The notes beneath the pieces are model-generated. The model was not told the DNA's origin. It was given only the letters and a program-made list of their open reading frames with translations, and made no database searches. A stretch of 64,000 bases of DNA from Takakia lepidozioides (taxonomy: Eukaryota > Plantae > Bryophyta): the NCBI GenBank assembly GCA_030704615.1, contig CM060732.1:16430001-16494000 (forward strand), in the 5' to 3' direction. Each line of letters begins with the position of its first letter. Within the stretch, counting starts at the first letter, position 1. The position numbers were made by a program, and so were the translations under genes. Positions 1 through 64,000 of the stretch are shown piece by piece.

Positions 1-1294
1 ACTGACCGTGACATCCATGTTGCTCCATCCTCGCCAGATTTTTTACTGCTTTGCTGAAGTGTTTCCTGAAGATGAGTGCCCTTGCCTTCCAGCTTCTCAT
101 CCTTCCTTGTTTTCCCTTGCTGAAGCTTCCTCCCTTTTTGCTGAGAGTAGTCATTGTTTTTTATGGTCTCGTCTTGTGGTTTTGCCAAACTCTCCTCTCT
201 TTTCTTACTGTGATTTTCAAGGCTTACCCCATCATGTTTATTACCTAGCTCTCTTTTCTCTCGGCCTGCAGGTATGTCACTAGTTCTGCATGATCTCTCA
301 CACTTTTGTTGTCCAATCAGATTATTCTCTCTTTCCCTTTTTTCATAGTGATCTGGTGTCCTTTTTCTACAGATCAAAACTCTCAAGGTCTTTCTCTCCA
401 TGATCATCTCTCAGCTGGCCTTTCTCTTGTTCTATGAGTAACTGACTTGATCTGCCCTTTTCTTCACATTTTTGCTGTTCAAAAAAATTCACTTTGAATT
501 GCTCTCTTCCTCTCATCTCAAGTTGACATGCTGGTTTTTCCTCACAGATTGAACTCTCAAAACAGCTCCTTTGTGGCAGATTCAGACTGCACTGGATTTT
601 CTCTAATGTTGGCTTCAAGTTTGCTGGTTTCACACCTTTCTCAGTAAAATTCTCCCTTTGTTTTGATGCCTGTGCAGGCCCATTCTCCATGGTTGCCAAC
701 TGCTGGTGATGCTCCCCATCCTCTTGCTGTGAATCATTGCCTCTCTTGGCACAACTTTCTCTCAACATCGTCTGTCTTTTTGCTTGCTCCCCTTTTCCCT
801 CACTGTTATCAGTTGACTGTGCCTCACAGGTGTGTTCCATGGAAAGTCTTCAGACGAAAGCCCATAACCCCTCTGTCTCTCAGAGGTAATTCTGCCCTTT
901 CTTCCCACATGCTGTCAGTATTGGTAGTGAGGTAGTTAACTCCCGGTAGCAATTCAAACCTAAATTGTTTTACTTTCTTTTTTATCTCCTTTTGCTGTTC
1001 AGTACCCTCTCTGTTGGACTGACTACAACTTTCTTCACTCGCAGTTTGCTGCTGTTCAGGAGCTGCTTGGTGACTCACCACAGTAAAGATAAATCCATCA
1101 GTCAAGTCTGTCCCTCTGACTTTTCCTGCTTCCTTCCATTTGAGAGGTTGTAGGTCAGTTTTTACCACAAAAGGTAAGTAGTCTTTGAATTGCCAAATGG
1201 CCCAGGCCAACAAGTAGTAGTGAATTTCATCTATTTCATGAGTCTTCACTTTTTTCAACCTTCGTTGTCTCACTCCTAACACTGTGCTATCAGT

Positions 1295-1950
1295 CTAATG
1301 TAGGTCTGTCAAGATGGCATGTGCAACATCTTCCTCAAGAGACAACTCCAATAAAAGCTGAGTGGCACTCTCTTCCTTTCCTTGCCTTGTGATTTCTGTG
1401 CTCAGTATCTCAGGGTCTCTTCTGTCTGGTTCAGTCTCTACTGGAAACCTACTTAAAGCATCAACATTCCCATGCTTCATCCCTGGTCTGTGTTGTATCT
1501 TGAAATCAAAATCCTGTAGCATCATGATCCACCTACCTCTTCTTCCATAGGCGTCGCTAACTGTAGCCAGCCATTCCAATGGCTTATGATCTGTTCAAAC
1601 AAAAAATGATGTGCCATAAAGATATTGGCGAAAGTGTAGGATTCCCCAAACGAGAGCGTAACATTCTCCCTCCATAGGGTGATAGTTCCTCTGTGCTTCG
1701 GACAATGCCTTACTAGCATAAGCAATTACGTGTTCTCTTCGTCCTTCTTTTTGTGATAAAACAGCACCTATCCCTTTCTTTGACCAATCAACATCAAGAA
1801 TGAAAGCTTTAAGGAAATCAGGTCGTACCAGGATAGGAGCCTCGATCAGCTTAAGTCGCAATGCCTCGAACGCATTTTGAGCTTGGTGAGTCCACACAAA
1901 CGTTTGCTCCTTCTTAGTGAGGTCAAAAAGTGGGCTTGCAGCTTGGGCAT
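1295..1950 (-). pseudogene. Ty3 pol RT-thumb/RNase H segment (frameshifted)
   Basis: ORFs 1595-1897 (AFEALRLKLIEAPILVRPDF, DVDWS, YASKAL, EGECYALVWG) and 1295-1579 (RWIMMLQDFDFKIQHRPG, NVDALSR). Confidence 0.9.
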
Positions 1951-1955
1951 ACTCC

Positions 1956-2324
1956 TGTTGGAAATCAACTCCTAACCAAGTTACTACTACCTAGAGTTAC
2001 TGTGATGACAAGTCAGGCTTCCATAATAGGAGTTCTGGCAAGTCACAGTTAACAATAGAGATAAGCCTCGGTTAACTAAAAGATAGCTAAAGTTAGCTTC
2101 AGTTATTAGTGACTCAAGTCATTGTACCAGAATAGCAGGTGGAGATAACTTAAGTAAAAGCATGGAGTTATGCTATAGTTATCTCAGCTATTTCTGGATT
2201 AGACTTTGAGTATAAATAGGGAGAGCTCGGAGGGTGGACACAGCTTGTTGTGGTCCCATGGTTGGGTGGAGAGTTCTCAGTAATCAGTTCATCTTTTATC
2301 TCTATTCTCTGTCGAATTCCAACA
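1956..2324 (+). repeat. copia 5' LTR (369 bp; TATAAATA at 2211)
   Basis: No differences seen by eye versus 4870-5203 over the first 334 nt; directly followed by the PBS. Confidence 0.95.
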
Positions 2325-2338
2325 TGGTATCAGAGCCA
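2325..2338 (+). promoter_or_regulatory. Primer binding site (initiator tRNA-Met)
   Basis: TGGTATCAGAGCCA immediately after the LTR end. Confidence 0.95.
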
Positions 2339-2385
2339 TTCTTCTCTAGGTGAGGGTTGGTAGTTGAGATTGAGAGAACTTGATT

Positions 2386-3392
2386 ATGGCTGAAGCGTCG
2401 TCTTCTAGCAATCCTCCTTCTATGTCTATGACGAGTGCGTTAGATGTGAGAGTGGAAGATCGATTCAATGGAGCTAACTATCAAACTTGGAAGTTTAGGA
2501 TGGAGATGGTTCTTCTAGACAAAGATCTATGGGGAGTGGTTGATGGATCAGTCCCAAGACCTGACACTATTGTTAGCCAAGCCATATGGGATAGGAAAGA
2601 TCAGAAAGTAAGAGCTAGCATCATCACAAGCTTGAGAGACAAACAGTTGCATCTCATTATAAGCTAAGAATGCTAAGGATTTGGGACAAGCTAGCAAGCA
2701 TATATGAGACGAAGGATGTCACATCGCAAGTGTATGCGACGCAAAAGTTCTATGGTCTGAAGATGACCGAGTCAGACTCAGTTGAACAACACTTGAATTT
2801 GTTTTGTGTGTTGCGAGATCAACTAGTCTCTGTGGGAACTAATGTGACTGATGAACACGCCGCAGTGGTGTTATTGGCAACCTTACCTGAATCCTATGAT
2901 GGTTTTGTGGTGTCTCTAGCAGGACAAACCAACTTAACTATTGATGTTGTCATAGGACTTCTCCTCAAGGAGGAAACAAGAAGAAAAGGTCAAGGTACGT
3001 CTACAAAGGTAGACAGAGCTTTGTTCACAGGCAAGACTGGAGTAGTCTTGAATAGAAGACTCCCTTCACATATGTCTCAGAAGTCCCAGAGGTTTCAGAA
3101 ACCTCAATCTAGCTCAAAGATCAAAAAGACCAAAGTAAGGTGCTTTTATTGCAAGAAACTTGGTCACATGATCAAGGATTGTAGAAAGCGCATTGCGGAC
3201 GAGCGCAGCAGAGAGAGTCAAGAAAACATAACTACTCATCAGAGGAATGCTATTCTATTTGTTGTGTCTCTCTCAGCCACTACTAGACAGAAGCATGTGT
3301 GGTATGTTGATTCAGGAGCATCTCAACATATGAGTTCAGAGAGAGAGCATTTCTTATCCTATAGATCTCTTTCACCTACTGAGACGCACTAG
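2386..3392 (+). pseudogene. copia gag + protease, broken at ~2665
   Basis: FNGANYQTWKFRME, LLATLPESYDGFV, zinc knuckle CFYCKKLGHMIKDC, protease WYVDSGASQHMS. Confidence 0.93.
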
Positions 3393-3489
3393 AGTCTACA
3401 TACCATGTATCTTTGGAAATGGTGCCGATAGACACAATATGTTCTTTTGGGAGATGATAGCAAGCATGTCATTGGTAGGGAAGGAAATG

Positions 3490-4850
3490 ATGGTTTGTAA
3501 GCTTCTCAAGTCTTTGTATGGTTTGAAGCAATCCCCTAGGGCATGGAATGCTAAGATTGATGCATATTTCATGGCTGAAGAGTTTGAGAGGAGCTCTGCT
3601 AATTATAGTGTTTACTATAAGAGGGCTTATGGAAACTCTTCTGTGATCATAACATTGTATGTTGATGATCTGATCTTGGTCTCTAATGATTTGACTCTGT
3701 TGAAACACATACAGAGTGTCAATATCTCAAATGAGATTGAGATAGTGGTTATGTGATCATAACAAATTGACTTTGTTGAAACAAAGGCAAAGTGATATCT
3801 CAAAGAGGTTTGAGATGATGGATCTTAAAGAGATCATGTGATCATGTGTTGATCAGGCTTTGTTGAAAAAAAAAAAAAAAAAAACAAAGCGATATATCAA
3901 TGAAGTTTGAGATGGTGGATCTGAAAGAGATCCAGTACTGCTTGGGGGTATCGGTAACTCGTGTTCGACAAGACCGAGCAATTTACCTAAACCAGCGTAA
4001 GTATCTTGAAGATATCTTAAGGCGCTTTGGTATGGCTGAAATTATGCCGGTAAATACCCCATTTGTCCCAAATTGCAAACTCTCAAAGGAGATGAGTCCT
4101 AAGAGTGCTGCAGACTTGGAGACAATGAGAGATGTTCCCTATCAGAGTGTTGTGGGAAGTCTCATGTATGCAATGGTCTGTACTAGGCCAGATATTGCAC
4201 AAGCAGTGGGGGTTGTAAGCCAATTTGTGGCTAACCCTGGGCAAATCCATTGGGTTGCAGTAAAGCGGATTTTCCGTTATCTAAGAGGCACACTGGACTA
4301 TGGTTTGTGCTTGAGAAAGAACAATGATAATGTTCAGTTGGATCATGTGGGTTCATATGGTATCTCAGATAGTGCTTGCAAAAGCACAAAGCTATACGAC
4401 TATTGCGATGCAGATTGGGCTGGTAATGTTGATGACCGCCACTCTACATCTGGTTATGTTTTTATGCTAGCAAATGGAGCAGCAAGAAGCAATCTACAAT
4501 TGTTATGTCCTCGACTGAGGCAGAATATATGGCTGCATCTCAAGCTACAAGGCAAGCATTATTGTTATCATCATTTCTATCTAGTATTGGTCATCCACAG
4601 AGGGATACCATGGTCATATATGATGACATCCAAGGGTGTATTGCTCTCTCAAAGAATCCAATGTTTCATGCTCGCACAAAGCATATTGAGATTCATCATC
4701 ATTTGGTACGATAGAAGACTGAAGCTAGAGTTGTCAAGCTTGTATATTGCAACACCAACAACATGGTTGCAGCATACTGACAAAAAGGCTTAGTGCTGAA
4801 AAGCTTGAACGCTTTCGAGGCTTGATGGGAGTAGTTAAGTGCTTAACTTG
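3490..4850 (+). pseudogene. copia RT (C-terminal half) and RNase H remnants
   Basis: VCKLLKSLYGLKQSPRAWN, YVDDL, YQSVVGSLMY, TRPDI, YCDADWAG, SSTEAEY, HARTKHIEI. Confidence 0.93.
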
Positions 4851-4869
4851 GTAACTCGTTGAGTGGGGG

Positions 4870-5245
4870 TGTTGGAAATCAACTCCTAACCAAGTTACTA
4901 CTACCTAGAGTTACTGTGATGACAAGTCAGGCTTCCATAATAGGAGTTCTGGCAAGTCACAGTTAACAATAGAGATAAGCCTCGGTTAACTAAAAGATAG
5001 CTAAAGTTAGCTTCAGTTATTAGTGACTCAAGTCATTGTACCAGAATAGCAGGTGGAGATAACTTAAGTAAAAGCATGGAGTTATGCTATAGTTATCTCA
5101 GCTATTTCTGGATTAGACTTTGAGTATAAATAGGGAGAGCTCGGAGGGTGGACACAGCTTGTTGTGGTCCCATGGTTGGGTGGAGAGTTCTCAGTAATCA
5201 GTTTAAGCTTTAGTCTAAGACTTTAGTTCTTGCTCAATTCTAACA
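4870..5245 (+). repeat. copia 3' LTR (376 bp), preceded by PPT GAGTGGGGG (4861-4869)
   Basis: Matches the 5' LTR; ends TAACA, followed by TSD ACTCC. Confidence 0.95.
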
Positions 5246-5250
5246 ACTCC

Positions 5251-6542
5251 TTCATGTAGCACCTGTAGTAGTTGGTGACCCCCAAGTAGCTTTTTACAAC
5301 GGTTACATTCTTTGGTATGGGAAACTTCTATATTGCAATCACCTTTCTTGGATCTGGTTTGATCCCTTCCTTGGTAACCACATGACGTAGGAATACAAGT
5401 TCTTGGTTTCCAAATTCGCACTTGGCTGGATTTAACTTGAGATTGTACTCCTGCATTTTCTTCAAAACACCCATGACATGTTTCAGACGACTATCCCACT
5501 TTGGACTATGAATGTTGATGTCATCAACAAAAACTTTCACATGGTCCTTAATCTCCTGAGCCAATATCTTGTTCACAGTTCTATGGAAGGTAGCAGTTGC
5601 GTTTTTCAGACCGAATGGCATGACTGTCCATTCAAAAAGGCCTCTCCGTGTAATGACTGCAGTCTTCTTGATATCTTCTTCACGCATTTTGATTTGCCAA
5701 AAACCACTTTGAAGATCCAAAGCTGAGAACCACTGGGATTTCCCCAATTGTCGTAGTACATCTTGAATGATGGGCATAGGGTAGGAGTCCCTTCTTGTTT
5801 GCTGATTGAGGGGTCTGAAATCCCCACAAAAGCGTTTGCTGCCGTCTTTCTTTGGTGGTAAAGTTACTGAACATGAGTATTCCGAAGAGCTTTCTTGCAT
5901 CTTTCCTTGCTGAATCAGCAGCTCAATTTGTCGTTGTACTTCATCCTCTTCCCATTCAGACAATCGCTTAGGCTGATTCCTGCAGGGTGGAAATCCTTGG
6001 GTGTCTATAGCATGTTTAGCTGCTGTACAAAATCCCAGATCTGCTTTGTTCAAGGCGAAAGCCATTTGATTTGCTTCGATTATCTCCAGAAGCTGTTGTC
6101 GTTGTTCTCTCGTGAGCCCAGGGTTGATCTGTAAACGCCTTTTGATCTGTTCCCAATGTTCTTCCTGCGCTGTCTTTATTGGTTCAGATGTAGACTCCTC
6201 CTTAATTCCTTGCTGTGCCATGAAGACCCTTTGTGTTTCAACCTCTTGCTGTTGGACTGTCTTCTCCCAATCCATAAAATCATCATCCTCATCTGGTTCA
6301 TCCATTGGCTCATTCTCATATGCTTGAGAGCATGCATCCCTAACCAGAATTTGTGCCAAGGCATCATATGCCTCCTTCTCTATAAGTGCCATGGATCCAT
6401 CATCAGCCAGCACTTCCTCTCCAGAGTTCAGCTTGTCAATAAATTCCTCAATGTTGGACAGCCCCATGTGACTTTCCTGATGCTCTTGATCATATTCTTC
6501 CTCTGAATTTTCTTCAGAATCTCTTCTGATGGACTGCCCCAT
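5251..6542 (-). pseudogene. Ty3 reverse transcriptase
   Basis: PPKKDGSKRFCGDFRPLN, DSYPMP, LDLQSGFWQI, MPFGLKNATATF, FVDDI, LKLNPAKC, GIKPDPRKV; frameshift near 5330. Confidence 0.95.
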
Positions 6543-6735
6543 TCCTCATCTTGTGGTATGACTGTTGTCATTGCTTCCATGTCTACTATTTCATGGACAT
6601 TCACTGAATTGACCTGTGTTTCTCCTTGATCCTCTTCAGGTTCAACAATCAGATGCTCACAGAACTCCTGAAAATGCTCGACTTGGTTGATGGTGTGCAG
6701 TGGAAAGAATTCCACATCCTCCCCAGGCCCATACC

Positions 6736-7536
6736 TTACCCATACCTTACTCGTAGAGTTTCAGTCTCAGTATCGATGGCAGCTCCAAATTTCTTTAGGA
6801 AATCAAGACCCAATAGCATGTTATAAGTATCTGTATTGACAACCATGAAGGATACTCTGTTTGTCAACTTACCCACTGTAACGCTTATGTCATCGAGTCT
6901 TCCCATTGCAGTCTCCACTGCTCCTGATGCCACTCTATAAGACATTTCTTTATCAGCCACTACTGATTTCATCAGACCGAGATCCCTCACTGTAGTTGCT
7001 GCTATGACTGAGATCATAGCTCCAGTGTCAACCTGTCCCATGATCTGAAAATCACCGATTGTGACCAACGCATGTAATGCACGAACTCTGCCATTGTAGG
7101 CATATGCTATGTTTGGGGCTTTCAAAATGTCCTGCACTGTCTGTGCTGTCCGAGTTCCTCCTGTGGAAGAGTCACTGGACATTGACCTTTCCCCCACTTT
7201 AACTAGACCTTTGAGTTTCTCAAATTCTCCAGGCACTTGCAAAATTAAATCCATGGGCGACATTGAAATCCTACCTTCGTAAAAATGATTAAGGATCTTG
7301 GATCTGCCTCCTCCTGTTTCTGGCCACTTTGATTTGTTCACTCGAGGTTGCAAGATACTTTTTGGTGTTACATTTGGTCCATCAGATGCCTCTCCTGAAA
7401 TTGACCGCTCCATCCCTGGTGCACTCATTGGTGTTGGTATTGGCACCCTGTTTTTTGGCATCCTTACTTCATTAATCGCATGATGATCGAATATCTCATT
7501 GAGTTCTGCCAAGACAGCTTTTTCGTCACTGTACAT
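6736..7536 (-). pseudogene. Ty3 aspartic protease region
   Basis: QVDTGAMISVI and YNMLLGLDFL retropepsin motifs. Confidence 0.9.
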
Positions 7537-7559
7537 CAGTTGGAGTAGATTCGTGGTAG

Positions 7560-8420
7560 GTAGTCCTCCCTTTCCTGGTTCCTGCTTTGCCTAACATTCA
7601 TGTTCAAAGTGCCCCAATGTCTTACAGTTCGAACATCTTACCCCATATACTTCTGTCCTATGACCCATTCTGTGGCATTTTCCACATGTAATAGGTGTTC
7701 TATTTGTTGGACAAAAGTTTGAAGTGTGTCCTGATGACATGTGTTGCAGACTCTTTGCCCATGTGGCGAGGTTCTGCTTCCTGAACTCTCAGGGATTCCA
7801 GCTCCTTTCTCGAAATATTTCTTCAAAGTGACATTTAGTGCATCTAGTCGTCTATCCATCGGTGTTTCTCCCAACGTGTGATCTTCATAAGAGTCATCTT
7901 CATGTAATGGCTCCAAAGGTGTCTCACCTATGCTCCCCAATCCTCGTTCCACTTGCAGTGCCGTTTCCACAGCATCATCTATGTTAACAAATCTTGTCCC
8001 CAGCATTAAGCGCATGATTTCTGGGCCTAGCCCATTGAGAAATCTTCTCCTTTTCTCCAGATCTGTTATCTGACCCTTTGTGAATAACTTTGACAGCCGA
8101 TCGTAGTAGGTCTGTACGCGCTGCCTGCTTTATTGCTTTATGGAGTCAAGCTTCATCTTGAGCTCCGTGGGATCCACCTGTCCATACTTCGCCAATACCA
8201 ACTCTTGAAATTCTTCCCAGTTAGTAGGCTTGGGATTTTGGCGTTTGTACCACTCATCTGCCCTTCTTTGCAAATTAAGCCTAGCTACTTTGAATAGCTT
8301 GTCCTCTGTTAGATCTCTCACATCTCCTACTAGTTGCAACTTTTCTAACCAGTCAGCAACATCTTCCACCTCTTTACCATAAAAGGGTGCATCTATTCCT
8401 GATGGGCTCGTCATTTCCAA
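7560..8420 (-). pseudogene. Ty3 gag (retrotransposon-gag capsid plus zinc knuckles)
   Basis: FYGKEVEDVADWLEK, LQRRADEWY, TNWEEFQELVLAKYG, then FLNGL; CxxC knuckle remnants near 7600-7750. Confidence 0.85.
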
Positions 8421-8754
8421 CCTATGAACATTACGTGCTTTGGAAACTATTCGTGGCGGTTCTCACCGATTGTCCATCTCTCTCCATCATGAACCTCTTC
8501 TCTACCATTGAGTGTAAACCTACGTGATATAGTTCCTGCTCGAAACCACCGATCAGCTCTTCTCACCCACAAGATAATAGTCATTCGTTTACCTACGTGT
8601 GTCACCCTTACACACATATCACCGTTGTTGACAGGGTGTGTGACCTGATAGAACCTCGGCTGTGGATTGCTAAATGGTACAATACGATAGTCAAATGTGA
8701 TCAGTACATCTCCTATTGTTGGATTAGTGGTGAGAGCACTAGGCTCGACATGGT

Positions 8755-9400
8755 TCAGTATCTTCTGATCCTACGTTCTACGTTACGAGGATAATCCAAA
8801 TGCTCTCTGTGAACACATCTCCAACTCCTATTTCTTGCTCTATCCTCTCTCAACTCCCAAATTATCATTCTACTAAGGGCACCATGATGTTCTACCCTGA
8901 TCAATCTATCTTTAACTTGAAAATCCACGATTTGGCCAGAAATCCAAAAACTAAAGACTAACCTTCCACTATCCACTCCTTGAAGAAACACATCACCAGC
9001 CCTGGGAAGTTGGTGCAGGTCAGCTAGTTCAGGATCTATATCATCTAGCATCATGTTATACTCTTCTGACATTGTGAACAGCTTCTCGTACCTTTTGACA
9101 TCCTTTGGTGATTCTGATAATCATGTCACTCTGTCCGTGATGTGATTGCACTTATGTGACTCGTACCATATGTATCTACTGCAGCCCACGTTACTCCATC
9201 TTGACTGAGCATCCACATTTTTCCCCATGTATAATCACCTGTGTGCACTATACGCACGGCCAAGTCTCCTGGCAGATGGTAGTTTGGATCCTGCGGGTCA
9301 AATCCTAGTAGTTCTATATTAGCAAATCCAACAATCCTGATTACAAGATCACCCATTTGAGGTGATGCACTCAGATAGTTTTCTCTGGCATTCCATCTTG
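8755..9400 (-). other. Possible extra ORF between PBS and gag (two frames, unknown product)
   Basis: Protein-like ORFs 9126-9614 and 8755-9072 are co-oriented with gag-pol and lie downstream of the PBS; no family recognised. Confidence 0.45.
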
Positions 9401-9462
9401 TTGAACTCGAAATTTGCTGATGAGAAGCCAGCCTGTTTGCTTTGTTGGTCCGTGAACGACCA

Positions 9463-9474
9463 GCTCTGATACCA
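9463..9474 (-). promoter_or_regulatory. PBS (tRNA-iMet) of Ty3 element 1
   Basis: GCTCTGATACCA, reverse complement TGGTATCAGAGC. Confidence 0.85.
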
Positions 9475-10689
9475 AAAAGAGGGGACCTACCCAGATCAAC
9501 TTGATCAACCGTTAGTACCCTGTCTATCCTAGGCTGCAGCGGAAGAAAAAATCCAAGAATAGACAGTAGAATTTGTGAGTGAATCTTATTGTATTCCAGG
9601 TTGATTCTGCCCAAGCACAGTAGGAAATATCATCGCTTCGGAGTTCATATGTTGTCTCGTTCCTGCACTTCAATATCATGGCATTCCATTTGTTGAAGAA
9701 CGTTCAATGAGTGTCACTTAGTTAGTCTTGACCTGAAGAGATCAAGTTATCATCTATTGATGCTTTGGTCAGGACTAATGTATTTCTCAATACATGACAG
9801 GCAAGGGAGTTATCTCTGGAACGATTCAGCTCTACTAATTGTATGAGGTAAGTAAACTACTTTACTTGCTTCTTGGATCATAATTTCCTCCACTAGGCAG
9901 TGGTATAGTATATAATCTACTGGGCTTAATATCAGTAACAAGTTAGTCCATCAGGGATCAAATCAGATTACTCTATGTGATCTCTATGCCTCTATAGTAA
10001 ATCAGTTGATATAATACTAGTCTAGCTAATTGTTAAATCCATTTATCTATGCTGGAAACCACTGCATATGATCTGATGGTGTTACATATTCTAAGTACAA
10101 ACAGCCCTCATCCTTAGTGTTAGTGAAGAAATAGATCTTAATTCTATGATCAATCTAGTACATAGTGAAAGAAATAAGTAACAAAACTTTCTCCCGTGAT
10201 CATGAGACTCAAATGCATAAATCGAAATCAGCACTATATATTTCAGCCGAACAGTCCTGATACACCAGCCTACTCGCTGGTTATGAAAACAACAAGGCAC
10301 ACTACATGTTTATACTTTCCTCTATTCTCAATCCACTCCAAGTATGATATGTAAAACTGGTGTTATCTTCTTCCTAGAGCTCTCATTTATTTATACGTGC
10401 TCACTCTCCTTCTTCACCACACAACACCACTGACTGCCCACATGGGCTCATAACAGAGAATTTAAATCAGATTCTTCATCGTGGAATGTCACGACAAGGC
10501 CGGGTATTATCCCCCTTTGCCTTATCCCCACCTAAACGTACAATTGAGGCTACATTAATTTCATCCTCATCTCCTCGATCTTAGTTTGGTCTCAGACCAT
10601 CCCTTTGCCCATACGTTGCGCCGATCATAACTTAATTCGCCATTTTTAGGATTCAAATAGTCAACCTGCCAATTTTCATCCCCTACTTC

Positions 10690-13280
10690 CATCCATTGAC
10701 AAACAGATGAATGTATTTCAAGATTTTGTTTTCATCCTCTTCTCCATCCGTTGTATGAATTTCACTTGTTTCTCCATCTGATCTCCATTTTCATCCATCA
10801 CTGACAATTTGAATGAAAAACATTGATCATCCTGCATCCATCCTTTTACCCTAAATTCTCGCTGCATTATCTTTATACTTAACCAATTTCGCTTTCCAGG
10901 TCCCGTTCCATGCCATCGTTCACTGCTTGTTGCTTTGCTCCCGCCATTGTTTTCTATCACTTGCTTTTGCCCTACAACAGGTTTTGGCCTATTGGGTGTC
11001 ATAGTCGTTGCCGACTATTGCAAGTGGGCAGTGACTACGGCCCGGACATTTAAAAACTTACTCTAGTTCATAGTCGGCAACGACTAGAGGGTGGGTCTGG
11101 GGTAGCCATGCAGTATAGTCTACAGCCACTTTCGGATAGGGCCCCGGTCGGAGGCTGGCTAACCCACAGTTGGGAGTCGTAGTCGCCACCGACTATGACA
11201 CTGGCTTTGGCCTATTGGGTGTCATAGTCGCTACCAACTATTGCATCTGGGAAGGGACTACGGCCCTGGCTTTTCATACATTCTTCCATGTCATTGCAAT
11301 CAGGCCCAATGTCCGTCCTCACGTCGACTTTTGGTGCATTGCAACAGGTACATAAACTTTTATTTGCACGCCAACAAACATATCAGGTGTATGCCAGCCA
11401 GTGTCATACAGTGGGCTAACCTCCGGTCAGACTGCACAATGTACAACGGCAGGCAGTTAGGCGAGTATGTGAAAGTCATGCATCTGCCCTGCTACTGGTG
11501 GCTGGACTTGCCACCCGATGTCATTCCTGATGAAGAAGTGGATTTGTACAAGAAGTACACCAAGAACGAGCTGCCAGCACCCACTCACATGGAACCATTG
11601 ACGGAGGAAGGTGCTGAGGAGGCTACAGTCGTTGTTGCCGGATACCTTGAACAAGCCAATACAGCTCTGGAAGAAGCGGTGGCCAAGAAGAAACCTAGAA
11701 AAAAGAAATAGAAACAGAAGAAGACAGCCACCACAGGGCAGGAACCCCCCCCCCCGGCACAAGGCCTGCAGGCAACACAGGTGTGGAGGGTGTGGATGAG
11801 ACAGATGGTGCTCACAGGGAAGACAACCAACTGGCGTTTACAGACGCCCTACACAACTTCCAGATTAAGCGAAGGAATCGATCTTCTAGAAACCCTGCAT
11901 GGGCAAACACAAGTGACGGGAGGGGCATGCAGTTGACAACCCTTGCTGCTTTACGAGGCTATCTCTTTGCGAGAAGGGGTACCAAATACAAACGTAGCAT
12001 GCCTCAAGTGCAATTGGTTCCAGCTTGTCATCCACAGGCTGACATCCAAAGGAACAACGAGTAAGTGGCCAGAGCCGAGGGGAGATATCGATGCGTTTCT
12101 GGAGAGGCACTGCTTCTCCGAGCCTTTGCGTAGGGGTGACACAGTCTCTAGAGCGGGGGCAGACCTTGTTATGGTGGATCTCCCTGATGGACAGTCTATG
12201 AGAGGATGTGGCAGAGATGACATTGTACCCGCTTGGAATGCAAAGACAAAGGATACCGCCCCGCATGCACTGGCACTGGCAGCATCCTTGCTCAAGGACG
12301 ACGGCTGCCTTGTTATTTTCTGCAAGGGTGATGTTAAGACAGAGGTTGAAATTTGGAGATGTATGGGCCCAGCGGGGCCCTTCAAAGTTATCAAGAGAAA
12401 GTGGACTTGCCTCAATCGGCTACACTACAACAGATCCCGGCTTTAACGTCTGCCACATTTGCCCAGTCGTAGCATATATGTCTACAAAATGCAAGGGGGC
12501 AGTCCTGGTTGCCAATTGTGACCACCAGAAGTCATATATGCCACCTTGCACCTCCACCACGTCAGGATCTGCGGTCAAACACGTTTGACCAGATCGGGAA
12601 AGATGGTAGATACGACTAGGAGTCATGGCCAAAACTGCAACATGATGACGTGGGCATGGGAATGTATGACTGCCAGTATTCACGACTACACGTGGCGATT
12701 GCCGGTTGCCCAAGGAGTGTCTACGTGGATGATGCAAACATAAATGGATGAAACAGATGCAGGATGTGATTGCAAATGACGACGTGTCAACATATAATTG
12801 CTCGCGGGCACTAAGCCACAAGCTGTGAATGAAGGAATGAATGAATGATTAGGATGAATTAGGATGAATGAACTAGGATGATGTGCTCAAATTTAGGGTT
12901 GCTAGGTCGCAGTGTTAAGTATGAGGATAATAAGTAGTAAAAATATTTAACTACTGTTTCACTGACCCAACAGATTAACAGTAAACTAATCGACTGCTGG
13001 TTAAGGTTAGTGAAACAAAACAACTGTATTATCTCAACGAATGATACACAAACGTCTTGCTGGCAACTATTGGATGAACGTAGGAATGAATGATAATGCA
13101 AACGTTGAGCTGGCAGCTATTGGATGAACTGACAGTGAAACTCATTTAAAGATTTATTTTGAGAATGGATGAATTAAAATAAAATGGCCAAAAAATGAAA
13201 AAACAAATGAATGGATGGATGTATTGATGGAAAACCCAAAATCCATCCATCTATCGCTATATTCATCCATCCAGTCATGA
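10690..13280 (+). mobile_element. Degenerate DNA-transposon-like segment
   Basis: CATCC-rich left end and GGATG(AA)-rich right end; short palindromic repeats (ATAGTCGnnnnCGACTAT) at 11001-11241; fragmented plus-strand ORFs. No clean TIR or TSD found. Confidence 0.4.
11943..12446 (+). pseudogene. Degenerate DNA N4-C/N6-A methyltransferase-like domain
   Basis: ADLVMVDLPDG resembles the xDLIxTDPPY catalytic motif; VPAWN; LAASLLKDDGCLVIF resembles the RVLKPGGxLxIF segment. Confidence 0.45.
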
Positions 13281-13333
13281 GTAGAGGGGACTTGGCGTTT
13301 TTTTGTCTCCCCTACCATCTGTTTTCTTTCTTT

Positions 13334-13487
13334 GTGTCGAGTTTGATCGTGAGAGACGACAAACAGGACGGAGCTGTGTTTGCTTTTTAATAGTGTCGAG
13401 TCTGATCATGAGAGACGTCGAACAGGGCGGAGCTATGTTTGTTTTGTTTTAGTGTCCATTCTGATCATGAGAGACGACGAACGGAGC
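13334..13487. repeat. ~59-bp tandem repeat, about 2.7 copies
   Basis: GTGTCGAGTyTGATCrTGAGAGACGwCrAACAGG units start at 13334, 13393 and 13452. Confidence 0.85.
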
Positions 13488-13509
13488 GTTGGGGGGGCAG
13501 ACAGGGACT

Positions 13510-13583
13510 CAAACCCTAGAATTGGGGCATGAAGATGTGGTGCACGATGTGGCCATCGACTACTATGGGAAGCAGTTGGCCAC
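13510..13583 (+). pseudogene. SEC13: SEC13-like N-terminal WD40 fragment
   Basis: QTLELGHEDVVHDVAIDYYGKQLAT matches the conserved SEC13 start (..ETGHEDxVHDVxMDYYGKRxAT); similarity stops after it. Confidence 0.8.
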
Positions 13584-13915
13584 CTTCACGATGGACAACT
13601 GCAATCGCAAGGTGTGGCTCTCAATGTACGATGTGAAGAAGTTTGTTCATCCTGCAAATGTGGGCTCTTGGCGACTGTTAGTACCATGATTTGGTATTCT
13701 TCCTGCTGTTTACAAGGTTCTTCAGAGAGTCAGCTTGGTCTTAGCAGGTCGTGTTTCAATCTCTTCTCGCTCAGCTGCACTGTGGTGGTTCTCATGGACC
13801 AATCTGACATTAACCGGACTACAAACACAAGCAACACACATAAGAGGTCCTTTTGGGTTCATGGTCAGTCAAATCCTCCATGGGTCATGACACAAGGTCG
13901 AGAACAATGTGGTGA

Positions 13916-14671
13916 GGTTTCATGTTACTTAGACCAAGCTTCTGCCTTAATTGGTTTGTCATAATATTCACTCATGAGCCTCCATCTATCAGTACATCAG
14001 TCAACTCTGTGCTTCCAATTCTCAATTGGATTACTGGCATAGAATCATCAAAGTCCATGACTGTTTCTCGCCCTTCAGGCTTCACATTATAACTGGTCAC
14101 CTTACTGTTCAGGTCTGTGTTCTCTGTCACATAAGCAATCTGATTGGTTGCTTGATACAGGCTGTGTCTACAATGGGGTGCCACAGCCAATAGCTGCCCA
14201 ATTGTGATCTCAGCTTTGGTCTGGCATATTACTTCAGCCAAAGTCCCTTCATTATCCCGCATTTGTGAAGCCTCTTGCTTCACTTTCCTTTCACCTTCTT
14301 CATCTTCTCTTTCAGAGTCAGAAGAATCTGCCAGAGGGATATCAGTATCCTTCTGCATTTCTCTTATGGTATGGTATCAGCCACTTCCTTGTGCAGTTCC
14401 TTCTCTCATCCTCCAAGCCTCATCATCTTCAAGCACATCACTGCCATCTTCATTAACATCTTCTTCCTCGTCCACTGAAGGTATTAGCTTAGCTTTGCTT
14501 TTGGTAACTATCGTTGTACTTACTTCTGGTAAAAAACATGGCCTACCTATGTGAGCTGCCACCACTGGGCCTTCATTCACATGAGCTCTCATTTCATTTT
14601 GTTGTCTGATCCAGAATGGACATGCTGCTTTGCGATGACTTGCCTGGTTACAATAGTAACACAGTTCTTCA
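13916..14671 (-). repeat. Inverted, diverged copy of the Ty3 gag-end/protease-start segment at 15798-16524
   Basis: Its reverse complement aligns with 15798-16524; shared peptides CYYCNQAxHRKAACPFW, ITIGQLLAVAPHCRH, VLIDGGS. Confidence 0.9.
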
Positions 14672-15756
14672 TAGCAGGTCCTCAAGGGCCAGCACCAGGA
14701 GGACCAGCACCTGTAGCAGGGCAGGGAGTAGGGCCACAGATGGCGGCAGTAGCCCCAACTCGAGCGAAACCACCTTTCCCAATCTATGGAGGAAAAGGGA
14801 ATCCAGATGTACATGTCAATCAGTTTGAGAAAATGTGCATAGTGAACAATGAGAATGATGATGATTCAAAGTTAAGATTATTCCCTTGTTCACTTATCAA
14901 GAGAGCAAGTGAGTGGTATGCTCGATTTCTTGATGACCATTTCCAAACCTGGGATGACCTTAGCACAACATTCCGGAATAGATTCAGGACAAGCAAAACT
15001 GAGGACGAAGTGTACAGTAGCCTACAACAGTTGAGACAGAAGAAGCATGAAACTGTTGAGGAATACATGGAGAAGACGGAGTTAATGATAAGAAAGCTGG
15101 CTGCTATACCAACAGCAGGATTACAGAAAACTTGGTTTGTGAGTGGACTAAGACCAGAATTACAAAAGAAAGTGGATATGCTACCCCATCATATAGTGGA
15201 GGAAGCATTCGAAACAGCCAACAGAATTGAGCAATTAGGAATGCTCAGGAAGGATAAGAGGGATGATGATGACTCTGAAGATGAATCAGATGAGGAAGAA
15301 GAGCAAGAGCTCAAGAGGAAGAACAAGAGAAAAGAAAAGTTGAAGAAGGACAACTATGAAAAAAGATTGGAAGAAATCTTGAAGAAATATGCAACAGAGG
15401 CTGCAACCCATTGGAGGAAGGGAGCCTGGTGTTCAAAATGCCAAAATGAAGGCCATACCACAGTTGAGTGCCATATGAAAGAGAAGCATTGTGCCATCTG
15501 TAAGATGGATAACCATTCCAATGAGAATTGTTATTACAACAGGAAAACAACTACAAGGGAACCTAGGCAAGTAAGGGTGCATCAAGTGCAGCCCCAGCCA
15601 AGAAGAAACAATGATCAGGACCACTATGGTAGGCCTGGTGGATATAATAATGGTATGGCAGGAAGAGGTAATCCAAGAGGGAATTACCAAGGCAATCCCG
15701 GAGGCAACTACCAGGGTAATCCAAGGGGGAATTACCAGCCAGGGAATCAGGATTAA
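14672..15756 (+). pseudogene. Ty3 gag with zinc knuckles and GNPxGNYQ repeats
   Basis: YGGKGNPDVHV, LFPCSL, ASEWY, WFVSGLRPE, CSKCQNEGHTTVEC, CAICKMDNHSNENC. Confidence 0.88.
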
Positions 15757-16390
15757 AGAAATAATCCCAGAATAGACCAAGGGCGAGGACCCAATGGTGA
15801 AGAACTGTGTTACTATTGTAACCAGGCAGGACATCGCAAGGCAGCCTGTCCATTCTGGATCAGACACCAGAATGAGATGAGAACTCCTATGAATGAGGGC
15901 CCGGTAAGGCAGCTCACATGGTTATGCCATGTTTTGTACCAGAAGTAAGTACAATGATAGTTACAAGAAGCAAGGCTAAACTGCTACCTCCAGTGGATGA
16001 GGGGGAAGATGTGAGTGAAGATGGTAGTGATGTGCCTGAAGATGATGAGGCATGGAGAGATGAAAAAGAACTGCACAAGGAGGTGGCAGAAGCTACAAGG
16101 GAAATGCAGAAGGAGACAGATATCCCTATAGCAGAGTCAACGAACTCAGAAGAAGAAAATGAATGAGATGAAGATGAAGAGAAGCAAGATGCTTCACAGG
16201 TTCAAGATAATGAAGGGGATTTGGCTGAAGTAATATGCCAGTCCAAAGCTGAAATTACAATTGGGCAGCTATTGGCTGTGGCACCCCATTGTAGACACAG
16301 GCTGTATCAAGCAATCAATCAGATTGCTCAGGTGACAGAGAATACAGACCTGAACGGCAAGGTGACAAGTTATAATGTGAAGCCTGAAGG

Positions 16391-18930
16391 GTGAGAAACA
16401 GTCCAGTAATCCAATTGAGAATTGGAAGTACAAACCTGACTGATGTACTGATAGATGGAGGCTCAGGTGTGAATACCATGACAGATCAATTAAGGCAGAA
16501 GCTTGGTTTGAGTAACATGAAACCAGCCCCATTCACAGTAACAATGGCAGATCAAAGGAGTGTACAACAATTGGGTTTGATAAGAGGAGTAAGAATACAG
16601 ATTCAGAAGTTGGTCTTTAAGATCACTGTGACTGTATTGAAAATGGATGATGTCATGGAAGCTTATTCCTTACTGTTAGGACGACCATGGCTGAAACAGG
16701 CCAAGGTATTCCATGACTGGAATACTCAGATTCTAGCTGTGCGCAAAAGATAAGCACAAGATACAGATTTCAACTAAGAAATCGGGTAGACTACCTGCTA
16801 TCAGAAGACCTCGTGGAGTCAGAGAATATGACTGGAGGGGATGACTTGATGAAGAGCAGGAGGCTACTCTGTCTTCTGCACACCCAGAGTGGGAGCAGGT
16901 TGCAGAAATGCAACTTGGAGGACTAAGTTGTTTTAAGGGTATATGTTGTGGTACAGTAACAGCAACATCAATTGAGGGGGAAACAAACAGTTACCCACCA
17001 CATTTCTATGAAGAAAGAGAGGGAGAAATAGAAATCATAGAGGAACCAACCACTGTGAGTTTGCAGGATGAAGTAGTGGCTGGATGGACTATCACAGTTG
17101 AAGAGCAGGTGAGAGAAGTCAATGTGGGAACCGAGGAGGAACCAAGAATGGTGAAAGTTGGGGCTGACTTGGAGCCAGAATTTCTTTGAGGAAGCTAAGA
17201 GCCTATTTATCAAAGACAAAGATGTATTTTCCTGGAGTTATAAAGATCTGAAGGGGATACCCCCTGAAATATGCCAACACAAGATTGAGTTGGAACCAGG
17301 TTCTGTACCAATCAAACAGGCAAGATACAGGATGAATCTCAACTATGCACAGAAGGTTGGAGAGGAGATAAAGAAGCTGGCTGAGGCTAGGTTTATATAC
17401 CCGATAGAGTACACAACTTGGCTATTACCCATCGTGATAGTTCCCAAGAAGAATGGCAAACTGAGAGTTTGTGTGAACTATAAGAAGTTGAATGATTGTA
17501 CAAAGAAAGATCCATTTCCTTTGTCATTCACAAAAGTTGTGCTAGACACTGTGGCAGGCCATGAGATGTACTCATTCATGGATGGCTTCAGTGGGTATAA
17601 CCAAGTACAAGTAGCAAGAGGATCAGAGAAATACAGCTTTCATTACTGACTGGGGTGCTTATGCATACAAAGTCATGCCTTTTGGACTTTGTAATGCACT
17701 AGCAACTTTCCAGAGAGTGATAAGTGAATCTTTCCATGAGTACTTGGATGATTTCATGCAAGTGTTCTTAGATGACTTCAGTTATAGCTCTAAGAATGAG
17801 CACTTGCAGAAGTTGGAGTTATGTTTGGCCAGATGCAGGATGAGAGGTCTTGGGCTGATCCAGAAAAATGTACTTTCTGTGTGAACTCAGGAGTTCTTTT
17901 GGGACAAATTGTGTATCAAAAAGGGCTGCTTGTAGATCCTAGAAAGACAGAGGCTATTAAAGCCTCACCAGATCACCAAGTAATGTTAAGGCTTTAAGGA
18001 GGTTCCTTGGCCAAACCAGTTATTACAAAAGGTTTGTCAAACGATATGCACAGAAGGCAGCACCATTGAGCAAGCTCTTGAAGAAGGATGCAGTGTTTGC
18101 ATGGACAACTGAATGTCGCCTCAGGAGAAGCCGTGGGGGCTGTGTTAGCCCAAACTATCACATGAAACATAGATTCACCTGTGTACTATGCTAGCAGACT
18201 GCTGAACAGTGCTGAAAGAAACTATAGCACCACCGAAAGAGAAGCTTTGGCAATGATTTATTCAATCAAGAAGTTCAGGCATTATTTGTTGAGAAGGAAG
18301 TTTATGTTTTATGTGGATCATCAGGCTCTGATTTATTTGGTGAACAAGCCTTTGATAAGTGGAAGGATAGCAAGATGGTTGATTATACTACATGAGTTTG
18401 AATTCGAAGTTGTTTACAAACCTGGACGTTTGCATCTTGTGGCAGATCACTTGTCACGCCTTTCAACAGGAGAGCCCGCCACAGGAGTAGACGATCATCT
18501 GCCTGATGTAGGTTTATTTGCAGTGGAAGTGCAGGGAGCAGATGATTGGTTAGATTGGCAGTGGCCAATCAGATACTACCTTACTCATGGACAGTGCCCA
18601 CCCAGTTATGGGAAGGATCAGAGGAAAAGAATAGCTATCAAGGCATTACCATACACTATGATAGGATGAAGATTATATAAGCTAGGACCTGATGGAGTTC
18701 TTAAAAGATGCTTGTACCACCATGAGGTAAATAAAGTTTTGGAAGAAGTTCATAAAGGAGTGGCTGGAGGCCATTTTGGAGAAGAGACTACCAGTAGGAA
18801 AATATTACTACTTGCAGGTTACTGGTGGCCTACTTTTTTAAAGATGTACACAAGTATTGTAAGAGTTGTGATGAGTGCTAGAGGCTAGGACCTTTGCAAA
18901 GATCTGGGAAGATGGCTTTGCATCCTACAA
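16391..18930 (+). pseudogene. Ty3 pol (protease-RT-RNase H-integrase N-terminus), many stops and frameshifts
   Basis: Motif-bearing ORFs 16391-16753, 17158-17649, 17675-17884 and 18181-18669. Confidence 0.9.
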
Positions 18931-20720
18931 TGTGTCGCGCACCTCACTTCAGTAAGCTCTCCCCTCAAGTCATAGTTACTCGCTTGATCCGCGCGCCTAA
19001 CTCCCAACCTGGCCGCCGGGCCAACTTGGAGCTCCGGCTGCTCACCGGGGCATAACGGTCCCCCCTTTGATCTCCCAAAGAATCCTCCAACGATTTAGAA
19101 CCAGCGGAATTCCCTTTGGTAGTTGGCAGTCCGGAACAGCTCCCCACTCTTTGGTCGCTTTTCGGCTCGCTCGCTCACCACTAGATTTTGGTCACCAATG
19201 AGCTTGCACCGGTTCTCACTACTCTCCCTATATATACTTTTGTAGCTGTCCGCGGGGGTTTTCACAAACAACATGCCATTTTATGGCAACCACCACGAAC
19301 ACCCTCGACTCCCGGTGATGAGTCGCGGTGAGTCTTGGCCCACCCACCACGGCCCCTATGGACCGTGATGAGTCCCAAGACTCCCCACGACTCCCACCAC
19401 GAGGTCTCCGCCCCAGGGTGAGTCCTTGCCACCCCCACTAAGTCCCGCCAAGCTACCACCACCCCTTGTGGAGCCACCCCCACCGCAACCCCGTGTGCGG
19501 GGCTCCACCTAGTGAGCGCCTCCGCCTCCTTGAGTGCCTTGGGCACTCAAGGGTGCTTCAACCCCCCATACCTATCGCTGCCACTGCCCCCACCATAGGG
19601 GCAGCCCCTCTTGTGTCCCGACCCCCCTGCCCTCAAGGCAAAAGGCCGCGACACACACCCCTACCAACAGGGAGTCGATGTCCTCATCGGCATATCCATT
19701 TTGTGGAAACGAATATTTAAGTTGTGGCGTCAAGGAGTTTGTTTCCGTACCATGGCGTCCCATGGCAAAGAACCAAACCCCACACTTGACTCTACTCTCC
19801 ACTACTAGTTCGTTTTCCGACTTCCTCCAAGTCCCGACCCAGGGTGGAGCCTCTCAAGCTCCTCCCAGTGCACTCTTCTTGGCCTACTTCAAGGCCAAGG
19901 AACGATCCTCCCCGAGGATCAAATCGCCTTACTGCAACAACATTGCTTGCGACCGCTCATGATGCCGCTTTTGGCATCACCTTGAGCAAGGGTTCACCTC
20001 GAACCCTCTTTGACTAGGAAGATAACCTTGAACCAACCGCGCGCCCCAATCACTACAATTGGGTCCGCCTTGGAATGCTGGCCTGAGGTACGGGAACACG
20101 CCGAAGCCGCACTACGACTTCGTCCCGAGGCTACACGATTATAGTACGTGAACGGAAGCACGTAGCTTCCGCGTTAGCCCGCACTACAAAGCAACCCCCT
20201 CGGTAGCGCAATTATAGTACGCGCACGCGCCAGGTGCGCACTAGCACGTGAACTCCTAAAGAAGGCGCAAGTTTCCTTGCCCCTTGGATGGGAGTCACCC
20301 AATTTTGGCACTGCGCAAACACACGATTAACCCAATTTACCTCTCCCACTTTTGTAAGCTAGCATGCATTCTACACACTAGCCAACCACCATGCATCACC
20401 ATTCCAAACAAAATAAGAAGCACAACATTTGGAACCCATTTCCTTTATAACATATTTTTGTACAATACAAATTTTTGCAATCGGATTCCTAAGCTAGCTA
20501 AGCCGGGCTAAGCATGCATTTCCTCCCCCACGCTCCAAGGTTGATGTCCCCATCAACGCTTCTTCCGCTTTTGAGGTCGCCCTTCGAAAACTGCAACTGC
20601 AACCGCCTCGGATGCGTTTCCCATTTCTGAGGCACGCACCCAGATGCCTCCACATGATGATAGCCCTTCCATTTGACAAGATACTCCGTTTCTCGGTTCT
20701 TGAACCTACTTGACTTAAGT

Positions 20721-23700
20721 TGTCGCGCACCTCACTTCGGTAAGCTCCCCTTCAGGTCATAGTAGCTAGCTTGATGCGCGCGCCTACTCCCAACCTGGCC
20801 GCCGGACCAACTTGGAGCTTCGGCTGCTCACCGGGGCATAACGGTCCCCCTTTGCTCCCAAAGACCCTCCACCTATTGGAACTAGGGAATTCCCTTTGGT
20901 AGTTGGCAGTCCGGAACAGCTCCCCACTCTTTGGTCGCTTTCCGGCTCGCTCGCTTACTCACTAGTTTTTGGTCACCAACGGGCTTGCACCGTTCTCGGG
21001 GTTACTACTCCCTTATATATACTTCTGTAGCTGTCCGCGGGGGTTTCACAACCAGCCATGCCATTTTATGGCGAACCACCACGACTCGACTCCCGGTGAT
21101 GAGTCGCGGTGAGTCTTGGCCCACTCACCACGGCCCCTATGGACCGTGATGAGTCCCAAGACTCCCACCCGAGGTCTCCGCCCCATGGTGAGTCCTATGC
21201 CACCCCCACTAAGTCCCGCTAAGCTACCACCACCCCTTTGTGGAGCCACCCCCACCGCAACCCGGTGTGCGGGGCTCCACCTAGTGAGCGCCTCCGCCTC
21301 CTTGAGTGCCTTGGGCACTCAAGGGTGCTTCAGCCCCCCATACCTATCGCTGCCGCTGCCCCCACCACAGGGGCAGCCCCTCATGTGTCGACCCCCTGCC
21401 CTCAAGGCAAAGGGCCGCGACACACACCCCTACCAACAGGGAGTCGATGTCCTCATCGACTTGTCCCATTTTGTAGAAACGAACATCCAAGTTGTGGCGT
21501 CCCACATCAAGGAGTTTGTTTCCGTACCATGGCGTCCCATGGCAAAGAACCAAACCCCACACTTGACTCTACTCTCCACTAGCTAGTTCGGCCCGACTTC
21601 CTCCAAGTCCCGGCCAAGGGTGGAGCCTCTCAAGCTCCTCCCAGTGCACTCTTCTTGGCCTACTTCAAGGCCAAGGAACGATCCTCCCCGAGGATCGAAT
21701 CGCCTTACTGCAACAACATTGCTTGCGATCGCTCATGATGCCGCTTTTGGCATCACCTTGAGCAAGGGTTCACCTGAACTTTGACTAGGAAGATAACCTT
21801 GAACCAACCGTGCGCCCCAATCACTACAATTGGGTCCGCTTGGAATGCTGGCCTGAGGTACGGGAACACGCGAAGCCGCACTACGACTTCGTCCCGAGGC
21901 TACACGATTATAGTACGTGAACGGAAGCACGTAGCTTCCGCGTTAGCCCGCACTACAAGGCAACCCCTCGGTAGCGCAGTTATAGTACGCGCACGCGCCA
22001 GGTGCGCACTAGCACGTGAACTCCCAAAGAAGGCGCAAGTTTCCTTGCCCCTTGGATGGGAGTCACCCGATTTCGGCACTGCGCAAACACACGATTAACC
22101 CAATTTACCTCTCCCACTTTTGTAAGCTAGCATGCATTCTACACACTAGCCAACCACACCATGCATCACACCATTCCAAACAAATAGGACGCACAACATT
22201 TGGAACCCATTTCCTTTATAACAAATTTTTGTACAATACAAGTTTTTGCAATCGGATTCCTGCTAGCTAAGCCGGGCTAAGCATGCATTTCCTCCCCCAC
22301 GCTCCAAGGTTGATGTCCCATCAACGCTTCTTCCGCTTTTGAGGTCGCCCTTCGAAACTGCAACCGCCTCGGATGCGTTTCCCATTTCTGAGGCACGCAC
22401 CCAAGATGCCTCCACATGATGATAGCCCTTCCATTTGACGAGATACTCCGTTTCTCGGTTCTTGAACCTCCTCGACTTAAGTATTGCCTCCACCTCGTAC
22501 TCAGGTTCATTTTCATGATCCAACAGCATAGGTGGCGGACGCAACACTTGATGCCGATTCGGACGCGCTTCATCTTTGAAGTAAGGCTTCAAAAGGGAGA
22601 CGTGGAATACTGGATGCACCTTGCTGTTTGCCGGCAGCTCCAATTCATACACATCCTCATTCATAACCTTCCGATGCGAAAGGGTCCCGCATACGGAGGT
22701 ACGAACTTTGGACTCACTTCCGGAGGTAGTCGGAAATTCTTGATGTTCAACCAGACCTCCGTGCCTGCCTCAAACTTCACTTCCTTCCCTCCGCTTCCGA
22801 TTCGCCTGCCTTTCATACCGTTTCCTAGCTTTGGCAATGTTGTACTTTGCGAGCTTCAACAAACGCTCGCGTTCTTCCAGTACCGCCGCTACTGCCGGTT
22901 CCTCAACGTCCTGGGCGGCCCAACTTGTCGGCACCAGAGGTGCTTTTCCATAGACCAATACGAAAGGGGAAACTCCCGTTGCGGAGTGTTCTGTGTTATT
23001 ATAACAGAACTCTGCCGCGTCTAAGTGTTCCACCCAGTCTGATTGGTCTGCCGACACGTAATTCCGCAAGATCTGCTTCACTACGGAATTCACTCTTTTC
23101 CGTTTGGCCGTCGTCGTAGGTCGGAAGGCGGTGCTCATCTTCAGCCTCGTCCCCCATCTTCTTCCAAAGTGCCTCCAAAATTTACTCGTAAACTTTGGAT
23201 CGCGGTCCGAGACAATATCCTTCGGGACTCCATGATGCTTTAAGACGTGGGCGAAGTAAAGTCGCCCTGTCTCCGCCGTTGCCGTCTCCTTGGTGGGGAT
23301 GAAATGGCCCATTTTACTGAACCTATCCACCACCACCATGATTGCATCGAATCCTTTTGACAGCGGCATAGCAGTCATGAAATCCATCGAGACGCTTTCC
23401 CAAGTCCCCTCTGGAATCGGCAAGGGTTGTAACAGCCCCGCTTGCTTTTTGTACTCGCTCCGGTTTTTGTTGGCATGTGGTGCATGTCTTGACATACTCC
23501 TCTGCCTCCTCCCTCAGTTTGGGCCAGAAATACTCTTTCTTCAAGAGTGCCGCAGTGCGCTTGGCTCCGCCGTGGCCCGCAAGCGGGCTATCATGGCATT
23601 CTCTCAAGAGACTATCTCTGATCCCTCCCTTCGGCACGTAGAGACGTTTTTTGCTTATACCGGAGCAGTCCATTTTGCAAGTGGAACTGCGATTTAACCC

Positions 23701-26700
23701 CTCCTCAAGTCCTGCATCACGGACTTCCCAGCTCATCCTTCCGGCAAGCCTTCCGGATCTTCCTTTGGAGCGCCGTCTCGCCCTTGTACACCAACAAGAG
23801 CTGCTGCTTTCTACTTAAAAGCATCGGCCACCATTGTCCGTCCCGGTTTGTACTGGATATCCACGTCGAACACCGCCAAAGTATCTTGCCACCTAAGTTG
23901 TTTTGGGGACAACTTGGGCTGCGTGGCAAAATACTTCACCGTGACATTGTCCGTGAACACCTTCACTGGGTTGGAACCAACATAGTGGCGCCAAAGCTCA
24001 AGACAGTGCACCACCGCCTTCATCTCTTTCTCGTGTCGGCCACCGTCGCTCCACTTCATTCAGTTTCTTACTTTCGTAAGCCACTGGACGTCCATCTTGC
24101 ATCAGGCGAAGTCCGACGCATCTGTATGAATCTCGAACGGACGATCGAACTCCGGGATTTTCAAGACTGGAGCTTCCGCCATCCGCTGCTTCAATTCAGC
24201 AAAAGCTTGGCCACAAAATGTTCCATACCCAGACTTTGGATTTACACAGAAGGTCTGACAGCGGCCCCGCGATCTTGGCGAAATTTCTCACATACTTCCG
24301 GTAATAGGAGGCGAGTCCTAGGAAGGATCGCACTCCCGGGACCGAAGTCGGAGGCTCCCAGTCCAAGATCGCCCTCACCTTTCTGTCATCCATTTTGATC
24401 CCATCCTGTGTAACACATGCCCCAGGAACTCCACTTTTGTGACCCCGAATTCGCACTTTGAAGCTTTGGCATACAGCTTCCCTTCCCGCAATTTTTTGGA
24501 ACACCCTTTTGAGGTGCTCCAGGTGCTCCTCCTTTTGTTTTCGAATACACCAAGATGTCGTCGATGTACACGATCACAAAGTCATCCAACCACTCCTGGA
24601 AAAGGCTGTTCATCAGCGTGCTAAAGGTCGCGGGTGCATTGGTGAGCCCAAAAGGCATCACCAAGAACTCATATGAACCATACCTTGTCCTGCACGCGGT
24701 CTTCTCCTCATCTCCTTCCGCCACTCGAATTTGATGATAGCCGGAGCGCAGATCGATCCGGCTGAAATACTTCGCTCCTGCAACCGATCGAAAAGGTCGT
24801 CGATCCTTGGCAAAGGGTACCGGTTTTTGATAGTCACCTTATTCAAGCCCTGTAATCGACACACATCCGCAGCGTCCCATCCTTCTTGTCTGCGAATAGC
24901 ACCGGGGCTCCGTAAGGTGACTTACTCGGCCGGATGTACCCCTTTGACATTAGATCTTTGAGCTGAGTCTTCAGCTCGACCAACTCTCTGTGGCTCAACC
25001 GGTAGGGCGCCTTGGCAGGCGTTTCCGATCCCGGTATCACCTCAATCTTGTGGTCAACTCCTCTCTTCGCGGTGGCAAGCCGCTTGGTAAATCCTCCGGC
25101 ATCACATCCTGGTATTTCTCCAAAATCCCCTTGATCCAATCTGGGCTCGGCTCCCCATCGCCTTCTCCCTTCACTTCTCTAATGTAAAGCAAAAACTGGG
25201 GCTCGTGTGCCTCCTCCACGGCGCCCTCCCACGGTTTGGGCGTTTCCGACACTCGTAAGACTTCGCCACCATCCCACATGGCAGCGTGACTACTCTCTTG
25301 CGGCCATCTATGACCGCTCCGGATTTGCTCAAAAAGGTCATCCCCAAAATGAGATCCACTCCATCGATCTCGCAGATGGTGAAGTTCTCACGTCCCTCCC
25401 AACTCCCCAGTTGAAGAGGAACATCAACGCCAACCTCGTCGCCCAATTGCGGTTCTCCTTTGGCAGAACGCACCTCAATAGAGGCCCCCACGTCACTTGT
25501 CGGGAGTCCCAGCTTTTGTGCCGTTGCCGGTGTCATGAAGGAGTGCGACGCTCCTGTGTCCACCAACAACGACACGTTAGTTCCGGATATTATCCCATCC
25601 ACGAACAATAACTGACTCCCTTTACGTAAGGCGCCAGTTTCCTGATACAACTCACAAGAAATTTGCCTACCTTGCAAGTCCTGGCGACCACCGCTTCCAC
25701 CAAGCGACTGATGGTATCTTCCGACAGCTCTGGTCGCCCGAGTCATGTTCAATTGCCGGGGCTTCGTGCACTTCTTGGCCATGTGCCCGGGCTCCCCAAT
25801 TGAAACACACTCCATCAAAGGTCGCCTTCTGTCCGCCATAGGCCGCTCCACCCGCTTTTTTTTGAAGCACACCCCTCCCTTCGATTTCCACGTGCCATTG
25901 TCGCCGCCCTATCCCACTTCTTTTCCGAAGGAGTCACCTTCCGCCGGTCTTCTTGTGGTTCAGCTCCGTACGGCCTACCACCCTAGGGACATCCGAGAAA
26001 CATTCAGCCCTCTCAATTGCCTCGTTCAAAGTCTTAGGTGGCTTCTCCTCCAACTTCCGCCTGGCCCATGGGGCCAGTCCCGCCACAAAGTTGAAGACCA
26101 TTTCTGGTTCTGCCATGTCCGCGACTTCGAGCAAGCAGCATATTGAAAGCCTGGACATCCCCTACTGCTCTAGCTCCAGGAGCCAGGTGTTGAGTGCCTT
26201 CCGATTTCGGACGCCCTCGAAGGTGCCGGGTTCCTTAGGCTTCACCTTAAATTTTGCCTTAGTGGAAGTGGCATTAGCCGCCTTCAACGTCGTCCCGCCA
26301 AATGCGCCAACAACCCTTCCCAAAAGGCTGCCGGCATGGGAGGCATCTGTTTGTCGGAGAGCTCTCAGGGATTCCTCGGGCTCCGACTCCTCAGATTCCT
26401 CCCGCTCTTGAGCGGCCTCGTTTTCGGAACATGCATCGCTTCCTCAAACGGCCGCCTCGGTGACACGTCGCCCCCATCGGGCTCACCAGGATCATCATCT
26501 TTTGGGCCGTTCCGCTTTCGCTTTGGCTTGCCCGACCCCATGATGAGGCCAATCCCAAGGACGATCGCGTACTGAACTCTAAGCTCTGATACCAAGTGTC
26601 GCGCACCTCACTTCGGTAAGCTCCCCTTCAAGTCATAGTTACTCGCTTTGATGCGCGCGCCTAACTCCCAACCTGGCCGCCGGGCCAACTTGGAGCTTCG

Positions 26701-27306
26701 GCTGCTCACCGGGGCATAACGGTCCCCCTTTGCTCCCAAAGAACCCTCCACCTATTTGGAACCAGCGGGAATTCCCTTTGGTAGTTGGCAGTCCGGAACA
26801 GCTCCCCACTCTTTGGTCGCTTTCCGGCTCGCTCGCTTACTCACTAGTTTTTGGTCACCAACGGGCTTGCACCGTTCTCGGGGTTACTACTCCCTATATA
26901 TACTTCTGTAGCTGTCCGCGGGGGTTTCACAACCAGCCATGCCATTTTTATGGCGAACCACCACGAAAACCCTCGACTCCCGGTGATGAGTCGCGGTGAG
27001 TCTTGGCCCACTCACCACGGCCCCTATGGACCGTGATGAGTCCCAAGACTCCCCACACGAGGTCTCCGCCCCATGGTGAGTCCTATGCCACCCCCACTAA
27101 GTCCCGCTAAGCTACCACCACCCCTTGTGGAGCCACCCCCCCGCAACCCGGTGTGCGGGGCTCCACCTAGTGAGCGCCTCCGCCTCCTTGAGTGCCTTGG
27201 GCACTCAAGGGTGCTTCAGCCCCCCATACCTATCGCTGCCGCACCACCACAGGGGCAGCCCCTCATGTGTCCCGACCCCCTGCCCTCAAGGCAAAGGGCC
27301 GCGACA
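20721..27306 (-). mobile_element. Chromovirus, inner copy of the same family
   Basis: LTRs 20721-21422 and 26597-27306; PBS GCTCTGATACCA at 26583-26594; flanks TAAGT (20716-20720) and TACGT (27307-27311) form a near-TSD; chromodomain sequence of the outer copy is continuous across the insertion. Confidence 0.93.
22263..26545 (-). pseudogene. Chromovirus gag-pol with C-terminal chromodomain (many frameshifts)
   Basis: LVDTGASHSF; [12 protein letters not shown]; [12 protein letters not shown]; YIDDILVYS; HDSPLAGH; SMDFM, VVDRFSK, IVSDRD; chromodomain EYEVEAILKSRR..EYLVKWKGY...SW. Confidence 0.93.
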
Positions 27307-30300
27307 TACGTACTGCCTCCACCACGTACTCAGGTTCATTTTCATGATCCAACATCACAGTGGCGGACGCAACACTTGATGCCGATTCGGACGCGCTTCA
27401 TCTTTGAAGTACGGCTTCAAAAGGAGACGTGGAATACTGGATGCACCTTGCTGTTTGCCGGCAGCTCCAATTCATACACATCCTCATTCATACCTTCCGG
27501 ATGCGAAAGGTCCCGCATACGGAGGTACGAACTTTGGACTCACTTCCGGAGGTAGTCGGAAATTCTTGATGTTCAACCAGACCTCGTGCCTGCCTCAAAC
27601 TTCACTTCCTTCCCTCCGCTTCCGATTCGCCTGCCTTTTTCATACCCGTTTCCTAGCTTTGGCAATGTTGTACTTTGCGAGCTTCAACAAACGCTCGCGT
27701 TCTTCCTGTACCGCCGCCGCTACTGGTTTCCTCAACGTCCTGGGCGGCCCAACTTGTCGGCACCAGAGGTGCTTTTCCATAGACCAATACGAAAGGGGAA
27801 ACTCCCGTTGCGGAGTGTTCTGTGTTATTATAACAGAACTCTGCCGCGTCTAAGTGTTCACCCAGTCTGTTTGGTCTGCCGACACGTAATTCCGCAAGAT
27901 CTGCTTCACTACGGAATTCACTCTTTCCGTTTGGCCGTCGGTCGTAGGTCGGAAGGCGGTGCTCATCTTCAGCCTCGTCCCCATCTTCTTCCAAAGTGTC
28001 CCAAAAATTTACTCGTAAACTTTGGATCGCGGTCCGAGACAATATCCTTCGGGACTCCATGATGCTTTAAGACGTGGGCGAAGTAAAGTCGCCCTGTTTC
28101 CTCCTGCGCCGTTGCCGTCTCCTTGGTGGGGATGAAATGGCCCATTTTACTGAACCTATCCACCACCACCATGATTGCATCGAATCCTTTTGACAGCGGC
28201 ATAGCAGTCATGAAATCCATCGAGACGCTTTCCCAAGTCCCCTCTGGAATCGGCAAGGGTTGTAACAGCCCCGCTTGCTTTTTGTACTCGCTCCGGTTTT
28301 GTTGGCATGTGGTGCATGTCTTGACATACTCCTCTGCCTCCTCCTCAGTTTGGGCCAGAAATACTCTTTCTTCAGAGTCCCGCGTGCCGTTTGGCTCCGC
28401 CGTGGCCCGCAAGCGGGCTATCATGGCCAGTCTCTCAAGAGCTATCTCTGATCCCCCCTCCTTTCGCACGTAAAGACGCTTTTCTTATACCCGTAGTCAA
28501 TCCTTTTGCAAGTGGAATTGCGATTGAACCCCCCCTCCTCAAGTCCTGCATCACGGACTTCGCCAGCTCATCCTTCCGACAAGCCTTCCGGATCTTCCTT
28601 GTACGCCGTTCTCAACCCCTGTACACCAACATAAGCTGCTGCTTTTCTAACTTAAAGCATCGGCCACCCACGTTGTTCCGTCCCGTTTTGTATGGATATC
28701 CACGTCGAACACCGCCAAAGTATCTTGTCACCTAAGTTGTTTTGGGGACAACTTGGGCTGCGTGGCAAAATACTTCACCGTGACATTGTCCGTGAACACC
28801 TCACTGGGTTTGAACCAACATAGGACGCCAAAGCTCAAGACAGTGCACCACCCCGCCTTCATCTCTTTCTCGTTGCGTCGGCCACCATCTCTCCACTTCA
28901 ATTCAGTTGTCTTTACTTTCGTAAGCCACTGGACGTCCCATCTTGCATCGTACAAAAAAAAAAACAAAAAAACAACCCCCAATCGTCGAATTCCGACGCA
29001 TCTGTATGAATCTCGAACGTACGATCGCCTCCGGGAGTCTTCAAGACTGGAGCTTCCGCCATCTGCTGCTTCATTCAGCAAAAGCTTGGCCACAAAGGTG
29101 TTTCATCATGTCCCATACTTTGGACTTACACAGAAGGGTCTGACAGCGGCCCCTCGATCTTTGGCGAAATTCCTCACATACTTCCTGTAATATGAGGCTA
29201 GTCCTAGGAATGATCGCATTCCGGGACCGAATCGGAGGCTCCCAGTCCAGATTGCCCCTCACCTTCCTGTCATACATATCTGATCCCATCCTGTGCTCAC
29301 ATGCCCCCAGGAACTACTCCAACTTTTGTTACCCCGATTCTTCGCTACTTTGAAGCTTTGGATACAAGCTTCCCTTCCCCGCAATTTCTGGCACAACCCT
29401 TTTGAGGTGCTCCAGGTGCTCCCCTTTGTTTTTTCCGAATACACAAGATGTCGTCGCTGTACACGATCACAAAGTCATCCAAACCACTCCTGGAAAAGTC
29501 TGTTCATTCAGAGGCTAAAGGCGCGGAAGCGTTTGGTAATCCAAAGGCAATCACAAGAACTCATTGAACGCATACCTTGTCCTGCACGCGGTCGTCTCCT
29601 CATCTCATTCCGCCATCTTACTCATTCCGCCACTGTCCCATTCCGCCATCTAATTGATGATAAGCCCGGAGCGCAGATCGATCCGGCTGAAATAAACGCA
29701 CCTCATAGATGCCCCCCCACGTCGCTTTTCGGGAGTCCTAGCTTTTGTGCCGTTGCCCGGTGTCATGAAGGAGTGCGACGCGCCCTATGTCCACACAACA
29801 ACGACACGTTAGTTCCGGATATATCCCATCCACGAACAATAACTGACTTCCCTTTCGTAAGGCGCCTAGTTTTCCTGATACAACTCACACAGAAAATTTG
29901 CCTCACCTTTCCAAGTCCTTGGCGACCACCGCTTCCACCAAGCGACTGATGGTATCCTTCCGACAGCTCTGTGGTCGCCCGAGTCATGTTCATTGCCGGG
30001 GCTTCTGCACTTCTTGGCCCTGTCCGGGGCTCCCCACAATTGAAACACCTCCACTCCATCAAAGGTCGTCTCTGTCGCCATAGACCGCTCCACCCGCTTT
30101 CCTTTCGAAGCACCGAGTTGCCGCCTTGACTTGTGAAGGCCCTCCTTCGATTTCCACGTGCCTTGTCGTCGCGTGGCCTACCCACTTCTTTTTTCCGATC
30201 GGAAGGAGTTACCTTCCCTTCCCGCCGGTCTTCTTGTGGTTCAGCTCCGTACAGCCGTTGTCTTCACCCTTAGGGACATCCAGAAACATTCAGCCCTCTC

Positions 30301-31897
30301 AATTGCCCCGTTCAAAGTCTTAGGGTGGCCTTCTCCTCCAACTTCCGCCGGCCCATAAGGCCAGTCCCGCCAAACAAAGTTGAAGACATTTCTGGTTTCT
30401 ACCATGTCCGCGACTTCCGAGCAACGCACATTGAAAGCCTGGACATATCCCCGAATGTCATCTTTTTGCTTTCAAATTCCTCCAACTTGTCCGGGCGAGC
30501 CAAGACGCGTTGAGGGGCACAAACTGGCCTTCTTCATCAATTCCTTTAACCCACTTCCAGGTCCAGGTTTCCGCGGCTTGGACCTCGGTCGTTAAGGCTT
30601 TTTCTGTCTTCTGCCACTATTGTTGAGCATAAGCCCCTCAAGGGTGGGAGCCACTCCCCCCGATCCTCGTCACTCACTTGGCCGCACCGAAGTACTGCTC
30701 TAGCTCAAAAGCCAGTGTTGATTGCTTCGATTCGACGCCCCGCAGGTGCCGGTTCCTTAGGCCTTCACCTTAACCTTTTCCTTGGTGGAAGTGGGCTTAA
30801 TCCGCCTTCAACACGTCTTTCATTCAACGTCCCGCCAAATGCGCCAACAACCCTCCCACAAGGCCGCCGCATGGGAGGCATCTGTTGCTTGGTCGGAGCT
30901 CTCAGGGATTCCTCAGGCTCCGACTCTCAGATTCCTCCCTCTCTTTAGTGGCTTCGTCGTTTTCGGAAACATGCATCGCTTCCTCAAACAGGCCGCCTCG
31001 GTGACACGTCGCCCCCATCAGGCTCACCACGATCATTATCTTTGGTCGTTCCGCTTTCCCTCTTTGGCTTGCCTGCCCGACCCCATGATGATTCAATCCC
31101 AAGGACGATCGCGTACTGAACTCTAACTCTCTCTGATTACCAAGTGTTTGCGCACCTCACCTTCGGTAAGCTCTCCCGCCCCTCAAGTCATAGTTACTCG
31201 CTTGATGCCGCGCCTAACTCCCCCAACCTGGCCGTCGACCAACTTGGAGCTCCGTCTGCTCACCTGTGGCATACCGGTCCCCCCTTTGATCTCCCAAAGA
31301 ACCCTCCAACCGATTTAGAACCCAGCGGAATTCCCTTTGTAGTTGGCAGTCCGGAACAGCTCCCCATTCTTTGGTCGCTTTCCGGCTCGCTCGCTTACCC
31401 TCACTAGATTTTGGTCACCACCGGGCTTGGCGCCGTTCTCGGGGTACTACTCCCTATATATACTTCTGTAGCTGTCCGCGGGGGTTTCACACACAACCAT
31501 GTCATTTTATGGCGAACCACCCAACGAAAACCCTCGACTCCCCTGGAGAGTCGCGGTGAGTCTTGGCCCACCCACCACGCCCCTATGGGACCGTGAATGA
31601 GTCCCAAGACTTCCCAAGACTTCCCACCACGAGGGTCGAGGTCCTCCGCCCCATGGTTAGTCCTATGCCCACCCCACTAATTCCCGCTACGCTACCACCA
31701 CCCCTTGTGGAACCATCCCTACCGCAACCGGTGGTGGGCTTCCACTTAGTGAGCGCCTCCGCCTCCTTGAGTGCCTTGGGCACTCAATGGTGGCTTCAGC
31801 CCCCCATACCTATCGCTTGCCACTGCCCACCACCACAGGGGCAACCCCTCTGTGTCCCGACCCCCCCTCTGCCCCTCAAGGCAAAAAGGCCGCGACA

Positions 31898-32810
31898 CTG
31901 CTACGGAACCATTCCAGAAATGGGGATTGGATTTTGTTGGGCCAATCAATCCACCAGCCAGGAATACTCAGAATAAGTATATAATCACAGCCACTGATTA
32001 TACTACAAAATGGGTGGAAGCTAAGGCTCTGAGAGACAACACCGCTAAGTCCATAGCAAGGTTCCTATATGAGAACATTATCACAAGATTTGGCTGTCCC
32101 CTGGAATTTATTATTGACCAGGGAAGTCATTTCATTAAGGAGACCTTTCCCTGTTGACTAAGAGTTCATGATTGTTGCACAGGAAGAGTACAACCTATTA
32201 CCCCACAGGCCCATAGGCAGGCAGAGGCCACCAACAAAATACTATGTATTATTTTGGCTAAGATAGTCAATGCTAATAGGAATGATTGGGATACCAAGCT
32301 GTTGACAGCTTTGTGGTCATACACGACTTCATACAAGGTCACCACCAAGTATACACCATTCCAATTAGTTTATGGCATAGAAGCTTTATTTCCAGTTGAA
32401 TCTTATTATCTACCATGAGAACTGAATAGAGGAGGAGAATGAAATTGGAGGACTCCATTAAAGTAAAGAAACATGAACTATATCATGTGGAAGAAGTACG
32501 TGCTGATGCAACAGATAACATGGCCAGAATTCAGATGAAGAGGAACGATCAATTTGATGAAGATAAATTTAAGACTTTTAAGACAAGTGATTTGGTACTG
32601 TGGTTACAGAAGAAGGGAAAGATTAAAGCTTCTAAGCTTAAATCACCATGGAAAGGACCTTATGTCATACAGAAAATGTATGATAACAACACAGCTATGT
32701 TACAAACCATTAACAAAGAGATGCTTGGTAAAGTCAATGCCAATAAGATGAAGGGATACAGTGGTGTCCATTATAGACCATGGCAGCATTATTTGCATCT
32801 TGAAACATAG
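31898..32810 (+). pseudogene. Integrase core and C-terminus of Ty3 element 2
   Basis: EPFQKWGLDFVGP, ATDYTTKWVEA, IITRFGCP, DQGSHF, WKGPYVI. Confidence 0.9.
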
Positions 32811-33656
32811 ATCTGCAGTCACAGACTACACCAGTAGCACTAGCGGAGCATGAAACACTTATCATAATGCCGAATGTGTATGGCCATAGCAGATAACACA
32901 GGTGTTCACACAGCCATCATACCCCACCACAGTCTGTCACAAAACACACAGCATATCACACAGCACAGCCTGTCACAGCCCATCACAGGCAACACAACCC
33001 ACACAGGTTGCACAGTCCATTAGAACAGTGACAGGTGGACATTTGTTAACGTCAATAAAATGGCCGGAAAGTATTAAGCCAGTTTGAGAGTCAAACTCGA
33101 AGAATGTGCCAAGGGGAGACGGGAGTGTTTGAATTCAAACACGTGGCCTAAGGGGTGAAGTACTCCGCATTGCAATAACAAGCGCCATCACACAAGAAGA
33201 CAAATAGGGCCGTCAAAGTACCTACCTGGTGCATCAGCCGGAATTAATCACGAGCCCATTAATGTATTGTTGATCTCACCCCCGTTTATTTGTATGTGGA
33301 GGTTCAAGACAAATGACAAAAGATACTGAAAACCCTAGCTCTCTCTCGTAAATGAAGATGGACTAAACGGTGCTTGGCCTGAAATTCACTGCAAATAGCT
33401 GGTTTATGATTTGCCTGCATGACCAAGCAGGACAAGTGGTGCCTCTGCTGGATATTGTCACTAATTTGACAGTTACTACTGTGATCAAAATTTCCAGGGG
33501 ACGACAACACATGTGGAGCTACATAGTAGAAGCTGCAATGGTAACAATGCCTGGGACGGAGAAGTGGTGTGTGTACTGGACTATCCAGCTCTCAGGTCAG
33601 ATGAAATGGCTGCTTAGTTGAAGGGATATTACTGGAAGCATATGGCTGAAGTGACA

Positions 33657-34540
33657 TCAGCCCAGAAGCTTGGAGACCACCCCAACACCCACTGTTCAAA
33701 CCTCCCTCCCTGAGTGTCAAATCGTTGCCTGTATAGAAACATATATACACAAATGAAACCTGATATGGAAAAGCAATCGAAGTAACATGAAAATGGACAG
33801 TTGTTGCTTTTAGTACCACACTCAAACCTCAAGCAAAAAGAAAAGCTGACTCCTGCCAAAGCAGGCATAGAGTATGATGCCACTTCACCCACCCATCAAC
33901 AGAGTAAGTGGCTGACTACAGGATCACACAAGACGAGACTGTTGAAACAAGGGTGCCATATAATCAAGTGAGTGAATAAACACACAAATGCATGATTTCA
34001 TTTAATACAAAAATGACGTCTTGCTAGATGTCTGCCTTCTTGGAAAAGCCCTCTGGCACCCTCTGTACAAGGAAATATTTCCATCATGTTAGGGGTCTGT
34101 GGCACCAGTAGCTTATTGAATGCTTGCATCTCCAGGGATACCCATAGAAATTGGACATAAATATTATCGTCTGCACAGACTGTGGCACCTACAGATCAAA
34201 CATCAGACGCAGATTCATCAGGCTCTTGTCAAATTGAGGCTGATTCAGCCTTTTAACTCCCAAGACCTGTGTGAGAACAGCAGTTGTAAGTATCCATAGC
34301 TGCAAACAACGTGAAAAGCACATACCTGACCCTGATATAGTTGCTTCTTGAACATCTCCACTCCAGTGACCGTTGTTTTCAAATTGGGTCCCTGTGATCA
34401 AAGCACTGAAGAAGTTAATCACATTAGCAGATAATGGAAGATTAGTTGAATCTAAAATATTTTACAAGGAAGTTTTCAGAATTAGAGTTGGCAAACAGAT
34501 TACCATGCGAAGACCCACCACTTCAACCTCATCACCATCC
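33657..34540 (-). pseudogene. tufA: Organellar (mitochondrial-type) elongation factor Tu pseudogene; 3 exon remnants with introns
   Basis: Exon ~34504-34540 GDEVEVVGLRM|GT. Exon 34326-34391 AG|GPNLKTTVTGVEMFKKQLYQGQ|GT. Exon 33657-33728 AG|xQRFxLREGGxTVGVGVVSKLLG* with two +1 frameshifts. Confidence 0.85.
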
Positions 34541-35502
34541 ATTCCCTAACCCCCACACAGATCACCCCAATGAATGGAAGCCTATGTAGAAAACAAGCGA
34601 GATGAAGATACGGAAATGCAGCACATATGAACACACACAAAAACAGCGCGCATTAGCATCTGTGACGGCAGACAGTAAAGCAGAAACGCCTCCAAATTGA
34701 ACCCTAACAGCATCGTCAATGCACAAAAAGCAGGAAGATCAAGTTCCAAGGCCATATTTCGCAAAATGGAACAGCTCCCGCCGGTTTCCTGCATGGAAAA
34801 TGTGTGGCTGTGCAGCTCGAGCTGCGCTCATAATGAGCACACATAGAAGCCCCCCCTGCGAATCACTTGCATGCAACAAATAGCAAAAACAAGCGCAGCA
34901 AAAACACAAAGCAGCGACAATCGAGAGAAATGCCCGTAAGCAAGGTGCAAGGAAGGCTGGAGACTGTGCGCGGGAAGATACCCCGCCGCTCCCGCCACCC
35001 GCCGGACCCGTCATCATTATTATTTCGGGTGCCTGGGTGTGTCTGCACGGGCGGACATGCAGCCCCATGCGTACACCTATCGCCGGCTTTTGATCGCCCC
35101 CTCACCCTTTAGCCTGCCACGTCACCAGGTCAAAGGTACTGGAGGGCCCTGAACCACCCAATTTTGGGTACCCCTGCACACTAAGAAAATCACTGACGGC
35201 AGGGAATTCAATATTTTAGAGTGCCATAAAGACAGGCAGGTGCATGACATCCAAGGCGCACAACTTTCGTTCGGAATTTTTTTTCATCCAAGGTCATCCG
35301 ACGAAGTTACATCCTGGGTGAATTCTGTAGCCCCTGACGGGTCGCCTCGTCCATTAGGGTTAAGGTCAATGCGTGCCCCTTTTAGATACAAAAATAGGTA
35401 TCCATTGAAGGAGGTCATCCATTTTAGGTTCATCTACCTTACTATGCTGCACAAATATATTTGGCTTAATTTTCCCTGCATTGTTGGCAATGGTTACCTC
35501 AA

Positions 35503-36034
35503 TTTTTCCAATATGTTGAAAACCTTTGACACTCGTAGTCTGGTTTCCCTGCATTGTGAGGTTGCTCGTGCAACAAGGACTACTTGCACCATATTTGCAA
35601 TCTGATCAAGTCCCGATGCAATTGTACAACCAGCTCATGCACTTGTTACAAGGACAAGTGGTCCCAAAAAGAGAGTTAGGGTTTTTTCCAATGTGTTGAA
35701 AACCTTTGACACTCGTAGTCTGGTTTCCCTGCATTGTGAGGTTGCTCGTGCAACAAGGACTACTTGCACCATATTTGCAATCTGACCAAGTCACAATGCA
35801 ATTGTACAACCAGCCCATGCACTTGTTACAAGGACAAGTGGTCCCAAAAAGAGGGTTTTTTCCAATGTGTTGAAAACCTTTGACACTCGTAGTCTGGTTT
35901 CCCTGCATTGTGAGGTTGCTCCTGCAACAAGGACTACTTGCACCATATTTGCAATCTGATCAAGTCACAATGCAATTGTACAACCAGCTCATGCACTTGT
36001 TACAAGGACAAGTGGTCCCAAAAAGAGAGTTAGG
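35503..36034. repeat. ~177-bp tandem triplication
   Basis: TTTTCCAATrTGTTGAAAACCTTTGACACTCG...GGTCCCAAAAAGAG units at ~35503, ~35683 and ~35857, nearly identical. Confidence 0.95.
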
Positions 36035-36879
36035 CATTGCTGTGATCATCAGTTGCTTCAAACTCCTGACAAAGGAGTGTCCCCTCCTCACAGTTTGTGA
36101 CAGAAGTTGTTGAGTGACTGTGTTTCTGGTATATCTAGTAACTGTGTGGGTCTGGGCACCTGGTCAACATATATCCACTGAGTTTGGGGATGGGACTCCC
36201 ATCCCCCATTCGCTCAAAAAAAGGCGAATTAGGGGTTTTCACTACCTGTGGTTTACTTTTGACAGCTATGCAATCCTGCAACAGCATAGCGGGTCTTGTC
36301 GGTCTTCATTCCAGAATCACTTGGTGAAAGGTACAACAGTATCTCCTTCCCTTGGACCCATTATAACAGTACTTGTCAAATATGTTGGTATGCAGATCAT
36401 GAACCGTCAGTGTTGTGCTCCCTAAGGACACTTCACCTGTCATGGCCCAGATGCCAGAAACCACGTTAACATGAGAAGAAGTACTTTCACCAGGAAAAAA
36501 TTTAAATCACCCCGACACCCAAAGGTCAATGCATTACCTATTTGGGAGATGAATTTCGAAGTAGTGCGCATCATGCTCCCATTGGGCACCGATCAGGCAT
36601 CATTCCTCTGTGTCCTTCCCATTTGTCCCTTTACAAAACAAACACCTGCTTACATAAAATCTTGCATTCGATGTATACCAGCAAGGGAGACCTCCAAGTA
36701 TATGGACACCTAAGCGAACCTCTGAACTGAGAATAATATCAAAAGATCAAATAGTGACATACATACAATTTCCAATATGATCAGAGGACCACACACACCT
36801 AGAAACCCCTGTGGAAAGAAAGGTGGACAAAACCTCTCACCAACCTCCGACTGGCCCTTGCCTGGCCACCAGGACTAAA

Positions 36880-39175
36880 TCAAAAAACCAGGTTCATCTT
36901 GCGACCCCTTATAGAAGCGTCTAAAGTTTCCCAAAAGGAGAGGACCGCTGTCCTGTCCTGGTGTCGCTTGTGCTTGCTTAGCTGCAACGAAAGAGAACAA
37001 GGTTCAGTAACCCAGTCAGCTACTTTCCGTTGGACCTTGACACCAACTTGCAGGCCTCTGTTGCCAACAGCCTACCTCAGCTGCCCATATGTTCCCTGGG
37101 ACATTTTGAGTGGTTATCCTAGTGCACGCCAGACTGAGGCACCTGAGACACCCGTTCAGTCCCCCTCCACCATCCTACTCTGATTTCTATGCGCTCTACG
37201 ACAGAAGCACCCATCTGGAACATCCCTCTGCCTCTTCCCAACCAGAAAGCTCCAATGTCAAGCTCAGAAAGCTAAGAGCAACCATACTCTACATTTTCTT
37301 CAAGAACGTTTGGGAGACATGACTGGGTACGTACTGTTGCATCCCCTCAGAAACTCGCCAAAACATAAGGCAGTGACAGTGTGCCTAACTCGTCACACTT
37401 TCTTCCCTCCAGCCATAATAGGTCTACATATCCTTTGCTTGGTAAAGTTAAAACGTTCTTCATGCACATTTCAAGCACTTGAACTGCGGACTTCGCACCA
37501 AAGCCAATCATGGATGGGACAGTAACAATATCATATAGCAGCTTGCATCCATGTAACACACAAGCTTGACAAGCTCTATATATTTAAAAGTACCCACCGA
37601 GATTATCTTCACATTCCATTGCTTCACTCTCTTGGCAGACTCCACACTGTCATCCTCAAATCGCAAATACACCCCCATTACTGCGACAATCCCACATCAA
37701 AAGTTGGACTTTCAATTGCAACATTTGTCAATTAAATATTTCAATAAAGCTAAAACTTTTGTCAAGCTCATCTACCGAAGCCCGTAATGTGAAAGACTTT
37801 GAGGGAAGGGCTGAAGATGGTAATGCGCTACCCCAGAAGGTGGAGTGGCCACGGCTGGAAAGGGTAGCAGAATCAGCGAAAGCAACTACTGAAACTAACT
37901 CCAAGATGTTCTGAGAAACGATTGACAGAGGTGAAACTCACATTTGTTGAAGATTTCGACATGGTCTTTAAATGGCCAATCTTTGAATTGCCACTCTTTA
38001 CCAAGCACAAATACGGCAACAACACGCTCCCAGTCCTTCGCAGAAAGGGCTGACGGCTTGTCCCTCACTTCGTACATGATAGGACGGTCCCTTCCCATCT
38101 TTCTTTGAATGGAAACGAACTCAGGCTTCTTTGCAACCTTTTTCACCTTCGTCTCAGGGGTTACATAAATTCCATCTTCTAGAAACTCCTTTGCATTGTA
38201 CGTGTTAAGCAGTGTCTGTGAAGCACTGGGAACAAGGATGATAGGAGGGCCAGCCTCCACTTTTGCTTTCTGGTTCGGTATAGTCGCCGAGGGCCGGTGA
38301 TGGGCATGCTGATTGGGACGATGCGTTTTCATGTCGGGTTTGGGTTTTGATGCATCTTTCTTCTTGGGGTCTGCAATGTATGACTGTGAGGGATCAATTC
38401 CAAGCTCTTCGGCTGCATCTGTCCCAAGGTGCTCCTTCCAGAACCGCTTCTCTTCAACGTTAACATAACGATTAGCAGGGTTTGGAGCCGGCATGGGCAG
38501 CTCCATGGGCTTCTCTGGCTCTTTCCTCAGCTGCTCTTCAGCCTTCTTCTTCTCCTCCTCCCTCCTATTCAGCATAGCTAAAATCCCTTCGAAGTTCTTG
38601 TTATGGCAGAGAAGAATCGTTTCCCTGTCTCGTAGAGGACGCTCACGCTCCCGTATAACCTCAATCATGTTCCTGCGTGCTGGTTCTCCACTGAAATCCG
38701 TGCTCTCACTCTCTTCACCATCAACCTCATTGCTTCGGAATTTCTTCAAAACGTGTTGGTTTATCTCATCAAGCCGGTGTGCCTCTCCCTCTTCATCACC
38801 GCGGGAATGCTTTCCAGTCCACTCCTCCCTAGCGGGCACGACTGGCGCGGCAGGGGCTAGTAGCTCAATGGCATCATTGGTGGCAACCTTGCCCTCAAGA
38901 TAGTCTTGCAGCGGCTTTCGGTCAGTGAAGGTCACAATCTGTAGCTTAGATGTCCGGGCCTGCTGCATGTAATCAGTATGCCGCACATGAGTATTCTTCA
39001 CAAAGAAGACCAACGATTCCAAAGTGTAGAGACTTCCCTGCTTGGACCTGTATGCGGTCTCGATGTTACGCGGGAATCGGTAGTCATCACCGAAGTGGTA
39101 CTCATCCCCCAACAGTCTCACGCTCTCCAAGTCATTGCGCACAGTGTAATCCCGCAGCAGACTCAATGGATCCAT
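36880..39175 (-). CDS. CDC73: CDC73/parafibromin (PAF1 complex subunit), 3 exons: 39175-37942, 37680-37598, 36981-36880; ~472 aa
   Basis: MDPLSLLRDY start, PIILVPSASQTL, DWERVVAVFVLGKEWQFKDWPF. GT-AG introns join in frame to LMGVYLRFEDDSVESAKRVKQWNVKIIS and LSKHKRHQDRTAVLSFWETLD...*. Confidence 0.95.
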
Positions 39176-39662
39176 CTTGCACCCACTTCTTCCAGCTTCA
39201 AGACCCCAGATTTTCACCAACCACCACCACGTAAACTAACAACTTCTGTTCCAGTAATAACCCCACTTCTCTCAGCACATCCAGATCCAGCACCAAGCTC
39301 TCATCTGTGCAAGCTTGCAGCTATTCCTCGTTCCCCTCCAAACCCTAATCTCCTACGTTGTACTAACACTAATAAGTACTGAGATCAATCTGATTAGTGT
39401 CAAACAAAACTCAATTAGTGAGATCATTAGTATAATTTCATCAGTACTGGACTAATTAGACCTAAATTGTTTTCCTCTTATATTTGGTCAAATAGCCATT
39501 AGTAGCCATACTTGGGCTTTCGTAGCCTTGTTGATCACCCCCCATGATTCTCCTTTGATGAGAAATTAGAACATTGTTGCTCTGCATCATGGCTCCACAG
39601 ATCAGTCTTTCTTGTGGCAAACTGCCAGTGAATAATATGAATAAATTTGTTTCCTCTAAGCT

Positions 39663-39836
39663 CCTCAAAAGATCCTTTGGGTTGAGGCAAAGAGGATGTG
39701 CTTCGAAGCACACCATTTTATGCTTCACATCAATCACTTTGAAGTACCGTCCATCTTTTCTGTTGGTGTCAGAAAACACCTCAAAAGAGCCTTTTGGGTG
39801 GGGCAAAAACGGTGTGCTTCGAAGCACACCATTTTT
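39663..39836. repeat. Direct duplication (~57 bp, period ~116) containing the palindrome GTGCTTCGAAGCAC
   Basis: TGTGCTTCGAAGCACA at 39697-39712; GGTGTGCTTCGAAGCACACC at 39811-39830. Confidence 0.8.
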
Positions 39837-42142
39837 GCAATGTCTTCAATGCCTTTGAAGATGGTGGGTTCTTTGTCGTCTTGTATGCAATATGCAGCAT
39901 AGGTCGGTACTTTACAGTCCTACCTATTTATTGAAGCCATGGGCTCTTCTTTCATGATGGGGTCTAATTTCATCATACTGTACATGCCTTTATACCCACG
40001 GATATATAGGTCCAATGGGAATAGGTACCCTTTCTTCAACCGCCCGTCCTTTGGCATTTGTTGACGTGGCATCCGCTCACGCTGATGTGGCGTGAGCGTG
40101 GGCTCACGCCACGTCACAGTGGGGCAGCCTGCGCTCACGACACATCGCTCATCCCTCCTCAGGCGTTGGGACTTCCCTCCGGCGAGATCCCTTGCTCTGG
40201 CTCCGCCGAGCTCCTCAATGTGTCCCTCCCTCCCTCCTGCACAAGTGCAGAGGGTCAGTTTTTTGGTCTAACATACCTTCTTGGGGAAGGACTTCACGCT
40301 CCAATCATCACACAATGAGCTCGCAAGGTAGAATCTCCGGACAATCATGAGGGAATGAGACAGAGGACGCGATGCTGGGAGGGGGATAGGCAACAACAGC
40401 AGGAGGAGGCGGGGATCATTATCGAAGAAATGTTGTCTTGTAGTGGAGATCATACGAACAAAAAGAGGCGGGCAAGAAAAACCAGTCGTATTGCGTGCCT
40501 TCAGAGCGGAAATCAAGGGTCACGAATTTACGCTACTGCGTAGGGAGGAAACCCGTGTTAATTCAAGATCGATAGCGTGCTAGAAGAAGTACCTGATAAA
40601 ACCAGCAAGGATCGAAACTAGCCACGGGTGGACATTGGCTAAGTACGAGCGGACACCACCAGCGAGTGGGAGGAATCACTCCACTCATAAATCCACTCAA
40701 TCACATAAATTAAGTCAAGCCAATGGCACCTTTGCTAAAGGAATCCACCCTACAAAACCCTCACCACACTCCCTCTCAATACCTAGAGCTATGGAGGTGG
40801 GAGAGGCTCATGGAGGCTCAACTACAAGAAGATGAGCCCTCCTCAACCCTCACAAGGGGAAAACCCATCCCCATGTCCCAAGTGAGGCTTGACACCTCAT
40901 TTGGCATATGAGACCAAATGAAGTCCCAACACACAAAATGCACATATAAATATCCAAAATGTCCTAGTTAACTAGAAGTATGTAAGCATCGTGCAACAAC
41001 ATACATCGTTGTCCATCATACATCCTAAGCATACAATCCTAGAGAGCTATGCCACAATCGCCCCCCTAGCTGGTGATTAGGTCCCTCTAACACCAGATAG
41101 CTGACAAGTATCCATCCCAATAAGATCATCGCTTGGTCATCAATCGTCCAAGTCCCAGTATCTGAAGTCAATAAATCAAGAGGCCGGGTGCAATAGTAGC
41201 CCCATCGTTACTCGCCTTCCTGCAATCCATGGCTTCAATTGGGTGTCCATGGCATTGACCTCCCGTTAGCTAGATCTTGGATCACTAGTCAACCTCGCCA
41301 CTGTCATGCCCCACTACCTCTATCCAAGGCATCGTGGACACAACCATTCTCCACTAGGAACCTCCTCAAGTGGCGGTATCAAGCATCCCATGTGTCACCC
41401 CCTTGAGCATTTGTCAGACACCAACATGGTCGCGGTACCACCAGCATGCCCACATAGCATGCAACGCAACCCTACAGGTAAGGTGGCTTATCTTTGACTG
41501 GCGGACAGATCTGGAGCAATACTGGAATTCATGACCTGAAGGCAACACAGCTGAATGAGGAAAAGAAAGTTGATAAAGTGAAGGCAAAGAAAGTTCACAC
41601 ATTCCAAAACAAACCATATTTTCAGAAATGGGCAATCAGATGTGAAACGAGCAGCGGCAGGTGCAAGGGAGTAAGCGAGGCAAAGCATGATCAAGAGGAA
41701 GGGCAAACAGGGAGAAGATGGAATGGCATGATGAGTGAATACTCAGCTGGAGCAAATCTGGTCAGTTTTAGAGGAGTGGAGATTGAACAGCAGGCCAGCC
41801 CTGTTTTGTCTTTAAAGGAAGGTCAACGTCAACGGAAGCCGACTGATGAAAAAGGAGGACAGGTCATAAGGGAGTTTCCTTTTTTGGACTGATCATACCA
41901 GCAGCCGGGAGCTCACTTGACCTCATTCCAACCATAAACATGGACTTTACCAGGAGCCAAGGGGCTGGAACCCAGGAAGGGAAGGAAGCAGAAGTCGATG
42001 AAACCTCTGAAACTGAGTCAAATGAACTGAACTCGAAGGAGACATCATCAGCAGACATAAACCTATCACCTGCCTCTTATGATGAAGAAACTACAAATGC
42101 CTTGAGTCAAGAAGGGACCAGCAGTGAAGAAAAGCATGAACA

Positions 42143-45100
42143 CACTACAGGAAAAGGGGGCCTCTGCGACGCCCGAGCCATGCCGCAGCCACGCAGCGGC
42201 GTCAGGAAAACGCCGATTTCGGGCAGGGGCAGGCGCAAAAATTTGCGACGCCTGGCCGTCGCCCGCATTAGCATGGGCGTCGCCAAAATAACGTCGCAAA
42301 AATGCAACGTATGGGGGTCGCGAGCCCCCGCCCCAACTCCCGCGACTGCCGGACGTCGCTTTTCAGGCCGTCCACGTCGATGGCAGGGGCCTCATTCGAG
42401 CGACGTCTCACCGTCGCGGCCCTCCAGTCGACGGCGTTGGTGGGGCGCCGGCGCGGCGTCGCATCCCTTTTTTTTTTCTAACCTGCCCGGAAGTCCCATC
42501 CTAAAACCCAAAAACACGTGGCGTAAGCCGGGTGGTACGCCAAGCGACAATTGGGCGTGGCAAAAAAAAACAGCAGGATCAGGAATCGGGCTCCGCCACG
42601 CCCGGGCGTGGGTTTTCGCGACGCTCTGGCGTCATTTTTTTATATATTTAATCCAACAAAAAAAAACGTGGCGCAGGCAGGGTGGCGGGCTTTGCGACGC
42701 CAGGGCGTCACGGCTTGCGACCCCCGGACCAAAAAAACACGTCGCAGGGGGGTGTTGGGTGTTGCCGCCCACAAATGGGTTTTGCGACGCCCGACCGTCG
42801 CGGGTTGCGACCCCCGCCCAAAAAGCACGTCGCCATTGGCGACATCCTACAGTCGCGAGGGCAGCCTGGTGGGGGGGGGGGGGTTTGGGGGTTGATTTTG
42901 GGGGTGAATTGGAGGTGGTTTTTTGTTTTTTGCCTGGTTTTGTTTTTGGGGATGGGAGACCTTACAGTTCCATTTCTCTGATTTAGCAGGTACACAATTG
43001 AGCAAGCATGAATCGAGGGTGAGGACGGTGTGACACATGAATAAGATGGAAGATGGAAAGATGGAAATATATTTACAGGAAATGAGCTGAAAAGCTCACA
43101 AGGGTTCAGTAAGCTAACCCTGGGACCTACATGGACTAGGACTAGTCATCCTCATCCTCATCCTCAGTGGAGGACTCAGAGCTATCCGATGAGCCTGATG
43201 ACTCCGCGCCCTTTGCCAGAGCACCTAAATGAGGCGGCGTTCCCCTAAGTCCCACAGAGCTCTCATCCAATCCCTGGCCATGACCCCCAACCTCATCCAT
43301 ACTAGTGCCCTGTAGTGCACTCATCTCCTCCGTGTTGGTCATGTTCTTCATGAGGGATTGTCAACCATGCTCCTTGGCGTAGTTGTAGTCTACCGGAGAT
43401 GGCTTCCTCTCAAATGCGCGTTGCTACACATACCACAAATTAAAGTCAGTTCTTCGCGATGATGGAGACAGAAAGAAGACATAACAAAATCCATAGGGAA
43501 GCACGACTTACAAATCGCAAGATAAAACCCTTGGATCCGCCGGCGCCCCACTTGTGTGTGGATTCGTGCTTGTCAAGGCGGACTGTTGTTGCTTCGCGTG
43601 CCGGTCAAATTTGGCCTTGTTTGCTCTCTCGCAATGAGTGCATCCCACGATACCTATGCACCCCCCCAAAAAAAATTAGTGAATTACACACATATGTTGC
43701 ATCGAATCTACCTCATTAATGCATATGCGACAAATAGAAGGTGACATGATTCAGGATTTGCCAACCTGTGTAATTCCATAAGGTGGTTTGGGTATGGCCC
43801 CCTTTTCCATTGCCCTCCAAATGATCTGTCTGGCACGGTACCTCCTGTCCTTCAAGTTTCGCCCCACCATCTCCATCACCCTTGTGTCACTCCAATTGCC
43901 CGGAAACCGGTGGTCTAACTCACGGGCATACGCCCGCTTCGCGCCAAAGTGTTGATCAGCCCACTCAATGTGCAAAGGGAACCACCTCAATGCGAGTTCG
44001 AAGGCTGGCTTCTTCACAGCCTCCCAGAACGCACCGCATGAGTCACCATGACGATTCACCTCCACCGGTGGCACCACGATCTTTGCCAACTCCACGTCCT
44101 GTATCGCCAAGGGCATGTTCTTCTTCCCACCCTCTCCCTTCTTTGTAGCCTCCTTCCCCTGCTCCTTTGTTACCCCACTGCCCTCCCCCGCATGCACACT
44201 CACCCCTTCCTCTCCATGGGACTTCTTCTTCTTCTTCTTCTTTTCCTTCCCCTTCTCTACGACCATCTCCTTCCCCTTCCCCGCTACTTCCTCTCTCTCC
44301 TTCTCCATCTCCCTTCTCTCTCTCTCTCCTCGGCAGCCCCTTCATTGATGGTAAAAGGGATTTCGGGAGGTCGAGGCCTCTTCTTCTTACCTTTGGTGTT
44401 CGGGTCCTTCATGAACACCACGTGCTCTCCCTCATTGGCAACCCCACTGGACTGCACCAATGAGGCCAGCCATGTTGCTGCCTCCTGAAGACAAATAACC
44501 CCTCCAAATTCAAAAAAAGAACAACAACAAAGAAAATCATGCATGCAAAGGAAAGGATAAAACATGGAACAAGGTGCAACAGTTGTACCTTTGCAAGCTT
44601 GTCCGACTCGCCCCTGGTGTCACCCGATGTGGCAAGAGTCCCCGTTGCCGGATGTGCCCGCTCTATCCCCTCCCGGAGCGCCACTGGAAGTAGATTCCAG
44701 ATGTGGAGCATAGCCGGCGGCGGCGCCCCGTAGTCCAGGCCCTTCTTTGCTGACCGCTTAGGCTCAGGGGGCGGCGTCGCTGATCGGCTAGGCCGCTCCG
44801 AACCGGCCCATACCTCCTCCTCCTCCCCCCCCCCCCCAAAAAATGCGTATCAGGGTAGAAGCTCTCACCCGGCTTGACTTCTTCGAGGCGCTTCGCTATC
44901 TTGGCCACTTCATTGGCCCTCCTCGTCTCCTCCTCCCTCATCGACAACAATGGGCTAGCAATGGAGGCTTTCAAAGGCCCTTGAACCTGACGTTGGGCCT
45001 TGGCAAGTGCAGCCTTTGTTGCGGAGGAAGGGGTCGCTATGGGGGTGACATCCAAAAGTTGCCCATACCGGGCCCCCGAATGGGTGATGTGCTTGCCAAG

Positions 45101-46429
45101 GTACATTTCACCCGTCTTGGTGGCCGGGGGTGTGCTCAACTGAGCATCCAGCTCAGCAACAACCTCCCGAATAGGAGAGCTGGCTGAGCCGGCCCCTGGC
45201 GCATCCAAGATGTGGACAAGAGGGGGGGTACTGGCCTCGGGGGGCAGACGAGCCCTCCGGCTGCGGCTATCGACAGGGCTGGTTAACCGTGAGACGCCCT
45301 GGCGCGTCACACGTGCCGGCAGAGCAAACGGATTGTCCGCCCCTTTCTTTGGGGCAGGGGACTCCTTCTCTTTCCCCATAAGCTGGCACCTATCATGCAA
45401 ACCCACAAGTTGGCCTCATGAGGAAACAATCTCTACATCCCAGATCAAAAACAAAAAAAACCAAGCATGTCGGGGGCTGAGAGCAGCAAGTGCTCGGGGT
45501 CTCGAGAGGGGGCAACAAAGAGAAAAGAAAGAGGTGGGGGGGGGGGGGGGGGGGGAGTGACTGAGCACCACCAGCAGCTGCTGAGCACCACGGGCTCAGT
45601 CACTCCCCCCCTCCCTTTTTTTTTTTTTTTTGGTTTCCCTCTCTCTTCCTCTCTCTCCCTCTGGAAACTGGGTTTATGGGATTGTTGTCCCGACTTCCAT
45701 CTTTGAGGAAATTGAAAAAATTGAAAAACTGGGTTGCAGGGAATTTTGGATGTTTTTCATCCAAAATAGAAATTTTTCCCTAGTGAAATATTTCTTCACT
45801 AAATACCTGTGAGATGCAAAACTCCCGTCAGTTTCTACTTTTTCAATCCAACCTAGATGAAAAAAAAACTTCGGGGCAAGACAGGTATAAACCCCCGATG
45901 TTTTTCATCTAATCTAGATGAAATACGGACTGCATCCGTTGAGTGCAAGACAGGATGAACGCACGATGTCTTTCATCTTCCGCGAATAAGAAACGGACAA
46001 CGTCTGTCGGGCGTACAGGCTGGCGGATGTTTTTCATCCTGAGAAGGATGAATGACGGGCCAGACAGGGGAAAACCCTGCGCAACCCTAATGTCTTTCTT
46101 TTGGCGCTGCGAGAGCGCGCGCGATGGCTTGGGAGGAGCGATGGTGCTCGTGCTGCAGATACCTTGAGCTGCCAATCCTTGAGTGTTTATGGCTCCGGTG
46201 AGCGCCGCCTAGGCGGGCTCTTTAAGGCGATGGTGGTGGCTTAGAGATGAGGGAAGATTCACTATCTCCGTTGTCTGTTTTTTTGCTGCACAAGGGAACC
46301 ACGGCAGTGATGGCGGAGGTACCACCTACATGCTTATGACGTTTCCTTAGGAGCCCTCCTCTAGATCTTTGATGAATGGCGGCGTCTTGGTAGAACACGG
46401 AAGTCTCTCTCCCTCCCTTTATAAACCCT
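42143..46429 (-). mobile_element. CACTA (En/Spm) element: one terminus, subterminal repeats and a TnpA-like gene; other end not found
   Basis: CACTACAGGAAAA at 42143; many GCGACG(CC)/CGTCGC motifs in both orientations to ~42860; minus-strand exons resembling the Ptta/En/Spm (Transposase_24) family. Confidence 0.75.
43142..45406 (-). pseudogene. En/Spm TnpA-like spliced gene remnant
   Basis: WADQHFGAKRAYARELDHRFPGNWSD..VGRNLKDRRYR..PKPPYGITQ|; next exon VSWDALI...HKWGAGGSKGF; acidic C-terminus. Confidence 0.55.
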
Positions 46430-46740
46430 ACCTTTTGCCCGGGGGGTGCACTCTTTATAAACTGTGCGTATCACGTGCGTTCGTCGCCTAATAAAAAAAT
46501 CCCCTGTATACGGGTCCTTGGATAATTTATACCCCCTCTGTACATACTTTTTGAAGATTATAAAATCCCCTCCTGTAAATATACAAAAATTTACAATTTT
46601 CGAAAAGTACCCCCTTCTGTATGTATATTCTCATTTTTCATCATTAAAAATAACCCTCCAATATGTATATGTATGTTTTTATATTATATCGAATTTATTC
46701 ATTTAAAACATAATAAAATCTAACAAATTAATTAAAAAAA

Positions 46741-49700
46741 TTATTTGCCTTTGATAAAGTTGTCAAAGACTTTTCGGTCATTTGCATCAAGAACATATGT
46801 GTTTGACTTGACATTGTACTTTAAACATGCTAACGCGATAATGGAATCCAAATCAACCATCATGTTATCCGTCAAATCGTACGTATAGACCCCTCCTCGA
46901 ATTTTTTGGTACCATGCTAACCCAATCTCCATATGAGAAGGACGCTCCAATAAATCAACAGAATCCCTACATTCTACAAACCGCTTATTGATTTTCTTCC
47001 GCATTCTTTGAACCCTGCCCAAATACCAAGTGCCTTTGGTTGCTCCTCTGCAGGTTTTCCCTGGTCTACCTTTCCTGTTTGTAGTTTGGATCGCAGTCTC
47101 CCCATCAACAAAAAATACAGCACAATCCGAACCCAATCCCAAGCTCGTGGCTTTGTTGCTGGTAGTTGGTTTGTTTTCTCGGCAAAACAACATCGATGCA
47201 CTTCTTACTCGTGTCAATCTATCCTTGGATAGAGTAGGGTTGCCATTGAGTTGGCTAACCAAAGTGCTTTTGAATATGGTCTTCCCGTCTACTTTGACAA
47301 ATGGAACCACTGCCTTCGATCCATCTTTCTCTTGTTCAAACTCATCAATGACAGCATCCAGAGTATGTCTCAATTCACTTTGAACAAGTACCTCTTCCGC
47401 ATGATCATCCAAAGGTTGGCTCAAAACATCCTCCATTGAATTCGAAGGCCCGCACACCAATTCATCTTCCACGACCTCATTTTGAATATGTGTGTCTGCA
47501 TTAAGAGGACAAATAGAATCTATGGCATTGACATCATCACCCTCCTCTTCCATGCTTTTGAATAGCTCGACCTCCATTTGTCTCTCAATTGTCCATGGCT
47601 CATTCCACCAATCCAAGTTTGTTGCTTTGTTTGGTTTCATCCCAAGTTTATGGCATAAAAGTTGCGCTTCTAGAAATCCAGTTTTCAAAGCCTCCACAAT
47701 GCAATCATCCGATTGGACAGTAGAAAAGTCGGACAAATCAGCAAGGGGGATACCTGGCTTCTTCTCCAAAGAAGACCATATGTGTTCTTGTTTCTTGTGA
47801 GCTCTTGAGAACTTGGGTCCTTTTGGATTCGCCTCGAACTCGGATATGCGTGTTAATGCTCCCGCACTCTCAATCAAATCACACCCGTCATATGTCCTCT
47901 CATTCCGTGACATACCTCCCACTTTGCTGAAGAATATTTCACACACATCTGAACCAACAAGGCTCAAAGGAACTTGCACATGATTAAACTTATCCTTGAA
48001 CAATTTGATAAGTAGAACCACGTAGTGGCATGAAATTTGTAAATCCAAGTATGCTTCCCTGCTAATGAAGAAGGATTTCAGATTATACACCTCGTGCTGG
48101 AATAGCCACAACTTCCACAATCTGAAAAAAAAATGATACCTTCGCAGCAGATTGTACCCTCTCACACAATGACATGTGAGGAGACAAAAAAATGTCGATG
48201 TAGCATGAAATGATGTATAGGTAAATTTCAGTACCTTTGGTCCTCTCTCTTCGATGATTCACAGTTGATTGTAACTCCCTCAAACAAGCTTGCACCTTCC
48301 GAGATGCCAGTCGTTGAGCTGCTGCCCAATTCTGTCGATCTTCTCTTTTGATATCACATTCCCGAAGTCCATGCTTGTCCACTGAAAATGAATGGTAGAC
48401 CAATAACACATGATTCAATGTAGCAACCTCATCACCCAACACCAAAGTCCGTGATGCACTGTCCAAGGGATTTACCAATTTTTTCCCATTGTGGATGAAG
48501 TCCTGATCATGGAGTCCGTATATATCTCCCCCGTTGCACACTCGACCTGTAAACAACCATCCTTCCCAAGGGATGCAAAATCTACTTCCAGCCCCATTGG
48601 CATAATCTTCTAACATCACTTTTCTCCTCCTACTATCTCCGTCTGAAGCATGCCCAATTATAGGCCCAACCACGTCCCTCACATATTTGTCCCACAACTG
48701 TCTCACCACTTCCCATTGTGATCTCACAAAATTGTTGTCAAATCTATTGCAAGTGAGCTGGATTACCAATACCAATCGAGGTAACCGTACATGTAGAGGA
48801 TTTGCTATCAACACTCTAGCATAATGGGCAACCACATTGTTTTTGAATGCCTCCACAATATGTTGGTACCCTGATTCCCCTTCTCCCACTTGCACCACAA
48901 AATTTGAAATACATACATGGTTGTCTTGAAGCCCACAAAACCCGAGAAGGGTGTCATCCCTAGCAATCCAACGTACCAATCGCTTCACAACAGTTTCATC
49001 TTCGGCCACCATCACTGGGATGCTTCCCAATGGAATATTTGCATCTTCCATCACATCTCTGTAAATTCCAGCCACATGCTGAAATATATCATCCGTTTCT
49101 CCCGCTCTATACTTCAAACCTTTCCTCAAAGACCGTCTTGTAGTATCAATAGAAGGACCCCCACATTTGAAGCCAAAAAATGATGCAATCTCGGACCCCC
49201 CCAAAGCTGCACAGTCTCAAACATTGTTTTTGTGCTAGTACCATACCTCTTCCCTTGTGGAGACCTGTCAATATTCTTGCCCATATCAACAAGAAAATCC
49301 CACAAACTTTCTTTTCCTTCAAAATCCCCCCTCCTATGTGCATCAACAATATCACGACAAAATTTGAGAACATCTCCTCTTTCAATTGCCTCAATCCCAG
49401 ACTCCTTCAAACTCCTACATCGCACAGACAATGATGCCACTTTGGTCCTGGCCTCCCACAATTTGAACCTCAACTGCCTCAACTCCTGTCTGTTTTTGTA
49501 AACTTGTTTGACAATCTCCGCATTTCCAAGATATGACAACCTTCTTCCCTTGCCAGTATCTCTCTCCCCTCTACATTCCATGGCACCTCTTTCTCTATAT
49601 ACCCTCATTCTGAAGTCATTTTCCAAGGGAATGGAAGAACATGCTGAACATCTCAAGTTTGGAAATGGCTCCCCATCCAATGACACTCTAAAACAATCCG

Positions 49701-51153
49701 CGTGCCGAAACGTACCAACAACCTTATGCTCTTGATTGTTTAGAGTGATGGTTGCATTTGTCAACGGCTCGACATACCACTTCTTTCCTCCCTTGCTATC
49801 TTGAAGGAATGGTTTCAGACTTATTCTCTGCTGGTTGTACTCCCACCATTCATCCCATAGGCCCCAACACAAACTGTCTCTTCCTTTGTTGCATTGGGAC
49901 CTTTGCTGTAATTGTCAATCCTCGATCAGATCTCCCCGTTGGGCAGCGTCAACACAAGCGTATGGAGTTTGTGACGAGGATGCTCCCATTGTTGATGCCA
50001 CAATTGGATTGTCAAGTGGTGGGGACGGCAACACAGGTTGACTGACCAAGAAAGAGCTTAGATCCCGTTGCTTTACATCTTTGGCAATCATAGGCTTTGG
50101 AGGCCTTCCTCTCTTTTTGCAAGGTCCTTCACTACTTCCAACCTTCTGGCAAATCTCTGCATCGACATGAGTTTTTCCTTTCACATGCTCTGTCAAAGAA
50201 GATTGCAAAGAACCTGTCCTTGGAAACAAGAGTAGCCACTTCGAATCCAGTGGGCACCTAATCCTTATGGAACCCAACTGCGAATAGTCTCCAATTGTGG
50301 CTTCCACAATCTCAAATCTGTTTCCAGGATTGTCCTCACAAAACCGAGCGACTTCCTCTAATGCCTCCTTCACCCTGTTCTTCTTTGCGTCTAATGCTTC
50401 ATCTGCATTTACAGGGCTGATGACACATTGTGATGAACCCTTCCCATGACGCCTCTCATAGGCTATGCGATGCCCCTCACTCCTCAAATGAGATCTCATA
50501 AAGTTTGCACATGCATCATATGGTTTGTTTTTCCCAGACCGTGCATAAACATCCTCACACTCAACACACCATATGTGGAACATTGCTTGTCCTTGTTGAT
50601 CCTTTGTCATCAGCTCAAACTTGTCACATCGTCCTTCTGCAGAGATTTTCCTTTCAACGGCTCTAATCTCTTTCTGCCATTTTTGAATATCGTTGGATGT
50701 AGCCAACGTGCTGCACAATCTACCAGATCTCTGCTGAAGTGCATGCTCATGTGCATGGTCTTCATTTCCACCATCGCCAGCAAAGGGTGTATCAGGGTCC
50801 ATCCTCATCTTGGTAGACACTGGTGCCGGGTCCTCGCCTGGTCTGTCCTCATGCAAGATCGTAGAACCACTGGAAGATAGAGGTCTTTTCAATCCTTGGT
50901 CCCCATCATTTTGGTCTGAAATCTTAATGTGTACAGTATCCCCTTTCAGAACCATCCTCTCTTCTTGCTTGGCTGAAAGGACACTACCCCCCATGGAAAG
51001 GAAATGAAATTTTGCTGAGACAAGCTCATCACCTATAATTTCTGCTCGGATGCATTTGTATGTGACACCTTGCATAGTGAACACAGAACCAAGCCTGTTT
51101 GGTGATGCATCTCCTCCAACAAGCAGGACTTTTACTTCCAACTCTTCTTCCAT
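46741..51153 (-). pseudogene. P-like transposase, ~1470 codons; one in-frame stop (49915-49917) and two homopolymer frameshifts (~49160, ~48130)
   Basis: AEDET, ASDGD, DFIHNGK, DRQNWAAAQRL and GSDVCEIFFSK parallel the P/THAP9 DE, SD, DxxHxxK, AAQL and QDxLExFF motifs. N-terminal C/H zinc-finger-like units and AT-hook KRGRPPK. Splice acceptor just upstream of the ATG. Confidence 0.8.
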
Positions 51154-52214
51154 GATGAGTTCACCTGCAAAATGCAATGAAAACATTTCAAATCAGACCT
51201 TGATAGACCAATAACAAAGCACCCGGGTTGGAAGGTTCCAAAGTCCTGTTTTATACAACCCTATAGGCTGTCCAAGTAGGAACTACGTTCATAAGAGGAT
51301 GAAATGTATACAGAAGCAAGTACCTGATTGATGAGTTTGATGTTGTTAATTTTTGCTGCTGCTATTGACCAAATGCTGCTACTTCCACTGCTGGTAGCCC
51401 TCTTGGGTGATCCTGAACCCACAGTCCATCCTTGCATCAGCGGCTAGCCCTCCCTCCACACTAACATATTTAAATACAAAGTTCTGTCAAACTCCCTACG
51501 ATGTTGCATGAAGAAATCTCACCTTGTTGACAATATTGTCCCACCGCTGTGGATCAAATTTATAGAACTCCTGCCAGCGCTGTTCCTTGCTCCAAATCTG
51601 GCCCTCTTGGATGATTTTGCGCCCACGATCCTCTCCCTGCATCAACAGCTACCCCTCCTTCCACACTAACAATGCGTACATCATGCCTTTGCAGCTACTA
51701 CTGTGGCTTCCAGTTGACCATCTACCCATCCAGGTTTCTTGTAGCTATCATTCCACATGGAATCATAGGTAATCTGGAGCTTGGAATCCGCCATCTGGAA
51801 ATCTAGGGACGACTCTGATAATAGGGAAAAACAGGCTGAAATGTGTTGAAGAAGGTACCTTCATTAGCAGTCCCTTGTTCTATCTATTATCTTTTTTTAG
51901 GTACTGTCATGCTACCACCTCGGCAGCAACTTGCAAAGTCACTCCAGAGCACCGCAGATCCACCCAACGAGCTAACTTACAGAATTCAATACATATGCTT
52001 CAGGGCTGAGTCTGATGAGAGGGGAAAAACAGGCTGAAACAGGTCAAACCAGAAGGTGCCCTCAGGCTGAAATACGTTGAAGAAGGTACCTTTCATCAGC
52101 AGTGCCTTGCTTTATCAATTGCGCTGTTGCCGCTGCTGTTTCCAGTTGACCATCCACCCACATTGTCCCACCATTGACTGGGGTCAGAAAAGTTCTCATT
52201 CCAAAGCTTCTCTT

Positions 52215-52865
52215 CATCTCTGTGGTGCTATTGTAGGGTGACTTCAATGCCCAAGTGGGCAAAGGGCTCCATCAGGACGATATCATTGGGTCTTCTGGTG
52301 AGGACGAGCTGAATTCTAATGGCAGATGGTTAATTAACTGTCTGGAAGAGCTTCAGCTTTTGACCTTGATTAACAAGACAAGAGGTGACCAAGTGCAGTG
52401 GACTCGTGAAAAATCCCAAACTGGGGAACGTTCCATTGTGGACTATATCATAATGGACAAAAATTGTTCCCCCAGTGTGCCAATGTGTTGATCGACAGAA
52501 CTGATATTGGTACCTCTGTCCACTTTCTGGACTGAGATCAAAAGGTGTTTTCCCAAGGCCAGAGTAGAAGAGATTCTCAAGGACCTGGACCTGGATCCGC
52601 AAGTCTTGACCCTGCTGGATAAATCAGACTTAGAGGCTGTAGTGTCCAAAGCCATGTCTATTGCCATGAGATTGTCTGATGAAAATGAAGTTAGGCATAA
52701 AACTTCCCTGAACTTGTTTCTAGTCAGTGACATGGGGGAGGACATCTTGGATGACCTCAAGGGTCCACCCACTCTCGGCACTAGACTGAAATTTAAACTC
52801 AGGGAAGGAAGCCTACCTTTGAACATGAAACAGAAGCAGAGAGGAAAGGGGGAGTGCACTCTCCC
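52215..52865 (+). mobile_element. LINE fragment (endonuclease piece fused to a C-terminal piece), same family as 53376-55900
   Basis: GDFNAQVG...NSNG...SIVDYI joined to ILKDLDLDPQVLTLLDKS...TRLKFKLR. Confidence 0.85.
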
Positions 52866-53375
52866 AAGTGAACCTGCATCATTCAGTTGGCAAGACCGTG
52901 TCTGAAAAATTGATCCATTTGAAGACACCACGGTGCAGCTGAGCACAGCCTGACATGACAACAATTAAACATCATACTGAGACAAGAGAAGCAGTCAAGG
53001 ACACAGTCATGCATATGGCAGCAAGTGATCACCCTTCAAACATGATTGAAAACATACATGAGGTCAAAGGCAATAAGAAATCAGCGAAGGGTACTGCAGC
53101 TAACAGTTGGAGTGTCTTTAAAGACAAAGGGAAGAGAAAGAAACACTTCACTGGCAATGAGGGGAGGCTGTGGAAACGCCAAGAGGATGGCACAAATGAT
53201 AGAAATAACAGGGCTGGGCAAAGGATCCTGCAGGAAGAAGAAAGGGTATGTCAGCATGGAAAGGACGTGCGGCTCATTCCAACAAAAGGGGAACATTCGT
53301 GCAGTTAAGTACAACAACCAATTGCCCTTCAATTATGGCTGGAATTTTCCAAAAGGCGAGGGATGATAAGGATGA

Positions 53376-55900
53376 GATTGTACTCATAAGACGTTGTTTG
53401 CCGTAGCCTTGTGGCCATTGACCCCGCGCCCAGTTTCAGTGGGAACAAAAGGAACAGGGCTGACGTTGGTAGTAAGACTTACCATCGTATAAGGAATTAA
53501 TCCGGGTTTTCCAGATATCCTCTAGAAAACCCTTCACACAAGCATCAATCTGCTGTGTGTGATTTGCCCAAAAACTAGGCCTCAGGAGGGCCTGGGCTTT
53601 TGGCTCAGCCTCGAGACTTTCAAAGTTGGTAAACAGGGGTACAGGCACAATTCCCTTGATAGAATTGAAGAGAGCCTCTCTTTGGTGAGAGAACCCGGAC
53701 AGCGTATCAGAAAATGAATACTGTCTTCAGATTGCCCACACAACGGACAATTGCACTCTCCCTTTCCTCTCTGCTTCTGTTTGCTGTTCAAAGGTAGGCT
53801 TCCTGCCCTGAGTTTAAATTTCAGTCTAGTGCCGAGAGTGGGTAGACCCTTGAGGTCATCCAAGATGTCCACCCCCATGTCACTGACTGGAAACAAGTTC
53901 AGGGAAGTTCTCTGCCTAACTTCATTTTCATCAGACAATCTCATGGCAACAGACATGGCCTCAGACACTACAGCCTCTAAGGCAGATTTATCCAGCAGGG
54001 TCAAGACTTGCGGATCCAGGTCCAGGTCCTTGAGAATCTTTTCTACTCTCTTCTGCCAGGACTTAGCCTGTTTGACAGGGCGGTCCTGTTTCCAAGATAT
54101 AGAGTCAATCAACTTAGGATATCTGGTGTTGGGCATATGTTGCAGCTGACCCCACCATCTGACCTTGAATTCATCTCGTCGGGAGCTTAAGGATGGAATG
54201 CCAAACTCACCCCGAACAGCCACATTGGCTGTTTTGGAGCATGCTGACATACACTCCTTAAGCACCCCCACTTGAATGGATTCTAGAGACTTAGCCTGGT
54301 TGGAGTTATCAACCCATATAGCAGATCCGTACTCCAAGGCAGGTCTAATAACGCGACAAAGCATGGTTTTCTTAACCTCAGAGATGACCCCTCTGCAGTG
54401 GAAAAATTTAGTGAGCCCCAGAGCTTTGCCCTTGCCAGTTCGAACAACTTTCCGGATATGTGCATCCCAATTACAATTGGAGGAAAACTCAACGCCCAGG
54501 TAAGTGTAGGAAGGGAGGACCGGGATCTCTTGGCTACCCCACTGCCACTTAAGATCACTTCCTCCCTCTCCTCTGTCGTTGAATGCTACCACTGCACATT
54601 TGCTGACATTAGCCTCTAGCCCCCAAAGATCAAAGTATCTCTTCGCGCAATTAATCAACTCCTGGTGTGATGCCACGGTAGTTCCCCGGTTCTTCTCTGT
54701 CACCCTTCTTGTATAGACTGACAATGACCCCCTGTCGCCAGCGAAAGGGGATCATTTCAGTCTTCCAGATAAGGTTAAAGAGGAGAACTAGGGCCTCTAT
54801 CATGGGATCGCCACCGTGCTTGATAAGCTCGTTGACAATACCATCAGGTCCACCAGCTTTATATCCATTTAAATGTTCAATTGCTTCCACAATCTCAGAA
54901 GAACTAATGGGAGCGTTATAAGCCATTGAAATATACTCCAGTTCATCAGGGCTGTTTTGAATCATAGGAACAATTTTTCCAACTGTGTCCCTCCATTCAG
55001 CAGAAGACCCCTCACTGTTAGACCTAGAAGTTCTGCCAAGGATACTATAGTGATTTTCAAAGGTTTTGACAATGTCAACCGATGAAGTCACCACTGCACC
55101 TTTAGTAGTCTTCAGCGCTTGTACTTGCTGACCATTTTTAGGCTTGTACAAACGTTGAAGGGCCAACCATAATTTCTTGTCATTACCACCATGGTGGTTT
55201 GAGTTTATTTCACTGTATAACTTATCCCAGTATAATTTCTTCTGAGACCTAACAAGCTGATTGATATCTTTCCGGAGCTGATAGTACCTCGCCCACAATT
55301 CTCTGTTGGTTTTCAAATTGCAGCACTCTTTATAGAGGGCTCGTCCTCACCAAAAGGCCCAATGATATCGTCCTGATGGAGCCCTTTGCCCACCCGGGCA
55401 TTGAAGTCACCCAATAGCACTACCTGACCTTTGGCAAGGAACGAAGCACAGTCCAGCTTTACATCTTCGAAGGCTTTGTCTGCGTCAGCACTAAGGGTCC
55501 CCTCTGTGGGCATGTAAACACAACCCACAAATAGGTCCTTCGTACTCATGCCGCCCTTCAGATTCAGTTTTAGCCAGATACTATGTTCGTACCTCAAACC
55601 CTTGTTGATAATTTCACAATTATCAAACAAGAAATCACGGACAAAGAATCCAACCCCTTTTTGACCGCGTTTGGCAGAGGCTGCCTTGAGAGTACACATC
55701 CTACCTGCCCATTTATAACCATTGACATCTCCAACCAGTTTATCCGAAGTTTCCCATGTTTCTTGCCCAGCACAGATATGAATATCATTAGTCCGAAGGA
55801 CTTGTCCCACTTCGAGTTGTTTCCTTTGGTTAGTAAGCCCTGAGAAGTTGAAAGTGGCCAGCCGCAAGCCAGCCCTTTGCATGTGAATTGTTTGTCGACA
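53376..55900 (-). mobile_element. Non-LTR retrotransposon (APE-RT-CCHC; RTEX/RTE-like), internally deleted
   Basis: APE: LATFNFSGL, GQETW, VYMP, LGDFNAR. RT start: KAGGPDGI, LYKKGD..NYRGIT. RT end: ANVSKC, YTYLG, IRPALEYG. Zinc knuckle CPLCGQSEDSIHFLIRCP. No poly(A) tail. Confidence 0.9.
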
Positions 55901-58256
55901 TCTAGGTAGCTTGGGATTGCTCCTGGACGCCCAACCGTTCTGCAAAGGGGGGACAGTTACCCCATGTGTAGATTTTGCTCGTCTTGTGTAAACTCTTGAG
56001 TACCAAATCCTTCAGATTCAGGACGTTCAGGTTCTGTACACTTAGGGGCATCTTGTCCCTCTGGCTGTTTGGATTCAATAAGGATGAGAATAGGCCTAAT
56101 ACAGTGAGTACAACCATTGTGTCACGCCAATCATTATTAGGAAAGAAAATAGGCCTAATGTGCTCATTACCTCTGATGACTGGGAATCTTGATGCCCATG
56201 TCCTCCTGTCATTGCTGCACAACAATCCGCCACCACACCCGCATATCATCACCGATCAGCCCAGGCCTGCCCCACATTCCCGCGCACTTACTTCATCCCC
56301 TTCGATTCCTGCCCTCTACATACATCACAACCTCAAACCTTCTCCCAAATCAGTGCCCTCACCACATTCTGGTGCCCTCACCACATTGTTCTACCATGCC
56401 CTGTGGAGAGGAGGGGAGAGGAGAGGAGGAAAAAGAGAAAGCCCGCGGAAGGGAAGGCGAACGCGGGAGAGGAGGAGAAAGAAAAGAGAAAGCCGCGGGA
56501 GGTCAGGGGAGAAAGATCGTGGAGCGAAAAAAAAAAAAAAAACAAACATACAAAACGACGATTCCACGATTCGATCCCGGGATGCATCGCGGCGGAATCG
56601 CCATTCTTACCACTACACTATCCCTAAAAACTCAACAACCCCCTCCTGTAAAATTATATTTAAGGTGTTTTAAACCCCCCTCTGTATGTATAATGTTGTA
56701 CATGGGGGGGTTTAAAATACCCCCTCCTATGCACGCACGTGGCTGGTACATTTAATGAGGAGTGCACCCCCCGGGACCTTTTGAGACCAAGCTCTTTTTT
56801 TCTTGTGCCTGGCAAGACTTTGCTTTGGTTAAGGTAGCAGTGCTGTGGTGCTGGCGGAGTCCTCCCTGCACGGTTAGGCTTGTGGAGAGATGGCGTCTCC
56901 CCCAGACAATAAAAAAATAAAAATAAAAATCTTTTTCTGTTTGTGTTGCTTCCCTGCTTTCTTTGGCATTCTCTGCGTTTAGATTGAAGTGTATTTGATC
57001 TCGATAGCAAGTGTGGAAGCCTGTTACTCACCTCGTGCATCCTCACTAACTCACAATGCGTTGTGGTTGTTTTTGGGACGGGCACAGGTGAGGGCTTCCA
57101 CTTAATATTCTGATGTCTAGGTGTTGTTGGATGCCAAGTGGGATTGCAGAGCAGGGGAAGGAATCGCTTGCCAGGGACTCATCTTAAAATGTTGAAAAAC
57201 TAAACTACTCTATGGTTTCTCTTGATCCTACCTCTTTCCTTCCTTGATTTTTGAAGAACAAGTGTAATGCTTTCTATGATGGGCTATTTCGGCCTAGCCA
57301 GTGGAAAACCTCTGTTATGTGGTGACAGCCGAGTTTATGATGGCTTGTGTGAGAGACACACATCTGTTTTCCAGGCCCTAGTTTGCTTTGTTTACCTTAT
57401 GGTAGTTGGAAACAAATTGAGAGGCTGCAAGGAACTGTTTGCTGCAGCTACTCGGGTACCTCTGTTAGTAAAAGGCCCCTGTTATGTTCCAACCCAGATG
57501 GCTTTGTTAGCTAGATGCTTAGGCCAGGGTATGGTGAAGTTTATGCCTGTGGCTATTCGGCTGACACTGAAATATGGCAGTAATATAAATGGTAACTGGT
57601 TTTTGAGGTAGCCAGGGTGGTCAAGTGGAAATACCCCCTGGACATGGTGTAATGACATGGTCAAATGTGGAATGATGTGAAGGGTGTACTGACAGTATCA
57701 TAAACTGTCACAGGATGTGTATGCAGTCCTTTATATTTACCTTGCTGTGTCATGAACTTTGATTTTCAGGTGTAGCAAGAAATAAAGATATAGGGGTATT
57801 CTGGAAAACTTACCAGACATATCCACCTCCCCTGTGGGGGCAAGCTGTGCTGCAGACCAGTCTAAGCAAATACTGGCAGGGCAAGGTATTTAAAATCTGT
57901 GATGTCCAAGTGTTCTTTTTTCTTTAAAAAAAAAACCCCCTCCATGACACCCATGGGGTTTGAGTAAGTATGCTTGGATTACAGCTTGCGGATAGTAAAT
58001 ATGTATGACCATTTGACCTACACCACATCAAGGCCAAAATATGGTCAAGTACCCGCCATCCCACCCAGACCTGTGAATGTGTATCATGATCATGACTGGT
58101 GGTCAATCAGCATTAGTGAAATACTCTTTGGGTTATGAATATTACTGACATGAACACATTACTGTGCATGGATGTAATTCTGAATTTCTAAGCTTGATGA
58201 TTGATGGATGGTGCCACGGTTAAGTGGCCGATATGTCTAATTATTCTTCTTATTCA

Positions 58257-59172
58257 TGACAACAACCCTAGCGGTCCTGTCTTTGTCTTGACATGACAAA
58301 AAGTATCTTCCCTCTCTTTTTTGCTGCTCACAAAAACAAACAAACCACAAGGGAGAGAGGGTGCAGAAAAAGTTAAAAAGATTGTACTCATAAGATGTTG
58401 TTTGTCATAGCCTTGTGGCTATTGACCCCGCGCCCAGTTTGAGCGGAAACAAAAGGGACAGAACCTGCCTCTGTCAGGGGCTGATGTTGGTAGTAAGACT
58501 TACCTTCATATATAGAATTAATCTGGGTTTTCCAGATATCCTCTAGAAATCCCTTCATACAAGCATCAATCTGTTGTGTGTGATTTGCCCAATAACTAGG
58601 CCTCAGGAGGGCTTGGGCTTTTGGCTCAGCCTTGAGACTTTCAAAGTTGGTAAACAGAGGTACGGGCACAATTCCCCTGATAGATTTGAAGAGAGCGTCT
58701 CTTTGGTGAGAGAACCCCGGACAGTGTAGCAGAAAATGAGTAATGTCTTCAGATTGCCCACACAACAGGCAATTGCACTCTCCCTTTCCTCTCTGCTTCT
58801 GTTTGCTGTTCAAAGGTAGGCTTCTTGCCCTGAGTTTAAATTTCAGTCTCGAGAGTGGATAGACCCTTGAGGTCATCCAAGATGTCCTCCCCCATGTCGC
58901 TGACTGGAAACAAGTTCAGGGAAGTTTTCTGCCTAACTTCATTTTCATCAGACAATCTCATGGCAACAGACATGGCTTTGGACACTACAGCCTCTAAGTC
59001 AGATTTATCAACCCATATTGCAGATCCGTACTCCAAGGCAAGTCTAATAATGCGACAAAGCATGGTTTTCTTAACCTCAGAGTTGACCCCTCTATAGAAA
59101 AAGTTAAAAAGAGAGAGGGAAGATATTCATGTCATGTCAAGACATGGACAAGACCCACTAAGGTCATTGTCA
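58257..59172. mobile_element. MITE-like inverted repeat (~70-bp arms) split by a LINE insertion
   Basis: 58257-58322 (TGACAACAACCCTAG...GTCTTGACATGAC...TCTTCCCTCTC) is an imperfect reverse complement of ~59106-59172. Confidence 0.65.
58382..59095 (-). mobile_element. 5'-truncated LINE copy with TSD
   Basis: Matches the 3' end of the 53376-54395 LINE; flanked by the direct repeat AGAAAAAGTTAAAAAGA (58365-58381, 59096-59112). Confidence 0.9.
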
Positions 59173-60137
59173 ATTAAAGACATAAACAACCCAAAATAGG
59201 GCACCATCTAACATTTCCATTCTTGTCATAGCTTCCCATGAATTGACATCACCCAATCAGTCATGATAAAACAGGGTGGGAGGGCGGGGTTTGTTCATGT
59301 AGGGGATGCAAGCATCTTGAACACCCGAGATCCGGCCATCTTGAATCATGTGTTCATGTGTGGGATAAGATAAGATATTGTTGCCCCTGTGCAGGTTGCA
59401 AGGCCTCTTGGTTCAGCCTACACACATATCTTACCAGCAGGTCATGTATTGAAGGAGCATAAAAATGCTGAGGTCATGCAAAGGGCAAGGTACCATGGTC
59501 CAGCCTGCCCTATTACCATTTCAAGACACGTTTTCACACATACATCTTGGATATGATCCACAGGTTGCAGCATCTCACATTTTCAGCCATTAATTATGGC
59601 AGGTTATGCATCAGCCAAGGCATAAGGACCAGCCTGCAATTTGTCAGAATCACAATATGCCACCAAGCAGTCCTACTTGGGCACGATGAAATAAATTCCA
59701 TATCATTTGTATTCACCACGAGACATGTGATCATACAAGGTGTCAAGGGAATGTGAACTCAGCCTGTCAAATTGCAGGTTCAAGACTTGTATATACAAGC
59801 AGCTTGAACAGCCGAGATCCAGCCTCTTTTGCATATAAAAAACCAGATTGCAGGTCATAGGCCTGATGTCATGACAAAGCCAAAACTATAGGTAGGATCC
59901 CATTGCAGCTTTCCATCCTCATCCTTCAAGAGTTCCATGCTAAAGCATACAAAGAACACCTCACTGTGATCCAACACTCAACAGAAACAGGCCCGAAAAG
60001 GATAGGTCGGTCCCGTATCAGGCTGCCGCCATACCCTTCAAGGCCCACCATGTCCATAGAGACCCAAAACCGCCAAAAACATACCACCTAAAACCAGATC
60101 CTCTTTGGCCAAAAGAACTTATAACCTAGCTCAATAA

Positions 60138-60525
60138 TCCACAGGCCCTGCTGTCAAAGATCAAGAGGTAGGGTATGGTTTGTATGCAAGCCTCAGGAGA
60201 CAGGCCAGTCAGGCCGAGCTGCTCATCGACGGCAGAACGACAAAGGCCAAAAACCAGGTTGTAGCATGCCAAACCAGGAGCAGTCGGGTTGAAATCGGGG
60301 CTGCAGGCAACAGCCACCTCACAACGCAAAAACCCACAGGCTTTGCTGTCAAAGATCAAAAGGTAGGGTATGGTTTGTATGCAAGCCTTGGGAAACAGGC
60401 CCGTCAGGCTGAGCTGCGCATCGGCGGCAGAATAACAAAGGCCAGAACGCAGGCTGTAGCATGTCAAGCCAGGGGCAGTCAGGTTGAAATCGGGGCTGCA
60501 GGCAGCAGCCACCTCACAGCGCACA
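60138..60525. repeat. ~195-bp tandem duplication
   Basis: CCACAGGCyyTGCTGTCAAAGATCAA...GGTTGAAATCGGGGCTGCAGGCArCAGCCACCTCAC occurs twice. Confidence 0.9.
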
Positions 60526-60889
60526 AACCCCTAGGTCTCCTCAGCCCATATCTCAATCTGCATGCTCAAGAAACTTCAAAGTAGGTGAGGATCCTCACCT
60601 GGTCCCATCACAAGCCCCCACAAAAACCAACAGGTTAGTGAGGATTGTGGAACCCCAAGTGAATCACAGACCCTCACACTTGTCATCGATGTCAACTAAG
60701 AAACTCAAAAGCAAGAGAAAGAGATAAGAACATGAGAATCCCTAAACTCCAAAGGCACCTTAAGCGATTGGGGAAGAGGGTTATGCGCCATCACCACCCG
60801 CAGCAAGCCGCCTCCACAAAGCACATAAGCAATGAAGCAAAGCAGGCACAATCGCAAGACACTAGAAAGGAGGGAGAGAACTTCTGGAA

Positions 60890-62160
60890 ACCTACTTCCA
60901 TGAATGTAGTCATATCCACATCGTCGCTTCACCTCCAGAATGGAGTGCATATCCGAGCCGCCCAATTTTCTGTTTGCATGAGACAATGTGGTTTCGGACA
61001 TTCGGTGAACATACGTGGGACACCGACTCCAGCAATGCCTCCATTTTCTTCTCATCGAGAGGAACTCTATCGGAGCCGTCTTCCGACATAATTCTGGCCA
61101 ATGCCATCTTATGGGCGGCTTGGAGCTGTATCTGTTTGGGTTTGGCACACCGGTCTCAACTTAACCTCCTCCTGAACGAGCTGCTCTGCCTCGTGGGCAG
61201 CCTCCCGCGAGTTCCCCCTCGCCAATTTGTGACAATGGGAACCAACGTGTATGCAAGCTCGGGTGAGGTCAGGGAAACGGTGCAACACATAGAACTGCTT
61301 GGCATTACAAACAGACATGCAGTGTGGTGGCTCTTTGCAATGCGCACACTTAAATGTGGAGTTCGGAACTTCTCTTGAGCTCGAAATGGTTGATGAGCTA
61401 AGCCTGTCCAATCGGTCTCGTTCCTGTGACCTCTGGATTTAAAATGGAAGCAAGTTGGGGAGAAACACTGCAACGCGCCCGCACAAACAACGTAGCGCAC
61501 CCGCACACCATCGAGCATCTTCATGCTGGTGGTTTTGGTGACGCACCAAGGATGACCCTCATGTTTTCTATCCATATCTGTCAACATTCCGGACGCCCTC
61601 GAGTAGTCCGTCCGAGGAGGGAACTCAAAGAAGATATTACCGTCGACGTCTGCGGGAAGGCATGTAACGGATTTAATGGCGAACTTGCTGTAGTCCAGCC
61701 CGGCTTGCTCCAAGCGGTGTCCCTCCATGTGAAGCCCTCGCAGAATTTCAAGAATAGATCGAACTGCGGTGCTCGTGCTGGGAATATGACTCCCTCGTCC
61801 ACTGACGTCCATTGAGGAGTTGCCTGATCTCCAGGACGACCTCGGAACTTCCATGACCTCGTCTGAGTCGGACAGGTTGTGAACAACCCGGTTCTCGCTC
61901 GTCTTCATGGATGGGTTCGGCTCTGGATTTACTTCGTTGCGGACTTCTCTCTTTGAGGTAGCCACTCTCTGATTCGCGGATTGTTTCGTGGAAGGCGCCA
62001 GGATAGAAGGTGCATTTGGCGGGCAAATGAAGTCCCCAACAGCCCTGTATATGACGCTGTCCGATGGTGGAACTCGCCATTCCCTGCCATCGCCGAAATC
62101 ATCGTGGAGCACAACAATACTCTCGACAACAACGCCGTTTGAGTCCTTCTGCATGGAAAT
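60890..62160 (-). pseudogene. GCM-like zinc domain protein, probably the N-terminal half of a MULE-type transposase; truncated and frameshifted
   Basis: MDRKHEGHPWCVTKTT..RYVVCAGALQC.SPTC...NETDW / CAHCKEPPHC..C.AK..Y...TRACIHVGSHCH fits the WRKY-GCM1 pattern (CxGxxxC...CxxC...HxGxHxH). No DDE domain in the window. Confidence 0.65.
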
Positions 62161-62489
62161 GAAGCTCTATGCTCGTGAGGAGGGCAGTACACTGTAGCGC
62201 TCGGGTTTTCCGCCATGGGAGATGTGCACACAAGACTCCCAGGATGGCGTGCCGGCAAGCTCTCTGGTAGAAGGGGGATGTAGCGACGGGAAGGAATGCG
62301 GTGCCGATTTGTCCGAGCGACGAAGCCTGATCCAAATCCAGGGAGCCAACTATCTCAAAAATCCACAGTCGGAGTGTTAATGAACCTTGTCTCAGGAATG
62401 CGGCCCCTGGTCTTTGCGCAATAACTGCCAACGGTATGCAGTCAGAAAGTGGGGGGCCGTCCGGATGATGTCGGCTGAAGGGGAGAAGC

Positions 62490-63308
62490 CGGCACCGTGC
62501 CGTCACATTACTACCCCCGGATGAAAATTCGGCACCGAATATCTAGCAGGGGCCGCACGTATGAAGTCGCCTCAGGCAGAGAGGCCGGAACCTGTCCGAC
62601 AGAGAACAACCCCCGGATGGAAATTCAGCGCCGAATTTCCATTCGGATCCCCCCAAAGGAAGTCGTGTCGGGGGGTCAGGCCGAAAACTGGCCGACATAA
62701 TTTCCATCCGAGGCCGTTCGGATGCAGTCGGCTCGGGGAAAGGCCGCCACCTGGCCCTCACATTACAGCCCCCGGACGGAAATTCGGCACCGAATATCCA
62801 ACAGGGGAAGCCCGGATGAAGTCGCCTCAGGGGTAGAGGCCGGCGTGTGTTCGACAGAGAGTATCCCCTGGATGGAGATTCAGCGCCGAATTTTCATCCG
62901 GGCCCCCCCAAACGAAGTCATGTCGGGGGGGCAGGCTGAAAACTGGCCGACATAAAAACCTCCCCAGATGGGAAAACGGCGCCGAATTTCCATCCGGGGC
63001 CGTTCGGATGCAGTTGGGGAGGGGGGAGAGGCCGGCACCTGGCCGTCACATTTCAACCCCCGGACAGAAATTCGGCACCAAATATCCAACAGGGGACGCC
63101 CGGATGAAGTCGCCTCGGGCGGAGAGGCCGGCACCTGTCCGACAGAGACCATCCCCCGGATGGAAATTCGGCGCCGAATTTCCATTTGGGCCCCCTCAAA
63201 GGAAGTCGGGTCGGGTGGTGAGGCCCAATACTGGAAAATATAAAAACCTCCCAGGATGGAAAAACGGCGCCGAATTTCTGTCCGAGGCCGTTCGGATTTC
63301 CCTGTAGC
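62490..63308. repeat. Three ~270-bp subterminal tandem units ending in TIR-like TTCGGATTTCCCTGTAG
   Basis: Units with GCCGTCACATT...AAATTCGGCACC...GAAGTCGCCTC...GGAAATTCrGCGCCGAATTT start at ~62495, ~62750 and ~63040. Confidence 0.85.
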
Positions 63309-63409
63309 AGTCAAGGATTCCATGAAAAACGTGGACTTCAGCCACAAAACTAACACTTTAGTTTGTTTTTCTCCGAAAAACCAAGCGGCCACGCTCACAA
63401 TTACCTGCA

Positions 63410-64000
63410 GGAAGGTAATTCGGCGCTTCGACTTACCTGGCGAATGGAAATTCGGCGCCGAATTTCCATCCGCCAGCGATCCGAGTTACCTGCTGGATGG
63501 AAATTCGGCGCCGAATTTCCATCCTGATCCGCTCCGAATTACCTGCATGATGGAAATTTTGCGCGCCGCCCTACCTGCCGGATGGAAATTCGGCGCCGAA
63601 TTTCCATCCATCCGCTCTCCGACCAACCTGGCGGATGGAAATCTGGCGCCGGATTTCCATCCATCCGCTCCGAATTACTTGCGTGGCGGAAATTTCGCGC
63701 GCCGCCCTACCTGACAGGATGGAAATCCGGCGCCGGATTTCCATCCATCCGGCTTCGACCAACCTGCGTGGCGGAAATTTCGCGCGCCGCCCTTCCTGGC
63801 AGGATGGAAATCCGGCGCCGAATTTCCATCCATCCGCTCTCCGACCAACCTGCGTAGCGGAAATTTCACGCGCCGCCCTACTTGACAGGATGGAAATCCG
63901 GCGCCGGATTTCCATCCATCCGGCTCCGAATTACCTGCGTGGCGGAAGTTTTGCACGCCGCCCTTCCTGGCAGGATGGAAATCCGGCGCCGAATTTCCAT
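63410..64000. repeat. Minisatellite-like array built on the palindrome GGATGGAAATyCGGCGCCGrATTTCCATCC; runs off the window
   Basis: Copies at ~63445, 63496, 63580, 63634, 63717, 63802, 63888 and 63973, with related linkers. Confidence 0.92.

Follow-up and report, generated by a model that had tools for sequence, protein, structure and literature searches.

The locus raises the question of whether the genome of the moss Takakia lepidozioides harbours a transposon of the P superfamily, and in what state. An earlier note had read the whole span 46438-56775 of the analysed window (one continuous 64-kb stretch of DNA) as a transposon of this kind, with exact 16-bp terminal inverted repeats (TIRs), a perfect 8-bp target-site duplication and a transposase of about 1470 codons whose motifs are ordered as in P and THAP9 transposases. 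Our analysis indicates that the element is very probably a P-superfamily DNA transposon of the cut-and-paste type, present as a defective copy and belonging to a deep and unannotated branch of that superfamily.

Both ends were found as they had been described. The TIR CCCGGGGGGTGCACTC lies at 46438-46453 on the plus strand, which is the downstream end of the gene, and at 56760-56775 on the minus strand, at the gene's upstream end; a search of the whole 64 kb by sequence match, allowing up to three mismatches, recovered no further match to it. Beyond the exact 16 bp, the inverted repeat extends imperfectly over 43 nt at 79% (to 46480 on the left side). Directly flanking the TIRs, the 8-bp direct repeat ACCTTTTG is present in two identical copies, at 46430-46437 and 56776-56783. 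By our own estimate, about 0.2 exact 16-nt inverted pairs lying at most 12 kb apart are expected per 64 kb of random sequence, and the matching flanking 8-mers add a further factor of 1/65,536 to that figure. In the subterminal region downstream of the gene (46454-46740), a word search detected direct words of the CCCYYCTGTA type at 46532, 46568, 46611 and 46654, with a spacing of about 40-44 bp, and the subterminal region of the upstream end (56253-56759) carries the same word, as CCCCCTCTGTA, at 56676 with an inverted partner at 56699-56721. Five matches to the subterminal word were counted in the window against 1.3 expected, three of the five within the element's ends. The CCCYYCTGTA-type words are probably binding sites of the transposase.

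The interior did not bear out the reading of the whole span as transposon, as about 4 kb of the 10.3-kb element (52222 to about 56250), between the gene and the upstream end, is debris of nested non-LTR retrotransposons. An internally deleted LINE fragment lies on the plus strand at 52222-53374 and has an inverted copy inside it, 52561-52858 being the inverted copy of 53752-54049. The other fragment, on the minus strand at 53375-56252 with an approximate right border, retains an endonuclease domain (55313-55945) and remnants of a reverse transcriptase (53582-55316) whose central part is missing. Between this debris and the gene, the element's upstream region (51187-52221) contains short internal repeats.

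The transposase is encoded on the minus strand by one intronless frame of 1,482 codons running from 51186 to 46741, now split into four ORF pieces by the three lesions that had been noticed before: 1- a TGA stop in frame that separates pieces 1 and 2 (49915-49917), 2- a shift of frame from piece 2 to piece 3 within 49157-49201, where runs of G and T lie, and 3- a frame change between pieces 3 and 4 at a nine-letter homopolymer (48125-48133). The alignment to homologous proteins runs uninterrupted across all three breaks. Piece 1 (49915-51186, 423 aa) is the poorly conserved N-terminus and carries two zinc-finger-like motifs of the C..C/H..H kind at 50470-50568 and 50167-50262, for which the domain search gave weak BED/C2H2 leads only. 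In piece 2 (49126-49872, 248 aa), a cysteine cluster at 49636-49707 (RHADC...CSAC) is accompanied by a long coiled-coil helix and by the first part of a helix-turn-helix (HTH) domain, which ends in piece 3 (48083-49204, 373 aa), where the RNase H core and the beginning of a helical insertion domain are also found. Piece 4 (46741-48165, 474 aa) completes the insertion domain and holds the RNase H helix that bears the putative catalytic E, a disordered linker and a C-terminal beta-barrel (46744-47148).

The motifs that had suggested a P-type enzyme are present, among them AEDET (48992-49006), SDGDSRRRK (48620-48646), DQDFIHNGKK (48479-48508) and GSDVCEIFFSK (47923-47955). Across the family, AEDET, SDGD, DQDxIHNxKK and GSDxCExFFS form invariant or near-invariant columns, and the window retains them intact. 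Codon 48998-49000 in AEDET likely encodes the first catalytic D, codon 48641-48643 in SDGD (D188) or alternatively 48635-48637 (D190) the second, and codon 47938-47940 in GSDVCEIFFSK the putative catalytic E; these assignments follow motif conservation and the position in the predicted secondary structure of the model of a relative, P0102, rather than a superposition.

The element is not an isolated find. Its family comprises 3,964 representative clusters that lack any annotation, with members in mosses, liverworts and ferns; a lineage in land plants had been proposed, and this part stands, while the confinement to land plants does not, for the family also includes one echinoderm protein and numerous sequences from the environment. 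The suspicion that intact relatives exist was also confirmed, with uninterrupted proteins of 1,377-1,638 aa. Three further elements with defined ends were recovered from other genomes, each flanked by an exact 8-bp duplication: one at 6278-13774 of L003 (ends CCCAG7TACTC, duplication GTTGAAAT), one at 6968-13780 of L002 (ends CTCGAG6CACT / CTCG13CACT, duplication ACCTTGTT) and one at 3993-8989 of L004, from the liverwort Riccia sorocarpa (ends CTCG5AGTCACT, duplication GAACTTGT). Together with the window's copy, all four elements begin with CCCG, CCCA or CTCG followed by 5-13 G and have 8-bp duplications.

At the sequence level, searches did not connect the core with any canonical P transposase, in agreement with the divergence originally claimed. 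None of the four transposase pieces in the window gave a Pfam match, the P core models of Pfam (PF21787, PF21788, PF21789) gave a single match at E 0.06 in 50 members and none in those pieces, and profiles of 23 and of 50 members did not find the P transposase among PDB sequences. The fold evidence was taken from the predicted model of P0102, not from the window's own core, to which this relative is 37% identical (E 5e-93); the model has an overall pLDDT of 83.5, mostly above 95 in the core. Foldseek matched it to the Drosophila P transposase (6p5a/6pe2) with E 1.9e-11 and a TM of 0.70 by target, the next match being Hermes at E 3.9e-3. When aligned to 6p5a_A with VIA-align 2, the model gave Z 23.1 and rmsd 4.7 over 404/442 residues (model 145-641, chain 133-566), a range that takes in the HTH as well as the insertion domain and the RNase H halves on either side of it, with an identity of 14-15% within the alignment, compared with Z 11.0 for Transib, 9.6 for RAG1 and 8.2 for Hermes. 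Since several other superfamilies, Kolobok, Novosib and Zisupton among them, are not represented in the structural matches, being the closest among solved folds says less than it appears to, a gap which is partly covered by the ESM Atlas search. Among the Atlas matches listed, every Pfam-bearing nearest fold belongs to the P/THAP9 families, and the top match and two more are unnamed Basidiomycota clusters. Similarly, a language-model search pointed to TNP-like_RNaseH_N, with the nearest cluster from Basidiomycota. Moreover, PF12017, the P-element HTH domain, matches 4 of the 50 members, and in one of them, P0157, the score of 23.7 bits exceeds the curated cut-off of 23, at residues 135-188, directly before the core. 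The fold match, the Atlas neighbours, the PF12017 match and the 8-bp duplications in four elements together place the family in the P superfamily rather than in hAT or KDZ.

It could be argued that these elements form a superfamily of their own, either a sister of P or a poorly characterised named one with 8-bp duplications (e.g. Novosib), which would share with P only the general architecture of an RNase H with a helical insertion. The missing HMM-level similarity to P transposase and to the Pfam P core models would suit such a reading, as would the identity of only 14-15% in the structural alignment, the different ends, a protein twice as long, the absent THAP finger and the extra C-terminal domain; besides, Novosib, Kolobok and Zisupton were not represented by reference sequences in the comparison. 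Yet a Z of 23 over 404 residues, which cover the HTH and the whole split RNase H together with its insertion domain, is twice that of any other transposase, the nearest family-bearing Atlas clusters among the matches listed are all P/THAP9, P0157 is above the Pfam threshold for the P-element HTH at the expected position, and the 8-bp duplication is that of P elements (PMC3698922, PMC7776569), which makes a separate superfamily improbable in our opinion. A divergent hAT element is very unlikely, even though hAT transposons (Hermes, Ac), which are common in plants, likewise duplicate 8 bp of target and carry a helical domain inserted into an RNase H core, and even though the core motif of the D/C-x-x-H type and the acidic residue that precedes FFS towards the C-terminal end are reminiscent of them. 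Hermes is indeed present among the structural matches, but weakly (Z 8.2 and rmsd 8.8 over 269 residues, where P reaches Z 23.1), and neither the dimerisation domain nor another hAT Pfam family was detected in any piece or member. In addition, hAT ends follow a usual pattern from which the ends of this element depart.

Two more candidates were rejected. Kolobok elements duplicate TTAA, whereas the duplications are 8 bp long in all four elements and none is TTAA. KDZ/Zisupton was discarded as no KDZ or Tnp2-type family appeared in any Pfam scan of the pieces and members. Finally, the gene might be regarded as a transposase-derived host gene whose inverted ends are coincidental or relics, given that the protein is long and has a possible chromatin-reader domain, like some domesticated transposases, and that parts of the gene occur in contigs from runs presumed to be RNA. 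This explanation is hardly tenable against the exactness of ends and duplication, the same type of ends with 8-bp duplications in three other genomes, the many diverged copies in the Takakia lepidozioides genome, and a copy that carries a stop, frameshifts and nested LINEs.

Within the P superfamily, the moss element differs from its best-known relatives in several respects. The Drosophila P transposase has 751 aa, compared with about 1,480 aa in the moss element, and the two are about 15% identical. Classical Drosophila P ends are 31-bp repeats starting with CATG, while those of the moss family start with C-Y-C and then a G run. No THAP domain was found by Pfam scans in the window's pieces or in any family member; this finger of P/THAP9 is replaced by other zinc-finger-like motifs, the C-terminus has gained a BAH/Tudor-like barrel, and the gene is intronless. 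What is shared with P element/THAP9 (6p5a, 6pe2) is the HTH and an RNase H split by a large all-helical insertion domain, the D-D-E triad with D-x-x-H, the 8-bp target duplication and a single transposase gene, as well as the order of the parts: zinc finger, coiled coil, HTH, split RNase H and C-terminal region (order according to PMC7776569). In the P element/THAP9 family proper, GTP is a cofactor bound by the insertion domain and the donor cut has a 17-nt stagger; the P0102 model aligns structurally with that insertion domain. THAP has been reported as absent from plants (PMC7776569), and target duplications are 8 bp in P elements and 7-8 bp in the superfamily (PMC3698922, PMC7776569). Intronless transposase genes are also known from Galileo and 1360, which belong to the P superfamily by their transposase and make 7-bp duplications (PMC3698922); compared by description alone, they resemble the moss family in superfamily and gene structure and differ from it in the duplication, 8 bp in the four elements here. 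Outside animals, the P superfamily is represented by elements of rust fungi with 8-bp duplications (PMC3164196), and these (Repbase P-1_MLP, P-2_MLP, P-1_PSt; RepeatMasker class P-Fungi), again by description alone, share with the moss element an occurrence outside animals and the duplication length. The nearest predicted fold among the Atlas matches listed, an unnamed Basidiomycota cluster, aligns over 634 residues (query 116-972, TM 0.76 by the hit), reaching into the C-terminal part, which does not imply identity with the rust-fungus P elements.

From this resemblance a mechanism may be sketched; the window's copy itself is dead. The single transposase of about 1,480 aa encoded by the element comprises, from N to C, zinc-finger-like motifs, a cysteine cluster and a long coiled coil, an HTH, an RNase H-type domain with D, D, E and D-x-x-H, into which a large all-helical domain is inserted in the manner of the P element enzyme, and an extra C-terminal beta-barrel of the BAH/chromo-barrel/Tudor kind. 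The N-terminal fingers and the HTH would bind the subterminal words and the C-Y-C plus G-run ends, and the coiled coil would pair two subunits. The D-D-E site would then excise the element ends from the donor and join them to the target strands at an 8-bp stagger, the repair of which would yield the 8-bp duplication. This duplication, present in four elements, is the one step observed directly. Perhaps the C-terminal barrel tethers the enzyme to marked chromatin.

The evidence supports a deep, unannotated branch of the P superfamily, where "undescribed" is judged against the literature rather than against Repbase or Dfam, in which the family may already be catalogued. It is quite possible, if somewhat short of probable, that the element is the first to be characterised from a major branch hitherto unrecognised, with thousands of unannotated clusters, a well-supported moss, liverwort and fern clade joined by an echinoderm and environmental eukaryotes, C-Y-C plus G-run ends kept across clades at about 40% protein identity, a THAP finger exchanged for other zinc fingers and a gained BAH/Tudor-type barrel that may steer integration. 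P is missing from the seven DNA-transposon superfamilies that a 2019 paper lists for plants (PMC6839031). A lineage of P type present in three groups of bryophytes and ferns would alter that picture, and, if true, P would be the eighth or ninth DNA-transposon superfamily of land plants. It would also mean that standard domain annotation misses a very large set of eukaryotic transposases, and such elements are probably classed as "unknown" in the repeat libraries of bryophytes and ferns. Among known transposases, only that of P requires GTP (PMC7776569), and a distant branch whose terminal G run is conserved and whose enzyme has a chromatin-reader-like domain offers a natural comparison for the GTP mechanism and for target choice; if the reading is correct, it would be a new system for asking whether the use of GTP and the targeting of chromatin were already part of ancestral P-type transposition. 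The uninterrupted relatives make a functional test, and perhaps a new insertional tool for plants, conceivable.

As for the state of the copy, both homopolymer slips had been suspected of being sequencing errors, and contigs assembled from two independent DNA data sets, X1 and X4, are free of the frameshift altogether at one site and in part at the other. Every X1 and X4 contig covering the site has an extra C behind 49157, which brings pieces 2 and 3 into one frame, while the run at 48125 is shorter by one letter in some of the X1 contigs and in X6, a diverged copy, and not in X4. At the TGA (49915-49917), no covering contig differs, and X4's contig carries it. As assembled, the copy, which has an in-frame stop and one or two shifts of frame, cannot make an enzyme, and LINE debris of 4 kb lies between its gene and the upstream end. 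Because both ends are intact, it could still be mobilised in trans. The family is multicopy in the Takakia lepidozioides genome, 88 X1 contigs matching the gene at 90-100% identity. In the neighbourhood of the element, a CDC73 ORF has its closest relatives in Sphagnum and Marchantia.

The element at 46438–56775 is a defective, multicopy transposon of the P superfamily that represents a divergent, unannotated branch of it. As the earlier note had read from the sequence, it is bounded by exact 16-bp terminal inverted repeats (TIRs), CCCGGGGGGTGCACTC, at 46438–46453 on the plus strand and at 56760–56775 on the minus strand, with the perfect 8-bp duplication ACCTTTTG directly outside both of them (46430–46437 and 56776–56783). 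Beyond the 16 bp the inverted repeat goes on imperfectly (43 nt at 79%), and a third match to CCCGGGGGGTGCACTC is absent from the window even with up to 3 mismatches allowed. By our own estimate, a sequence of this length is expected to hold about 0.2 exact 16-nt inverted pairs no more than 12 kb apart by chance, an expectation that equal flanking 8-mers multiply by 1/65,536; the structure is therefore not a product of chance. An uninterrupted copy of the insertion site was found neither in the window nor in the loci from other genomes. A word of the CCCYYCTGTA type recurs in both subterminal regions, where it provides candidate binding sites.

The assignment to the P superfamily, first proposed in the earlier note, is supported by the fold of a relative, P0102, whose model (1,005 aa, from an alignment of 50 sequences) has a mean pLDDT of 83.5, with the core mostly above 95. 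P0102 is 37% identical to the core piece of the window transposase (E 5e-93). Its best match was Drosophila P transposase (6p5a/6pe2), with a Foldseek E of 1.9e-11 and a TM of 0.70 by target, and with a VIA-align 2 Z of 23.1 (rmsd 4.7, 404 of 442 residues); model residues 145–641 are matched to residues 133–566 of the chain. The next family, Transib, reached Z 11.0 (Foldseek E 1.2e-2), followed by RAG1 with 9.6 (1.3e-2) and the hAT transposase Hermes with 8.2 (3.9e-3). A hAT identity was rejected, Hermes reaching only Z 8.2 against 23.1 for P; so were Kolobok, which duplicates TTAA, KDZ, of which no Pfam family appeared in any scan, and the identity of a host gene, at odds with the exact ends and duplication of a lesioned, multicopy element. 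Moreover, all listed nearest folds of the ESM Atlas that bear a Pfam family bear P/THAP9 families, the closest single fold being an unnamed Basidiomycota cluster, and a language-model search agrees with the P placement. The order of parts is also that of P transposase (PMC7776569), namely a zinc finger, a long coiled-coil helix, HTH and an RNase H domain split by a helical insertion.

None of the four minus-strand ORF pieces of the window transposase had a Pfam match. Pfam likewise gave nothing on the core in 24 long relatives, P0157 excepted, and PDB sequence searches with the core piece and with profiles of 23 and 50 members returned coiled-coil and low-complexity noise only and no transposase. 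PF12017, the P-element HTH domain, matches 4 of the 50 members, and in P0157 it lies above the curated cut-off at residues 135–188, immediately upstream of the core. The family protein differs from classical P in being about twice as long and in lacking THAP, a domain that was detected in none of the scans; its N-terminal fingers gave weak BED/C2H2 leads only. We infer the mechanism of transposition from fold and anatomy; staggered integration over 8 bp is the sole step shown directly, through the duplications, while dimerisation of the transposase may be supposed by analogy.

At the other end of the protein, the last 135 residues of the window transposase (46744–47148, minus strand) are predicted to form a beta-barrel with a pLDDT of about 90. 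When it was compared with 48,161 PDB representatives, reader domains of the BAH, chromo-barrel, Tudor or PHF type took all of the first 20 places, at Z of about 7. Residues 837–939 of P0102 behaved in the same way, and at the C-terminal end of another relative, P0119, residues 1066–1119 carry the Pfam Tudor domain PF21743 (E 9.7e-10). A reader-type identity of the barrel at Z of about 7 is to be taken as a lead rather than a finding. Perhaps the reader-like barrel, together with the Tudor domain of P0119, allows integration to be targeted to chromatin.

The ends of the element are not peculiar to Takakia. Four independent elements have in common an end type of C-Y-C, a G run and then ..ACT, together with an exact 8-bp duplication: that of the window, with ends CCCG6TGCACTC; that of L003 (6278–13774), with ends CCCAG7TACTC, duplication GTTGAAAT and a protein about 40% identical to that of the window and belonging to another clade; that of L002 (6968–13780), with ends CTCGAG6CACT and CTCG13CACT and duplication ACCTTGTT; and that of L004 in the liverwort Riccia sorocarpa (GCA_046195345.1, CM100799.1, 3993–8989), with ends CTCG5AGTCACT and duplication GAACTTGT. 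Element ends were not found in L005 or in L001, a contig of 6.2 kb that is probably too short. The duplications of all four elements thus agree in length with the 8 bp of P, whereas Galileo and 1360 make 7 bp (PMC3698922). Three of the four, ACCTTTTG in the window (46430–46437), ACCTTGTT in L002 (6960–6967) and GAACTTGT in L004 (3985–3992), are alike, a likeness that hints at a target preference, four elements being too small a sample for a claim. The L004 element, with 4,997 bp, intact ends and an 8-bp duplication, retains homology to the N-terminal part of the transposase only, probably because it arose from a longer element by deletion. Past its right end, at a distance of about 400 bp, a separate transposase remnant begins (9389–11588 of the same locus).

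The transposase frame of the window runs from 51186 to 46741 on the minus strand and comprises 1,482 codons in four pieces, separated by an in-frame TGA (49915–49917), a frame change within 49157–49201 and another at a nine-letter homopolymer (48125–48133). Each piece was searched separately; alignments of related proteins run unbroken over all three breaks, and an intron is not needed. The motifs AEDET, SDGD, D-x-x-H-x-x-KK and GSD-x-C-E-x-FFS fall in conserved columns of the family and are intact in the window. The long P-like transposase, its ordered motifs and its three lesions thus correspond to what had been noticed from the sequence, yet the count of lesions was too low. A fourth is the debris of a non-LTR retrotransposon (LINE), since it lies between the gene and the upstream end of the element. 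From 52222 to about 56250 the sequence is not that of the transposon: two fragments of a single LINE family, both internally deleted, lie there tail to tail. One comprises a LINE endonuclease domain (Pfam Exo_endo_phos, 55313–55945) and reverse-transcriptase remnants on the minus strand; the other runs on the plus strand and includes an inverted duplicate of 298 nt (52561–52858 against 53752–54049). A further inverted duplicate of 74–88 nt links 52222–52309 with 55339–55423. The same LINE recurs as a third fragment 1.6 kb past the right end of the element (58379–59093). That rearranged pieces of it lie so near one another suggests a local hotspot, or else rearrangement after insertion. Without the debris the element would measure about 6.3 kb, similar to two relatives of 6.8 and 7.5 kb.

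Contigs from four public sequencing runs were placed on the 4,446 letters of the gene (46741–51186). Run X1, which bears the same organism label, yielded 88 contigs, 44 of them at 99% identity or more, 32 at 95–99% and 12 at 90–95%, so that the family is multicopy and of mixed age in the genome. The earlier note had taken the two homopolymer slips for possible sequencing errors. Behind 49157, one extra C is present in every contig of X1 and of X4, an independent run labelled “plant metagenome”, and brings pieces 2 and 3 into one frame; we take the frameshift here for an error of the assembly or else for a change peculiar to the window copy. At 48125, the run is shorter by one letter, so that pieces 3 and 4 share a frame, in some contigs of X1 (depth 107 of 442) and in a diverged X6 copy, but not in X4; we take this frameshift to be real in some DNA at least. 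No contig departs from the window at the TGA, which is also present in the X4 contig that covers it, and the stop is real. Five substitutions relative to the window are common to X1 and X4, and their contigs may therefore represent another copy or strain rather than the window locus. In a copy from X6 that is 95–99% identical over 46912–48443, interior position 46912 is directly preceded by the left terminus of the element in inverted orientation, followed by three unmatched letters, a junction that suggests a nested or rearranged copy, with one element within or joined to another. Parts of the gene are also present in two runs guessed to be RNA, which does not in itself demonstrate transcription.

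The expectation that intact relatives may exist was borne out by uninterrupted proteins of 1,377–1,638 aa among the matches of an exhaustive profile search. At E ≤0.001 this search reached 3,964 representative clusters, and at E ≤1e-30 still 630. When the 373-aa core piece was used in a word-index search, it brought up 101 relatives; no Pfam domain was present in any of them, and those named are from the liverworts Riccia sorocarpa and Calypogeia fissa and the fern Adiantum nelumboides. A search started from P0157 also reached P0284 of the brittle star Amphiura filiformis, a family member annotated at NCBI as a 1,242-aa “uncharacterized protein” (E 3e-56 to P0157). In a FastTree tree built from the core regions of 126 family members (omitting 17 that were redundant within clusters; SH-like support only), the window groups with the fern and liverwort rows and the L002 protein P0006, a clade of 25 members that has support 100; the protein of L003, P0102 and the echinoderm P0284 fall in another clade, apart from that of the plants. 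P-type elements with 8-bp duplications have been catalogued in rust fungi (PMC3164196); a 2019 paper lists seven superfamilies of DNA transposons in plants, P not among them (PMC6839031), and THAP domains are reported to be absent from plants (PMC7776569). In the literature searched we found no account of P-type elements from bryophytes or ferns; the novelty of this P branch would rest on that literature, and prior cataloguing in Repbase/Dfam is the main risk to it.

As for the surroundings, an uninterrupted ORF of 441 aa at 37895–39220 (minus strand) codes for CDC73/parafibromin in full length, with both CDC73_N and CDC73_C of Pfam. It is closest to that of Sphagnum fallax (68% identity) and 62–65% identical to those of Marchantia, Riccia and Calypogeia, which identifies the host of the transposon as a bryophyte. 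Further upstream, a 14-kb block at 18001–32000 has a G+C of 0.51–0.57, against 0.41–0.47 in the adjoining blocks, and a steady negative GC skew.
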